Assembly (NCBI GenBank): GCA_963727525.1
Contig: CAVSGO010000007.1
Span: 416,001 to 480,000, forward strand
DNA length: 64,000 nucleotides
Reading direction: 5' to 3'
DNA from: an uncultured bacterium
GTDB taxonomy: Bacteria; Krumholzibacteriota; Krumholzibacteriia; LZORAL124-64-63
Shown: piece after piece, positions 1-64,000 of the stretch
Numbering within the stretch: the first letter of the stretch is position 1
How the letters are laid out: each line of letters begins with the position of its first letter
Position numbers and translations under genes: made by a program
The notes under the pieces: generated by a model
Seen by the model: the letters and a program-made list of their open reading frames with translations, nothing else
What the model was told of the DNA's origin: nothing
Database searches by the model: none

Positions 1-1
1 T

Positions 2-2962
<2,961 letters not shown>

Positions 2963-3060
2963 CTGCCCGCCAATTCCCCTTGCGGAACCAGGACCTTATC
3001 GGTAGTCTCTTTGCTCACCCTATCCGCGCCGGTAGGCGCTCCAGGCAAGGAGTTATCGAT

Positions 3061-3930
3061 ATGCGCAGGCTGACATTATGCGTCCTCTTGCTGGCCGGTC
3101 TGGCTGGCTGCAGCGGCTCCACGAAATCGACCCCCACCCTCAAATTCACCGCGATCCCCGATCAGAACAGCACCGAGTTGCAGGAGAAGTTCGCGCCGCT
3201 AGCCGCCTACCTGGCGCAGACGCTCGGTGTGAAGGTGGAATACGTCCCGGCGCGCGATTACCAGGCCTGTGTCGAGATGTTCCGCAATGGCGACGTCCAG
3301 CTTGCCTGGTTCGGTGGGCTCACCGGCGTGCAGGCGCGCCATTTCGTGCCCGGGGCCACGGCCATCGCTCAGGGCGCCGTCGATCCGACCTACTATTCCT
3401 ACTTCATCGCCAATGCGAGCACGGGACTCGAACGCGGCCCCGACTTTCCGATGGCATTCAAGGATCTCGCTTTCACTTTTGGCTCCGAGAGCTCGACCAG
3501 CGGTCGCCTCATGCCCGAGTACTTCATTCACGAGGCCACCGGCAAGTCGCCCGCCGAGTTCTTCACGCAGCCCTTCGGCTTCTCCGGCAGCCACGACAAG
3601 ACCTGCGAACTCGTGGCCTCGGGCCGTTACCAGGCTGGCGTCGTGAACTACAAGGTCTACGACAAGCGGGTCGCCGCGGGCACCACGGACTCCAGCGCCG
3701 TCAAGGTCATCTGGAAGACGCCCACCTTCGCCGACTACAACTTCACGGCGCACCCGGCGCTCGAGACCATGTTCGGCAAGGGCTTCACCAAGCGGCTCCA
3801 GGATGCTCTCATCGCGATCGATGACCCCACCCTGCTGGCGGCCCTGCCCCGGCAGAAGCTCGTTCCCGCGCATAACGAGGAATTCGCCGGCATCGAGCAG
3901 GTGGCTCGTGATCTCGACATGCTTCGCTGA
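3061..3930 (+). CDS. PhnD-family ABC substrate-binding lipoprotein (resembles the 'putative selenate ABC transporter' subfamily)
   Basis: AAGGAG RBS before ATG 3061; lipobox LAGC; 'FTAIPDQ', 'AWFGGLTGVQAR', 'SSTSGRLMP', 'GSHD' motifs. Confidence 0.85.
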   Translation: MRRLTLCVLLLAGLAGCSGSTKSTPTLKFTAIPDQNSTELQEKFAPLAAYLAQTLGVKVEYVPARDYQACVEMFRNGDVQLAWFGGLTGVQARHFVPGATAIAQGAVDPTYYSYFIANASTGLERGPDFPMAFKDLAFTFGSESSTSGRLMPEYFIHEATGKSPAEFFTQPFGFSGSHDKTCELVASGRYQAGVVNYKVYDKRVAAGTTDSSAVKVIWKTPTFADYNFTAHPALETMFGKGFTKRLQDALIAIDDPTLLAALPRQKLVPAHNEEFAGIEQVARDLDMLR

Positions 3931-3934
3931 CGAG

Positions 3935-4705
3935 GTGGCGGGCGGCTTCTCCTTGGCTGCGGTGACCGTGCGCTTCGGTACGGTCACCGCCCTGCACGCC
4001 GTCGACCTGACGCTGGCACCGGGCGAACTGGTGGGCCTGGTCGGTCCCAGCGGTGCCGGCAAGACCACGTTGCTACGCTTGCTCAACGGCAGCGCCCGGG
4101 CGGCCAGTGGGCAGGTGGTTGCGGGAGGACGCGATCTCGCGTCGATGTCCCCGCGCGAATTGCGGCGAATGCGGGCCGCCATCGGTGTCGTGCACCAGGA
4201 CCTGCGCCTCGTGCCGAATCTGCGTGTGAGTCAGAACGTCCAGGCCGGCGGCTTCGGCCGCCAGAGTCTCCTGGAGTCGGCGCGGGCGATGTGGTTTCCG
4301 CGACGCGCCGACGTCGAGCGCGCGCACGCCCTGCTTGAACGTGTCGGCGTGGCGGACAAGCTCTTTCACCGCGTCGATCATCTGTCGGGTGGCCAGCAGC
4401 AGCGGGTTGCCCTGGCTCGCGCCCTCTACCAGCAGCCACAGGCGCTCCTGGCCGATGAACCGGTGGCCAGCGTCGATCCGACGCGAGCCAGGGATCTCGT
4501 GGCTCTCCTGACCGACGTGTGCCGTGAGCGCGGTCTGACCCTCGTCATGAGCCTGCACAATCTCGATCTGGCGCGGGAGTTCTTTCCCCGTCTGGTTGGA
4601 CTGCGCGCGGGGCGTGTCGTGCTCGATGGCCCCCCGGATCGCCTCGATGACGCGAGCTTCCGTGCGCTCTACGAGCTGCCGCCGGCGCGGGCGGTGGGTC
4701 CGTGA
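3935..4705 (+). CDS. PhnC-like ABC transporter ATP-binding protein
   Basis: Walker A GPSGAGKT, signature LSGGQQQRVALARAL, 'LLADEPVASVDP'; start placed at GTG 3935 (uncertain). Confidence 0.88.
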   Translation: MAGGFSLAAVTVRFGTVTALHAVDLTLAPGELVGLVGPSGAGKTTLLRLLNGSARAASGQVVAGGRDLASMSPRELRRMRAAIGVVHQDLRLVPNLRVSQNVQAGGFGRQSLLESARAMWFPRRADVERAHALLERVGVADKLFHRVDHLSGGQQQRVALARALYQQPQALLADEPVASVDPTRARDLVALLTDVCRERGLTLVMSLHNLDLAREFFPRLVGLRAGRVVLDGPPDRLDDASFRALYELPPARAVGP

Positions 4706-5616
4706 CGGTGCTCGAGAGGCGGCCGCCCTGGCGCGGCTCCGGCCTTCATGTCGGTCCCTATGCCACCCGCTTGCTCGTGGTCGGGGCGCTCCTGGCCGCC
4801 GGCTTGTGGGCCGTCGTCACGTTGCGTGTGGGGTGGACCGCCATCTGGCCCGGACCGGGCGGCTGGCGCCTCGCGCACGCCTTCTTCGGGCGTATCGTCC
4901 ATCCGGCGCTCACCTATCAGGGCGCCGATGTACCCATCAGCGCACCGCCGATCCTCCTGCAAGCCGCCCGGGCGGCGTGGCTCACCGTGGTCTTCGCAGC
5001 GGCATCGATGGTTCCCGGCGTGCTGCTGGGACTTGTCCTCGGTTTCGGCGGCGCCAGCGCCTGGTGGGCGACCGACCGCGAACGCGGCGCGCGCGAGGGA
5101 CGTCGGCGCCTGCAGGTCGCCGCGATCGTCGGTCCCGCCATCTCGGGCGCCTGCCGGTTGGTGGCGGTGATCATGCGTTCCGTGCATGAACTCCTGTGGG
5201 CGGTGCTCTTTCTCGCGGCATTCGGGATCACGCCGCTGTCGGCGCTGCTGGCTCTGGCCCTGCCCTACGCCGGCACGCTCGCCAAGGTCTTCGCCGAGCT
5301 GATCGACGAGGCTCCACGCGACGCCGCGGGCGCCCTGCGCGAGGCAGGCGCGTCGCCGGTGCAGGTGTTCTGCTTCGGGCTGCTCCCGCGGGCCTTGCCC
5401 GACATGATCGCATACACCCTCTACCGTTTCGAGTGCGCCCTGCGTTCGTCCGCTGTGCTCGGGTTCTTCGGATTCCCGACTCTCGGGTACTTCATCGCCG
5501 CGTCTTTCGAGAACCTGTACTTCGGCGAGGTGTGGACCTACCTCGACACCTTGATCGTGCTGGTCGTGCTGGTCGACTGGTGGAGCGGCGCGATCCGGCG
5601 GAGGCTGGTGACATGA
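4702..5616 (+). CDS. PhnE/PtxC-like ABC permease 1
   Basis: 'RSVHELLWAVLF', EAA-like 'ALREAGAS', 'YTLYRFECALRSSAVLG'; GTGA overlap with the upstream gene. Confidence 0.87.
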   Translation: MTVLERRPPWRGSGLHVGPYATRLLVVGALLAAGLWAVVTLRVGWTAIWPGPGGWRLAHAFFGRIVHPALTYQGADVPISAPPILLQAARAAWLTVVFAAASMVPGVLLGLVLGFGGASAWWATDRERGAREGRRRLQVAAIVGPAISGACRLVAVIMRSVHELLWAVLFLAAFGITPLSALLALALPYAGTLAKVFAELIDEAPRDAAGALREAGASPVQVFCFGLLPRALPDMIAYTLYRFECALRSSAVLGFFGFPTLGYFIAASFENLYFGEVWTYLDTLIVLVVLVDWWSGAIRRRLVT

Positions 5617-6527
5617 GCGAGCGCCGACAGGAGATCGCGCGCTTGCGACGGGAGCGGCCGCGCAGTCCGTTCCTGCGGACGTCCGCGGCCTTCGTCGGCG
5701 TGCTCGCACTGACCGCGTGGGCGAGCGGCGGGTTCTTCTCGGGCGAGACCTGGTCCGCGCGGCGCGCGGGCAATCTCAAGAGGTTCCTCGGCGAGATCGT
5801 ACCCTGGCCGCTGCAGGGGCAACCATGGGACTGGTCCACGGCTGCGCACTGGGCGCACGGACTCTGGACCGACCACTACCATGCCGCCGCCCGCGCCACC
5901 CTGGCGATCAGTATCATGGCCATCATCCTCGCTGCGGTCATGGCGGCCGCGACGGCGCTCCTGGCAGCGCGCAACGTGACGCGGCCCGATCCATTCCTGC
6001 CGTCACCGCGCACGGTGCGACCGGCGACGCGGCGCGCGACGGGGGCCGTGGTCTGGACGGTGCGCGCCGTCTACATCTGGCTACGTGCCATTCCCGAGTA
6101 CGTCTGGGCATTTCTTCTGCTGGCCCTCTACGGGCCGCGGGCCTGGCCGCTCGTGCTGGCGCTCGCACTGCACAACACGGGCATCCTCGGCAAGCTCACG
6201 GCCGATGTCGTCGAGAATCTCGAGCAGCCCACGCTCGCCGCTCTGCGCGGCCTCGGCGCGAGCCGCGCGCAGATCGCCCTGGCGGGGATCTTCCCGCTGG
6301 CGGTCAACCGCGTCCTGCTCTACGTCTTCTATCGCTGGGAGACATGCGTGCGCGAGGCGACGGTGCTGGGGATGCTCGGCATGGTGTCGCTGGGATACTG
6401 GATCCAGGACGCGCGAGCACGCAACCGCTACGATGAGATGGTGCTCGGGATCATCATCGGCGCGGTGATGGTCGTGGTCGGCGACCTCGTCTCGGCGGGG
6501 GCACGTTGGTTCGTCCGCCGGGCTTGA
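5613..6527 (+). CDS. PhnE/PtxC-like ABC permease 2
   Basis: ATGA overlap at 5613-5616; 'LRAIPEYVWA', 'YRWETCVREATVLG'. Confidence 0.87.
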   Translation: MSERRQEIARLRRERPRSPFLRTSAAFVGVLALTAWASGGFFSGETWSARRAGNLKRFLGEIVPWPLQGQPWDWSTAAHWAHGLWTDHYHAAARATLAISIMAIILAAVMAAATALLAARNVTRPDPFLPSPRTVRPATRRATGAVVWTVRAVYIWLRAIPEYVWAFLLLALYGPRAWPLVLALALHNTGILGKLTADVVENLEQPTLAALRGLGASRAQIALAGIFPLAVNRVLLYVFYRWETCVREATVLGMLGMVSLGYWIQDARARNRYDEMVLGIIIGAVMVVVGDLVSAGARWFVRRA

Positions 6528-6577
6528 CCACCGTCGCGCATCCGGGGCGGCGAGTGGTTCATGGCGGTGATATCCTC

Positions 6578-7951
6578 ATGACGGTGACGATCGACGCGGG
6601 TCGCGTACGGCGACTGGCAGAGGGGCCGCCCGGTGCCGGGCCGGTGCTCTACTGGATGCAGCGCGATCAGCGCGCCCACGACAACTGGGCTCTGTTGCAC
6701 GCCCAGCAACTCGCGCTCGCTCGGAATCGTCCACTCGTCGTGGTGTTTTGCCTCGCGACGGGCGTCCAGGGCGCGCCGCGGCGGCACTATCGCTTCATGC
6801 TCGAAGGCCTGCGCGAGACGGCTGCCGACCTCGCCGCACACGGCATCGGCTTCGTGTTGCGTCGGGGGCTGCCGGGGCAGGAGATCCCGGCGTGCGTGAC
6901 GGCCCTGGACGGTGCGGCGCTCGTCATCGACGTCAATCCGCTGCGAATACCTCGCCGCTGGCGCGCGGACGTGCTCGCGAAGGTGGCGACGCCGGTGGAC
7001 GAGGTCGACGCGCACAACGTCGTGCCATTGTGGCAGGCCAGCGGCAAGCAGGAGTACGCGGCGCGCACGATGCGACCGAAGGTGACCCGCCTGCTACCGC
7101 GCTATCTCGTGGAGATCCCACCCCTGCATCCCCATCCTCACGCCTGGTCGCAGGCGTCGGACAAGGTCGATGTGGCTGGGCTGCTCGGCGACCTGCGTCC
7201 TGCCGACCACGGTCCTTCGGTCACCTGGATCGTGCCAGGGGCGCGGGCGGCTGCGCAGGCTCTCGACCGGTTCGTGCAAGAGCGACTGGTGCACTACGAC
7301 GCTGGCCGCAACGACCCGACGGTGGACCTGCAGTCGGATCTGTCGCCGTACTTCCACTTCGGCCAGCTCGCACCCCAGCGCGCCGCGCTGGCGGCCGCCC
7401 GCCATGCGCAGGACGACGCATCCCGCGACGCGTACCTCGAGGAGCTGATCGTGCGGCGCGAGCTGTCGGACAACTTCTGCCACTACAATCCCGACTACGA
7501 TGACTTCGGGGGCTTCCCCGACTGGGCGCAGCGGACGCTCAGCGCGCACGCAGATGATCCGCGCGAGTACGTCTACGGCCGCGAGACCTTCGAGGCGGCA
7601 GCCACCCATGATCCCCTGTGGAACGCGGCGCAACAGGAGATGGTGGTGCGCGGCAAGATGCACGGCTACCTGCGCATGTACTGGGCGAAGCAGATCCTGG
7701 CCTGGAGCCGCGATCCGGCCGAGGCCCTGGCCACGGCGATCGCCCTGAACGACCGCTACGAGCTGGATGGTCGCGACCCCAACGGTTACGTGGGCTGTGC
7801 CTGGAGCGTGGGCGGCGTGCACGATCGTCCCTGGATAGAGCGCCCTGTCTTCGGGACGATCCGCTGTATGACCCGGACGGGTTGCCAGCGCAAGTTCCGG
7901 GTCGACCGCTACATCGACCAAGTGGCGCGTCTCGTGCGGGAGAGCGCCTGA
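6578..7951 (+). CDS. phr: Class II CPD deoxyribodipyrimidine photolyase
   Basis: 'VLYWMQRDQRAHDNWAL', 'EELIVRRELSDNFC', 'KMHGYLRMYWAK', 'DGRDPNGY..CAWS.GGVHDR' are class II photolyase motifs. Confidence 0.92.
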   Translation: MTVTIDAGRVRRLAEGPPGAGPVLYWMQRDQRAHDNWALLHAQQLALARNRPLVVVFCLATGVQGAPRRHYRFMLEGLRETAADLAAHGIGFVLRRGLPGQEIPACVTALDGAALVIDVNPLRIPRRWRADVLAKVATPVDEVDAHNVVPLWQASGKQEYAARTMRPKVTRLLPRYLVEIPPLHPHPHAWSQASDKVDVAGLLGDLRPADHGPSVTWIVPGARAAAQALDRFVQERLVHYDAGRNDPTVDLQSDLSPYFHFGQLAPQRAALAAARHAQDDASRDAYLEELIVRRELSDNFCHYNPDYDDFGGFPDWAQRTLSAHADDPREYVYGRETFEAAATHDPLWNAAQQEMVVRGKMHGYLRMYWAKQILAWSRDPAEALATAIALNDRYELDGRDPNGYVGCAWSVGGVHDRPWIERPVFGTIRCMTRTGCQRKFRVDRYIDQVARLVRESA

Positions 7952-8098
7952 TGCGCATCCACACTCTGCGGCGCACGCAGACCGTGGTCGCCGAATCCGG
8001 GTCAGCGGCGTGCCGATGCACTGGCGCACGTTGATCACCATAACCGGGTCATCGCCGAGCGATTCGGGGCGCTGTCGGCGGAGGGGAAGTCACCATGA
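7951..8098 (+). pseudogene. Probable internally deleted gene remnant (SRPBCC-like termini)
   Basis: ATG 7951 overlaps the phr stop and reads MRIHTLRRTQTV; a different frame reads DHHNRVIAERFG...* and ends in an ATGA overlap with the next gene. Confidence 0.5.
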
Positions 8099-9093
8099 CG
8101 AACGCGCGGACCAAGCCCGATGACGACGACATGACGCGAGCCGCCGCCACACCCATCCGGGTAGGCGTGAGCACCTGCCTGCTCGGCGAGGAGGTGCGCT
8201 GGGACGGCGGGCACAAGCGCGACCACTACGTTCGCGACATTCTCGGGCGATACTTCAGCTTCTATCCTGTCTGTCCCGAGGTGGAGGTGGGCATGGGCAC
8301 GCCGCGCGAGCCCATCCACCTGGTGGACGACATCGCCGCGCCCCGTCTCGTGGGCACGCGCAGCGGCGAGGACTGGACGCAGCGCATGCAGGTGTACAGC
8401 CGGAAACGCGTCGCCGAGATCGCGGCGGCCGGGCTCAGCGGCTACATCCTCAAGCGCGCCTCGCCGAGTTGCGGGATGGAGCGGGTCAAGGTAAAATCGG
8501 GGCACGGTATGCCGCGGAAGGCGGGGCGCGGGCTCTTCGCCGCCGAGCTCTTGCGGCGGCTGCCCCTGCTGCCGATGGAGGAGGAGGGGCGGCTGAACGA
8601 CGCCGGTCTGCGCGAGAATTTCATCGTGCGCGTCTTCGCCTACCATCGCGTCCAAGGCGTGTTCACGGGGCGCTTCCGGCGCGGCGACGTGGTGGCATTC
8701 CATACCCGCGAGAAATTCCTGCTGATGGCGCATAGCCCGCGTCACTTCCGGGAGCTGGGCAAGCTGGTCGCGAGGATCAAGGACGTGCCGCCGGCGACGT
8801 TCCGCGAACAGTACCTCGCGCTCTACATGCAGACGCTGGCAGTGCACAGTACCACGCGCAAGAACGTGGACGTGCTGCAGCACGTGCTCGGCTATCTCAA
8901 GCAGGACCTTCCGGCAGCCCAGAAGCAGGATATCCTCGCCGAGATCGAGAAGTACAGGCGCCAGGAGGTGCCGCTGATCGTGCCGCTGACGTTGTTGGGG
9001 CACTACCTCAAGATGCACGACGTGACGTATCTGCTGGAGCAGGCGTACCTGCAGCCGGCGCCAGCCGAGCTGGCACTGCGCAATCACGTCTGA
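8095..9093 (+). CDS. DUF523-DUF1722 fusion (YbgA/RudS-like thiouridine desulfidase family)
   Basis: 'VGVSTCLLGEEVRWDGGHK', 'VCPEVEVGMGTPRE', 'SPSCG', 'EEEGRLND..LRENF', and C-terminal 'ELALRNHV'. Start is 8095 or 8131. Confidence 0.9.
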   Translation: MTNARTKPDDDDMTRAAATPIRVGVSTCLLGEEVRWDGGHKRDHYVRDILGRYFSFYPVCPEVEVGMGTPREPIHLVDDIAAPRLVGTRSGEDWTQRMQVYSRKRVAEIAAAGLSGYILKRASPSCGMERVKVKSGHGMPRKAGRGLFAAELLRRLPLLPMEEEGRLNDAGLRENFIVRVFAYHRVQGVFTGRFRRGDVVAFHTREKFLLMAHSPRHFRELGKLVARIKDVPPATFREQYLALYMQTLAVHSTTRKNVDVLQHVLGYLKQDLPAAQKQDILAEIEKYRRQEVPLIVPLTLLGHYLKMHDVTYLLEQAYLQPAPAELALRNHV

Positions 9094-9097
9094 GCGG

Positions 9098-9910
9098 TTA
9101 CTTCCAGAATTCCTCGACGAAGATCTGACCCGGATCCTTCCGGCTGTGCGTCTTGAAGCCGCGTTCGCCGAGGCGCTCCTGCATGGCCTCGATCATCAGC
9201 GGGTTGCCGCACAGAAAGACCGACGTGCGTGTGGGGTCGAGCGGGTGGCCGAGGGCCGTCTCCACGTCGCCGTTGTCGAAGTAATGGGTCACGAATCCCG
9301 TCGGTCCGTGCCAGCCGGGATCGCGGTCGAGCCAGTCGATGATCGGCAGGTAGTGCAGGTTCGGATAGCGGGAAGAAAGCCCCTCGAGCTCGGCCCGGTA
9401 GCCGAGGTCGAAGCCCACGCGCGCGCCATGCACCACGACGGTATGGCTTGCCCTGTCGAACTGATACCGCGACCGGAGCATGCTCACGTAGGGCGCCAGA
9501 CCCGTGCCGGTGGCGACCATCACGATGTCGTGGTCGGGCTCGACCTCGTCCAGCGTGAACATCCCGACCACGCGTCGCGCCAGCCAGATCCGGTCGCCCG
9601 CCTGCAGGGCGAAAAGCCGGGGCGTGAGCGCGCCGGTGCGCACGAGCGCGACGTAGAACTCGAAGAACCGCCCCTGCAGGCTCGATGACGCGATCGAGTA
9701 GGCGCGCTTGATGACCTTGTCGGGATCGGTGGGCGGATTCTCCGGCTCGGCCAGGGTGGATCGGGGTGCCGAGCCTGGCAGGCCGAGGACGGTGTACTGC
9801 CCGGCCTTGAACGGCTCCATGGGGGCATCCGGCACGACCTGTAGCACGAGCAGGCCGTGGTTGATCTCGTAGCGCATCGACACGGTGGCGTTCAATTCCG
9901 TCGCGGCCAT
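9098..9910 (-). CDS. fpr: Ferredoxin/flavodoxin-NADP+ reductase
   Basis: RAYSIASS (FAD), MVATGTGLAPY (NADP), FLCGNP, C-terminal EEFW. Confidence 0.9.
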   Translation of the reverse strand: MAATELNATVSMRYEINHGLLVLQVVPDAPMEPFKAGQYTVLGLPGSAPRSTLAEPENPPTDPDKVIKRAYSIASSSLQGRFFEFYVALVRTGALTPRLFALQAGDRIWLARRVVGMFTLDEVEPDHDIVMVATGTGLAPYVSMLRSRYQFDRASHTVVVHGARVGFDLGYRAELEGLSSRYPNLHYLPIIDWLDRDPGWHGPTGFVTHYFDNGDVETALGHPLDPTRTSVFLCGNPLMIEAMQERLGERGFKTHSRKDPGQIFVEEFWK

Positions 9911-10034
9911 GTCGCCTCCCGATCCCGTCGCGTCGCGGTTCCGTGCAAACCCTTATGGGCCACAACGATAATACTTGCAAGCCTGATCTCAAGGACGGGG
10001 TCGACGCGAGATCGCGAGCGGGGATTTGAAACAG

Positions 10035-10086
10035 TACCGAAAAACTCGATATTATTAATTGACTTCTATGGTCATCTTTTTACATT
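10035..10086 (+). promoter_or_regulatory. Sigma70-like promoter of the sod-suf operon with overlapping Rrf2/IscR-like operator(s)
   Basis: TTGACT (10059-64)-N16-TACATT (10081-86) in an AT-rich patch; imperfect dyad TTGACTTCTATGGTCAT overlaps the -35, with a weaker TACC-N5-ACTC site 26 bp upstream. Confidence 0.55.
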
Positions 10087-10150
10087 GTGGGCGAAAAGGG
10101 GTGGCGAAAGCCCCCGACACGGGAGTTTCAAATACTTGGAGGATATAGAC

Positions 10151-10759
10151 ATGGCTCACGAACTGCCGGCTCTGCCCTACGAATACGAGGCGCTCGAACC
10201 GCATATCGACGCTCAGACCATGCGTCTGCACCATGACATCCACCACAAGGGCTATGTCACGGGTCTGAACAAGGCAGAGGAGATGCTCGCGCAGGCGCGC
10301 CGCGACGGCGACATGAGCCTGGTCAAGCACTGGGAGCGCGAGGCGGCGTTCCACGGCAGTGGCCACTTCCTGCACAGCATCTTCTGGCCCAACATGGCTC
10401 CGGCGGGCAAGGGCGGCGGTGGCGAGCCCAAGGGTGATCTCGCCAAGCGCATCGAGGCCGACTTCGGCAGCTTCGATGCCTTCAAGACGCAGTTCACCGC
10501 GGCTAGCGGCGCCGTCGAGGGCAGCGGCTGGGGCATCCTCGCCTACCGTCCGCAGGACGGTCGCCTCGTCGTGCTCACGGCCGAGAAGCACCAGAATCTC
10601 ACGCAGTGGGGCGTGATGCCGCTGCTCGTGCTCGACGTATGGGAGCACGCATACTACCTGAAGTACCAGAACAAGCGCGGCGACTACGTGAAGAACTTCT
10701 TCGAGATCATCAACTGGAATGACGTGGGCGAGCGCTATACGTCCGCGCGGAAGTCGTAA
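10151..10759 (+). CDS. sod: Fe/Mn superoxide dismutase
   Basis: GGAGG RBS; '[16 protein letters not shown]', '[10 protein letters not shown]', 'GHFLHSIFW', '[10 protein letters not shown]'. Confidence 0.96.
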
Positions 10760-10813
10760 TTATCACGTCCGGCGGCGCTCCGGCTGGTGCCGTCGGCGAG
10801 AGCGGAGGATCCG

Positions 10814-11353
10814 ATGCTCAGGATCAACAAGGCAGAAGAGCAGGCTGTCCGGCTCGTCATGCGACTGGCAGCCCACGGGGACCAGCTGACGCTCGCCGAT
10901 CTCGCGGCCCAGGAGCATTTGCCCGAGCCGACGGTGGCCAAGCTCCTCGGCCAGCTCCGGCGCGGCGGCGTGGTGGATGCGATTCGCGGTCGCAACGGCG
11001 GTTACGTCCTGGCTGTGGGGCCGGCCGAGATCTCGGCGGCCCAAGTGCTGCGCGCACTCGGGGGCGATCCCGCGCCCGAGCACGCCTGCGACAACGAGAC
11101 CAGCGATGGTACCGCCTGCCCACGGATCGACGACTGTGGCCTGCGCGCCGTGTGGCGGCATTTGCAGGAGCGCGTCACCGACCTGCTCGAACGCACGAGC
11201 ATCGCCGACCTGCTGCAGGTCGAGCGCCAGGTCGGCGGACAGCTCCAGCAGATCTGGCCTGCCGATGCCTCCAGCCTCGACGACGACACCTCCCGGACGC
11301 CGGCCGACCTCGGTCCGGACTACCCAGGGCAGACCATCAGCGAAGGAGCCTGA
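10814..11353 (+). CDS. Rrf2-family transcriptional regulator of the SUF operon
   Basis: GGAGG RBS; wHTH with '[10 protein letters not shown]'; three C-terminal Cys; directly upstream of sufC. Confidence 0.9.
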
Positions 11354-11358
11354 CCACG

Positions 11359-12126
11359 ATGAGCGACCGCACCCCGCTATTCGCCTGCCACGGCCTGCAC
11401 GTCTACGTCGAGGACAAGGAGATCGTCAATGGTGTCGATCTCGAGATCCACGCGGGCGAGAAGCACGCGTTGATGGGCCCCAATGGTTCGGGCAAGTCGA
11501 CGCTCGCGGCGGCCCTCATGGGCCATCCGTCCTACCGCGTCGAGGGCGAGATCCTCATCGACGGCAAGGACGTGAGCGAGGCCGCGGCCGACGAGCGCGC
11601 GCGCCTCGGCATGTTTCTCGGCTTCCAGTATCCGGTGGCCGTGCCCGGCGTGAGCGTGGCGAACTTCCTGCGCGCCGCGGTGTCGGCGCGGCAGGGTAAG
11701 GAGGTACCGGTGCGCGAGTTCCGCCAGCAGATGCAGGCGGCGTTCTCGGCTCTGGACGTCCCGAAGGAGTTCGCCGGCCGCTATCTCAACGACGGCTTCA
11801 GCGGCGGCGAGAAGAAGCGTCTGGAGATCATGCAGATGCTCATGCTGGCGCCGCGCTTCGCGCTGCTCGACGAGACGGACAGTGGTCTGGACATCGACGC
11901 CCTCAAGATCGTGTCCGAGGGCGTGAACCGCGCGTCGACCCCGGACAACGCGATTCTTCTGGTGACGCACTATCAGCGCATCCTCGACTACGTGAAGCCC
12001 GATGTCGTCCACGTGTTCATGCACGGCAACATCGTGCGCACGGGCGGGCCGGACCTGGCGCGCGAGCTCGAAGCGCGAGGTTACGACTGGCTGGAAACGG
12101 ACCTTGCCCCGGCTAACAAGGGTTAG
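11359..12126 (+). CDS. sufC: Fe-S assembly ATPase SufC
   Basis: [10 protein letters not shown], '[10 protein letters not shown]', '[11 protein letters not shown]', '[13 protein letters not shown]'. Confidence 0.96.
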
Positions 12127-12147
12127 ATCCGGGTGAAAGGATAGATC

Positions 12148-13563
12148 ATGGCGACCGAACGCATCGCGGACCTCAATCTCGACTATCGCGAGAAGTACGG
12201 GTTCTCGGACCCGGAGGAATTTCTCCAGAGGACGCCCAAGGGCCTCTCGCACGAGACCGTCGAGGCCATCTCGCGCTTCAAGAGCGAACCCGACTGGATG
12301 CGCGAGTTCCGCCACGCGGCACTCGATGTCTTCCTGAGCAAGCCCATGCCGCGCTGGGGCGATTCGGCGATGTTGGATGCGATCGATTTCGCCGACATCT
12401 ACTACTATCTGCGACCCACGGCCGGCGGTGTGAGCGACTGGGACGAGGTGCCCGAGAACATCAAGAAGACTTTCGATCGCCTCGGCATCCCGGAGGCCGA
12501 GCGCAAGTTCCTGGCCGGTGTCACCGCGCAGTACGAGAGCGAGGTCGTCTACCACTCGATCCACGAGGAGCTCACCAAGAAAGGTGTGCTCTTCACCGAT
12601 ATGGATACCGCGCTGCGTGAGCACGAGGACATCGTCAAGAAGTACTTCGCCACGATCATCCCGGCCGAGGACAACAAGTTCGCAGCGCTCAACAGCGCCG
12701 TGTGGTCGGGCGGCTCCTTCATCTACGTGCCGAAGAATACCAAGGTGGAGATACCACTGCAGGCCTACTTCCGTATCAACTCCAAGAACATGGGGCAGTT
12801 CGAGCGCACGCTCATCGTGGTCGACGAGGGCGCCTCGGTCCATTACATCGAGGGTTGCACGGCGCCGATGTACACGACGAACAGTCTGCACTCGGCGGTG
12901 GTGGAACTCATCGCCTTGCCCGGCGCGCACATTCGCTACACCACGATCCAGAACTGGTCGAACAACGTCTACAACCTGGTGACCAAGCGGGCGTACGCGC
13001 ATGCCGACTCCGTGGTGGAATGGGTCGACGGCAACATTGGCTCCAAGCTCACCATGAAGTACCCGGCGGTCTATCTGATGGGCGAACGCGCCCACGGCGA
13101 GGTGCTGTCGATCGCCTACGCCGGCGATAATCAGCACCAGGACGCCGGTGCCAAGATGATCCATGCGGCCCCCAACACGAGCAGCCGCATCATCAGCAAG
13201 TCGATCTCCAAGGGCACGGGGCGCAGCTCCTATCGCGGCATGGTCAAGGTGGCCAAGGGCTGCCACGGGTGCCGCACCAGCGTGGAGTGCGACGCCCTGC
13301 TCATCGGGGCGCAGTCGCGTACGGATACCTATCCCACGATGGAGATCGAGGAGGACGACGTGCGCGTTGAGCACGAGGCGCGCGTGTCCAAGCTCGCCGA
13401 CGAGCAGCTCTTCTATCTGCAGAGTCGCGGTCTGACCGCCGACAAGGCGCGCCTGATGATCGTCAACGGTTTCATCGAGCCGTTCGTACGCGAGTTACCC
13501 ATGGAGTATGCAGTCGAGCTGAACCGGCTGATCGAACTGGAAATGGAGGGGTCCGTTGGTTGA
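12148..13563 (+). CDS. sufB: Fe-S assembly protein SufB
   Basis: '[14 protein letters not shown]', 'GQFERTLI', 'YIEGCTAP', '[23 protein letters not shown]'. Confidence 0.97.
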
Positions 13564-14845
13564 TGCGGCACTTGCAGCCAGGGCGACCAAGCCCGAGTTC
13601 ACGGCAGACGAGGTCCAGGCCCATGGCCGCGGCCTGGGCGAGAACGCGGCGGGACTGGTCTGGCGCGAGGCGGCCCGCGCCGTCTACGCCACGCTGGAGC
13701 TGCCCTCGCGCGTCCGTCATCTCTGGAAATACACGGATCCCGTCGATCTGTTGCCGCCCCGGTCCGTTCTTGGGGCCACGCCGGTCAGCGACGACGACGC
13801 GCAGCCGGATCTGCCCGACGGACCGGCCGTTCTGCTGCGGCCCGGACAGGAACCCCGCCTCACGGCGGCCGCTGTGGCAAGCGGCGTCACCGTCGCGCGG
13901 CTGTTCGCAGGCGAGGGGAATTCGTGCCCGCTGGGTTCCGTGGTACCGCCGGCTCATGGGTTCTTCGAGGCGCTGAACGCCGTGGCCTTCGACGCGAGTT
14001 GCCTCGTGCGCGTCCCGCGCAACGCGCAGCTCGTCGACCCACTGCGGATCATCGTGCCGGCCGCGGTCGGCCAGACCGTCGTGTCGCGCGTCCTCGTCGA
14101 CGTCGCGGCAGGCGCACAGGTCACGATCGTGGAGGAGCACAGCGGTGGCGGCAAGGGGAGCCTCACGCTCGGCGTGACGGAGATCCGCGTGGGGCCTGGC
14201 GCGAATGCGCGGCACGTGCTGGTTCAGCGCTGGGAGAGCGGTGCGCGCGGGCATCTCACCGTGCGCGCCCGTGCCGAGCGCGACGCCACCTACCTCTCGG
14301 CGACCGCAAGTTTCGGCGGCGACATCGCCAAGGTCGATCTGGGCTGCGAGCTGGCGGGGCCCGGGGCGCGAAGCGAACTCGTGGGCGTGGCGCTGGCCGA
14401 ACGGCGTCAGCATCTCGATCACCACACCGCGCACCGCCACACGGCCGACCATACCTGGAGCAATATCAACTTCAAGGCGGCCGTGGCGGGAAGAGCACGT
14501 TCGAGCTACACCGGGCTCATCTCCATCGCGAAGGATGCCCCCACGAGCGAAGCCTATCAGGAGAACCGCAACCTCCTGCTGAGCGAGCATGCGCGAGCAG
14601 ATAGCATCCCGGAGCTGGAGATCCTCACCGACGACGTGAGCTGCTCGCACGGCGCCACCGTGGCACCGATCGATCCGGAACAGGTCTTCTACCTGCAGAG
14701 CCGCGGAATCCCGGCCGACGAGGCGATGCGTCTCGTGGTGCGCGGTTTCGTGGAATCCACGCTGCGCCTGGTGCCGGTGCCGCTGCGCGATCAGCTCGGC
14801 GCCGTGGTCGAGGCGCGCCTCGCCGCGCTCCAGGGGAGGGACTGA
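13556..14845 (+). CDS. sufD: Fe-S assembly protein SufD
   Basis: 'WKYTD', '[11 protein letters not shown]', '[18 protein letters not shown]', 'FYLQSRGI'. Confidence 0.93.
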
Positions 14846-14846
14846 C

Positions 14847-15164
14847 ATGACCTGGCACCGGGTGTTCGCGCTGGCGGAATTGCCGGTCGGTGACACGCGC
14901 GCGGTCACGGTCGACGGCGAGGAGGTTCTCATCTGCCGCACGGCGGACGACGTCTTGCACGCGATCAGCGACCTCTGCACGCACGACGACGGGCCTCTCG
15001 GCGAGGGTATCCTCGACGGCTGCGAGGTCATCTGTCCGCGCCACGGCGCCCGCTTCGACATCACCACGGGCCAGGCGGTGCGCCTGCCGGCGGTGAGCCC
15101 GGTGGAAGTTTTTCCGGTGCGGATCAACAATGATGGCTGGGTCGAGGTGGAGGTCACCGCATGA
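14847..15164 (+). CDS. Rieske-type [2Fe-2S] ferredoxin
   Basis: CTH...CPRH Rieske motif, within the suf operon. Confidence 0.93.
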   Translation: MTWHRVFALAELPVGDTRAVTVDGEEVLICRTADDVLHAISDLCTHDDGPLGEGILDGCEVICPRHGARFDITTGQAVRLPAVSPVEVFPVRINNDGWVEVEVTA

Positions 15165-16420
15165 GACGCGGGGGTGAGCCGGGCGTGGCCGCGCCGACCC
15201 TGGAGACGGGGCTGCTGCGCGATCGCTTCCCACTTCTCGCGCGCGAGGTGGGTGGCCACCCGCTCGTCTATCTCGACAGCGCGGCCACCAGTCAGAAGCC
15301 CGAGGCCGTGCTGACGGCCCTGGAGCACTATTACCGCGAACTCAACGCGAACGTCCATCGCGGTCAGAACACACTGGCGACCGAAGCCACGAACGCATAC
15401 GAGACATGCCGCGGCAGGGTGGCCGCGTGGCTCGCGGCGCCGAGTGCGGAATCGGTGGTGATCACGCGCGGTGCGACAAGCGCGTTGAACCTTGTGGCCC
15501 GTGGCATCGAGCACCAGCTCCAGCCCGGCGACGAGATCCTGCTCACGGAAATGGAGCACCATGCGAACCTTGTGCCCTGGCAGATGCTCGCGGCGCGCCG
15601 GGGCGTGGTGTTGCGCTTCCTGCCGATCGATGCGCAGGGGCGCCTCGCCCTCGATCGTCTCGACAACCTGCTGACCTCGCGCACGCGGATCGTATCGCTG
15701 ACCCACGTGAGCAATGTGCTGGGCACCGTCAATCCGGTGGCGGAGATCGCGGCGGCCGCCCACGCCAGCGAGGCCCTCGTCATCGTGGACGCGGCCCAGT
15801 CCATCGGCCACCGGCCCGTGAGCTTCCGCGACCTCGGCTGCGACCTGCTCGTCTTCTCCGCCCACAAGGTCTACGGCCCGATGGGGCTGGGTTTCCTGGT
15901 GGGCCGCCCGCATGTGCTTGACTCGCTCGAGCCCATGGAAGGCGGCGGCGAGATGATCGAGTGGGTGCAGTGGGAGTCGTCCACCTGGGCCGATGTGCCG
16001 CTGCGCTTCGAGGCCGGCACGCCCAACGTGGCCGCGGCGGCCGCGTTTCCGCCGGCGATCGACATGCTGGATGAGCTGGGGCTGACGATGGTCCAGGCGC
16101 ACGAGGAAGCGCTCGTGGGCTATGCGCTGGAAGCGCTGCAGGGCCTCGGCGGCCTGACGATCTACGGCCCCGAAGACCCGACGCAGCGCGGCGGCCTGGT
16201 GAGCTTTCACGACCCGCTCATCCATCCGCACGACCTCAGCACGATCCTCGACCAGTTCGGCGTCGCCGTGCGCGCGGGTCATCACTGCGCGCAGCCGCTG
16301 CATCGTCGGCTCGGCGTACCGGCCACGACGCGCGCCAGCTTTGGCATCTACAATCGCCGCGACGAGATCGATGCCCTCGTCGCCGGCATCCGCGAGGCGA
16401 GGAAGGTGTTCGGCGCATGA
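15161..16420 (+). CDS. sufS: Cysteine desulfurase SufS
   Basis: 'YLDSAATSQKP', SAHK (PLP Lys), 'RFEAGTP', 'RAGHHCAQP'. Confidence 0.96.
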   Translation: MRRGGEPGVAAPTLETGLLRDRFPLLAREVGGHPLVYLDSAATSQKPEAVLTALEHYYRELNANVHRGQNTLATEATNAYETCRGRVAAWLAAPSAESVVITRGATSALNLVARGIEHQLQPGDEILLTEMEHHANLVPWQMLAARRGVVLRFLPIDAQGRLALDRLDNLLTSRTRIVSLTHVSNVLGTVNPVAEIAAAAHASEALVIVDAAQSIGHRPVSFRDLGCDLLVFSAHKVYGPMGLGFLVGRPHVLDSLEPMEGGGEMIEWVQWESSTWADVPLRFEAGTPNVAAAAAFPPAIDMLDELGLTMVQAHEEALVGYALEALQGLGGLTIYGPEDPTQRGGLVSFHDPLIHPHDLSTILDQFGVAVRAGHHCAQPLHRRLGVPATTRASFGIYNRRDEIDALVAGIREARKVFGA

Positions 16421-16950
16421 GCGAGAACCTGGACGCGCTGTACCGCGAGGTCGTCCTCGAGCACCACCGGCACCCGCACGGGAGCCGCCCCCTCGACCAT
16501 CCCGACGTGGAGGCCGCCGGGCGCAACCCCTCGTGCGGCGACGAGGTGACGCTTCAGATGACCTTCGACGGCGACCGTATCACCGGGGTCGGCGTGCTCT
16601 CGCAGGGCTGCGCCATCTCCACCAGCAGCGGCTCGATGATGGCTGAGCTGGTCGAGGGCGCCACCGTGGCCGAGGCCGAGGCCATCGCCGAACGTTTCCG
16701 CAGCGTGATGCATGGCAAGGAGTGGCCCGCCGACCTCGACCTCGGTGACCTCGAGGCGCTCGATGGCGTGAAGAAGTTCCCCGTGCGCGTGAAGTGCGCA
16801 CTTCTGCCCTGGGTGACGCTGCTCGACGCCATCCTCGCGCGCCAGCAAGGCCGTGAACCACGCCCGGTCTCCACCGACGGTACAGCCGCCGACGGCGCGC
16901 CGATGGACGTCACGATCCAGGACCACCCGCGCGGAGAGGAATCGCGATGA
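16417..16950 (+). CDS. sufU: SufU/NifU-like sulfur-transfer protein
   Basis: 'NPSCGDEV', 'GCAISTSSGSMM', 'PVRVKCALLPW'. Confidence 0.93.
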   Translation: MSENLDALYREVVLEHHRHPHGSRPLDHPDVEAAGRNPSCGDEVTLQMTFDGDRITGVGVLSQGCAISTSSGSMMAELVEGATVAEAEAIAERFRSVMHGKEWPADLDLGDLEALDGVKKFPVRVKCALLPWVTLLDAILARQQGREPRPVSTDGTAADGAPMDVTIQDHPRGEESR

Positions 16951-17273
16951 ACGAGACCGCCACTCCCGGCCCCGAGGACATCCTCGAGAGTCTGCGCCCC
17001 GTCAAGGACCCGGAACTCGACCTCTCGATCGTCGACCTCGGCCTCGTACGAGGCATCACCTTCGAGGAAGACACGGGACGCGCGGACATCGACCTCACCC
17101 TCACCAGCCCCATGTGCCCCCTCGGACCCGAGATCATGGCCGCCACCAAGAGCGCCGCGCAACGCCTGCCCGGCGTCCGCGAGGCCGTCATCAACCTGGT
17201 GTGGTCGCCCCTGTGGGACCCGCGCGTCGACGCCAGCGAGGAAGCCAAAGCCGCGCTGGGGATCTGGGACTAG
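16947..17273 (+). CDS. sufT: DUF59/SufT metal-sulfur cluster biosynthesis protein
   Basis: 'VKDPEL..SIVDLGLV', 'TLTSPMCP', 'VWSPLWDP'. Confidence 0.9.
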   Translation: MNETATPGPEDILESLRPVKDPELDLSIVDLGLVRGITFEEDTGRADIDLTLTSPMCPLGPEIMAATKSAAQRLPGVREAVINLVWSPLWDPRVDASEEAKAALGIWD

Positions 17274-17473
17274 CTCCCGTTTCCACTCGCAGGTTCCCGT
17301 CGCCCGGTATCTCTTGTTGGCCAGCAGGGAAACCCTGCCCACCTATCTCGGCAGACTCCGGGCATGCACTCTCGAATTGAGCCCATCCAAATCTACGAAG
17401 CCCGCGCTTTCTGCGATTCCCGCTGTCAGCTATCCTATCTGTGCCTCCAGGCTGCGTTAACCGAATCCACCGA

Positions 17474-17497
17474 GTTCGAGTCCAACCAGGGGAGCCA
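17474..17497 (+). mobile_element. 3'-terminal fragment of a tRNA-Asn-like gene (candidate att site or integration scar)
   Basis: GTTCGAGTCCAACCAGGGGAGCCA reads as T-loop, 3' T-stem, acceptor strand, G73 and CCA. A degenerate GGCTGCGTTAACCG upstream resembles an Asn(GTT) anticodon arm. No 5' half is present. Confidence 0.6.
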
Positions 17498-17620
17498 GCG
17501 AATCTTCGGGCTACCCGTCTTCCCTACAGGTTGACTGACTCGGCGCCGATTCGTCGCGGCTGTAGGGCGCTGGGAACGGATGAAGTACGCACGGAAATCA
17601 AAACCGCGTTTGTGTTCGAA

Positions 17621-17660
17621 TTTATAGTTGCCTAAAATAAAAATTAGAATACTCTAAATT
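17621..17660. promoter_or_regulatory. Tandem DtxR/MntR-family operator sites
   Basis: Perfect dyad TTAGA-ATAC-TCTAA (17644-17657) and imperfect TTAT-AGTTGC-CTAA (17622-17635), 22 bp apart, upstream of an operon encoding a DtxR-family repressor. Confidence 0.7.
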
Positions 17661-17689
17661 CTTCGATGTGCTGGAAAGGAGTGTGGCAG

Positions 17690-18499
17690 ATGCAATTTTT
17701 CGGCAATGGCGGCTATTCGAATTCCCTCCGGGCCGTCCTGGGTCTTTCGATCGCGATTGCGGTCGCTATGCTCATGCCGGCGTTTATCGCTGCGGCGGAG
17801 GCCGATCCAGCGCCTGAGATCGTTGGCGACCGCCCCGATTATACGGAGAGCGCCGTCACCATTGCGTCGTCCCATCTGCAGGGGGAGGTCGGACTTGACT
17901 ATTCGACTCTCGGTGGTGACAAGGTTCTCACGATTCCTAACCTACTGTTGCGCTACGGGGTGGGGGACAATCTCGAGGTCCGATTCGGGGTCCCGTCCCT
18001 CAACGTCGTCTATGTCGGTTCGCGTACGTTGTCCGAGCCGGGAAGCCTCGAGTTGGGGCTCAAGGCCACTTCCGGGTGGGGACGCAGGGGAAGGGTTGGC
18101 CTGTTGCCATTCGTCGAGCTACCGGTCAAGTCGGAACAGTGGTCCGGATCGGGAGTCGGTGTCGGACTCAAGGCACTCTGGTCCGTGGATTTCACCGATG
18201 ACGTTGGCCTGGGCGGGAATGTCGGTGTCGTATTCGAAGGCGTCACGCCTGCAAGTGCGGAACCTATGACGACGTACCTGGCGTCCACGAGCCTTGGCTT
18301 CACATTGAATGAGCGGCTTGGGGCCTTCACGGAGCTATACGGCCTTGAGGATGGCGGGGCAAAGGTCGGTCTGGTGGCGGACGGCGGTTTCACGTATCTG
18401 GTTGCGCCGTGGCTTCAATTCGATCTGTACTTCGGGACTGGCTTGACGCCGCCGACGAGCGGCATCGATATCGGTTTCGGTGGGGTTTTCCTGCTGTGA
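17690..18499 (+). CDS. Putative outer-membrane beta-barrel 'transporter' (MetA-pathway/SphA-like family)
   Basis: AAGGAG RBS; signal peptide; N-terminal 'DRPDYTESAVTI...LQGE'; alternating amphipathic strands; hydrophobic C-terminal strand. Confidence 0.72.
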   Translation: MQFFGNGGYSNSLRAVLGLSIAIAVAMLMPAFIAAAEADPAPEIVGDRPDYTESAVTIASSHLQGEVGLDYSTLGGDKVLTIPNLLLRYGVGDNLEVRFGVPSLNVVYVGSRTLSEPGSLELGLKATSGWGRRGRVGLLPFVELPVKSEQWSGSGVGVGLKALWSVDFTDDVGLGGNVGVVFEGVTPASAEPMTTYLASTSLGFTLNERLGAFTELYGLEDGGAKVGLVADGGFTYLVAPWLQFDLYFGTGLTPPTSGIDIGFGGVFLL

Positions 18500-19215
18500 T
18501 GACTGAACGGATCGATACCACCGGTCGGTTCCTGGGAAAGGCCGTGGAGGACTATCTCAAGGCGACCTTGTCCCTGGGCGAGGCCGGCCAGCGGGTCTCG
18601 ACCTCCGCGCTGGCCGAACGTCTCGGGATCAAGCCGCCCTCGGTGACCGCCATGTTGAAGAGACTGAGCCGGGAATATCCTCGGCTCCTGGACTACCAGT
18701 CCCACCAGGGGGTCCGACTCACGAAGACAGGTGAACGAATCGCGCTCGATGTGGTTCGCCGTCATCGACTCATCGAGGTCTTCCTGGTCACGACGCTGGG
18801 ATATCGCTGGGATGAGGTCCACGAGGAGGCCCATCGGCTGGAGCACAGCGTATCGAGTACGTTCGTCGATCGCATCGATCGCCTGCTCGGTTATCCCGCG
18901 GTCGATCCTCACGGCCGCCCCATCCCCCGCGACGACGGCGTGGTCACCGAGCTGGCGGAAATCCCGTTGACTGAAGCGAAGACGGGCGAGACGGTTCGCG
19001 TGTCGAGTGTGCGCTCCGAGGAAGTGGCGTTCCTGCAGTATCTCTCCAGCCTGGGCATTGGCCTCGGTTCGCCCCTCGCAGTCCAGGAGATTTCCCCGCT
19101 GGGAGATGTGATGACGATCGCGGTAGGATCCGACGGTGGTGGTGGCCACCATGTGATCGGTGCGGGAGTCGCTCGCGAGATCTTCGTATCGGCAGAAAAA
19201 GGTGAGTCGACATGA
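18499..19215 (+). CDS. mntR: DtxR/MntR-family metal-dependent repressor with C-terminal FeoA-like domain
   Basis: 'EDYLKA', 'PPSVTAMLKRL', 'RRHRLIEVFL', 'VHEEAHRLEH', 'DPHGRPIP'; TGATG overlap. Confidence 0.92.
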   Translation: MTERIDTTGRFLGKAVEDYLKATLSLGEAGQRVSTSALAERLGIKPPSVTAMLKRLSREYPRLLDYQSHQGVRLTKTGERIALDVVRRHRLIEVFLVTTLGYRWDEVHEEAHRLEHSVSSTFVDRIDRLLGYPAVDPHGRPIPRDDGVVTELAEIPLTEAKTGETVRVSSVRSEEVAFLQYLSSLGIGLGSPLAVQEISPLGDVMTIAVGSDGGGGHHVIGAGVAREIFVSAEKGEST

Positions 19216-21113
19216 CGAAAGACCAGGCGCGGGGGCCACAAACCGCTGACCACGCCCACGGGAAATCCCTCGACGAGGTCCACGGCACCGTGGGAACCCG
19301 CTATCCATCGATGTGGAAGCGGATGTTCGCGTTTGCCGGTCCGGCCTACCTGGTCAGCGTCGGCTACATGGATCCGGGGAACTGGGCCACCGACCTGGAA
19401 GGGGGCTCGCGCTTCGGCTATACGCTGATCTGGGTCATCCTGATGTCGAACCTGATGGCGGTGCTGCTGCAGACGCTATCGGCCAGGCTCGGCATCGTCA
19501 CCGGCAAGGATCTGGCCCAGGCGTGTCGGGCGGAGTACTCGAAGGCGGCGTCATTCGCGTTGTGGATCCTCTGCGAGATCGCGATCGCCGCCTGCGATCT
19601 GGCCGAAGTGCTCGGCACGATCCTGGGGTTGAACCTGCTGTTCGGCATTCCGCTCATGTGGGGCGCGGCGGTCACGCTCCTCGATACGTTCCTGCTGCTG
19701 GCGATTCAGCGTCTCGGTATCCGCAAGATGGAGGCGTTCATCCTGGGGCTGATCGGCATCATCGCGTGCGGATTCATCGTGAACCTGTTCCTGGCGAAAC
19801 CGGATTGGGGGGCTGCGGCTGCGGGGCTGGTACCGAAGCTGCCGAGCGGGGCGCTCTACATCGCCCTGGGTATCATTGGCGCGACGGTGATGCCGCATAA
19901 TCTGTATCTGCATTCGTCACTGGTGCAGACGCGCAAGGTGTCGCGCACGTTCGACTCGCGCAGCCAGGCCTGCCGCTTCAACCTGATCGATTCGGTGGTC
20001 GCACTGAATCTGGCCTTCTTCGTCAACGCGGCGATCCTCGTGCTGGCCGCCGCGGTGTTTCACCGTCATGGGATCGTCGTCACCGAGATCCAGCAAGCCC
20101 ACCACATGCTCGACCAGTTCCTGGGTTCCCGCGTGGCCCCGATCGCCTTCGGTGTCGCCTTGCTGGCGGCCGGCCAGAGCTCGACGCTCACGGGCACTCT
20201 GGCTGGCCAGATCGTCATGGAGGGCTTCATCCACGTGCGCTTGCGCCCCTGGTTGCGGCGCCTGGTGACACGTTCGATCGCCCTGGTGCCCGCGGTCATC
20301 GTGATCTCGGCATCCGGTGACCACGGCACGTACCTGCTGCTGATCCTCAGCCAGGTGATCCTGAGCCTGCAGCTCCCGTTCGCGATCGTGCCGCTGGTGC
20401 ATTTCACGAGCGACAAGGTCAAGATGGGGGCGTTCGCGAACCGGGCGTGGGTCAAGATCCTGGCCTGGATCACCTCGATCCTGATCATCGGGTTGAATGG
20501 CAAGCTGGTGTGGGATCAGATCGGTAGCTGGTCGGCCGAGGGTACACCGTCGGTGGTGTCCTTGCTGGTGACCGTGCTGGCGATCGGGATCGGGCTGTTC
20601 CTGCTCTACATCATCGTGCTGCCACTGTTACGCCGCAGCCGGCCATGGCCGGAAGTGCGCGGCGTCGACACGACCGGCATCATCGCGCGCATCGCGACCC
20701 GGCCGGCGAAACATATCGTGGCCGCGCTGGGGTTGGATGACGGTGACGCGACGGTGATCAGCCACGCGGTCACGCTGGCAAAGGCCGAGCACGCGCTGCT
20801 GACCCTGGTCCACGTGGTCGACTCCGCACCGTCCCAGGTCTACGGTAGCGACACCTACGACGAACATACCCGCGCCGATGAGCAGTACCTCTCCTGCATC
20901 GCCGAGGAACTGCGGGCGATGGGTGCCGTGGTGGAGATCGCACTGCCGCACGGCGATCCGGTCAAGGAGCTGGCGACCTTCGTCTCATCGCACGGAGTGG
21001 ATCTTCTTGTCATGGGGTCGCACGGACACCGTATGCTGGGCGACATCCTTCTGGGCCAGACCGTGGATCCGTTGCGCCATCGGGTGGAGATACCGGTGTT
21101 CGTCGTCCGGTAG
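19212..21113 (+). CDS. mntH: Nramp divalent metal (Mn2+) transporter with C-terminal universal stress protein domain
   Basis: 'GYMDPGNW', 'GATVMPHNLYLHS', 'GQSSTLTGTLAGQIVMEGF'; Usp tail 'LLVMGSHGH...LLGQTV'. Confidence 0.94.
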   Translation: MTKDQARGPQTADHAHGKSLDEVHGTVGTRYPSMWKRMFAFAGPAYLVSVGYMDPGNWATDLEGGSRFGYTLIWVILMSNLMAVLLQTLSARLGIVTGKDLAQACRAEYSKAASFALWILCEIAIAACDLAEVLGTILGLNLLFGIPLMWGAAVTLLDTFLLLAIQRLGIRKMEAFILGLIGIIACGFIVNLFLAKPDWGAAAAGLVPKLPSGALYIALGIIGATVMPHNLYLHSSLVQTRKVSRTFDSRSQACRFNLIDSVVALNLAFFVNAAILVLAAAVFHRHGIVVTEIQQAHHMLDQFLGSRVAPIAFGVALLAAGQSSTLTGTLAGQIVMEGFIHVRLRPWLRRLVTRSIALVPAVIVISASGDHGTYLLLILSQVILSLQLPFAIVPLVHFTSDKVKMGAFANRAWVKILAWITSILIIGLNGKLVWDQIGSWSAEGTPSVVSLLVTVLAIGIGLFLLYIIVLPLLRRSRPWPEVRGVDTTGIIARIATRPAKHIVAALGLDDGDATVISHAVTLAKAEHALLTLVHVVDSAPSQVYGSDTYDEHTRADEQYLSCIAEELRAMGAVVEIALPHGDPVKELATFVSSHGVDLLVMGSHGHRMLGDILLGQTVDPLRHRVEIPVFVVR

Positions 21114-21454
21114 AATGTCGCTGGCTGGTTCCGACACAGCGCCGGCTGGTTCGACGTGGTTCTCGCCCGGAGGTCCGGGTCGACCGTCGTTGCGACTGCA
21201 AGAGGTCGTGGCACGGGGCATCCGCGGCAGGAAGGCCGTCACGCGGATCGATGGGCAGCGTGACCCGCGGATCTCTCTCCGGGGAGGCTGCGCGACGAAT
21301 CGGCGTGGCGTGGCGAGTGTGAATGGGGTGGAGGCCCCGGCGTTCCGGTGTTAACCTGGCTTCGTCACGGCGGGGGGCCCGGTCAGGTCTCCCGCCTCGT
21401 GTCAGCCCGAGGACTTGCATGGGATTGCCAGACCGGGAAGCCGTCCGTTCCACG

Positions 21455-23359
21455 GTGCGCCGCGACATCGCGATCGTCGTGGTCGTGGCGGTGGCGTTTC
21501 GCGCGCTCTATCTCGCGCTCTACCATGGCTCGCCGTTCTACCACGTCCCCGTCGTCGATGCCTCGACGTTTCGCCTCTGGGCGCAGGCGCTGCACGAGGG
21601 GCACGCTTTCATGCCGGGCGTCTACTTCAAACCGCCGCTCTATCCGTGGCTGCTGGCGGCTTTGATGGGCGTTGTCGGTGGCGCATTGACGCCGGTGTAC
21701 GTGCTGCAGGCGCTGGTCGGTGTTGCGACCTGTGTGTTCACGCTAGCGCTTGGCCGCCGCATCTTCACGCCGCGGGTCGCGCTCGAGGGCGCCGTGATCT
21801 GTGGCTTGCTGCCGGTGCTGCCGTTCCTCGAGTTCCAGCTCCTTGCCGAGTCGTGGACCACCGCGATGATGATGGCGGCGCTCGTCATGTTGCCGCCGCG
21901 GCCGTGGCCGCCGGGGCGGACGATCGCGGCGGGGCTGCTGCTCGGCGTGGCCGCGCTGGGGCGGCCCAATCTACTGCTCGTGCCGGCGTTCCTCGCGGTG
22001 GGGATGGCGTGGCCCTTCTCGGGACGCGGGCGGCTGGCACCGGCCATGGTCCTCGTGCTGGCGACGTGCGTGGGGATCGCTCCCGCGACTCTGCACAACC
22101 TCGCGCAGGGGCACGCGGTGCTGGTGAGCGCCAACGCTGGTGCGAATCTGTGGGCTGGCATCCGGCCGGGCGCCGATGGCACGTCGGCCATTCCCATCGG
22201 GATCCAGTGGGATGATCTCCAGCGGCAGAGTGCGCAGGCGGGGGCGCGCGATGCGGCGGACGCGAGCCGGTATCTCATCGGGCGAACGCTCCACGAGGCG
22301 GCGCAAAGGCCGCTACGCGCGCTGGGTTTGCTGGCGCGCAAGGCCTTGCTGCTCGTCAATGCACACGAGGGGCGCAACAACATCGGGCCCACGTACCTGG
22401 CGCGTCACGAGGGCGTGGTGGTGCTGCGCCGCTGGTGGCCGGGATTCTGGCTCGTGGCGCCGTTCGCGCTGCTGGGCCTCGTCACGCTTGCGCGACCGGC
22501 CTGGTTCGCCGCCGTGCGGCCGCCGGGCGCGGTGGCGCCGCTACTGCTCACGCTCGCGGCGCTGACGGCGTCGATCGTGCCGTTCTTCGTGAATGCTCGC
22601 TTCCGGCAGCCGTTGCTGCCGGTGCTGGCCTTGCTGGCGGCGTATGGCCTCGGGAACGTCCTCGCGGCACTGAGGGCAGGAGGCCGATCCGCAATACGCG
22701 CCGGTGCAGGATTGCTGGTGCTGGCGCTGGTCGTGAACGTCGACTGGTTCGGTGTCGGTCGCGCCGAGACGGGTGCGCGCGACGAACTGAACCTCGCCGG
22801 CATCCTGGCGAAGGGGTGGGCTGGTCACCCGGCCGATCCCGAAGCAGCGCTCGCGCGCTACGCCACGGCGGCCCGGCTCGATCCCGACGACCCGGATGCC
22901 TCCGAGCGCGAGGGGCTCGAGCGCCAGAGCCTGGCGATCGATCTGCTCCAGCGCGCCGAAAAGGCAGGTCAAACCGGCGCCGACGCGGGGCGCTTCGCCG
23001 CGGCCGCGGCCGACCAGCTCCACCAGGCGGTGGCGCTGCACCAGCGTGCGATCGCCCTGTTTCCGGACGCCTTCCGCAGCTACGGCGGCGTCGCCAGCAG
23101 CCGGTCGCTGCTGGGGCGCATCGCTGCGAGGCAGGTGGAGGGCGCCCTCGCGGCCGTCGATTCCACGGCGGCGCGGCAGGCCGCCGTGGTCGCCATCCAC
23201 GAGATGGAGGATGCGGTGGCGGCCTGGCAGGCCGCGTTGCGCCTGAAGCCGGATCTTCCGGGCGCGCATGAGAACCTCGCCGCATGTGTGCAACAGATCC
23301 GTGCGCTGCCGGCTCTCGACCCGGCGATCGCCGCGGCGCAGGCGAAGCTGGTCCGTTAA
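21455..23359 (+). CDS. GT-C (GT39/PMT-like) integral membrane glycosyltransferase with C-terminal TPR-like repeats
   Basis: Multiple TM segments; 'VVDAST', 'YFKPPLYP', 'RPN', 'NLWAG', 'FFVNARFRQP'; helical TPR-like tail. Start uncertain (21419 or 21455). Confidence 0.75.
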   Translation: MRRDIAIVVVVAVAFRALYLALYHGSPFYHVPVVDASTFRLWAQALHEGHAFMPGVYFKPPLYPWLLAALMGVVGGALTPVYVLQALVGVATCVFTLALGRRIFTPRVALEGAVICGLLPVLPFLEFQLLAESWTTAMMMAALVMLPPRPWPPGRTIAAGLLLGVAALGRPNLLLVPAFLAVGMAWPFSGRGRLAPAMVLVLATCVGIAPATLHNLAQGHAVLVSANAGANLWAGIRPGADGTSAIPIGIQWDDLQRQSAQAGARDAADASRYLIGRTLHEAAQRPLRALGLLARKALLLVNAHEGRNNIGPTYLARHEGVVVLRRWWPGFWLVAPFALLGLVTLARPAWFAAVRPPGAVAPLLLTLAALTASIVPFFVNARFRQPLLPVLALLAAYGLGNVLAALRAGGRSAIRAGAGLLVLALVVNVDWFGVGRAETGARDELNLAGILAKGWAGHPADPEAALARYATAARLDPDDPDASEREGLERQSLAIDLLQRAEKAGQTGADAGRFAAAAADQLHQAVALHQRAIALFPDAFRSYGGVASSRSLLGRIAARQVEGALAAVDSTAARQAAVVAIHEMEDAVAAWQAALRLKPDLPGAHENLAACVQQIRALPALDPAIAAAQAKLVR

Positions 23360-23474
23360 AACCGGCTTAATGCGTTGCATTTTCGGACGGATGCCTTAGG
23401 TTTGTGATCGCCGTTTTCATTTGATACGGCCGGATGCCTCCGGTCCCACGTCATCCGATGGGGAGATCCATACG

Positions 23475-24653
<1,179 letters not shown>

Positions 24654-24656
24654 GCC

Positions 24657-24938
24657 ATGGAGATGTTCGTGGCCGCATTGACGGTCTTCGTGCTCGCCGT
24701 ATTCGTGGGCATCGAGGTCATCACCAAGGTGCCGCCGACACTGCACACCCCGCTCATGTCGGGCTCGAACGCGATCAGCGGCATCACGATCGTCGGCGCC
24801 ATCCTCGTGAGCCATTCGAACAACCCGGTGCTCGCCAAATGGCTGGGACTGTTCGCGCTCATCTTCGCGTCCATCAACGTGGTCGGTGGCTTCCTCGTCA
24901 CGCACCGCATGCTGGATATGTTCAAGAAGAAGAAGTAA
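24657..24938 (+). CDS. pntAB: NAD(P) transhydrogenase alpha subunit part 2
   Basis: 'VPPTLHTPLMSGSNAISG', 'NVVGGFLVTHRMLDMFK'. Confidence 0.96.
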   Translation: MEMFVAALTVFVLAVFVGIEVITKVPPTLHTPLMSGSNAISGITIVGAILVSHSNNPVLAKWLGLFALIFASINVVGGFLVTHRMLDMFKKKK

Positions 24939-24956
24939 GGCCCCGGGAGGACCGAC

Positions 24957-26342
24957 GTGAACCATCAGTTCTTGCTCCCCGAGGCCTGGATCAATCTGGC
25001 CTACCTCATCGCCGCGGTGCTGTTCATCTACGGCCTGAAGGGGTTGACGCATCCGCGCACCGCGGTGCGTGGGAACTTCCTCGGCGCCGTCGGCATGTTC
25101 ATCGCCATGGTGGCGACGGCCCTGGCCATGGGCCTCGACTACGCATACATCGTCATCGGCATCGTCGCCGGCGGTCTCATCGGCGGTGTGGCCGCGTACA
25201 AGGTGAAGATGACCTCCATGCCCGAGATGGTGGCTTTGTTCAACGGCTTCGGCGGTGCGGCCTCGATTCTCGTGGCCGGCGCGGCGTTCATGGCGATCGC
25301 GCAACCCGGCATGCAGACGACCATCGCCACGGGCCTGAGCGGTCTCATCGGCGGCGTCACCTTCTCCGGCAGCCTCATCGCCTTCCTCAAGCTCAACGAG
25401 ACGATCAAGAAGAACCTGTACTTCCCAGGCCAGCAGGCGCTCAATGCCTTGCTGCTCCTGGGTTCGCTGGCGCTCACGGGCTGGATGGTGGCCGGCGGCG
25501 GGATGATGCCGTACTGGGTGATCACGGCGTTGAGTCTGGCGCTGGGCGTGTTCCTGACCATGGGCATCGGCGGTGCCGACATGCCGGTGGTGATCGCCCT
25601 TCTGAACAGCTACTCCGGCCTCGCGGCGGCGGCCACGGGCTTCGTGCTGGGCAACGATCTGCTCATCATCGCGGGTTCGCTGGTCGGTGCCTCGGGCGTT
25701 ATCCTCACGAACATCATGTGCAAGGCCATGAACCGCAGCTTGCCGGCCGTGCTCTTCGGCAAGTTCGGCGGCGCCAGCGACGGTCCCAGCGCCGACGAGG
25801 TCTACGGCGGCAAGGTGAAGGCCACCAGTCCGGAGGAGGTGGCCATGCTGCTCGATGGCGTGCAACGCGTGGTCATCGTGCCGGGCTACGGCATGGCGGT
25901 GGCGCAGGCCCAGCATGTGGTGCGCGACTTCGGCAACCTCCTCGAGCAGCGCGGAGCCACGGTGGAGTACGCGATCCACCCCGTGGCCGGCCGCATGCCG
26001 GGCCACATGAACGTGCTCCTGGCCGAAGCTGACGTACCCTACGATCAGCTCATCGAGATGGACGACATCAACCCCACGATGGACCAGGTCGACGTGGCCA
26101 TCGTGATCGGCGCCAACGACGTGGTCAATCCGGTGGCGCGTACCGATCCCAGCAGCCCCATCGCGGGCATGCCGATCATCGACGTGGACAAGGCGCGTAC
26201 GGTGGTCGTCGTCAAGCGTTCGCTCAGTCCGGGCTTTGCGGGTATTCCCAACCCGCTCTTCGCCGCCGACAACACCCTGATGATGTTCGGAGACGGCAAG
26301 AAGGCCATGATGGAGCTGAACTCGGCGCTCAAGGAAAACTAG
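24957..26342 (+). CDS. pntB: NAD(P) transhydrogenase beta subunit
   Basis: 'GGADMPVVI..LNSYSG', 'VPGYGMAVAQAQH', 'HPVAGRMPGHMNVLLAEA'. Confidence 0.97.
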   Translation: MNHQFLLPEAWINLAYLIAAVLFIYGLKGLTHPRTAVRGNFLGAVGMFIAMVATALAMGLDYAYIVIGIVAGGLIGGVAAYKVKMTSMPEMVALFNGFGGAASILVAGAAFMAIAQPGMQTTIATGLSGLIGGVTFSGSLIAFLKLNETIKKNLYFPGQQALNALLLLGSLALTGWMVAGGGMMPYWVITALSLALGVFLTMGIGGADMPVVIALLNSYSGLAAAATGFVLGNDLLIIAGSLVGASGVILTNIMCKAMNRSLPAVLFGKFGGASDGPSADEVYGGKVKATSPEEVAMLLDGVQRVVIVPGYGMAVAQAQHVVRDFGNLLEQRGATVEYAIHPVAGRMPGHMNVLLAEADVPYDQLIEMDDINPTMDQVDVAIVIGANDVVNPVARTDPSSPIAGMPIIDVDKARTVVVVKRSLSPGFAGIPNPLFAADNTLMMFGDGKKAMMELNSALKEN

Positions 26343-26389
26343 ACCCATTTCGGGGCCGGTGGCGGCGGAAGCCGCCGCCGGCTCGCGCG

Positions 26390-29300
26390 TCAGCCGAGAT
26401 GCCGCACGAGGCCGCCCCACGCGCGGTCCACGTCGAACCCCTGCCGTCCGAAGAATTCAAGCAAGCTGAAGTGCGTGCGCACGAGGGTGTGCCCCTCCGC
26501 CGCCATGCGGCGGCAAAAGTCGTCGATGAGCGCGCGTGCCAGACCGCGACCGCGCAGCGTGCGCGTCACCACCACGCCCTCGAGATGGGGCTCGCTGCCG
26601 GTGTCGGGGCGGTAGACGATGCCGCCCACGAGCTGTTCGCGCGCGTCGAGCACGAGCAAGTGGTGGTCCTGCGCGCTGATCGAGAGCGGAAAACCCGAGA
26701 ACAGGAAGAGTCGGTACAGGCGTCCGATCTCTGCCGGCGTGCGCGGCTCGAGGCATTCGTAGGTGCTGCCGCGGTCGTCGGTGAGCGTGGTGCGCAGCAC
26801 CACGTGCCGGCGCTCACGATCGCCCACCGTGGTCACCTGCGGTTGCTGCTCCTCGGTGGCGTGCGGGAATGCGAGGCGACGGAACGCGAGGCGGTCGTCC
26901 GCATCGTCGAGGGCGTTCTGCAGATCCGACAGCTCCACCGTCTGCGCCGCGCGCAGCCCGGCCGACTGGAAGAGCCGCTTCTGCAGGCGCGCGAACGCGT
27001 GCGCCACTTCCGGACTCGCGTCGGCGAAGTAGGTGCGCCGGTACAGGGCATAGCGCGCCGGTTCGCCGAGGTCGGTGAGATGATAGAGGCGGGCAAGAGC
27101 CTCGAGCTGATCGACGCGGGCCGCCGGCGACGCATCCGGGTTGGCCGCATGCCAGGCGCCGTAGCGCGCGATCGCATTCTCCAGCGCCAGCGGTGGCCGG
27201 TACTGCTCGGCGAGTTGCGCGATGAAGGCGCCCACCGTCGCCGGGAAGTCGGGCCCCGCCTCGGGCAAACCCTCCTGGGCGAGGTCGCGCTCCAGCTCGA
27301 CGAGGAACGCTCTTGCGTCTGTTGGTCCCAGGGCCTCGGCCACGGCCTCGAGCACGAACGTGTCGCGGATGTGCTCGGCGCATCCGGGATAATGGTTGGC
27401 CGGTAGGTGCAGGAAATTCTTGAGCAAGGGGCGCACCAGGGAGAGGGGCCCGCGGTAGGGCTGCGACCCCGCGAGGTTGATCACGAGGCGGTCCTCGCGC
27501 CAGTCCGGGTCGGGCACGATCACGTTGGTGGGCATCACCGTGCCGGGGATGAGCCGGCGATTCCCGTGCAACCACGCGCGCAGCATCGTCGCGATGCCGG
27601 CCACGAGCAGATGGCGCCAGCCCGTGGCATCCAGCGGATGCGACGCGTCGGGCTGGGCATGCATCCTGATGCGATCCCACACGGCCAGCTCGCTCTCGAA
27701 GGCGAGCGACACGGCGCCCAGATCGGGCCTGATGTAGCCGAATCGCGGCACCACCGGATTACCCTGGGGATAGGCGCGCATCGCGATCATCCAGTAGAAC
27801 GTGCGCATGACCTCGAGATCGTGCAGATCGTCGCGGATGATCACCATCAGGTCGTAATGGCTGCCGCCCGCCAGGTTGATGCTCACGCGGTAGCGCGCCG
27901 AGAAGTGCTTGGACACCGTCCGGCTGATCCAGATGCCGCCGGCCGGGATGTCCTGGGGGTCGAGCGTCTCGCTGAACGCGAGCTGCACTGACCCTTGGAG
28001 GAATGTGGTGCCCACGATGACCCGCTGCAGACGCGCGATCTCGGCCTCGCCCAGGCCGTCCTGGTAGGCCAGCTTGCCGGACCAATCGCCGTCGTGCTGT
28101 CCCTTCGCGATCAGGGTGTGCTCGTACCAGGCACCCAGGTCCTGGAGATGGCGCAGGGCGCAGGCGGCCAGTTCGGGATCGCGGTCGAAGACGATCCAGC
28201 AGGCCAGCTCGCGGCGTACGGTGGAGTAGTACTCGATGTTCTCACGGCCGAATTCCGTGAGCAGGCGCAACAGATCGGCGAACACGGACCGTACGGCGGG
28301 CGTGGCGGGCCAGCTCAGCCATTCCCGGTAGCGGTGCAACCGCCGTCGGAGCGCGAGGAGCCGGCGCGACTCGAAGCTCGAGTGTGCGATCGTCGCGATG
28401 CTGTTCTCGCAGAGGAACGATTTGCCGGAGTAGATGAACGCCGGCAGATAGCGATCGTAGTCGGGTTCGGGCTGGTCGAGCAGCAACGCCAGATACGCCT
28501 GGCAACGCAGATCCTGGCGGGGGTGGTTCGCCATGGCCTCCAGCCGGCGGCGGATGACCGCGGCCTCGTGCGGCGGCGCCTGGGGCAGGCGGCCGACGAG
28601 GGTGGCGGCGGCCACGCGGGCGGAGGCCGGTTTGCCATAGAGGAGATCCCGGCAGAGCAGGTCGAGCTGGGCGAGGCGCGGGTCGAGATAGAGGGCGCGC
28701 GGCGCCACCTCGGTGTCGTCCGTGGTGCGTTCGGGAAGCAGCACCTGGTCGGACACCTCCTCGAGCCCATGATCCCAGCCGCCCTTGCATGGCAGGAATG
28801 TCGTCAGCGCCGGATTGCCGAGCCACAGCAGGGGCTGCTTTGCGAAGAGTCCCAGGTCGATGCGCGCTTCGCCGCCGGCGAGGTGATATTCCAGGTTGCC
28901 GATGCGCACCCAGCCCGTCCGCTGTCCACGCGCCAGCGGCAGGTGCACGCCGCGGCGCGTGTCGATGAGGCCGTCGTCGTCGACGCGGATCGTGTCCTCA
29001 AGCGCGGACAGGTCGCGTAACACCCACCGCGGCATGATCACCTCATGGCCCTGCCAGGTCAGCTCCCGCCGGTCGCTGCGATACAGATCCTCCACGACCG
29101 GTGCGAAGTTCCGCGTGATCTGCTTGCGCCGGTACGAGTCCTTGGGCGTCAGCTCGCCCTGTTCCGCGTCGAAGTCGCGATCGAGCAGCGCGAAGCCCAC
29201 GACGCGCTCGTATGGGGCCAGGTCGAGGTTGGCCTGGGTGATGAGGCGCTGGAAGTATTCGTGACGCTCGGTCGGCGCAAGCGCCTGCAGGATCGGATCG

Positions 29301-30958
29301 TCGTCGTCGGGCACGATGAGCAGCGTGTTGTAGGCGCGGCCATCGCCAGCCAGGAAGGTCCTTGTGATGCCGGGCGTCCCTTCGAAACGCGCCTCCACCT
29401 TGCGCGGCGCGATGGTCTGGCCCCGATTGTTCTTGTAGATGTCCTTGATGCGATCGACGATCTGCAGGTGGTCGCCGGGCAACACGCGAAAGAGGTCGCC
29501 GGTGCCGATCCACACGTCGTCGGCCTCGGGTCGTTCCACCGTGAGGTCGCCATGCGGGGCGTCCTCCTCGAGGTAGCGCGCCACGTAGGGACCGGCCACA
29601 CGCAACTCGTCCTGGTCGCCGAACGCCACGCGCACGCCGGGCAGCGGGATGCCCACCGATTCCTCGACGTATTCGCCCGGCGGCGTCATCGTCAGGCCGC
29701 CCGTACCCTCGGTCATGCCGAAGCCGCTGCACAGCTCCACTCCGTGGCGCTGGAAGAAACGGAACACCACGGGATCGAGATAACCGGCCGCCGACAATCC
29801 CCAGCGCAGGCGTCCTCCCGTGACCTCGTTCAGCGCCACGCCTGGATCGCCCTCCTCGCCAGCCACGGCGAGTGCGCGGTCGCGAAGCTGTTGCCAGCGC
29901 AGCGGCACGCTGATCATGCCTGTGGGGCGCACCAGCGGCATCTGGTTGAGCAGCGTCTCCACCGAGGGGTTGCCCGCGAAGACGTACGTGCCGCCCCAGG
30001 AGAGCATGCCCAGCAGTTCGAGATAGCGTCCGAAGGTATGGAACAGCGGCAGGTAGCTGAGCAGCGTCTCGTCGTTGCCCACGCGTGGCAGCGCCGCGGC
30101 GCGCGCGAAGCGCTTGCTCACGAGGTTGAACTGCGAGAAGGCGATGCCCTTGGGACGGCCCGTGGACCCGCTCGTGAACATCACGGTGCAAGGCTCTCGC
30201 AGCGAGAAGCGCGGGCGCTCCGCCAGCCGACGGTCGACCTCGTCGCTCTTCAGGTCGGCGAGCGCTGCCTCGAGGAGTACCGCATCCGCTCCGCCCGTGG
30301 GCACGGAGCTGATCAGGTGGATCCGCGGCGGGCGCACGGCCTGGTCGCGCACCTCGAGCGCGCGCTGCAGCAGGTCGGGACCGTCGACCACGAGGTCGGT
30401 GATCGCCAGGCGGTCGCTGATCCAGGTGAGCGAATCCGTCGACTCGTGCACGCTGAGCGGTGTGACCAGGATGTCGTGCAGCAGGCAGGCGAGGTCGCAG
30501 CATGCCGACTGCAGGCCGTTGGTGGCGACGATCGCCACGCGCGGACGCCCGGGGGCCGTGGGATGGGGTGCGGCCCCGGGATCGGGTCCCAGGAAGTGCG
30601 CCGCCAGTTGCCGGGTGCGCCGGCGCACCGTGGCGTACGACCAGGCCGGTTCGCCCGGTTGACCGAGGTCGCGCAGGTAGATGCGCTCGCCCCGCTCGGT
30701 TGCCCGCCAGTCCATGAGACTGGCCAGGGTGAACCGTGCGCGCTCGATCGCGTCGAAAACGACCTCCGCCCAGGCATAGCGGGCGGAGCGATCGGGCAGG
30801 GCGCCCAGGAAGGCGGCGTTCGCGGTGGTCGTGAGGAAGCGGTGCCAGAGGTCGGGGTCATCGTCGGTCTCGGCCCGGGCCGCCGCGAGGATCGCCGCCG
30901 CGTCGCCGGTGGTGTCGGCGAGCCATGCGGCGAGGCGCGGCGCCAGACCTTCGTTCAT
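26390..30958 (-). CDS. 1522-aa multidomain protein: long-chain acyl-CoA-synthetase-like (AMP-binding) domain, uncharacterised middle region, C-terminal GNAT acetyltransferase
   Basis: 'MFTSGSTGRPKG', 'YLPLFH', 'GFGMTE', 'TGDL', 'DRIKDIYK'; GNAT motif A 'VTRTLRGRGLARAL...FFGRQGF'; ATGA overlap with hemY. Confidence 0.85.
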   Translation of the reverse strand: MNEGLAPRLAAWLADTTGDAAAILAAARAETDDDPDLWHRFLTTTANAAFLGALPDRSARYAWAEVVFDAIERARFTLASLMDWRATERGERIYLRDLGQPGEPAWSYATVRRRTRQLAAHFLGPDPGAAPHPTAPGRPRVAIVATNGLQSACCDLACLLHDILVTPLSVHESTDSLTWISDRLAITDLVVDGPDLLQRALEVRDQAVRPPRIHLISSVPTGGADAVLLEAALADLKSDEVDRRLAERPRFSLREPCTVMFTSGSTGRPKGIAFSQFNLVSKRFARAAALPRVGNDETLLSYLPLFHTFGRYLELLGMLSWGGTYVFAGNPSVETLLNQMPLVRPTGMISVPLRWQQLRDRALAVAGEEGDPGVALNEVTGGRLRWGLSAAGYLDPVVFRFFQRHGVELCSGFGMTEGTGGLTMTPPGEYVEESVGIPLPGVRVAFGDQDELRVAGPYVARYLEEDAPHGDLTVERPEADDVWIGTGDLFRVLPGDHLQIVDRIKDIYKNNRGQTIAPRKVEARFEGTPGITRTFLAGDGRAYNTLLIVPDDDDPILQALAPTERHEYFQRLITQANLDLAPYERVVGFALLDRDFDAEQGELTPKDSYRRKQITRNFAPVVEDLYRSDRRELTWQGHEVIMPRWVLRDLSALEDTIRVDDDGLIDTRRGVHLPLARGQRTGWVRIGNLEYHLAGGEARIDLGLFAKQPLLWLGNPALTTFLPCKGGWDHGLEEVSDQVLLPERTTDDTEVAPRALYLDPRLAQLDLLCRDLLYGKPASARVAAATLVGRLPQAPPHEAAVIRRRLEAMANHPRQDLRCQAYLALLLDQPEPDYDRYLPAFIYSGKSFLCENSIATIAHSSFESRRLLALRRRLHRYREWLSWPATPAVRSVFADLLRLLTEFGRENIEYYSTVRRELACWIVFDRDPELAACALRHLQDLGAWYEHTLIAKGQHDGDWSGKLAYQDGLGEAEIARLQRVIVGTTFLQGSVQLAFSETLDPQDIPAGGIWISRTVSKHFSARYRVSINLAGGSHYDLMVIIRDDLHDLEVMRTFYWMIAMRAYPQGNPVVPRFGYIRPDLGAVSLAFESELAVWDRIRMHAQPDASHPLDATGWRHLLVAGIATMLRAWLHGNRRLIPGTVMPTNVIVPDPDWREDRLVINLAGSQPYRGPLSLVRPLLKNFLHLPANHYPGCAEHIRDTFVLEAVAEALGPTDARAFLVELERDLAQEGLPEAGPDFPATVGAFIAQLAEQYRPPLALENAIARYGAWHAANPDASPAARVDQLEALARLYHLTDLGEPARYALYRRTYFADASPEVAHAFARLQKRLFQSAGLRAAQTVELSDLQNALDDADDRLAFRRLAFPHATEEQQPQVTTVGDRERRHVVLRTTLTDDRGSTYECLEPRTPAEIGRLYRLFLFSGFPLSISAQDHHLLVLDAREQLVGGIVYRPDTGSEPHLEGVVVTRTLRGRGLARALIDDFCRRMAAEGHTLVRTHFSLLEFFGRQGFDVDRAWGGLVRHLG

Positions 30959-32409
30959 GTGACCGCCTCCACCGAAGCCAGATATGCGCGGACGCGCGCG
31001 GCCACCGCCGGCGCCTCCTTGGCGCAGGCATTCACGGCGATGCCGTGGTAGGCGCTGCCTGCCAGCATGAGCCCCGGCGTGCGCACGAGCGCCCGCTCCG
31101 CCGCCGCGAGCCGCGCCAGGTGGCCCACCTCGTACTCGGCGATGGCCTCACGGTGGCGAAATACCCACGCGCGCTCCGGCCGTCCGCGCACGCCGTAGAG
31201 CGCATCCAGCTCGGCCGTAGTGCGCGTCACGATCTCGTCGTCGTCGAGATCGAGCCAGCCTGGGTCGCCGGCCATGCAGCGCAGAAGCACCTTGCCCTGC
31301 GGCGCGCGGCCTCGCCAGATGCTACTCGTCCACAGGACGCCGAGCAACGGTCGCTTCTCGCCGCTGGGGGTGAGCATGCCGAAGCCGTCGAGGGGATGCG
31401 TCACCTGGTCGCGCGCGAAGGCCACGGCGACGACCGTGATGGGATTGTAACGGATCCCACCCAGGAGCGTGCGCACCTTGGCGTCCGGCTGGTGCCGGGC
31501 GGCCGCGTGAGCCGGGGTGGCGTCCACGACCGCGGCGAACGGCCCCTCCCGACCGCGTGGGCCATGCAGCTGCCAGCCGCCATCCGTGGCCACGAGTTCG
31601 CCCACCGGCCAGCCGGTATGCACGGGTTCCGGGAGTGTCGCCGCGAGCTGTCGCGGCAGGCTGTCGATCCCGTCCACGAAACTCGTGAGCACGCCCTTCG
31701 GCGCGGGCGTGGGCGCGTCGCTGCCGCCGGCCGCGTCCCGGCGCTGGCGCCGCTCGCGGCTCTTCTGCCGGCCGATCGCGAAGAGTGCGCGGAACAGGCC
31801 GCCATGATCGCGTTCCAGCTCCACCATGCGTGGAAACGCTGCGGCCAGGCTCACCCGGCGGCTGTCGCCACCCGTGATGCCGCGCACCATCGGGTCGAGC
31901 ATCACGTCGGCGAAGGCGCGGCCGAGACGTCGGACACCGAAGGCGTGCACTGTCTCGTCGCTGTGCGGATCCTCGGCCGCGCGGCCGAGATCGCGGCGGG
32001 CCGGGATCAGCGGCTCGCAGAGGATGCGCAGCTTGGCGCCTGGGCCGAAGAGGTCGCAGCCGAGAAACTGCCCCGGCGTGGTGGGCACCTCGCGTAGCTT
32101 GCCGCCGTGGACGATGTAGCGGATCCTGGCCGCGTCCTCGCTGCGCAGCAGCGAGTCGGTGAGGCCCGCGCGTGCGGCGATGGCCAGCGTGGCGGGTTCG
32201 CTGTCGAGGAAACCGTTCGGCCCCCATTCGATGAGATAGCCGTCCTCGCGTGTCGTACGCAGATTGCCGCCTACCGTGTCGGCAGCCTCGAACACGGCGA
32301 CATCCACGGGCGCCACCGCGCCATCGTCGGGAAAGGCGAGGGCGTGGGCGATCGCCAGCCCGGCGACGCCACCACCGAGAACCGCGACGCGTGATGGTCG
32401 TTCGTTCAT
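30955..32409 (-). CDS. hemY: HemY-type protoporphyrinogen/coproporphyrinogen oxidase
   Basis: GGGVAGL FAD motif, 'VGGNLRT', 'EWGPNGF', 'AAFPRM', 'GIAVNAC'; ATG at 32409 overlaps the hemH stop. Confidence 0.92.
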   Translation of the reverse strand: MNERPSRVAVLGGGVAGLAIAHALAFPDDGAVAPVDVAVFEAADTVGGNLRTTREDGYLIEWGPNGFLDSEPATLAIAARAGLTDSLLRSEDAARIRYIVHGGKLREVPTTPGQFLGCDLFGPGAKLRILCEPLIPARRDLGRAAEDPHSDETVHAFGVRRLGRAFADVMLDPMVRGITGGDSRRVSLAAAFPRMVELERDHGGLFRALFAIGRQKSRERRQRRDAAGGSDAPTPAPKGVLTSFVDGIDSLPRQLAATLPEPVHTGWPVGELVATDGGWQLHGPRGREGPFAAVVDATPAHAAARHQPDAKVRTLLGGIRYNPITVVAVAFARDQVTHPLDGFGMLTPSGEKRPLLGVLWTSSIWRGRAPQGKVLLRCMAGDPGWLDLDDDEIVTRTTAELDALYGVRGRPERAWVFRHREAIAEYEVGHLARLAAAERALVRTPGLMLAGSAYHGIAVNACAKEAPAVAARVRAYLASVEAVT

Positions 32410-33527
32410 CGGGTGCCTCCAGCCGCCCCCGCGGACGCCAGGGACGGGAAGCAGCGGTGCACGAGCTCGTCGGCGAGGGATCGCAGCCAGCCGTCGTGCA
32501 GGTTGAGCGCCGGCACCCGGACGAACTCGGTGACGCCGGCATCGCGAACGGCATGGCCCAGTTCGTTGTCCAACTCGTCGAGGGTCTCGATGTGATCGCA
32601 GGTGAAGCTCACCGGCACCACCACGAGATGGGTGACGCCGCGACGGGCCAAAGCCACGCACGAGAGTTCCGTCGGCGGACCGACCCAGCGCACCGGTCCC
32701 ACCTTGCTCTGGAATGCCAGCATCGGCGCGGAGCCGCCCGCGGCGAGCCCATCGGTCCACGTTCGCGCCGCGGCGAGCTTGTCGCGCACGCGGGCGTGCA
32801 CGCTCGCCACGGTGGCGCGGGTCTGCCGTACGTAGGGATCGCCGTGGCGCACGAACCGTTCCGGCAAGCTGTGCGCGGTGTAGACGAGCGCGCAGCGCTG
32901 CGGATTCACACCCTCCGCGTGCCAGCGGGCAAGCGGAACGGCGGCATCGCCGGCGAGTGCCGCGAGGTAACCGGGCAACAGGGGCCACTCACGCAGCGCC
33001 CGCAACGGCAGCCTCGGTTCTGAAGTCTGCATAACCCGTTCCAGCTCGGCGAGGCTCGAGCCTGTCGTGGCGGCGCTGTATTGCGGGTACGTGGGTACAC
33101 CCAGGACTTGCCGGGCTCCGTACTCGCGCAGCGTCGCCAGCGCCTCGTCGGTGAACGGATGCCAGTACCGCATGGCCACGCCGGCCACCACGTCGATCTT
33201 CCGCGCACGCAAGAGGTCGACCAGACGATCGGCCTGACGGCGCGTCCAGTCGAGCTGGGGGGAGCCGCCGCCGTGCCCCAGGGTGCTGTAGCGCTCGCGC
33301 ACGGCGTCCACGCGGCGGCGCACGATGAGCTTGCCCACCGGTCGCGAGAGCCAGGCGGGCAGCGGCAGCACCATCGGGTCGGCGAAGAGGTTGCTCAGGA
33401 ACGGTCCCACGCTCTCGGGGCCGTCCGGACCCCCCATGCCCAGCAGCAGCAGGCCGGTGCGACGCCGGGGGTCGAGGGGCGCGGCAGGAGGCAGCTTTGG
33501 GGTGAACCTCACGTCGGGATCCCTCAC
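32406..33527 (-). CDS. hemH: Ferrochelatase
   Basis: 'LLLGMGGP', 'GGGSP', 'AMRYWHP', 'YPQYS', 'AHSLP', 'FQSKVGP..WVGP', 'DHIETLDELD'; GTGA overlap with hemN. Confidence 0.94.
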   Translation of the reverse strand: MRDPDVRFTPKLPPAAPLDPRRRTGLLLLGMGGPDGPESVGPFLSNLFADPMVLPLPAWLSRPVGKLIVRRRVDAVRERYSTLGHGGGSPQLDWTRRQADRLVDLLRARKIDVVAGVAMRYWHPFTDEALATLREYGARQVLGVPTYPQYSAATTGSSLAELERVMQTSEPRLPLRALREWPLLPGYLAALAGDAAVPLARWHAEGVNPQRCALVYTAHSLPERFVRHGDPYVRQTRATVASVHARVRDKLAAARTWTDGLAAGGSAPMLAFQSKVGPVRWVGPPTELSCVALARRGVTHLVVVPVSFTCDHIETLDELDNELGHAVRDAGVTEFVRVPALNLHDGWLRSLADELVHRCFPSLASAGAAGGTR

Positions 33528-34897
33528 ACGGTGCGCGAGAACAGGGGCCGATCGCCGCCGCCGGTCAGATATGCGTCGAACGGCATGCTCACGTTGCGCA
33601 GGAAGAACCGACCGAGGTCGGTCACGCGCAGCCGGTCCGCTTCGCGGACCACCAGCCCATCCTCGATCAGCGGGTCCATCTGCGCCAGCGCTTCGGGTAG
33701 CAGCTCGTCGACCGTCGCGTCGAATCTCGGCACGGTCACCGCGTAGGGAAGCTCGAGGTTGCACATCAGGTGCAGGATGACCAGGCGGCGCAGCTTATCG
33801 TCGGCTGACAGGTGCATGCCTTTTACCACGGGAAGCCGACCGGCGTTCACGGCTTCCTCGTACTGGCCCACCTCGGTGACGTTCTGGCTGAAACGATCCT
33901 GCACGTCGCTGATGGCGCTGTTGCCCACAGCCAGCAGATCGAGCGCCGGTCGCGTGGTGTAGCCCATGAAGTTGCGGTGCAGACGCCGCTCGGCCAGGGC
34001 CACGGCCAGCTCATCGTCGGGCCGTGCGAAGTGGTCGAGCCCGATCCAGGTGTAGCCGGCCTCCGTCATCGATTCCACCGCGAGTTGGTAGAGGGCGAAG
34101 CGGTTCTCGCCACCTGGCAGCGCCGAGGCGTCGATGCTGCGCTGGTTCTCGCGCGCCCAGGGTACATGGGCATATCCGAAACAGGCCAGACGATCGGGGC
34201 CCAGCTCGATCACGCGATCGAGGGTGGACTTGAACGTCTCCAGGTTCTGGTGGGGTAGGCCATAGACGATGTCCAGGTTCACGCTCTCGAACCCGGCGTC
34301 GCGGCAGGCCTCGTAGAAGCGCACGGTGAGCTTCTCGGGCTGCACGCGTCCTATCGCCACCTGTACCTTCCGGTCGAAGTCCTGCACGCCCATGCTGATG
34401 CGATTGAAGCCCAGCTCGCGCAGGAGGTGGGCCTGCTCGACGGTGCCCAGGCGCGGGTCGGCCTCCAGCGAGACCTCCGCACCCGGCTCGAAATCGAAGC
34501 GATCGCGGATCAACTGCACCGTGCGCCGGATCTGATGCTCCTTGCCGTAGTTCGGCGTGCCGCCGCCCCAGTGCATCTGCACCACGGAGCGGCGTCCGAC
34601 GATGCCGGCCACGATGTCCAGCTCGCGCTCCAGGCTGTCGAGATAGTGATCGCTGTCACTCTTGTCCGTCGGAACTGCTGCATTGCAACCGCAGTACGCG
34701 CATCTCTTCACGCAGTACGGAAGGTGGACGTAGAGGCTCACGGGGCGGTCGGATATAGCGCCCAGCTCGCGCAGGGCGGTCCGCTGATCGGCCTCGTCGA
34801 AGGTGTCCGACCAGGCGGGCACCGTGGGGTAGCTCGTGTATCGCGGTCCCGGCTTGTCGAGCCGGTTCAGCAGATCGGGGGAAATGTCGACGCGCAT
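33524..34897 (-). CDS. hemN: Oxygen-independent coproporphyrinogen III oxidase (radical SAM)
   Basis: 'GPRYTSYPT', 'YVHLPYCVKRCAYCGC', 'HWGGGTP', 'GLDHFA', 'RNFMGY'. Confidence 0.95.
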   Translation of the reverse strand: MRVDISPDLLNRLDKPGPRYTSYPTVPAWSDTFDEADQRTALRELGAISDRPVSLYVHLPYCVKRCAYCGCNAAVPTDKSDSDHYLDSLERELDIVAGIVGRRSVVQMHWGGGTPNYGKEHQIRRTVQLIRDRFDFEPGAEVSLEADPRLGTVEQAHLLRELGFNRISMGVQDFDRKVQVAIGRVQPEKLTVRFYEACRDAGFESVNLDIVYGLPHQNLETFKSTLDRVIELGPDRLACFGYAHVPWARENQRSIDASALPGGENRFALYQLAVESMTEAGYTWIGLDHFARPDDELAVALAERRLHRNFMGYTTRPALDLLAVGNSAISDVQDRFSQNVTEVGQYEEAVNAGRLPVVKGMHLSADDKLRRLVILHLMCNLELPYAVTVPRFDATVDELLPEALAQMDPLIEDGLVVREADRLRVTDLGRFFLRNVSMPFDAYLTGGGDRPLFSRTV

Positions 34898-34901
34898 CGA
34901 T

Positions 34902-35948
34902 CTATGCCTCCACGCGGTGTCCGTGCACCGTCTCGACGACGGCTTCCACCGCGGCGATCGGCGTCTCGGGAAGGATCCCGTGGCCGAGGTTGAATACGTG
35001 GCCAGCCGCGAGGTCGCCCGCACGGCAAATGGCTTCCGTGCGCCGGCGTACTTGCTCGAGGTCGCCGAACAGCACGGTGGGATCGAGATTGCCCTGGAGC
35101 GCCAGGTCCGGCGCCTGCCGGGCGGCCTCGGCGAGGTCGCAGGTCCAGTCGAGGCTGAGCGCATCTGCGCCCACGTCGCGCAAAGCCGTCATGTGTGCCA
35201 GTCCGCCCTTGCTGAACAGGATGCGTGGTACTCCCAGCGGCGCCAGGCGCGCCATGATCGTGCGCAGGCGCGGGGCGACGACGGTCGCGTGATCGGCCGG
35301 ACTCAGGATGCCCGCCCAGCTGTCGAAGACCTGCACCGCGTCGGCGCCGGCCTCCACCTGCATCGTGAGATGCCGGGCGACCTGCTCCGTGAGTATATCG
35401 AGCAACGTATCAAGGAGTTCCGGCCGGGAGTAGAGCATCGTCTTGAGGTGGCGGAACTCCTGGCTACCGCCGCCCTCGATGAGGTAGGCGGCCAGGGTGA
35501 ATGGCGAACCGGCGAAGCCGATCAGGGGCTTCGTCCCGATCTCGGCCTTCACCATCCGGATCGCCTCGGCGACGAACCCGAGGCTCTCCCGCGGGTCGAC
35601 GACCTTCAGGGCGCGAATCGCCGCCTCGTCGCGCACCGGCGCGGCGAGTTTCGGCGCGCCGTGCGAAAAGTCGAACGTGGCGCCCATCGGCCCGAGCGGC
35701 GTGAGGATGTCGCTGAAGATGATGCCGGCGTCGAGGTCGAAACGCCGCAGGGGCTGGAGCGTGACCTCGCACGCCAGCTCCGGTTGCGTGCATACGTCAT
35801 GGAAGCTGGCGCGTTCCCGTACGGCGAGATATTCGGGCAAGTATCGCCCCGCCTGCCGCATGATCCACAGGGGACGATGGCGGGGGCGTTCACCACGCAG
35901 GGCGGCCAGAAACGGCTGCGGAGTCGTCGATGGGTCGGTCGTCTTCAT
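34902..35948 (-). CDS. hemE: Uroporphyrinogen decarboxylase
   Basis: 'WIMRQAGRYLPEY', 'IIFSDIL', 'GFAGSPFTLAAY', 'FNLGHGI'. Confidence 0.96.
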   Translation of the reverse strand: MKTTDPSTTPQPFLAALRGERPRHRPLWIMRQAGRYLPEYLAVRERASFHDVCTQPELACEVTLQPLRRFDLDAGIIFSDILTPLGPMGATFDFSHGAPKLAAPVRDEAAIRALKVVDPRESLGFVAEAIRMVKAEIGTKPLIGFAGSPFTLAAYLIEGGGSQEFRHLKTMLYSRPELLDTLLDILTEQVARHLTMQVEAGADAVQVFDSWAGILSPADHATVVAPRLRTIMARLAPLGVPRILFSKGGLAHMTALRDVGADALSLDWTCDLAEAARQAPDLALQGNLDPTVLFGDLEQVRRRTEAICRAGDLAAGHVFNLGHGILPETPIAAVEAVVETVHGHRVEA

Positions 35949-36035
35949 GGCGTCCTCGCGTCCTCTGGGGTTGGTGCGTGTAAAGTAATCTGTTCGAGCC
36001 GGGTTTGCACGTAGAGAGCGCAGGTTCAGAAATGG

Positions 36036-37274
36036 CTATGGCCGGTGCCAGACCGCCATTTGCGCGCCGACCGCGAGGAGCAGGAGCCCAGCGGCGAGCG
36101 GATAGGGGACCGCCAGCATACCGGTGCCTTTTACGGCGAGTCCGGCCAGCAGCGGCGGGAGGAATCCGCCCGCGCCCACCAGGGCCTCGTGGATCCCGGC
36201 GTTGCGCCCTCGCCCGGCCGGGAGTACCAGGCTGAAGTGGAGGCTCGCGGCATAGGCGATGCCGCAGCCCAGCCCGACGAGGGGTACGGTGAGGAGCAGA
36301 AGGCCGAACGGGTGCAGGATCGGGACCACCACCAGGGCAGCGGCGGCCAGCCCCTGCGGGAGCCACAATCGCCCGGGTCGGTGCGGAACTCGCAGCGGAC
36401 CCAGGAGCAGCACGAAGACCAGGGTCTGGCTGACCAGGATGCCGGCCAGGTAGAAGCCATATTGCGCCTCGCTCCAGCCCCGTGACTCGAACCACTGGGG
36501 GAGGTGGTACGTGAGGATCCCGAAGGCGCCGTAGGCGGCCGTGTTCGCGATCCAGGCCATGGTCCGCAGCCGGCGCAGGTGGCGGACATCGTCTTCGATC
36601 TCGCCATCGGGGGAGGGCTCCTCGTTCCGGGCAGCCGCTGCCGCGTCCGACGGGTCCACGGGAGCCGACGCTGGCACGCGGCGCGGCAACGCAAAGAAGG
36701 CGGCGGCCACGCTCACGGCCCCGACGAGAAACGTCACGGCGAACCCGAAGCGATGCAGGAGCAGACCGCCGAGCAGGAACCCCAGCGTCTTGCCGCTGCT
36801 CCATGCCACGTTGAAGCGCCCGAGGGTACCCTGCCGGGTCGCCGGTGTCGCGAGATCCCCCAGCGACGATTGCACGGTCGGCCAGTAGAGCGCCTTGCCG
36901 AGTCCCATCAGCAACTGCAACGCGAGGAGCATCGTGAGCGACCTGGTCTGCAGCGCCAGAAACGCGCAGGTGATCAGCAGGCCACCGCCCAGGCCGCAGA
37001 GTCGGATGCGGCTCGTGCGGTCGCTCAGGACACCGGCGGCAGGAGCGGCAAGCACGTAGCTCACGGCTCCGATGGTGGGCATCAAGCCGAGATCGACGGC
37101 CCCGCCTCCGAGCGCGAGAACCTTGAAGGGCATTGCGGCCATGATCAGGAAGAACCCGCCGTCCATCGCGGCGGCCGAGAGGAAATACCCACGCAGGGCG
37201 CGGGACAGCACCGTCGCACGCGGTCGGGGGCCCGGGACCTGCGACCGCGACTGTGCTGAATGGAGCAAGATCAC
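36036..37274 (-). CDS. MFS transporter
   Basis: About 12 hydrophobic segments; motif A-like 'GVLSDRTSR'; start uncertain. Confidence 0.8.
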   Translation of the reverse strand: MILLHSAQSRSQVPGPRPRATVLSRALRGYFLSAAAMDGGFFLIMAAMPFKVLALGGGAVDLGLMPTIGAVSYVLAAPAAGVLSDRTSRIRLCGLGGGLLITCAFLALQTRSLTMLLALQLLMGLGKALYWPTVQSSLGDLATPATRQGTLGRFNVAWSSGKTLGFLLGGLLLHRFGFAVTFLVGAVSVAAAFFALPRRVPASAPVDPSDAAAAARNEEPSPDGEIEDDVRHLRRLRTMAWIANTAAYGAFGILTYHLPQWFESRGWSEAQYGFYLAGILVSQTLVFVLLLGPLRVPHRPGRLWLPQGLAAAALVVVPILHPFGLLLLTVPLVGLGCGIAYAASLHFSLVLPAGRGRNAGIHEALVGAGGFLPPLLAGLAVKGTGMLAVPYPLAAGLLLLAVGAQMAVWHRP

Positions 37275-37275
37275 G

Positions 37276-38229
37276 TCAGTCGCCGACCTCGGTGGTCCGG
37301 AAGCGGTCGCGCAGGAGACCCTGGCGCAGACCATGCGCGCTCACCACGAGCGACGAGCACGCGAAGCGGTCCATGATGGCCGCCACGATCAGGGCACCGG
37401 CCAGGATCACGTCGGCGCGACCGGAGTGCAGCCCCTTGATCCGGCGCCGCTCGGCCACGGTCGATTTCTGGTAGAGTGCGATCTGTCGCTCCACCTCGGC
37501 GCGTGCCAGGAGGTGGCCGTGGATCGACGCCGCGTCGGCCAGGGGCTGGCCGAGTTGCACGGCGCCGAGGGTGGCCGGCGTGCCGCCGATCCCGACGAGG
37601 AGATCACCGTACGGTTCCTTCCCGAAGGCGGCGAGGTCGCGTGCGATGCGTGCGCTCGCCTCCGCCACTGCGGCGGCGGCCGGCGGGTCTCCGGTGAGGA
37701 CGTTCTCCGTCGTCGAGAGCGCGCCGATCGCGAGGCTTGCTCCTCCCAGCATGTGGCCGGGACGTCCCCAGCACAGCTCCGTGCTGCCCCCGCCGACGTC
37801 GAAGGTCACGAGTTGCGTGTCGGGCTGAGTGCCGGGCAGCTCCAGGCTCGCGCCGATGAAAGACAGGCGGGCTTCCTCACGCCCGCTGATGACCTCGAGA
37901 GTCAGCCCGGTCTCGCGCTTCACCTGCGCGATGAAATCGTCTGCATCGCGCGCCTCGCGCAGGCATTGCGTGCCGACCATCGCCGTCGCCGCGCATCCGT
38001 AGTCGGCGAGCATCTCGGCGAACGAGCGCAGGGCCTCGATCGACCGCTCGCGGGCGGCCGGATCGAGCGTGGTACGCGAGGAGAGGCCGCGGCCCAGGCC
38101 GGTAATCGCCACGCGGTCGAGCAAGGGGCGAAAGCGAAGGGTGCCGCGTTCGGTCTCGCGTGCGACGACGCGCAGCTTCAGCGCGTTCGTGCCCACGTCG
38201 ATGGCGGCGAAACGAGGCGGGGATAGCAT
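37276..38229 (-). CDS. ppx: Ppx/GppA-family exopolyphosphatase
   Basis: 'AAIDVGTNA', 'ISGREEARL', 'DVGGGSTE', 'GLRQG'. Confidence 0.92.
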   Translation of the reverse strand: MLSPPRFAAIDVGTNALKLRVVARETERGTLRFRPLLDRVAITGLGRGLSSRTTLDPAARERSIEALRSFAEMLADYGCAATAMVGTQCLREARDADDFIAQVKRETGLTLEVISGREEARLSFIGASLELPGTQPDTQLVTFDVGGGSTELCWGRPGHMLGGASLAIGALSTTENVLTGDPPAAAAVAEASARIARDLAAFGKEPYGDLLVGIGGTPATLGAVQLGQPLADAASIHGHLLARAEVERQIALYQKSTVAERRRIKGLHSGRADVILAGALIVAAIMDRFACSSLVVSAHGLRQGLLRDRFRTTEVGD

Positions 38230-38240
38230 CGTCGACCTAC

Positions 38241-38269
38241 AAAAACGGGCCCAGCCGTGGCCAGGCCCG
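38241..38269 (-). terminator. Intrinsic terminator after tRNA-fMet
   Basis: Minus strand reads CGGGCCTGGC-CACG-GCTGGGCCCG followed by TTTTT. Confidence 0.75.
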
Positions 38270-38274
38270 ATATT

Positions 38275-38351
<77 letters not shown>

Positions 38352-38416
38352 TCCGTGTCCCGGAAAGCCCCGACATCGCAAAGATTCGATTCCCTTGCAA
38401 TCGTTTGGGGAAGGGG

Positions 38417-38445
38417 AATATAGGACCCGCATCTGGAGGTGTCAA
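38417..38445 (-). promoter_or_regulatory. Sigma70 promoter for tRNA-fMet
   Basis: TTGACA-N17-TATATT on the minus strand. Confidence 0.8.
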
Positions 38446-38816
38446 GGTGAGGCGTCGGCACGGTCGGAGGGTACGATCAGCAGGACATCCTCGCCTGGCT
38501 TGCGCAGGTTGTAGCGCTCGCGCGCCAGCTTCTCGAGCGCGCTCGGGTCCTGAGCCAGCGCGTCGATCCGGACCTGCAAGGTGTCGGCGTCGGCGCTGAG
38601 CGCACGGACGTCTCGCTGCAGATCATCGCGCTGCGATCGCAGGCGCAGAAGCACGACGAGTCCATTCTCGCCGAGCAGCGGCACCAGCAGCACGGCGAGG
38701 GCGAGAAGCAGGCCGAGCCAGGGCAGGAGGCGGTGGGCGACGGGCGCGGGTTGTGGCTGGCCACGCAGATAAGGCGAAGCGGGTGGAGGTGCGAGGCGCT
38801 GGTCCTTGCGAGCCAT
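38442..38816 (-). CDS. ftsB: Septum formation initiator FtsB/DivIC
   Basis: Single TM, 'GENG', coiled coil, 'LEKLARERYNLRKPGE'; canonical position after eno. Confidence 0.88.
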   Translation of the reverse strand: MARKDQRLAPPPASPYLRGQPQPAPVAHRLLPWLGLLLALAVLLVPLLGENGLVVLLRLRSQRDDLQRDVRALSADADTLQVRIDALAQDPSALEKLARERYNLRKPGEDVLLIVPSDRADASP

Positions 38817-38889
38817 GCGGATTCTCCCGGGCATCCGTGCCCTGGATGAACGGGTCGGCCGCGTGCGCCACGGCCGACCCGCGATGGAC

Positions 38890-40316
<1,427 letters not shown>

Positions 40317-40448
40317 CCGGTCAGCGCGACCCAGGAAATCGTTGACCCCCGTCGGCTCACCTGCCACCTTCGTGCATCGGCTCGCCCGAGGATGCGCAGT
40401 CATCCGGATCTGCAGACCCCAGCATAAGGCCGAGCAGCCCGCGAGACC

Positions 40449-41030
40449 ATGTTCGACCGACGCAGCGACCTCAAACTCATCCGCCGCTGCAAGCGTGGCG
40501 AGGAAGCGGCCTTCGCGCAGGTGCTCGAGCGCTACCGCGGGCCGATCTATAACCTCTGCTACCGGATGGCGCGCAATTCCGAGGACGCGCGCGATCTCGC
40601 GCAAGAAGTATTCATCAAGGTCTTCTCCCTCCTCGACCGCTTCGACGAGAACTACGCCTTCAGCAGCTGGCTCTTCCGGATCGCCACGAACCATTGCATC
40701 GACCACCTGCGGCGCAACCGCTTGCGGTTCCTGTCGCTCGAGCGCGGCGGCGGCCACGAGGATGAGGAGGCGGAGATCCAGGTGGCCGACTCCGGGCCCA
40801 CGCCGGAGGTGGTGCTGCAGCGGCGCGAAGCCATGGAGCGCCTGGAGGAAGTGATCGCCGACCTGCCCCCACACTACCGGGCGATCACGCTCTTGCGCCA
40901 TGATCAGCAGCTGACTTACGAGGAGATCGCCGACGTGCTCGACCTGCCACTGGGTACCGTCAAGGCGCGGATCCACCGGGCGCGCAATCTGATCCAGCAG
41001 ATGCTCCGGGCGCGGTCTTACGAAATCTGA
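40449..41030 (+). CDS. ECF sigma factor (SigW/RpoE-like)
   Basis: 'DARDLAQEVFIK', 'FSSWLFRIATNHCID', 'YEEIADVLDLPLGTVKARIHRAR'. Confidence 0.95.
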   Translation: MFDRRSDLKLIRRCKRGEEAAFAQVLERYRGPIYNLCYRMARNSEDARDLAQEVFIKVFSLLDRFDENYAFSSWLFRIATNHCIDHLRRNRLRFLSLERGGGHEDEEAEIQVADSGPTPEVVLQRREAMERLEEVIADLPPHYRAITLLRHDQQLTYEEIADVLDLPLGTVKARIHRARNLIQQMLRARSYEI

Positions 41031-41333
41031 TGCAACCTGCTGCAAGCGAAGTTCGTACGAGGGGATGCCGTGCAGGTCCGCCGCACCGGTTGGCGCTGCA
41101 AGGCTTTGTGCGGCACGAGCTTCTGGCTTAGAGGCCCGGTTGAGAGTTCGGACGGAAGCGGTCGCGGTGGGCTATCGAATCACTGTCGGGGGATACGAGA
41201 CCCGGCCGTGACCGGGAGCGGAGTGCGGGGTTGTGTCCCCGCCTCCGCTCCAGCGGCAACGCGTTGCCACGGCGTCGAAAGGGCCCTAGAATCAAGAGCG
41301 GCACCCCCGGCGTCACGGCGTAAGGAGATGAAC

Positions 41334-41855
41334 GTGAGCGGCAAACACCAGGACACACAACCCCACCTGTCCTGCGGCCAGTGCCGGGATTCCTTTCAGG
41401 ACTATCTCGACGGCGACATGCCGAAAGATCAGTCCCTGCGCGTGTTTCTGCACGTGCGCGAATGCCGGGATTGCGCCGGCGAACTCGAGCAATGGCAGAA
41501 CTTGTTCAACCATCTGGGCAGTCTGCGGGCCGTCGAACCTCCGGCCGGTCTCGACGCGCGGGTCCTCGCAGCGGTGCCGTACGCGGCGTACCGTGACATG
41601 GCGCCCTTGCGCCGTGAGCGGGTTCCCGTCTTTCTCGAACCGACGTTCCTGCCGCCGATCGTGCGTGCCGCCCGGATTCGCATTGCCGGCGGCGCCATCG
41701 CCCTTGCGGCGGGTATCGGCGTGGCCACGGGGACGGTCCCGTCGCCGGGCCTCGTCATCGCGGGTATCGGCGTTCTGCCCGAGGTCCTGGTACGTCTGCA
41801 GGCGCTGGGCCGCCGGGTCGCCCTGGCGGGTCGCCACGCGGAAGGTGGAGCATAG
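41334..41855 (+). CDS. Zinc-binding (zf-HC2/ZAS) membrane anti-sigma factor
   Basis: 'C...DYLDG...HVRECRDC' (HxxxCxxC) plus C-terminal TM segments; AAGGAG RBS; start 41328 or 41334. Confidence 0.85.
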   Translation: MSGKHQDTQPHLSCGQCRDSFQDYLDGDMPKDQSLRVFLHVRECRDCAGELEQWQNLFNHLGSLRAVEPPAGLDARVLAAVPYAAYRDMAPLRRERVPVFLEPTFLPPIVRAARIRIAGGAIALAAGIGVATGTVPSPGLVIAGIGVLPEVLVRLQALGRRVALAGRHAEGGA

Positions 41856-41858
41856 CGT

Positions 41859-43349
41859 ATGCGTCCCGTCGTGAGGCAGCCTCGTGCGTGGCAAGTCCGG
41901 CACCCCGGCAGGAGGATCGCGGCCGTGTACGTCGCCCTCCTGGGCTTGGTCGTCATCGCCGGTCCGTGGCCGGCGGACGGGTTCGCCCAGGTGCCACCGT
42001 CGCGTGAGATCCGGGCCGTCGAACGCGACTCGCTCCGCGCGCAGATGGATCGCTATTCGCGGATCATGGCCTCGCTGCGTGATACGCTGCGCTCTCTCGA
42101 ATCGCGCGGTCGCGGACCTACCGGCCAGGAGAAGGTCATCCAGGACACGATCAACGAGCTCGGCCAGTCGCTCTCGGAGATCTCGCGGCAACTCTCGCAA
42201 CTCGATCTCGAGGTCGACAACAACACCATCAGGTTGCGCGATGGTCGCGGCGGTGCCGTCCAGATCGACATTCCGGACAATCTCGACGAGCAGATCCGGC
42301 GTGGCATCAGCTCGATCACGGACGTGATTCTCGACGAGCTACCGGATTCGCTGCGGATCAACCTCGAGGATGTCCGCAAGATGCACAAGTTGAAATTCAA
42401 TGCGCCTACCCCCCCAAACGCGCGTGCACCGCGCGGATTCACGTTCGGAGTCAGCGGCTCGCGCAAGCCCAGCCGGATCATCGAGGGCGATCTCGTGAAG
42501 GTGCGCGATGACGTCATCGTGCAATCCGACGAGGTCGTCCGTGGCGATGTCGTGACTGTCATGGGCGACGCGTTGATCGAGGGGCGTGTCGACGGCGATC
42601 TCGTCGTCGTGCTGGGCGACCTCCAGCTCGGCGACACGGCCGAGGTGGGTGGCAAGGTCGTCAACGTCCTCGGTCGCCTCGATCGTTCCGACACCGCCGA
42701 GGTCGGTTCCGTGGTCGTCGTCAATCCCGGTTCGTTCTTCGGCCTCGACTGGCACGAGTTCGGTGTCGGACGCGGTGCGATCGGTGCCTTCGCGGGCTGG
42801 CAATTCGCTGTCTTGCTGCTTGTCTTCGTGATCGTCGTGCTCCTCGCGCTCGTGCCGGGACATCGCGTCGAGACGGTGGTCGGACATCTCTCGCAGCATC
42901 CGCTGGAATGTTTCGGGCTCGGGCTTCTGTTCGCGGTCGCCGGTCACGCGCTGGTGACCGCCATCGCAGCGGTCCTGGCCGTGACCATCATCGGTATTCC
43001 GCTCGCTCTCATCCTCGTGCTGAGCGTGATGCTGCTCGATGTCTTCGCCGTGGGGGCGGCGAGCCTGGCATTCGGTCGACGACTGTGTCGGTCGCTCTCG
43101 CTGCCGTGCCGGCGTCCGTGGATCGTGGCGTTCCTTGGCCTCGTTCTGGTGCATGCCGTCTGCTTCTTCGCGGGGTTGCTCGCCGTCGCGGGGGCGCCCG
43201 CGGCCGTGGTGGTGCCGCTCATGGCCGTGGGAGTGGCGGTATGGATCGTCGCTTATCTCTGCGGTCTCGGCGCCCTGGTACTCAGCCGTCTGGGGGCGCG
43301 GACGGAGCCGGGCGCCGCTCCGGATCTGCAGCCGGCCACGTCGGCCTAG
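41859..43349 (+). CDS. Exported/membrane protein with coiled coil, bactofilin-like beta-helix repeats and C-terminal TM bundle
   Basis: Signal-like N-terminus; repeats '(I/V)xGD(L/V)V'; 5-6 C-terminal TMs including 'TIIGIPLA'. Confidence 0.7.
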   Translation: MRPVVRQPRAWQVRHPGRRIAAVYVALLGLVVIAGPWPADGFAQVPPSREIRAVERDSLRAQMDRYSRIMASLRDTLRSLESRGRGPTGQEKVIQDTINELGQSLSEISRQLSQLDLEVDNNTIRLRDGRGGAVQIDIPDNLDEQIRRGISSITDVILDELPDSLRINLEDVRKMHKLKFNAPTPPNARAPRGFTFGVSGSRKPSRIIEGDLVKVRDDVIVQSDEVVRGDVVTVMGDALIEGRVDGDLVVVLGDLQLGDTAEVGGKVVNVLGRLDRSDTAEVGSVVVVNPGSFFGLDWHEFGVGRGAIGAFAGWQFAVLLLVFVIVVLLALVPGHRVETVVGHLSQHPLECFGLGLLFAVAGHALVTAIAAVLAVTIIGIPLALILVLSVMLLDVFAVGAASLAFGRRLCRSLSLPCRRPWIVAFLGLVLVHAVCFFAGLLAVAGAPAAVVVPLMAVGVAVWIVAYLCGLGALVLSRLGARTEPGAAPDLQPATSA

Positions 43350-43555
43350 CGTCAACCCTCGCGTCCATTTCTTGCCTGGGTGAGAACCCTCACCTCTTCT
43401 GCGCCATATGACCCGATTCTTCGCCTCGCCATGCTGGCGTCGCTCACGCATGCCCGAGATATGCCGGCTGCCATGGCCGCCACAACAGACTTATCGTATT
43501 TCATGACAACATGTTGGTGGGGTGACCCGTCTCGGGCCTCGTCCTGTAGGGGATC

Positions 43556-43584
43556 TTCACCGGATCGCCGCGACGTGGTATACT
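43556..43584 (+). promoter_or_regulatory. Sigma70 extended -10 promoter
   Basis: TTCACC-N17-TATACT with TG at the extended -10 position. Confidence 0.5.
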
Positions 43585-43643
43585 AACTGCGTCATTTTCA
43601 GACAAGACATCAACTGTGGGGCGTGGTGGCGGAAGAGGTCGGA

Positions 43644-44725
43644 TGATGGTCGGGAAGAGCGCACGACGGCACATCGTGGAACGACGGGTATCGTCAGGTC
43701 CGCTGGCCGGCCCCGCGGCGCTTGCCGTGCTGCTCGTGCTTGCCTTGCTGCTCGTGCTTACCGTGGGCACCGCTGCGAGGGCGGCGGAGACGCTCGATAC
43801 CGCAACCGGGTTGCACGCGGTCGTCCACACCGCGCCGGAGATCATGGCCGAGTGGATCTCCGTCGACGCGGCGGGACGCACGTGGTTCCAGGCTCCCGGT
43901 GTCGACGCCGTGGAACTCGACGCGACGCAGCATCCCTGGGATACGCTCACACCGCTACCCATGGGCGCGGTGCTGGATGCCGTGCGTGCGATGCACGGGT
44001 TCTCGACCGCGATCGACCTGCAGATCTTCATCCTGCCGGGGTTGCCGGTCGAGACCCTCGGCAGCTTCTCGCGGCATGACGCCGTGTTCCTCGCCCCGGC
44101 GCTGGGGCAGGTCGCGGCCAGCACCGTGGCTTACCTGACGACACACGAGATCGGACACGTGATGACGTGGGCTGCGCTCGATGGCCGCGCACCACGCTGG
44201 TCAGCCTACCTCTCGCTGCGCGGTGTACCGGCGACGGCGTTCGGCGCGGACGTGCCACACGCGGATCGTGCGCGGGAGATCCTGGCCGAGGACTGCCGTC
44301 AGCTCTTCGGCGGGCCGCTGGCCACGCAATCCGGGACGATCGAGAACGCGAGCCTGCCGCTGCCGGAGACCGTCGACGGATTGCGGGACCTCCTCGTCGG
44401 CTTTCTCGCCGACACGGCAAGGACCGTGTCTTCCGTGGCCGAGCTGCGGGCGTTTCCGAATCCCTGCAATCCGCGCACGACGGTCGAGTTGAGCATCCCG
44501 GCAGGCGCGGATGTCGCGGATGCCGCGTCTGCCGTGCTCGACGTCTATGACCTGCGCGGACAGCGGGTGAGTACCGTGCGCGGGGGCGAATGGCACGATG
44601 GCCGGGTGGAGATGGTCTGGCCCGGCACCGGCCACGACGGGGCGCGCATTGCCTCGGGTACCTACACGTTCGTGTTGCGTCTCGGCGACGTCGCGGCGCG
44701 CGGCCGTGTGACCGTCGTGCGCTAG
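43644..44725 (+). CDS. Secreted HEXXH zinc-metallopeptidase-like protein with C-terminal FlgD-Ig domain
   Basis: Signal peptide (ARA); HEIGH with downstream 'EILAED'; tail 'AFPNPCNP...VYDLRGQRV...ASGTY'. Confidence 0.7.
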
Positions 44726-44743
44726 CTCGTCTCGAGAATCTGA

Positions 44744-46273
44744 TCAGGGCTGCGGGACCGGCGGTGGCGGGTTGTCGTACGACTCCTCGATCTCATCGAC
44801 GTTGATGTGCCCCATGTCGCCCATCTCATCGTCCATGATCTCGAGGTACACGTGGCGACCATGCAACGGTCGCAGATCCCAGTACCGCCAGCTCATGGTC
44901 TCGATACCGTCGCCCGTCTCGCTGTAGAGCGTCGTGTCGGCGTCGGCATCGATCAGCGAGACATAGCAGGTTTGCGGGTAGATGCCGCCGCCCACGAGCA
45001 TGCGCATGGAGTTGCCCGTCACGGTGAACGTGTCCGTCGCCACGTTGCCGCGCGAGGCATCGCCCAGGAACGCGCCGGGCGATCCCCGTCCGGACAGCGG
45101 CCCCTGGTAATACTCTTTGCTGCCGAAATAGAAATTCCCCACCGGACCTGCAGGCGCTTCGCCGCGACGCAACGGATTGTCGCCGAAGCAGGGATTGCCG
45201 AGCGTCGCGACGCCGTTGCGGACAGCGAAATAGCGGTCGAGGGGATGCGGCTTGTACACCGTGGGCGGGGCCAGCCCGGGCTGGAACTGCAAGGTGTCGA
45301 GGCGCACGACGAAAGACAGCGCCGTGTGGTTGACTTCCTGGTACGGCCCGATGCGTGAGAAAAGCCAGGGCCCGTCCTGATCGAACTGATCCACCTCGGG
45401 CGCGATTCCGTAGTCGATGAAGGTTCGGTTGGCGAACGACAGACCAGCGGGGTCGTCCGCACTGATGTGGCTGATCCCGTCGACATTGTACTCGACGAAG
45501 AACAGATGGTGCACGCCGTCCACCACCTTGTACTGCATGCTCTCCATCACGTTGCCGGGATTGCTGCCGTCGTTGCGGAAGAAGATGCTCTGCGCATCCC
45601 AGTGCAGCTGATCGGCCGACGTGATGTCGGCCGTGACGCCCTGGAATCCGCTGGGACCGTTGGCCGCCGCGGTCATCAGCATGTGCCATAGCGATCCGTC
45701 GTGGTAGACGTACGGGTCGCGGAAATTGCCGAAGGAGCCGTTGGGATTCCAGATGAAGATGCCGGTATCGGGCACCACGACGGGATTGAGCCGTGTCTTG
45801 TACCAGGTCGTCAGATCTCGCGACCAGGCCAGGGCGCCACGCTGGTTGTAATCCGCATCGACGGCAGTGTACGCCATCCACCAGAGGCCGTTCTCCGGGT
45901 TGAAGAACACGTCGGGAGCCCACATGGCCAGGGATTCGAAAGAGTCGCTGGAAACCCACAGCGCGGGCACCGGCGCCGTCCAGTGGATGAGGTCGTGGGT
46001 GGTGGCGTGGTAGATCGTATCCGCCGAGGCCGGCGTCGGGGACGACTCGGGTATACCGTGGTAGAAGATGTGGTACGTGCTGTCGACCCTCACGAGCGAG
46101 AAATCCCAGACCTGAACGTACGGGTGCACGTAGTAGGGTTGCTCGAAGTCGATCTTGAGGAGAGCCCGCGCGGGACGACTCGCGCCGAGAACGACGCACG
46201 TGAGCCAGACCGTGGCGATGATCATGAAAGGGCGGCGCCAGCGGAATGGGTCGAATCGAGGGGACGGGATCAT
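44744..46273 (-). CDS. Secreted GH32/clan-J-like five-bladed propeller glycoside hydrolase with C-terminal beta-sandwich
   Basis: 'WDF...YHIFY', 'WAPDV', 'FRDPYV', 'MES'; C-terminal 'LEIMDD...GHINVD'; start uncertain. Confidence 0.68.
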   Translation of the reverse strand: MIPSPRFDPFRWRRPFMIIATVWLTCVVLGASRPARALLKIDFEQPYYVHPYVQVWDFSLVRVDSTYHIFYHGIPESSPTPASADTIYHATTHDLIHWTAPVPALWVSSDSFESLAMWAPDVFFNPENGLWWMAYTAVDADYNQRGALAWSRDLTTWYKTRLNPVVVPDTGIFIWNPNGSFGNFRDPYVYHDGSLWHMLMTAAANGPSGFQGVTADITSADQLHWDAQSIFFRNDGSNPGNVMESMQYKVVDGVHHLFFVEYNVDGISHISADDPAGLSFANRTFIDYGIAPEVDQFDQDGPWLFSRIGPYQEVNHTALSFVVRLDTLQFQPGLAPPTVYKPHPLDRYFAVRNGVATLGNPCFGDNPLRRGEAPAGPVGNFYFGSKEYYQGPLSGRGSPGAFLGDASRGNVATDTFTVTGNSMRMLVGGGIYPQTCYVSLIDADADTTLYSETGDGIETMSWRYWDLRPLHGRHVYLEIMDDEMGDMGHINVDEIEESYDNPPPPVPQP

Positions 46274-46390
46274 GCGGGCGTCGACCTTTCGGTTGCGATC
46301 GTTCCGAGCCGGCTCCGCCACGGCGAGACGGTGGCACGCCAGCGCGGAGTCGGTTACGGGCGGAGATCATATGACATGGTATCAGAATTC

Positions 46391-47488
46391 ATGGACAACG
46401 GTCAACTGACCCACCTTGGTCTGACCCGCCCTGGTCGCCCGCGGTGGCGATTGGTTTTCGGGGTTCTCGTCTTCCTGGGCGTTGCTGGCGGGGCCGGCCT
46501 GGCCCGGAGCGCGGGAGATGCAAGGAACGCGCCGCCATCGGGGCTGGCGCGCCTCGACAGCCTCGTGGCGATGGGTGAGGTGGATGAAGTCCTGGCCGAG
46601 GCGGCAAAGCTGCTCGCGAGCGGCTCCCTGCGGCCGCAGGAGCGCTGGCTGGTCGACCAGCGCGTGTGTGCGGCGTTGACTGATGCAGGCCAGGCGCACC
46701 GCGCTCTGGGGACCTGCGAGGATGCGGCTCGCGCCGCACCCTACGATGCAGCGAATCATCGGAACTTTGCTGCCTGTTTGACCGCGGTCGGTCAGACCGG
46801 CCGGGCTATCGGCGAGTTCCAAGCTGCCCTTGAACTGGCGCCCGAGCAGACCGACTGGCGGCTCGAGTATGCGCAGACCCTGCGCCAGATGGGCGTTGCG
46901 CGTGAGGCGCTTGCTCAGCTCGATCGGGCGCGGACCGACTGCGGGGGTTGCCCCGCCGCGACCCGGGCCCTCGCGCAGTACTATCTGACGGAGGGGCCGG
47001 CGGCGAGAGCTGCTCCGCTGCTCGCCTCACTTCTGGCCGAGCATCCGGATCCTGCCGTGCGGGCACGCTATGCACAGCTCCTGAGCGATCTGGGCCGGTT
47101 CGCAACCGTCGACTCGCTGCTGGGCCCGCTGGGCCTGGCCCAGCTCTCCGTTCCCGAGACCTGGATGCTGCTGCAAGCTGATCGCGCGCTCGGACGCGGC
47201 GCGCGTGGTGTTCTCCTGGCGCCGGGCAACGCGGATAGTCAGGGCGTGTCTCCCGACATCGCGGGCCAGGCGCGGTACTGGGGACTCGTCTCGGAACTCT
47301 GCTTGCTGGCACACGACCCGGGGGCGAGTTTGAGAGCGATCGATGAGGCCGTGGCGATCTCTCCGCGCGAGGCCATCTGGCACCACAACCGCGCGGCGGT
47401 CCTGCTCGAACTGGGACGGAACGAGGAAGCCGCGGAGGCGCTGGCGCGGGCCAAGGCCCTCGGAATCGGGCGGGAGCAAGCACGATGA
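46391..47488 (+). CDS. Exported TPR-repeat protein
   Basis: Signal-like segment; repeats 'AIGEFQAALELAP', 'AVAISP..IWHHNRAAVLLELGR'. Confidence 0.75.
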   Translation: MDNGQLTHLGLTRPGRPRWRLVFGVLVFLGVAGGAGLARSAGDARNAPPSGLARLDSLVAMGEVDEVLAEAAKLLASGSLRPQERWLVDQRVCAALTDAGQAHRALGTCEDAARAAPYDAANHRNFAACLTAVGQTGRAIGEFQAALELAPEQTDWRLEYAQTLRQMGVAREALAQLDRARTDCGGCPAATRALAQYYLTEGPAARAAPLLASLLAEHPDPAVRARYAQLLSDLGRFATVDSLLGPLGLAQLSVPETWMLLQADRALGRGARGVLLAPGNADSQGVSPDIAGQARYWGLVSELCLLAHDPGASLRAIDEAVAISPREAIWHHNRAAVLLELGRNEEAAEALARAKALGIGREQAR

Positions 47489-48360
47489 TGCGAAGGACTG
47501 GTCAACGCCGGACATACTCCGTGCGGATGGTCGTGGTGCTGGGGTTGGTCACCGTGGCCGGCATGCCGGCCTGGGCAACGGAACTCGCGGAAGACCCGGC
47601 TCCGCTCGGAGGCATCCGCCTGATCCGGCTCGCGCGCTGCGCCGAGGAGTCGCCGCTGCAACCGGACGTCAAGGCCTCCCTCGCGAGCGCGGCGAGCCTC
47701 GTCCGGGGCGGTAACGGGGCTGACGGGATCACCGAGCTCGAACTCTGCGTCGCCGACCATCCCGAGGCGGGCTCGGCGCTGCTCATGCTTGCGCAGTGCT
47801 ACCTGGCGGCTGCCTGGGGGCGGCCCGACCTGGCCCCGCGCGAGGGGACCCTCGCCGCATCCGGCGATCGTGACCGGGACCTCGCCCGCTGGGTCGATCG
47901 CGCGTTCACGTTGCTCGAGGCTGCCGAGGGGCAACGCCCGGACGACGCCGTGGTCGATTACCTACGCGCCGAGGTCTGGCGCTTGCGCCACGATGACGAC
48001 GCGGCGGCCACCTCCGAATATCTCGGCATGCGCAAGTGCTCCTATATCCGCAGCCTGGAGATGGTCAAGCGGCTCCAGCGCCTGCAGTCGTACCCCGCGG
48101 CCGTCGTGGGGGAGCTGAAACCGCACTATCCGGAGGCCGCAGCGGCGCGGGGGATCACGGGGACGGTGACGCTCGACCTGCTCGTCGACCCCGAGGGGCG
48201 GGTGGAACAGGTGGTGACCGTATCCGGCCCGCCACTGCTTGCCGGGGCCGTCGAGGCGGCTGCGCGTGACGCGGGGTACCAGGCGGGCCGCGTGGGCGCG
48301 TATCCGGTGTGGTGCTGGCTGCGCGTTTCGGTCGGGTTCGGCCACGCCAGCACCGACTAG
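47485..48360 (+). CDS. TPR-like region plus TonB C-terminal domain protein
   Basis: 'PHYPEAAAARGITGTVTLDLLVDPEGRV' (TonB_C); signal peptide ending AWA; overlaps the upstream gene. Confidence 0.75.
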   Translation: MMRRTGQRRTYSVRMVVVLGLVTVAGMPAWATELAEDPAPLGGIRLIRLARCAEESPLQPDVKASLASAASLVRGGNGADGITELELCVADHPEAGSALLMLAQCYLAAAWGRPDLAPREGTLAASGDRDRDLARWVDRAFTLLEAAEGQRPDDAVVDYLRAEVWRLRHDDDAAATSEYLGMRKCSYIRSLEMVKRLQRLQSYPAAVVGELKPHYPEAAAARGITGTVTLDLLVDPEGRVEQVVTVSGPPLLAGAVEAAARDAGYQAGRVGAYPVWCWLRVSVGFGHASTD

Positions 48361-48509
48361 GCGTGGAACTGCCAGTTGATTTAACTGGCTATCCACCCTA
48401 ATTTTACGAGGCACCTCCGGTTTGGGACTGGAGGTTCGTCCTGATACTGCGTCGGGCCGCCCACTTGCGCCCCGCGGCTCTGTTCCGACGGGAGGTCGGT
48501 GTTTTGAAG

Positions 48510-49901
48510 ATGGGGTCTGGTACTCGCACTCTGGTCGCCTGCTACGTTCTCGTGCTCGTCGGTGCCCTCGTGGTGGGTTGCAGTACGAAGGACACGGCTT
48601 CCGAGCAGCTCGTCACCTGCGGCAATCATAGCTGCGGCGACCTGGCCATGGTGACCATCGACACCTCCACGGATGGCTTCCAGTACCTCGATGCTTCGGC
48701 CTCGCCGGACCAGCAGACACTCGCGTTCACCGCCGACTGGGCCGTGATCCCGTCGCAGGACGACTACACGGTGCCGTACCCGAATCGGCAGATCCTGGTG
48801 ATGCCCGTGCCCGGCGGGATCTGGGACGATGCGGCCCTGTCGCGGCGGCCGGTCGAGTCGATCGTGGAACAGGGCGCCCAGCTCGTGAAGTGCGAGGAAT
48901 TCTACAGTCTGGTGGGCGGGGCGCCCAACCTCACGCAGGGCGCGGCCCGGGCGAACAAGGGCTCGCCGATCTGGATGAGCCCGGATTCGCTGATCTTCTG
49001 GATCAACTTCAACAGCCGCGATCGCTTCGTTCTCGCCGATATTTCGGATCCGTCGTCCGTCCCGTTGCAGGTTCTCCACTATGAGCCCGATGATCTCGCG
49101 GCGAGCGGTTGGATCTACTATCACCACGACGGCGCGCTGTCTCCCGACAAGCGCTGGCTCGCCTATACGCGCTTCGGTTGCGATCGACCCAGCGCCGACG
49201 ATGCGATTTGTACGGACGTTGCGATCTGGGTCATCGATATGAATACCATCAGCGATCCCAGGGTCTCGCATGCCTTCCCGATCACGAGCGAGGCGGTAAC
49301 CATCGCCACGCCGAGCTGGTCGCCGGATGGCCGCAGCATCGTGTTCTCGTCGAGCCTGGATATCGTCGGCGACAACTCGGGCCACATGAACGAGATCTTC
49401 ACCATCGACTTCGACACCACGGGCTATGCCGCCAGCGGGACGGTGGTGTTGGACCGGAACCTGAGGCGCATCACGCACACGACGGTCGAACCGAACGATC
49501 CCATCGTCGGGCTCCAGAACTACGACCCGATCTACAGCCGCAATGGCGACTACGTCTACTTCGTCTCGAGCCGTCGCGCGCCCGGATCGACGCAGCGCGG
49601 CCGCAATATCTGGTCGGTGACGGCTGATGGTCGTCTCGAACCGGAGATCCTGTTCTTCTCGCGTCAGGACGACATCGATCCGTCGCTCATGGACGACGGG
49701 ACGATGATCTTGTCGAGCCGCCTCGGATTCACCACCGAGGTGCTCGATCGACTCGAGCAGGAGCGGGTCGACGAGTTGACGTCCCTTCCCGACACCGTGT
49801 TGACGACATTCGAGATCGCGCGCATCGCATCGGACGAGCGAGACAAGCTCGAGTTCTTCGAGGGTGTGATGGCGCAGCTCTACCTGTTCCGCAACTGGTA
49901 G
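48510..49901 (+). CDS. TolB-like (PD40 repeat) lipoprotein
   Basis: Lipobox 'VVGC'; repeats 'SPDQQTLAF', 'SPDKRWLAY', 'PSWSPDGRSIVFSS', 'PIYSRNGDYVYFVSSR'. Confidence 0.78.
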   Translation: MGSGTRTLVACYVLVLVGALVVGCSTKDTASEQLVTCGNHSCGDLAMVTIDTSTDGFQYLDASASPDQQTLAFTADWAVIPSQDDYTVPYPNRQILVMPVPGGIWDDAALSRRPVESIVEQGAQLVKCEEFYSLVGGAPNLTQGAARANKGSPIWMSPDSLIFWINFNSRDRFVLADISDPSSVPLQVLHYEPDDLAASGWIYYHHDGALSPDKRWLAYTRFGCDRPSADDAICTDVAIWVIDMNTISDPRVSHAFPITSEAVTIATPSWSPDGRSIVFSSSLDIVGDNSGHMNEIFTIDFDTTGYAASGTVVLDRNLRRITHTTVEPNDPIVGLQNYDPIYSRNGDYVYFVSSRRAPGSTQRGRNIWSVTADGRLEPEILFFSRQDDIDPSLMDDGTMILSSRLGFTTEVLDRLEQERVDELTSLPDTVLTTFEIARIASDERDKLEFFEGVMAQLYLFRNW

Positions 49902-49920
49902 GCGAGGTTGCGGAGAAGAC

Positions 49921-50048
49921 GCGAGGCCCCTGGCCGGGACAGCCAGGGGCCTCCGCATAGCCAGGGGCCTCCGCATAGCCAGGGGCCTCCGCATAGCCAG
50001 GGGCCTTCGCATGGCCAGGGGCCTTCGCATGTCCAGGGGCCTTCGCAT
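49921..50048. repeat. Six tandem 18-bp repeats preceded by an inverted partial copy (hairpin)
   Basis: AGCCAGGGGCCTCCGCAT x3 then three variants (49941-50048); GAGGCCCCTGGC at 49923-49934 is the reverse complement of the unit core. Confidence 0.95.
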
Positions 50049-50069
50049 GTCAGCTCGGGATCCTGGGGA

Positions 50070-50171
50070 TCAGGGGAGTACGTTGCCGCCGCCATTGGCC
50101 GCTGCCGTCGCCAGTCCCACCACGACGCACAATCCCAGCACCAGGACCAGCAAGATCAATCGTTTCACCAT
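50070..50171 (-). CDS. Small 33-aa signal-peptide-like ORF (MVKRLILLVLVLGLCVVVGLATAAANGGGNVLP)
   Basis: GGAG RBS 6 nt before ATG; starts 16 nt after the GT4 stop; n-h-c signal peptide pattern. Confidence 0.55.
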   Translation of the reverse strand: MVKRLILLVLVLGLCVVVGLATAAANGGGNVLP

Positions 50172-50186
50172 CCCGGACTCCATTCC

Positions 50187-51431
50187 TCAAAGGTGTTCGT
50201 AGATTTCCGTCAACTGCGCGGCGATGGCCAGCCAGCTGAAACGCTCCTCGATATGCCGCCGTGCGCGCCACGCACGCCTCGCGGCTTCCTGCGGCTGCTG
50301 TGCCGCCGCCAGTACCTGACGCGCAAAATCGTCGATGTCACTAGCCAGCCAGACGGTCTCGTCGGCGGCGTCGGTGATGCCCTCGGCGCCGATGGCCGTC
50401 GTCACGACCGGTATACCACGCGCCATCGCTTCGAGCACCTTGATCTTGATGCCACCGCCTTCGGTCAGCGGCGCCAGGAAGAGGCGACTTGTCGCGAACA
50501 GCGCGTCCAGATCGTCCACGTAACCGAGCCCCTGGACGCCGTCCGCCCCGGAACCCGAAATGTTCGCCAGGAACGTATCCGATCCGGGGCCGGCAAGGGC
50601 GAGTTCCCATGTCGGGAGCGCTTCGCGCAGCGCCGGCCAGATGGTCTCCAGGAGCAGCTTCGCCGCCACACGATTCGGCGGATGCTGGAAGCTGCCGAGA
50701 AACAGGGCCCGCGTCGCGCCATCGTCGGCGGGGCGAAAGGGCACACGGTCCGTGTCCACGCCCAGCGGGACCGTCTGGAGGTTCTGGCCGCCGAGCTGCG
50801 CGAACAGTTCGTGATCCTGAGGCGTGACGCAGAGCGTCGCGTCGGCCCAGGTCGACGCGTCGACCTGCAACCGCTCCCAGGCGTGGGCGACGATATGCAG
50901 CCACGCCCGCCGCGCGGGGTCGCGGGTGACGGCGGCGCGACGCTGACGCGGCAGCGAGCTGAGCTCATGACTGCCCAGCACCAGGCCCGGGCGCCGGTTC
51001 CCGTCGCGATCGCGAAGTCGCCGAATATTGCGCAGGGCCAGCGCCAATTGCAAGTATTCGATCTGGATCACATCCGGGTCGATCCGTCGCACGGCCTCGG
51101 CGACGGCGCGCAGGAGCGACGGCTGGCCGTACTTGGCGACGAAGAGCGGATACCGCGTGGCCACGGCGCGCCCGGCTGCTTGCAGGCGGCTCGTGACGAG
51201 GGCGACGCGCTGGTAGCCACGAGCACCGCGATCGACGAAGGGGATGCCGTGCACCTCGACGCCCAGGCTGGCCACGTCGTCGAGGAGCGCACCCTCGCCC
51301 GGCCGCACGAGCGCCACGACGTCGACCCGGTGGAGGCGCGAGAGGGCCTTCACGAGATTGCGCACGGCGGTGCCGCCGCCATGGCCCACCCGGCTGTGGG
51401 GGAGATACGGGGTCAGAACGAGCACTTTCAC
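50187..51431 (-). CDS. GT4-family glycosyltransferase
   Basis: 'FLGSFQHPPN', 'GYVDDL', 'GGGIKIKVLEAMARGIPVVTT..GAEGI'. Confidence 0.92.
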   Translation of the reverse strand: MKVLVLTPYLPHSRVGHGGGTAVRNLVKALSRLHRVDVVALVRPGEGALLDDVASLGVEVHGIPFVDRGARGYQRVALVTSRLQAAGRAVATRYPLFVAKYGQPSLLRAVAEAVRRIDPDVIQIEYLQLALALRNIRRLRDRDGNRRPGLVLGSHELSSLPRQRRAAVTRDPARRAWLHIVAHAWERLQVDASTWADATLCVTPQDHELFAQLGGQNLQTVPLGVDTDRVPFRPADDGATRALFLGSFQHPPNRVAAKLLLETIWPALREALPTWELALAGPGSDTFLANISGSGADGVQGLGYVDDLDALFATSRLFLAPLTEGGGIKIKVLEAMARGIPVVTTAIGAEGITDAADETVWLASDIDDFARQVLAAAQQPQEAARRAWRARRHIEERFSWLAIAAQLTEIYEHL

Positions 51432-51471
51432 CGCCGTCGCTCCGTCGCGGTTCGGCGATGGGACGTCGTCA

Positions 51472-51756
51472 TCAGCGGATCACGTAACCTCGGGACACGG
51501 CCAGATCTTCCTTGACCCGGTCGAGCTGGATCTCCCACTCGGTCGTGCCTTCCTCGAGCTGCGGCTTGTGCTGCAGCAACCACGCTGTGGCTTGTTCGTC
51601 GATCTCGTCCTCGATCTTGAGATCCTGCAGGATCAGGCCCTGGACGAAGAAGACAAACTTCTTCTCATCGATCTCGAGGTCGATCAATTCGTCGTCGAGC
51701 AGGGCGTTGGCGATCTCCTCGGCCAGGCGGGAGATGCGCTCCTCGGACAGTCGCAT
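51472..51756 (-). CDS. DUF507 family protein
   Basis: 'MRLSEERISRLA...EDEIDE...LAVSRGYVI'. Confidence 0.8.
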   Translation of the reverse strand: MRLSEERISRLAEEIANALLDDELIDLEIDEKKFVFFVQGLILQDLKIEDEIDEQATAWLLQHKPQLEEGTTEWEIQLDRVKEDLAVSRGYVIR

Positions 51757-51775
51757 GAATCGGTCTCCCCGGAGT

Positions 51776-52057
51776 CTAGAGCACGAAGCCTCGGCGTTTG
51801 GCCACTTCCCGCTTGAACTTGCGTCGCAGGTCGATCAGGTCCATCTCCAAGACCTGGATCTCGGCACGGTGCTGGCGGAGCAGGATATCCACTTCCTGCT
51901 CGATATCGTCCTCCTCGCGCATGTTCGCGAAGATGGTATCGGCGATGGTCTTGTCCACCGCGTCGATATTCGACGTGATGTGGACCTTCGGGTTTTCCTG
52001 GATCATCAGCAGGATCCGGTCGGCCAGGTAGCGGATCTTGTCTGGCGACAGCCTCAC
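51776..52057 (-). CDS. DUF507 family protein
   Basis: 'VRLSPDKIRYLA...EEDDIEQEV...VAKRRGFVL'; GGAGG RBS before GTG 52057. Confidence 0.8.
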   Translation of the reverse strand: MRLSPDKIRYLADRILLMIQENPKVHITSNIDAVDKTIADTIFANMREEDDIEQEVDILLRQHRAEIQVLEMDLIDLRRKFKREVAKRRGFVL

Positions 52058-52253
52058 GGGGACCTCCAGCCGGTGCGCGGGTGCGAACGTGCCCTTCATT
52101 GAAGTGCCAAGGCCCGACCTTGGCAAGTGAATTCCACGCCGCTACCATACCGGGCGCGTCCTTCGGACGCCGTGGGAACCTCGAGCGGCGGGGAGACGTA
52201 GAATCGCGCTGTCGCGAAATCCATGCACTACCGGTGACGAGGAAGAGGATAGC

Positions 52254-53237
<984 letters not shown>

Positions 53238-53251
53238 TTGCGGCGCGAAAC

Positions 53252-53287
53252 GACGAGGGACAGGACGAGGGACAGGACGAGGGACGA
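53252..53287 (+). repeat. Three tandem 12-bp repeats GACGAGGGAC(AG/GA)
   Basis: Directly visible between moxR and the DUF58 gene. Confidence 0.85.
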
Positions 53288-53290
53288 GCG

Positions 53291-54241
53291 ATGAGCCCAC
53301 GCGATCAGCGCGAGCACACGCGGCCGTCGACCCCGGCGGCCCGAGACGACGGGATCCCCCCGGCGATTTTCGCGGCGGTACGGCGGATCGAGATCCGCAC
53401 CCGTCGCCTCGTCGAGGAGGTCTTCTCGGGCGAGTACCACTCGGTCTTCAAGGGACGCGGCGTCGAGTTCCGGGAGGTCCGCGAGTACGTGCCCGGTGAC
53501 GATGTGCGTGCGATCGACTGGAACGTCACGGCTCGATCCGACGACACGTTCGTGAAACAGTACGAGGAAGAGCGTGAGCTCACCGTCATGCTCGTGGCCG
53601 ACGTCAGCGGAAGCGGTCGCTTCGGCTCCGGCGCGCGGACGAAGAGCGAGGTGGCCGCCGAACTGTGTGCGGTCCTGGCCTTCGCGGCCATCACGAACAA
53701 GGACAAGGTGGGGCTGCTGCTCTTCAGTGACCATGTGGAGAAGTTCATTCCGCCGGCCAAGGGCAAGAGCCACGTACTGCGCCTCATTCGTGAGCTACTC
53801 ACGTTCCGTCCCGCGGGACGTGGCACGGATCTCGGGCCGGCGCTGCGCCTCCTGGGCACGGTGGTGAAGCGACGCGCCACGGTGTTCCTCGTGTCCGACT
53901 TCTGGACCGCGGGTTTCGACCACAATCTGCGCATCGTCGCGCGCCGGCACGACTGCGTGGCGGTACGCCTGCGCGATCCTCGCGAGACCGACGTGCCGGC
54001 CGTGGGAGTCGTGCGCTGGCGCGATGCAGAGACCGACCGCGAAATCCTCGTCGACACGTCGTCAGCCAAAGTACGTGAGCAGCTCCACGATCGCGCACGG
54101 GCCTTCGATCAACGGCTCGAACGGTCCTACCGGCACGCAGGCGTCGATCTCGTGGATATCGACGTGACACGCTCATACGTCGAGCCGCTCCAGCGGTTCT
54201 TCCTGGCGCGCGCGGGCCGCCAGAGAGGAGGCGCGCGGTGA
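53291..54241 (+). CDS. DUF58 domain protein
   Basis: 'GEYHSVFKGRGVEFREVREYVPGDDVRAIDWNVTAR', 'DVSGS'. Confidence 0.94.
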   Translation: MSPRDQREHTRPSTPAARDDGIPPAIFAAVRRIEIRTRRLVEEVFSGEYHSVFKGRGVEFREVREYVPGDDVRAIDWNVTARSDDTFVKQYEEERELTVMLVADVSGSGRFGSGARTKSEVAAELCAVLAFAAITNKDKVGLLLFSDHVEKFIPPAKGKSHVLRLIRELLTFRPAGRGTDLGPALRLLGTVVKRRATVFLVSDFWTAGFDHNLRIVARRHDCVAVRLRDPRETDVPAVGVVRWRDAETDREILVDTSSAKVREQLHDRARAFDQRLERSYRHAGVDLVDIDVTRSYVEPLQRFFLARAGRQRGGAR

Positions 54242-55350
54242 GGCGGGGGCTGGGTGTCGTGCTCGCGCTCGGGCTCACGGTCGGGGTGGGGTTGGCCCAG
54301 GGACCGCGGCTCATGCCAGCGCCGCCCGACTCGGCCGCTGCGCCGCCGGACACGGCGGTTGCCACGCTGAGCGGTCCCTCGGCCTGGGGGCGGCCCGAGG
54401 CGATCCGTCTGTGGCCCACCTCCTCACGATTCGGCGCGGTGTCGGCGGTCGTCCTGGACTTCCCGCAGCGCGTGGCGTCGTTCGCGGCCGATTCCCTCGA
54501 CCTGGGGGCACCGTGGCTCGTGCCGGCCACCCCCCAACGGTCTGCCGACCGCCCATGGTGGCGGCGACTGCTGTCGCACGAACCGCGAGTGGACGGGCCG
54601 GATGTTTCCGATCTGCCCCCGGCAGCTCCGGGGACGTGGCGCACCGTCGTGCCGGCGCGGGTGTATCGCACGGGGCCGGTGCGGGTGGCCTGGGCCGGTG
54701 GCGCGATCGGCGAAGTGGTCCAGGTCGCGGGCGTCCTCTCCGATCCTTCCGCGGTCGCCGATATCCGGGATCCGCGCGGTCTCGGTTGGTACAGGCTGCG
54801 TATGCTCGTGGCGCTGCTCGCGGCACTGCTGATCGTGCTTCTGGTCTGGCGATTGCGACGTCGGCGGCGCCGCGCCGCCTTGCCGCCGGATCGCCCGCTC
54901 GTGCCGCCGGCCTGGTACGCGGCTGCGCATGCACTCTGGGGCCTCGACGCCGACGATCTGCCGGCTCGCGGGATGGGCCGGGACTTCCTGGACCGTCTCG
55001 CCGGGATTCTGCGCGCCTATCTGGCCGGCCGCTTCTGGTTGCCGGCCCCGGAGCTGACGGCGCAGGAGATCGCCGTAGCTGCCCTGGAGTCGGGCTGGCC
55101 GAAGGCCTGGTTGCGCGGCTTCGTGACACTGATCGCTGCCGCAGACGCTGATCGCTACGCGCCCTCGCCGATCGACGCTGCCCGCTGCCGGCGCGATCTG
55201 ACGACAGCGCTGTCGCTGATCGCCGCCGTCAGGATCGAGGCACGATACACGCCGGTGGACGTCATGGTGCGTACGGCTGGCGAGGAAGGCTGGGAACGGC
55301 TCCAGGAGAAGTACGGTAGCGCGGCCGCCCTGCAGGAGTCGCCATGCTGA
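54238..55350 (+). CDS. Bat-operon-associated membrane protein
   Basis: Signal peptide; 'DIRDP' then TM plus polybasic stretch; 'ELTAQEI'; located between DUF58 and batA. Confidence 0.7.
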   Translation: MRRGLGVVLALGLTVGVGLAQGPRLMPAPPDSAAAPPDTAVATLSGPSAWGRPEAIRLWPTSSRFGAVSAVVLDFPQRVASFAADSLDLGAPWLVPATPQRSADRPWWRRLLSHEPRVDGPDVSDLPPAAPGTWRTVVPARVYRTGPVRVAWAGGAIGEVVQVAGVLSDPSAVADIRDPRGLGWYRLRMLVALLAALLIVLLVWRLRRRRRRAALPPDRPLVPPAWYAAAHALWGLDADDLPARGMGRDFLDRLAGILRAYLAGRFWLPAPELTAQEIAVAALESGWPKAWLRGFVTLIAAADADRYAPSPIDAARCRRDLTTALSLIAAVRIEARYTPVDVMVRTAGEEGWERLQEKYGSAAALQESPC

Positions 55351-56333
55351 CTTTCGCTCATCCGTGGTTCCTGCTGGTGGCCGGGCCGGTGATCGCGCTC
55401 TTCTGGTGGCGACGGCGCCGGCCCGGCCAGCGCGCCGCGCTGCGCCATTCGCACGCCGATCTCTTCCGGCCGACCGGCACAACCTGGCGTCTACGCCTGC
55501 GCGCCATCGCGCCCTGGGTTTCCCTGGTAGCCCTCTTGCTGCTCGTGGTCGCCCTGGGGCAGCCGCGGCGCAGTTTCAGCAGCCAGGAGGTGGAGGGCCG
55601 CGGGATCGACATCATGATCGCCCTGGATATCAGCGGCAGCATGCGTGCGCTCGACTTCTCGCCCAAGGACCGACTCCAGGCCGCGAAGGATGTGATCCAC
55701 GACTTCATCGCGGGCCGACCTCACGATCGCATCGGCCTCGTGGTCTTCGCGGCCAAGGCGTTCACACAGTGCCCGGTGACGCTGGATCACCAGGTCCTGC
55801 TCGGATTCCTCGATGAGATCCGCGTGGGGCTCATCGACGACGGCACGGCCATCGGTCTCGGGCTCGCCACCGCCGTGGGAAGGCTGAGGCAGAGCCAGGC
55901 GGAGAGCAAGACCGTGATCCTGCTCACCGACGGGATGAACAATGTGCCCACGCTCGAGCCGGAAACCGCGGCGGAACTGGCCAGGACCCTCGGCGTACGG
56001 GTGTACACGGTGGCGATCGGACGTGAGGGCGTGGCGCCGTATCCCGTGGACGATCCCCTCTTCGGCCGGCGGATGCAGCAGATCGAGACGCACATCGACG
56101 AGAAACTTCTGCGCCGCATCGCCACGACCACCGGCGGCGAGATGTTTCGCGCGACCGACCCCGAGGCGCTTGCGAGCATCTTCGCGACGATCGACAAGCT
56201 CGAGACATCGCGGTACGAGACCCGGGTGTCGACATATCACAGGGAGATGATGGCCTGGTTCGCCGGACCCGCCCTGGTCCTGCTGCTGCTGAGCCATCTC
56301 GTGAGTTCGCTCTGGTTGCGGCGACTGCCGTGA
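55344..56333 (+). CDS. batA: vWA domain protein BatA
   Basis: 'FAHPWFL', MIDAS 'DISGSM', 'GTAIGLGL', 'LLTDG'. Confidence 0.92.
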   Translation: MLTFAHPWFLLVAGPVIALFWWRRRRPGQRAALRHSHADLFRPTGTTWRLRLRAIAPWVSLVALLLLVVALGQPRRSFSSQEVEGRGIDIMIALDISGSMRALDFSPKDRLQAAKDVIHDFIAGRPHDRIGLVVFAAKAFTQCPVTLDHQVLLGFLDEIRVGLIDDGTAIGLGLATAVGRLRQSQAESKTVILLTDGMNNVPTLEPETAAELARTLGVRVYTVAIGREGVAPYPVDDPLFGRRMQQIETHIDEKLLRRIATTTGGEMFRATDPEALASIFATIDKLETSRYETRVSTYHREMMAWFAGPALVLLLLSHLVSSLWLRRLP

Positions 56334-56353
56334 CGACGTGAAGTGAGGCGACG

Positions 56354-58291
56354 GTGCAGTTCGCGACACCTATCTGGTTGTGGGGCCTGATGGCCGTGCC
56401 GCTCCTGTGGCTGGTGCAGCGCGCGGCCGACCGGCGGGGAGACCGCCGCGCCCGCCAGCTCCTCGGCGAGGGGGCGGCGCAGCATCGCGAGGGGTGGAAT
56501 CCCCGGGTGCGCGGCTGGCGCCGCCTGTGCTTCCTTGCCGGGTTGTTCTGGCTGGTGGTGGCGCTGGCGCGGCCCCAGTGGGGAGCAAACGAGGTCACGG
56601 TGACCCAGCGAGGCAGCGATGTGGTGATCGCGCTCGACGTGTCCAATTCCATGCTTGCGGAAGACGAACCGCCCAGCCGGCTCGAGCGCGCGAAGGCCGA
56701 GCTCTCGAGCTTCCTGAAGAAGCTGCAGCGCAGCCGCGTCGGATTGGTGCTCTTCGCGGGTGAAGCTTTCGTCCAGTGCCCGTTGACGGCCGACTACGCC
56801 ACGGCCGACATCTTTCTGAGCATGGCCGCGCCGGACATGATCTCGGAGCAGGGCACGGCGCTGGCGTCGGCGCTCAAGACGAGCCACGACCTGTTGATCT
56901 CCGGTCGCGGCGAGGGCAAGGGTGGTGCATTCCAGGCCATCCTGCTCGTCACGGACGGCGAGGATCTCGAGGGCGACTGGGAGAAGGAAGCCCGGGCCTG
57001 CCGCGACGACGGCATCGTCGTCATCCCGGTGGGCATCGGCAAGGAGACGGGCGGGCTCGTGCCGGCCTTTGACAGCGAGGGCAATCCGAACGGCTACATG
57101 AAGGATCCCCAGGGCAATCTCGTGATGTCCCGCCTCGACATGGCGTCGCTCGAGAAGCTCGCGGACATCGGTGGTGCGTCGACGTTTCGAGTGGGAGTGG
57201 ACGGGCTGGCCGGAGACCGCCTGCGCACCGTGCTCGACAGGCTCGGCCAGCGCGACTTCGAGGAGAGGCGCATCAGTGCCTACCAGGAGCGGTTCCGCTG
57301 GCCCCTGGGTCTGGCCATCGCCGCGTTCCTGGTCGGCGCAGCGATCCAATCGCGTCGGCCGCGTCTCGCACCGACCGCCGCTGCCGCGACCGTGGCGCTA
57401 CTCGTCGCGCTGGGACTCGGCAGTTTCAGCCTGCCGGCACAGGCCGACCCGCTGCGCCCCGCCGGCGCGGATCTCGTGGGTCAAGGTCGCCAGCATTATG
57501 CCGCGGGCGAGTACGAGGATGCGCTCACCGATTTCGAGGCAGCGCGGGCGCTGAATCCCGATGATCCGCGGCTCAGCCTCGCGGTCGGGGAGGCGCTCAA
57601 TCGCCTCGGTCGCTACGACGATGCGCAGCGCGAGTTCGGCCGTGCGGTCGATCAGGCACACGAGCCGAATCTGCGGGCTGAAGGGCTCTACAACGCCGGC
57701 ACGAATGCTCTCGCCAAAGGCGACGCCAAGCAAGCGGCCGATCTTCTGCAACAGAGCCTGCGGCTGCAACCCGACCAGGACGACGCGTTGCGCAATCTCG
57801 AGGCGGCGCTTGCACGCATACAGCAGCAGAAGCAGCAGGATTCAGATCAGCAGGACCAGAAGGACCAGAAGGACCAGAAGGACAAGAAGGATCAGAAGGA
57901 CAAGCAGGACCAGAAGGGCGATCAGGACCAGCAGAACCAGCGAGATCAGAATCAACAGCAAGACCAGAAGCAGCAACAGGGCCAGCAGGACAAGCAGGAC
58001 CAGCAAGGCCAGCAGGATCAGCAGCAGCAAGACGAGCAGCAGCAGAACCAGCAGGACCAGAACCAGCAGGACCAGAACCAGGACCAGGACCAACTGCAAC
58101 AGCAGGGCCATGACGATCAGCAGGAGGATGCCAATCAGCAGACCCAGCCGACCGAGCCCACGCAGGAACAGCTCGACAAGGAACGGGCGATGCAGATACT
58201 CAAGGCGCTCGATCGCGACGAGGAGACACTCAAGCGCTCGATCCAGCGGCGGTTGCAGGGCCATCCCACCAAGAGCGGGAAGCGATGGTGA
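56354..58291 (+). CDS. batB: BatB-BatC fusion (vWA, TPR, Q/D/K-rich tail)
   Basis: 'ALARPQWG', 'DVSNSM', 'LLVTDGED', TPRs, low-complexity Gln tract, terminal 'KRW'. Confidence 0.88.
   Translation: MQFATPIWLWGLMAVPLLWLVQRAADRRGDRRARQLLGEGAAQHREGWNPRVRGWRRLCFLAGLFWLVVALARPQWGANEVTVTQRGSDVVIALDVSNSMLAEDEPPSRLERAKAELSSFLKKLQRSRVGLVLFAGEAFVQCPLTADYATADIFLSMAAPDMISEQGTALASALKTSHDLLISGRGEGKGGAFQAILLVTDGEDLEGDWEKEARACRDDGIVVIPVGIGKETGGLVPAFDSEGNPNGYMKDPQGNLVMSRLDMASLEKLADIGGASTFRVGVDGLAGDRLRTVLDRLGQRDFEERRISAYQERFRWPLGLAIAAFLVGAAIQSRRPRLAPTAAAATVALLVALGLGSFSLPAQADPLRPAGADLVGQGRQHYAAGEYEDALTDFEAARALNPDDPRLSLAVGEALNRLGRYDDAQREFGRAVDQAHEPNLRAEGLYNAGTNALAKGDAKQAADLLQQSLRLQPDQDDALRNLEAALARIQQQKQQDSDQQDQKDQKDQKDKKDQKDKQDQKGDQDQQNQRDQNQQQDQKQQQGQQDKQDQQGQQDQQQQDEQQQNQQDQNQQDQNQDQDQLQQQGHDDQQEDANQQTQPTEPTQEQLDKERAMQILKALDRDEETLKRSIQRRLQGHPTKSGKRW
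57820..58145 (+). repeat. Low-complexity CAG/GAC/AAG codon repeats (Gln/Asp/Lys-rich linker)
   Basis: e.g. GACCAGAAG repeats within the BatC-like tail. Confidence 0.9.
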
Positions 58292-60951
58292 CAGTGCGTC
58301 GAGAGGTCGCGACCAGCCTGCTCGTGCTGCTCACCCTCGTGGTCGGGCTGGCCTCGTCGGCATCAGCGACGTTGCAGTGCGAGGCCAAAGTCGACCGCAC
58401 GACGATCACGAGCGGGGATGCCGTGGTGCTCACCGTCACGGCGCGAGGCGACTTCGGCCGCATACCCAGCATCGCGGCGCCGACGATCACCGGAGTCGAC
58501 GTCGCCTCGGGCGGCACGAGCCAGAGCTTCAGCTTCGTCAACGGCGCGACCGAAGCTTCGTACGCTGTCACGTACTACCTCCAGGTCCGGCGGCCGGACA
58601 ACTTCACGGTCCCGGCGCTGGAGGTGAAGACCGGGCGTGAACGGTGCGCGACGGATCCCATCGCGATCACGGTGAGCGGATCGGCCGGTGTGCCTCCGGG
58701 TACCAGCGGCAACCGTCAGCCACGGCCACCCCAGTTCCCGAAAACGCCCCCGGCGAACCAGGCCGCCCCGCGTGGAAGTGGGCCCGCCGCCGGCCGCCCC
58801 GGCGACGAGATCTTCGTGACCACGTCCGTCGACCACGACGTCGCCTGGGTGGGTGAGCAGATCATCCTCAGCTTCAAGTACTTTCGCCGGGTGAACCCCT
58901 GGGACAACCCAAGCTACGACCCGCCGAAGACCGAGGGTTGCTGGCGGCTCGATCTGCCGCCTGAACGCAACTATCGCCAGACCGTCAACGGGCTCATGTA
59001 CCAGGTGACAGAGATCCGCTACGCGCTCTTCGCGACGGACCCCGGCAAGCTGGAGGTCGGACCGGCGCGACTGACGTTTCCACAGGATCCCTTCGCGCGG
59101 CTCTTCCCCGGGCGGCGCAAGTCCCAAGATCTCGCGACGGCGCCCCTGACGGTGACGGTGAAGGAGCTGCCGCTGCCACGCCCCGCGGATTTCAGCGGCC
59201 TCGTCGCCAGCGAGATCGAGCTCACGGCCACGGTCGATCGCGATACCGTACCGCGTGGCGAACCGGTGAGTCTGGACCTGCGCCTGCGTGCGGACGCGTT
59301 CCTCAAAAGCTTCTCCGGTCTCACCGTCCCGGCACCTGTAGCGGCGCGCCTGCACGACGCCAAAGAGGACCTGCGCGAGGACGTGTCGGGTCCGCGCTAT
59401 CGCGCCACGTTGACGCAGGAGAAGGTCCTCGTCCCGACGCAGGAGGGAACGCTGCAGGTTCCTGCGGTCACCCTGCGTTACTTCGATCCGCTGCGAGCCC
59501 AGTACGTTCTCGCATCGAGCGAACCGCACGCGGTTGTCGTGACCGGGAGCGATCTGCCCGTGGCGGGCGACGAACCATCAGGCTTCCGGCGCACGGAGAT
59601 CGAGCGTCTCAGCCACGATCTCGCGTTCATCCATCCTGTCACGGGTCGCCTCGGGCGATCCCACCGACCATGGCCCGAGCGCCCGCTCTGGTGGGCCCTC
59701 GTCGCGTTGCCGCTGGTAGTCCTGGCGGGGCTGCGGCTGGCGCTGCGTCGGCGTGCTGCCGCTCTGCGCGATCCGGCGGGCGTGCGGCGTCGGCGGGCTC
59801 TGGCCGACGCCCGCAAGCTCCTGGCGACGGTGCCTCGCAGCCTCGATCCGCAGGACCAGCTCACGACCATCGCGGCCGCCATCACTGGCTACGTCGCCGA
59901 CCGCACGAACCGAGCGGCGGCTGGACTCACCGGTGCCGAGGTCCGCGCTCATGGCGAGCGCTTGGGACGGCCGGAGGTGGGGGTGCGGCTGGCACGGGCT
60001 CTCGGGCAGTGTGACAGCGTCCGTTTCGGAGGCGCCCAGGTGGCCAATCCGCTCGCGCTGGCAACCGAGGTCGCAGATCTTCTCGCGCAGCTCGATCACG
60101 GCGACCAGTCCAGCGCCGCCGGGCGTGGCGTGACGACCGTGCTCGTCTGCATCCTCGCCATGGGGCTGGTCACGGTGAGCCGGGCTGCGACGACGGAACC
60201 CGCGGCCGGTCCAGCGCCGGGCGCCGATCCGGCGCGCCTCGTCGCCGAGGGCAATCAGGCCTACACGGACGGGGACATCGCCACCGCCCTCGCGCGCTAC
60301 CAGGCGGCTCGCGATGCGGGGACCGACGATGCGCTGCTCGACTACGACCTCGGCAACGCCTATGCGCGCGACGGTCGGCTCGGCCGAGCGATCGCCAGCT
60401 ACCTGCGGTCGTTGCGCAAGAATCCGCGCGATCACGATGCCCGGGCCAACCTGGCCTGGGTGCGCAGCCACACGCGAGACCTGGAACTAGGCAGCCGCCA
60501 TCTGCCTCCCGTGGTGGCACAGATCGACGCGGCCCTCGGTCGCGTCAGCCTGAACGAGTGGAGCCTGGTGACCCTCCTTCTCGTCTGGGCGACCGCCGGC
60601 CTGCTCGCGCTGGTCTGGTGGCGGGGCTATCTCGGCGAAGGATTGAGGCGCGGACTGATCGCGGCGATCACGTGCCTGGCGATCGCGGGGGGCGTGACGA
60701 TCGAGCGCTGGATCGCGGAACGTGTCCGTGACGTGGCCGTCGTCATCGCCGACGAGGCCGAGGTACGCAGCGGTCCGGCCACGAGCTTCCCGGTGGCGTT
60801 CCGCGTCCACGATGGTCTCACACTCACCGTGCGCGGCGAGCACGACGACTGGGCGCGCATCGGGCTCGGCGGCGAGTGGGTCGGATGGGTTCCCCAGGGT
60901 ACCCTCGAACGGGTTCGTCGCCCGCTGAGCGCTCACGCGCCGGGGCGGTAG
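58285..60951 (+). CDS. batD: BatD-BatE fusion (BatD repeats, TM, TPR, SH3-like)
   Basis: 'VDRTTI', 'SQSFSFVNG', 'VKELP..RPADFSG'; TPR 'YDLGNAY'; SH3b-like 'VRSGP..FRVHDG...GWVP'. Confidence 0.88.
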   Translation: MVTVRREVATSLLVLLTLVVGLASSASATLQCEAKVDRTTITSGDAVVLTVTARGDFGRIPSIAAPTITGVDVASGGTSQSFSFVNGATEASYAVTYYLQVRRPDNFTVPALEVKTGRERCATDPIAITVSGSAGVPPGTSGNRQPRPPQFPKTPPANQAAPRGSGPAAGRPGDEIFVTTSVDHDVAWVGEQIILSFKYFRRVNPWDNPSYDPPKTEGCWRLDLPPERNYRQTVNGLMYQVTEIRYALFATDPGKLEVGPARLTFPQDPFARLFPGRRKSQDLATAPLTVTVKELPLPRPADFSGLVASEIELTATVDRDTVPRGEPVSLDLRLRADAFLKSFSGLTVPAPVAARLHDAKEDLREDVSGPRYRATLTQEKVLVPTQEGTLQVPAVTLRYFDPLRAQYVLASSEPHAVVVTGSDLPVAGDEPSGFRRTEIERLSHDLAFIHPVTGRLGRSHRPWPERPLWWALVALPLVVLAGLRLALRRRAAALRDPAGVRRRRALADARKLLATVPRSLDPQDQLTTIAAAITGYVADRTNRAAAGLTGAEVRAHGERLGRPEVGVRLARALGQCDSVRFGGAQVANPLALATEVADLLAQLDHGDQSSAAGRGVTTVLVCILAMGLVTVSRAATTEPAAGPAPGADPARLVAEGNQAYTDGDIATALARYQAARDAGTDDALLDYDLGNAYARDGRLGRAIASYLRSLRKNPRDHDARANLAWVRSHTRDLELGSRHLPPVVAQIDAALGRVSLNEWSLVTLLLVWATAGLLALVWWRGYLGEGLRRGLIAAITCLAIAGGVTIERWIAERVRDVAVVIADEAEVRSGPATSFPVAFRVHDGLTLTVRGEHDDWARIGLGGEWVGWVPQGTLERVRRPLSAHAPGR

Positions 60952-61298
60952 GTGGCCTCGTTGTTCGGGCTTTCGCAGACCGTCACATCGGCCAGGAGCG
61001 GCAGCGCCGTCTTCAACGCGTCGTAGATGTAGATCGCCAGACGCTCGGCCGTGGGGTTCTCGAGGCCGGGAATCTCGTTGAGATCCGCGTGGTCGAACCG
61101 CAGCCGTAGTGGCCGGAACGCCGCCTTCACCTCGCCATAGTCCTGGACCCATCCGAGTGCCGGGTCGAGCGGTCCCTCGAGTCCGATGATCACGCGATAG
61201 CTGTGACCATGGACCCGGCCGCACTTGTGTCCGGGGGGAACATGGGGAAGATGATGTGCGGCAGCGAATTCGAACGCCTTGGTGATCCGGCAGCGCAT
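60933..61298 (-). CDS. queD: 6-carboxy-5,6,7,8-tetrahydropterin synthase
   Basis: 'FAAAHHLP..GHKCGRVHGHSY', 'DHADLNEIPGLENPTAE', 'ESP'. Confidence 0.95.
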   Translation of the reverse strand: MRCRITKAFEFAAAHHLPHVPPGHKCGRVHGHSYRVIIGLEGPLDPALGWVQDYGEVKAAFRPLRLRFDHADLNEIPGLENPTAERLAIYIYDALKTALPLLADVTVCESPNNEATYRPGA

Positions 61299-61429
61299 GA
61301 GACCTCCTGAGCCTGGGCCGCGAAAATAAAGCCCGGACGTAAAAATCTGTCAACTTCCGCCCGTGCTGGCCGAACGAAACGTGGAGTCAGGAATGTTCCC
61401 GTTCCACCGCGCTCGCGGCGAGGTTCGCC

Positions 61430-63232
61430 TTGGTTCACGGTCCGCACGATTCGCATTGCGCGCAAGACGCTTCCGGGGCGCCGGTCGAGACGACAGCGAC
61501 GCCGACCAGCGTCGTGAGCGGTGCCGACAGGCTCGTCGCCGGGCGCGGCGTCGATCCGCTGGCGCTGCTGCGCGCAAGCTTCGCCGAGATGAACGGCCTG
61601 GCCAGGCCCGCCGACTATGCCGAATTCTTCGCCCAGGTCGCCTCGCGCGCGAATCTGCGCATGCTGCTGCTCAAGCGCTGGCGCTCGGGGTTGCAGGTCA
61701 TCCTGGAACGGAACGTTGCGCTTCCGCAGGAAGCGAAGTCCAAGCGCACGGACGGCCGCGCGCCGATTCCCTTCGACAAGGACGACATCTTCAGCGCTTG
61801 CGCCGAGGAGGTCCAGGTCTATGCCGGACCGGTTCCCGCGAAGCACTTTCCGCTCGACCTGACGCTGCTGCTCGGACGTGGCGCGCGCGACCGCCGGATC
61901 GTGCTCCTGCCACTGCCGTCGCGCGATCACTGGAACACGTTCGTCTACCTCGATGCCGATCACGGGAATGACCAGGCGCTCACGGTGGCCGAACTACTCG
62001 CATACCACGCCCTCACCCGGCTCCAGCTCCTGCAGCACGGCGAGATGGCGCGCGAGGGCAAGGTGGCCGGGATTCTCAAACTCGAGCAGCTCCGACGTCG
62101 CGAGCGGACCGAGGCGCGACGGGCCCGACTCTCTTCCATGGAGCCGGCGGATCCCGAGGGCTCGACGGTTCCGCTGGCAGGCACGCACCCTTCGGCGCCT
62201 GTGGTCATCGCCACGCCGGGCGACGAGCTGGCGTCCCTGGCGAGCGATCTGCCGGCGTCCGCCATACGCGCGCACGAGGCGCAACTCGCCGCCGACAACA
62301 TCGTCAACGCCTGGGAGGCGGCCGTCCTCGGGAGCCGAGGCGGCGAGGAGGATCGCCAGGCCCAGCGTATCGCGAACGTGTCCTACAAGCCTGGAACGCC
62401 GATGGATCCGCAGGATATCCTGCACCGCAGCGGCGAGCTTCCCGCGCTACCGAAAGCGGCCGTGCATATCCTCTCGGTCATCGAAGATCCCCGCACCACC
62501 GCCACTCGCCTCGAACGGGCCGTGGCCATGGATCAGGCGCTCACGGCGAAGATCCTGCGCATCGCCAACAGTCCATTCTACGGTGCCGTACGGGAGATCA
62601 AGACCGTCAGTGAGGCCATCGTGCGGCTCGGCTTCGTCACGATCCGCAACTGGACGCTGGTGACCGCCACGAAATCGGTCTTCCTGGCACCGGGGGCAGG
62701 ATTGCTCTTCCAGAAGATCTGGCGCCAGTCCGTGATCTCGGCCATGGCGGGCCAGCTCGTGGCTCAGGCGCTCTCGCCTGGAGACCCGGAGACCGCGTTT
62801 CTGGGCGGCTTGATGCAGAATATCGGCCAGCTCGTGCTCGCGCGTAGCCAGCCGGAGCTCTTCCAGCAGGTGCTGACGATCTCGGCGGAGGAACATCTGC
62901 CCTATCACGTGGTGGAGCAGGAGATGCTCGGCTTCGACCATGGCGATCTGGGTGCCCTGCTGATCAACGAGTGGAACCTCAGCGAGGAACTCGAGCAGGC
63001 CGTGCGCTGGCACCACCGGCTGGAACATCCGGACGCGAAGAACCGCCGCCTCGCCGCGATGATCGCCCTTGGCGAGGAAGTGGCCGCGTGCACCGGCAGC
63101 GTTGCCGAGGATCTGGATCTGCGCTGGGAGCAGAGCCAGGCGGCGGCCGCCCTCGGTGTGCCGGCCGGCGTGTTCAGCCGCCTGCGCGAGCAAGCCCGCA
63201 CGTTGAGTATCGACCCCGGCTTCTTCAGCTAG
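61430..63232 (+). CDS. HDOD-domain signalling protein with uncharacterised N-terminal region
   Basis: 'LPALP', 'DQALTAKILRIANSPFYG', 'AIVRLG', 'GFDHGDLG..L..WNL', 'WHH'; start uncertain. Confidence 0.85.
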   Translation: MVHGPHDSHCAQDASGAPVETTATPTSVVSGADRLVAGRGVDPLALLRASFAEMNGLARPADYAEFFAQVASRANLRMLLLKRWRSGLQVILERNVALPQEAKSKRTDGRAPIPFDKDDIFSACAEEVQVYAGPVPAKHFPLDLTLLLGRGARDRRIVLLPLPSRDHWNTFVYLDADHGNDQALTVAELLAYHALTRLQLLQHGEMAREGKVAGILKLEQLRRRERTEARRARLSSMEPADPEGSTVPLAGTHPSAPVVIATPGDELASLASDLPASAIRAHEAQLAADNIVNAWEAAVLGSRGGEEDRQAQRIANVSYKPGTPMDPQDILHRSGELPALPKAAVHILSVIEDPRTTATRLERAVAMDQALTAKILRIANSPFYGAVREIKTVSEAIVRLGFVTIRNWTLVTATKSVFLAPGAGLLFQKIWRQSVISAMAGQLVAQALSPGDPETAFLGGLMQNIGQLVLARSQPELFQQVLTISAEEHLPYHVVEQEMLGFDHGDLGALLINEWNLSEELEQAVRWHHRLEHPDAKNRRLAAMIALGEEVAACTGSVAEDLDLRWEQSQAAAALGVPAGVFSRLREQARTLSIDPGFFS

Positions 63233-63235
63233 CCA

Positions 63236-64000
63236 TCAGCGCACGAGCGCCATCCGTTTCACGAAATGACGCTGGTCAGGAGTCGTCATGCGGGCGAAGT
63301 ACGTGCCCGAGGCGACACGCCGGTCCTGCTGGTCGTGTCCCCGCCAAACGATCGTGTGATGCCCGATCGGCCGGTTCTCGTCGAGCAACGTGGTGACGCG
63401 CCGGCCGTCGAGGGAGTAGATCTCGATGATCACCCGCCCCGGCTGGGCTATGTCGAAGGCGATCGTCGCGGCCGGGTTGAACGGGTTCGGATAAGGCGAG
63501 AACAGGCGGGTCGCGCGCGGCACCTCGCCGCCACCGTTCCCCTCATCGTCGGATCGATCGGGTTCCACAAGGGTGTGGAGACGGTCCACAGGGAGCTGGG
63601 TGACGATCTGGACGCGCGAGTTGCCGGGCCAGCTCACGATGACGCTGTCGACCGTGGTGGAGGCGCCGAGGCCGAAGGCCAGCCTCTTCATATCCTGGCA
63701 ACGCGAGCCGCCGCCGCCGGACACCTCGCGCAACTGGCTCTTGCCTCCGGCCACGAGGCGGACCCGCGCCCCGATGGCATCAGCATTCGCGCTCGTGCCG
63801 CGAAGATCGAACTCGACCCAGTGGCCGCGTTGCATCGTGTTGCGCAGCAGGAAATTCGGCGCGTTCTTGCGTACGATCACCAGATCGACCCCGCCGTCTC
63901 CATCGAAATCGCCGGCCGCGACTCCGGTGATGGCCGAGTCCAGCCCCGGCGTCAGCAGTTCTGACCTGAGGAACGACATCTCGCCGTAGTTCATCAGCAG
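63236..64000 (-). CDS. FG-GAP/ASPIC-UnbV (CRTAC1-like) protein with C-terminal FlgD-Ig domain; 5'-truncated by the window edge
   Basis: 'GDFDGDGGVDL', 'NADAIGARV', 'FGLG...VDSVIVSWP', 'PYPNPFNP...ASGTYF'. Confidence 0.85.
   Translation of the reverse strand: MLMNYGEMSFLRSELLTPGLDSAITGVAAGDFDGDGGVDLVIVRKNAPNFLLRNTMQRGHWVEFDLRGTSANADAIGARVRLVAGGKSQLREVSGGGGSRCQDMKRLAFGLGASTTVDSVIVSWPGNSRVQIVTQLPVDRLHTLVEPDRSDDEGNGGGEVPRATRLFSPYPNPFNPAATIAFDIAQPGRVIIEIYSLDGRRVTTLLDENRPIGHHTIVWRGHDQQDRRVASGTYFARMTTPDQRHFVKRMALVR

Follow-up and report, generated by a model that had tools for sequence, protein, structure and literature searches.

A conserved fusion of AMP-forming ANL, kinase-like and GNAT domains encoded at the end of a haem operon in Krumholzibacteriota

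The last gene of a haem biosynthesis operon, located within the 64,000-nucleotide stretch of Krumholzibacteriota DNA analysed here (the window), encodes a protein of 1522 aa (P0001, here protein X) which, with a probability of about one half, represents a self-contained, uncharacterised family of cytosolic multidomain enzymes rather than a haem-pathway enzyme, and in which the ANL and GNAT units cooperate in cis. The data show or strongly indicate an ANL unit with intact motifs, a C-terminal GNAT and a rigid scaffold of beta-rich, solenoid, kinase-like and helical parts, kept across several phyla. Textbook accounts of lysine acetylation in bacteria pair ANL synthetases with GNAT acetyltransferases as regulatory partners, which are, to our knowledge, described only as separate proteins. 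A conserved fusion of the two is a “Rosetta stone” that could show the mutual engagement of both enzymes, and protein X could reveal an acyltransferase that produces its own donor.

The gene (26390..30958, minus strand, ATG start) follows, on the same strand, hemE for uroporphyrinogen decarboxylase (34902..35948; PF01208), hemN for oxygen-independent coproporphyrinogen III oxidase (33524..34897; TIGR00538, 517.5 bits against 325), hemH for ferrochelatase (32406..33527; TIGR00109, 230 bits against 125) and hemY, a member of the protoporphyrinogen oxidase family (30955..32409; TIGR00562, 224 bits against a cut-off of 98). A gene for an MFS transporter (36036..37334, minus strand) lies 174 nt upstream of hemE. 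Since pntB (24957..26342, plus strand) converges on the 3′ end of the gene for protein X, the latter is the last of the operon. The first-pass annotation had described these genes as a chain, and re-reading of the junctions confirms it: the hemE stop is separated from the hemN start by a 4-nt gap, followed by 4-nt overlaps at hemN/hemH (GTGA), hemH/hemY (ATGA) and hemY/X (ATGA, the hemY stop lying over the ATG of X). The GC content by codon position (0.72/0.47/0.88) is normal for a real gene of the source genome.

Protein X is a member of the ANL superfamily of AMP-forming adenylating enzymes, as judged from its domains and core motifs. The N-terminal AMP-binding domain (PF00501, residues 83–456, 29591..30712, minus strand) scores 149.7 bits against 29.9, and the C-terminal subdomain (AMP-binding_C_3, PF23562, residues 512–628, 29075..29425, minus strand) 33 bits against 20.8. 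The motifs comprise A3 (TSGSTG..K270), H307, GFGMTE at 412–417 (the GxTE of A5), TGD at 486–488 (A7) and the A8 hinge (D502/R503/K505/D506), which immediately precedes the C-terminal subdomain. The core motifs (A3 P-loop, A5, A7 and A8 hinge) are conserved in 111–112 of 112 full-length homologues, and K270, H307, GFGMTE, D502, R503, K505, D506, K606 and R611 are present in all 112. Within the C-terminal subdomain, an A10-like stretch E602-L-T-P-K606-G-S-x-R-R611-K (ELTPKGSYRRK in protein X) contains the invariant K606, yet ELTPKGS is unlike the usual A10 forms, so that K606 is a putative equivalent of the A10 catalytic lysine. This region also differs from the PxxxxGK motif recognised by Pat-type enzymes. 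By sequence, the ANL unit comes closest to models of long-chain fatty-acid CoA ligases, to FadD11 and to the A-domains of carboxylic acid reductases (CAR), with matches that include the C-terminal subdomain (PRK06187, 1e-31; FadD11, 2e-29; CAR 6oz1, 1e-23) and scores all far below the family cut-offs. The ANL unit would adenylate a carboxylic acid and convert it into acyl-CoA; judged from these nearest relatives, a fatty acid of medium or long chain length is the probable substrate, all of these matches being weak.

At the other end of the chain, residues 1374–1522 (26393..26839, minus strand) form a GNAT domain, for which both the fold and a family match were found (Pfam Acetyltransf_1, residues 1427–1508, 32.7 bits against a cut-off of 20.7). 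The presence of both terminal domains had been noted before, and the Pfam matches exceed the curated cut-offs. The RGxGxA motif, reported then as intact, is present as RGRGLA (residues 1469–1474) and fits motif A for binding of the CoA pyrophosphate (R/Q-x-x-G-x-G/A) as R1469-G-R-G1472-L-A1474. Of the 112 homologues, 105 have G1472 and all have R1484; an A, G or S occupies position 1474 in 95 of them, and R, K or Q is found at position 1469 in 71. The top structural matches include the protein acetyltransferases GCN5, PCAF and NatD, level with small-molecule acetyltransferases.

The GNAT is predicted to pack on the C-terminal subdomain of the ANL unit and may act with it in cis. In a complex model built from self-made alignments, this docking scored 0.74 in the median run, whereas none of the 3 controls exceeded 0.02; the mark applied is reached by 116/157 solved complexes and 2/215 mismatched pairs. 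At least 70% of the contacts agreed among the runs, with a partner pLDDT of at least 72, and the score may come from the model's memory of ANL–GNAT pairs. The predicted docking surface on the ANL side consists of residues 524–530 and 555–579, where G530, Y568 and N577 never vary and conservation reaches at least 90% at F525, V528, P529 and A576. On the GNAT side (P0121 numbering), the invariant residues are G783 and Y786, with conservation of at least 90% at P776, L785, R787, F789, G793, S799 and D802. K606 lies outside the named interface, so the model does not reproduce the AcsA–AcuA pose.

The earlier parse into two domains holds for the ANL and GNAT ends and overlooked the 770 residues between them, which include a kinase-like domain and a solenoid. 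The AF2 model of this region contains four folded units of high confidence, with no Pfam match: a beta-rich linker domain (residues 630–755, 28694..29071; strands 2–111 of P0121; no family match), an alpha-helical HEAT-like solenoid (residues 760–951, 28106..28681), a protein-kinase-like fold (residues 972–1237, 27248..28045) and a helical bundle linking the latter to the GNAT (residues 1238–1364, 26867..27247), all on the minus strand. Foldseek matches the solenoid to the helical and kinase units of VPS34/PI3K, and a sub-threshold HEAT_2 match was found in one homologue (P0240). The middle domain shows a bilobal kinase fold in which the catalytic Asp of the HxD/HRD loop is absent. The corresponding position, 1140, was set by the register of the motif L-I-P-G-x-x-x-P-x-N of protein X against the kinase form L-I-H-G-D-x-x-x-x-N; it is Asp in 3/112 homologues, Leu in 27, Met in 22 and Ala in 21. 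Candidates for the metal-binding Asn and the DFG-type Asp are kept (N1145 in 111/112, D1152 in 109/112), with a spacing of 7 residues that is tighter than in usual kinases. R1024, N1028, H1034, P1138 and G1139 are invariant, and the beta-3 Lys/helix-C Glu pair of kinases shows no conservation among the 112 homologues.

This pseudokinase is invisible to sequence searches. Pfam gave no family for the middle region of the window copy and only chance-level matches for 61 members, a PDB profile search with the middle region gave no credible match, and no sequence-level match to any kinase family was found for the middle domain. In the ESM Atlas, the best scores (0.92 and 0.91) belong to unnamed clusters of 526–542 aa, perhaps pieces of proteins of this family; DUF6206, at 0.84, is a lead only. 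The best kinase match of the fold is Bud32. A role in tRNA modification was considered from this match and from a TsaD gene two genes away in three Acidobacteriota loci, and no further support for it was found.

When the middle-domain profile was matched against 1.84 billion representatives, about 310 clusters (at 50% identity) were found to keep the architecture, in Krumholzibacteriota, Gemmatimonadota, Acidobacteriota, Myxococcota and others. For nearly all 310 the match lies at about 950–1450 in proteins of 1470–1710 aa, or in fragments, and the most divergent homologues (1600–1710 aa) retain both the ANL and the GNAT; the ANL, kinase-like and GNAT parts always travel together. Genome searches gave 228 matches, 80 of which were covered here. 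The family occurs commonly in little-known phyla; of 90 genomes in one Krumholzibacteriota family, 76 carry the gene. Database names for the protein family are generic only. Among the matches listed, all records are MAGs and none is characterised; the first-pass annotation had named an already characterised homologue as what would refute its proposal. No description of a protein combining ANL, kinase-like and GNAT domains was found in the open-access literature searched. Five kinds of GNAT protein acetyltransferase from bacteria are described in two sources (PMC11254643, PMC8556138), and protein X matches none of the five as given there. The proposal of an undescribed acyl-sensing or self-contained class of enzyme stands in so far as the class is real, falls outside these five types and is still best read as self-contained; the part concerning regulation of haem synthesis is unsupported.

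How the parts would work together can be proposed with less certainty. As a tentative first choice, with the odds against it, the GNAT would acylate a lysine of the ANL C-terminal subdomain, creating built-in feedback and a one-chain equivalent of the AcsA–AcuA pair, by analogy with which the kinase-like domain might be a nucleotide or ligand sensor of the AcuB kind; this last role is suggested by fold and conservation. The second choice, possible but doubtful, is that the GNAT uses the acyl-CoA of the neighbouring ANL unit to acylate client proteins brought by the solenoid. It is a long shot that protein X represents a sixth type of bacterial protein acyltransferase, in which acyl-CoA made by a live ANL would pass to the GNAT in cis, gated by a pseudokinase reading a nucleotide or metabolite. 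In the clade of the window such an enzyme would be coupled to haem, as translational coupling could let the acylation of a haem-pathway or respiratory protein follow haem synthesis.

The gene neighbourhood was analysed with our own gene caller, trained for each locus on the codon-position GC of X, which recovers the gene map of the window; clustering on stop-to-stop ORFs was dropped, as overlapping frames in high-GC DNA merged unrelated genes. In Krumholzibacteriota, 25 loci have a gene for a sodium-dependent (SNF-type) transporter upstream of X and on its strand; FadL is encoded nearby in 10 and a GDSL lipase in 4, and in 9 an MFS transporter gene comes immediately before X or the hem block. 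Such neighbours, together with the resemblance of the ANL unit to long-chain acyl-CoA ligases, would suit a small-molecule or lipid N-acyl synthase, in which an ANL-activated fatty acid is transferred by the GNAT to an amino acid or amine, yielding an N-acyl amino acid or lipoamino acid that is perhaps exported; in mycobactin lipidation an ANL and a GNAT, FadD33 and MbtK, reportedly cooperate. We regard this as improbable: the transporters, FadL and lipase are not kept outside Krumholzibacteriota, the GNAT has protein acetyltransferases among its top structural matches, tied with small-molecule ones, and the 770-residue solenoid and kinase-like scaffold is left unexplained. No partner gene of X conserved across phyla was found, as would suit a self-contained enzyme. 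Among the neighbouring genes, cl5, cl9, cl7, cl22 and DsbD_2 received no name from NCBIfam, and for an upstream two-component system its matches were generic (OmpR/PhoB- and PhoR-like) and did not reach the cut-offs. It is also rather unlikely that the ANL and kinase-like domains have no activity and only sense ligands to gate a protein lysine acetyltransferase, as in Pat/PatZ. Every catalytic motif of the ANL unit is invariant in 112/112 homologues, compared with the dead synthetase domain of Pat, and this invariance argues for turnover and not mere binding.

A still less probable explanation is that protein X is a sensor of an acyl compound that controls haem synthesis by acylating HemE, HemN, HemH, HemY or a porphyrin. 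It draws on the tight coupling of hemY and X, seen in the window and in 5/5 loci of genus g15, on a locus with hemH alone upstream of X (L099), and on the raw counts of ferrochelatase matches, found in 76/82 genomes with X and 41/126 without it, an excess that follows one family (f1) and is not independent evidence. However, among 75 informative loci (upstream sequence of 1.5 kb or more), only 7 have a hem gene directly upstream of X, and these belong without exception to a single clade of 10 rows in the protein tree (SH-aLRT 92). Conserved linkage to hem genes, whose absence the first-pass annotation had named as refuting its proposal, is lacking. In 4/4 other fairly complete genomes (G124, G164, G082 and G167) hemH and X are on different contigs, 6/82 X-bearing genomes have no ferrochelatase match, and in genus g17 all three genomes (completeness 75, 94 and 92%) lack a match to hemE as well. 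No hem genes occur at any X locus outside Krumholzibacteriota. Three related loci have an orthologue of the MFS transporter gene directly upstream of X and no hem genes. Neither conserved linkage nor presence confined to haem-making genomes marks X as a component of the haem operon: the attachment is a rearrangement peculiar to one clade, with probable co-expression there, and does not define the function of the family. Within the hem-linked clade a lineage-specific functional tie to haem may exist, as the 4-nt hemY–X overlap persists in 6/6 loci at a protein identity of only about 52–66%; genes for respiratory haem proteins adjoin X in many Krumholzibacteriota loci. The inference drawn from the window operon, attractive as it is, is corrected to a lineage-specific one. 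Finally, the possibility that mis-assembly or mis-calling joined an ANL gene to a separate GNAT gene, about which the first-pass annotation had cautioned, has a negligible chance and is refuted for practical purposes: the ANL N-domain is missing from a few homologues of lesser length (P0018, 902 aa, and P0024, 1034 aa, both on long contigs) and an in-frame stop interrupts the ANL part of one relative (L061), but protein X is a single unbroken frame with a coding GC pattern from end to end, and the full-length architecture of 1500–1700 aa recurs in more than 100 independent assemblies from several phyla.

The self-contained, multidomain enzyme proposed here can be compared with several known systems. 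In the Bacillus AcsA–AcuA system (with AcuB and AcuC), a GNAT binds an AMP-forming ANL enzyme and acts on its C-terminal domain (PMC11255334), and for the GNAT of protein X docking on the C-terminal subdomain of the ANL unit is likewise predicted. Protein X differs in having all parts in one chain of 1522 aa, in an ANL unit of the long-chain/FadD11/CAR type and not of the Acs type, in the lack of a linked deacetylase at its locus and in the position of K606 outside the predicted interface. AcuB is reported to be an energy-charge sensor (PMC13121692); in place of this CBS/ACT protein, protein X has a spacer made of the solenoid and kinase-like domain. The synthetase-like domain of Pat/PatZ (types I and II) is of the NDP-forming type and catalytically dead (PMC8556138). 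Enzymes of this type acetylate the active-site lysine of acyl-CoA synthetases, to which the predicted ANL–GNAT contact is the nearest feature in protein X. Unlike Pat, PatZ and PatA, protein X combines an AMP-forming ANL with intact motifs and a kinase-like domain, and Pfam and NCBIfam searches gave only the AMP-forming ANL and no NDP-forming acyl-CoA-synthetase-like domain. From the Bud32/PRPK, RIO and APH/choline-kinase-like proteins it is set apart by the absence of any sequence-level match, by the missing catalytic Asp (present in 3/112) and by the unconserved beta-3 Lys/helix-C Glu pair. By sequence the ANL part is closest to FadD11-like ligases and CAR A-domains, and protein X departs from them in having no carrier or reductase domain and a C-terminal extension of 900 residues. 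AAC(6′)-Ie-APH(2″)-Ia, a fusion without an ANL, carries two active, independent drug-modifying domains, whereas protein X is the product of a conserved single-copy chromosomal gene found in housekeeping contexts.

The last gene of the hemE-hemN-hemH-hemY operon, here called X, is a 1522-aa ORF on the minus strand (26390-30958), single-copy in the window's genome, and its GC content by codon position (0.72/0.47/0.88) is that of coding sequence in this genome, whose overall GC is 68%. Pfam matches above the curated cut-offs place an AMP-binding domain of the adenylating ANL type at residues 83-456, the ANL C-terminal subdomain (AMP-binding_C_3) at 512-628 and an acetyltransferase (GNAT) domain at 1427-1508, with an RGRGLA motif at 1469-1474; residues 630-1420 gave no Pfam match. 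Upstream on the same strand, Pfam identifies hemE, hemN, hemH and hemY, of which hemN, hemH and hemY are also NCBIfam equivalogs above cut-off, and the genes are joined by a 4-nt gap (hemE/hemN) and then by GTGA, ATGA and ATGA overlaps down to X. The first-pass annotation had described this ORF, its junctions, and an N-terminal ANL and C-terminal GNAT, and Pfam and the window sequence bear it out. pntB is convergent with the 3' end of X, and a weak terminator-like hairpin lies 3' of the stop codon. The sole sigma-70-like promoter match within 26000-38500 (38417-38445, minus strand, 11/12 positions, a consensus match only) precedes the Ppx gene and could mark the start of a Ppx-MFS-hemENHY-X transcript. 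Elsewhere in the window, two plus-strand genes encode a 633-aa Nramp metal transporter (domain at 58-411) with a C-terminal universal stress protein domain (500-633; gene at 19212-21113) and a 678-aa protein with a PMT_2 glycosyltransferase domain and C-terminal TPR (21323-23359).

A word-indexed search with residues 630-1522 as query returned 186 proteins with E <= 1e-3 among 8000 scored candidates. Most of the 120 matches listed are 1500-1580 aa long with the Pfam set of X, and the names given by their sources go no further than "GNAT family N-acetyltransferase", "AMP-binding protein" or "long-chain acyl-CoA synthetase". Within the window's phylum X occurs in 82/208 genomes, and in 76/90 of family f1. 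Scanning one genome per species turned up 228 regions that encode a relative; the best 80 are all MAGs, labelled by submitters as Krumholzibacteriia/-ota, Gemmatimonadota, Acidobacteriota, Eisenbacteria, Polyangiaceae/Deltaproteobacteria, Latescibacterota or "Fibrobacteraceae", and every carrier known is uncultured. A profile covering 421 residues of the middle region gave only 310 matches (E <= 1e-3) among 1.84 billion representatives, nearly all of them fragments or lying at about 950-1450 of 1470-1710-aa proteins, and both ANL and GNAT are still present in four of the members that diverge most (1600-1710 aa). X thus belongs to a single coherent and narrow family whose three parts are always together. 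Full-text searches of an open-access literature collection found no description of this architecture. One relative (L061, 8107-10005, genome G021) has an in-frame stop codon in its ANL part and forms a long branch in the tree; a broken gene or a sequencing error is possible.

Residue conservation was counted in 112 full-length homologues drawn from the family search, with 9/121 proteins (fragments or shorter forms outside 1450-1620 aa) left out. In the ANL, T262-S-G-S-T-G, K270, H307, G412-F-G-M-T-E417, T486-G487, D502, R503, K505, D506, K606 (the lysine of the A10-like region) and R611 are each kept in 111-112/112, which argues for selection for catalysis. In the GNAT, G1472 is kept in 105/112, A, G or S occupies position 1474 in 95/112, and R1484 is found in 112/112, a pattern compatible with CoA binding.

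The AlphaFold2 model of residues 630-1522, based on an alignment of the window's X and 60 relatives (pLDDT 88.1, pTM 0.85), starts with a beta-rich domain, which is followed by an alpha solenoid, then an alpha/beta domain, a helical bundle and, last, the GNAT. With Foldseek, the solenoid and alpha/beta unit matches VPS34/PI3K helical-plus-kinase units at low TM scores (0.2-0.33); by sequence the kinase-like domain is invisible, with no Pfam match and no credible PDB match. The loop L-I-P-G-x-x-x-P-x-N corresponds position by position to L-I-H-G-D-x-x-x-x-N, the loop motif of small kinases, and this register places the catalytic Asp at position 1140, occupied by Leu (27), Met (22), Ala (21), Thr (11) or His (8) and by Asp in only 3 of the 112 homologues. 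N1145 (111), D1152 (109), P1138 (111), G1139 (112), R1024 (111), N1028 (107) and H1034 (111) are kept. Judged by secondary structure, these residues probably surround the place of the usual nucleotide cleft, with positions on strands beta-2 and beta-3 and in the catalytic loop. The domain is read as a putative conserved ligand-binding pseudokinase or non-canonical enzyme.

A complex of ANL residues 60-640 (alignment A3) with GNAT residues 1374-1522 was modelled in a single job with our own alignments. The median score was 0.74 vs 0.02 for the best of three controls; this mark is reached by 116/157 solved complexes and 2/215 mismatched pairs. The favourable outcome may partly reflect likeness, since ANL-GNAT pairs are already known. 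The runs share at least 70% of contacts, with partner pLDDT of at least 72. On the ANL side the predicted interface is formed by residues 524-530 and 555-579 of the C-terminal subdomain, on the GNAT side by helix alpha-1 with the loop after it (1405-1431); K606 is outside the named contacts. Both surfaces consist of invariant or >= 90% conserved residues, which independently supports the predicted contact; the model supports a predicted ANL-GNAT binding.

These data fit a putative self-contained enzyme whose live ANL and GNAT would cooperate in cis, with the rigid solenoid-pseudokinase as their scaffold. Built-in feedback on the ANL is the first-ranked putative role (probability about 0.3). 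A donor-making protein acyltransferase comes second, as a tentative alternative. A small-molecule N-acyl synthase, third, is doubtful, and a pure sensor KAT is slightly more so.

Least likely is a haem-specific regulator. Loci of up to 20 kb were fetched around 60 near full-length matches in the phylum (truncated matches left out); together with 35 non-duplicate loci of the 80 from the species scan and the window, they make 96 loci, in which genes were called by a custom script, clustered by blastp and named by Pfam from one representative per cluster. Among the 75 loci with 1.5 kb or more of upstream sequence, X has a hem gene as its upstream neighbour in 7: hemY in five loci of genus g15 and in the window, hemH alone in L099. 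At the remaining loci, upstream of X there is either an OmpR-type response regulator plus its kinase (22/75), a divergent DsbD_2/P-type ATPase/cbb3 oxidase block (14/75), MFS (3), CydA (2) or an unrelated gene (26), with no gene called in one locus; loci from other phyla contain no hem genes. The maximum-likelihood tree, built from 94 X proteins, groups all seven hem-linked rows in a single ten-row clade (SH-aLRT 92), whose other rows are one unlinked locus and two loci that lack upstream sequence; the 4-nt hemY-X overlap is kept in 6/6 loci of this clade. hemH and X are on different contigs in four other genomes of the family. Within the phylum every family with X has ferrochelatase as well, but the reverse does not hold (hemH vs X: f2, 7/7 vs 0/7; f8, 8/23 vs 0/23; f9, 10/13 vs 1/13). 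Ferrochelatase had no match in 6/82 genomes with X, and hemE (URO-D) none in any of three g17 genomes without a ferrochelatase match (75, 94 and 92% complete). The MFS gene that precedes hemE in the window directly abuts X in three sister loci, as though the hem block were an insertion between these two genes. The hem-X link is therefore one lineage's rearrangement, and the haem role proposed in the first-pass annotation is unsupported as a family property.

Other neighbours were also recorded. In the g17 genomes G117, G118 and G119 (loci L054, L056; GC 0.43-0.44), X adjoins a pyruvate:ferredoxin oxidoreductase gene. At 14 Krumholzibacteriota loci (L011, L019, L023, L029, L041, L043, L045, L046, L048, L051, L055, L057, L058, L060), the next gene on the same strand, a median of about 62 nt downstream of X, is 519 aa long and combines a CydA-like N-terminal half (Cyt_bd_oxida_I, partial) with cytochrome c domains; after it comes a 364-aa gene that neither Pfam nor NCBIfam matches, and the pair recurs across different subclades of the X tree. 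Krumholzibacteriota genes beside X are often related to iron, haem proteins or respiration (L043-L059 and others; L042, L017; L004-L009), including a divergent DsbD_2/P-type ATPase/CcoNO/CcoP/FixG block (about 11 loci), cydAB (two), DtxR-FeoA plus FeoB (two), Rrf2 regulators and, in g15, convergent NifS/NifU/FeS-assembly genes. These neighbours may reflect inherited synteny rather than function. In two Myxococcota loci (L119, 12926-19171, and L116), five same-strand genes downstream of X encode a response regulator, a Rex-like protein (CoA_binding plus Put_DNA-bind_N), a histidine kinase/Fe-hydrogenase-like fusion, a hybrid PAS kinase and a radical SAM/BATS protein, a redox-sensing neighbourhood.

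Among ANL/GNAT enzymes, X is a variant that had not been described, and it contains a cryptic putative pseudokinase. As far as excerpts of two reviews go, there are five types of bacterial GNAT acetyltransferase, none with an AMP-forming ANL or kinase-like domain (PMC11254643; PMC8556138), whereas X has both. The closest precedent for a GNAT engaging an ANL enzyme is AcsA-AcuA, a pair in which the GNAT binds its ANL partner and places an acetyl group on the A10 lysine in that partner's C-terminal domain (PMC11255334).
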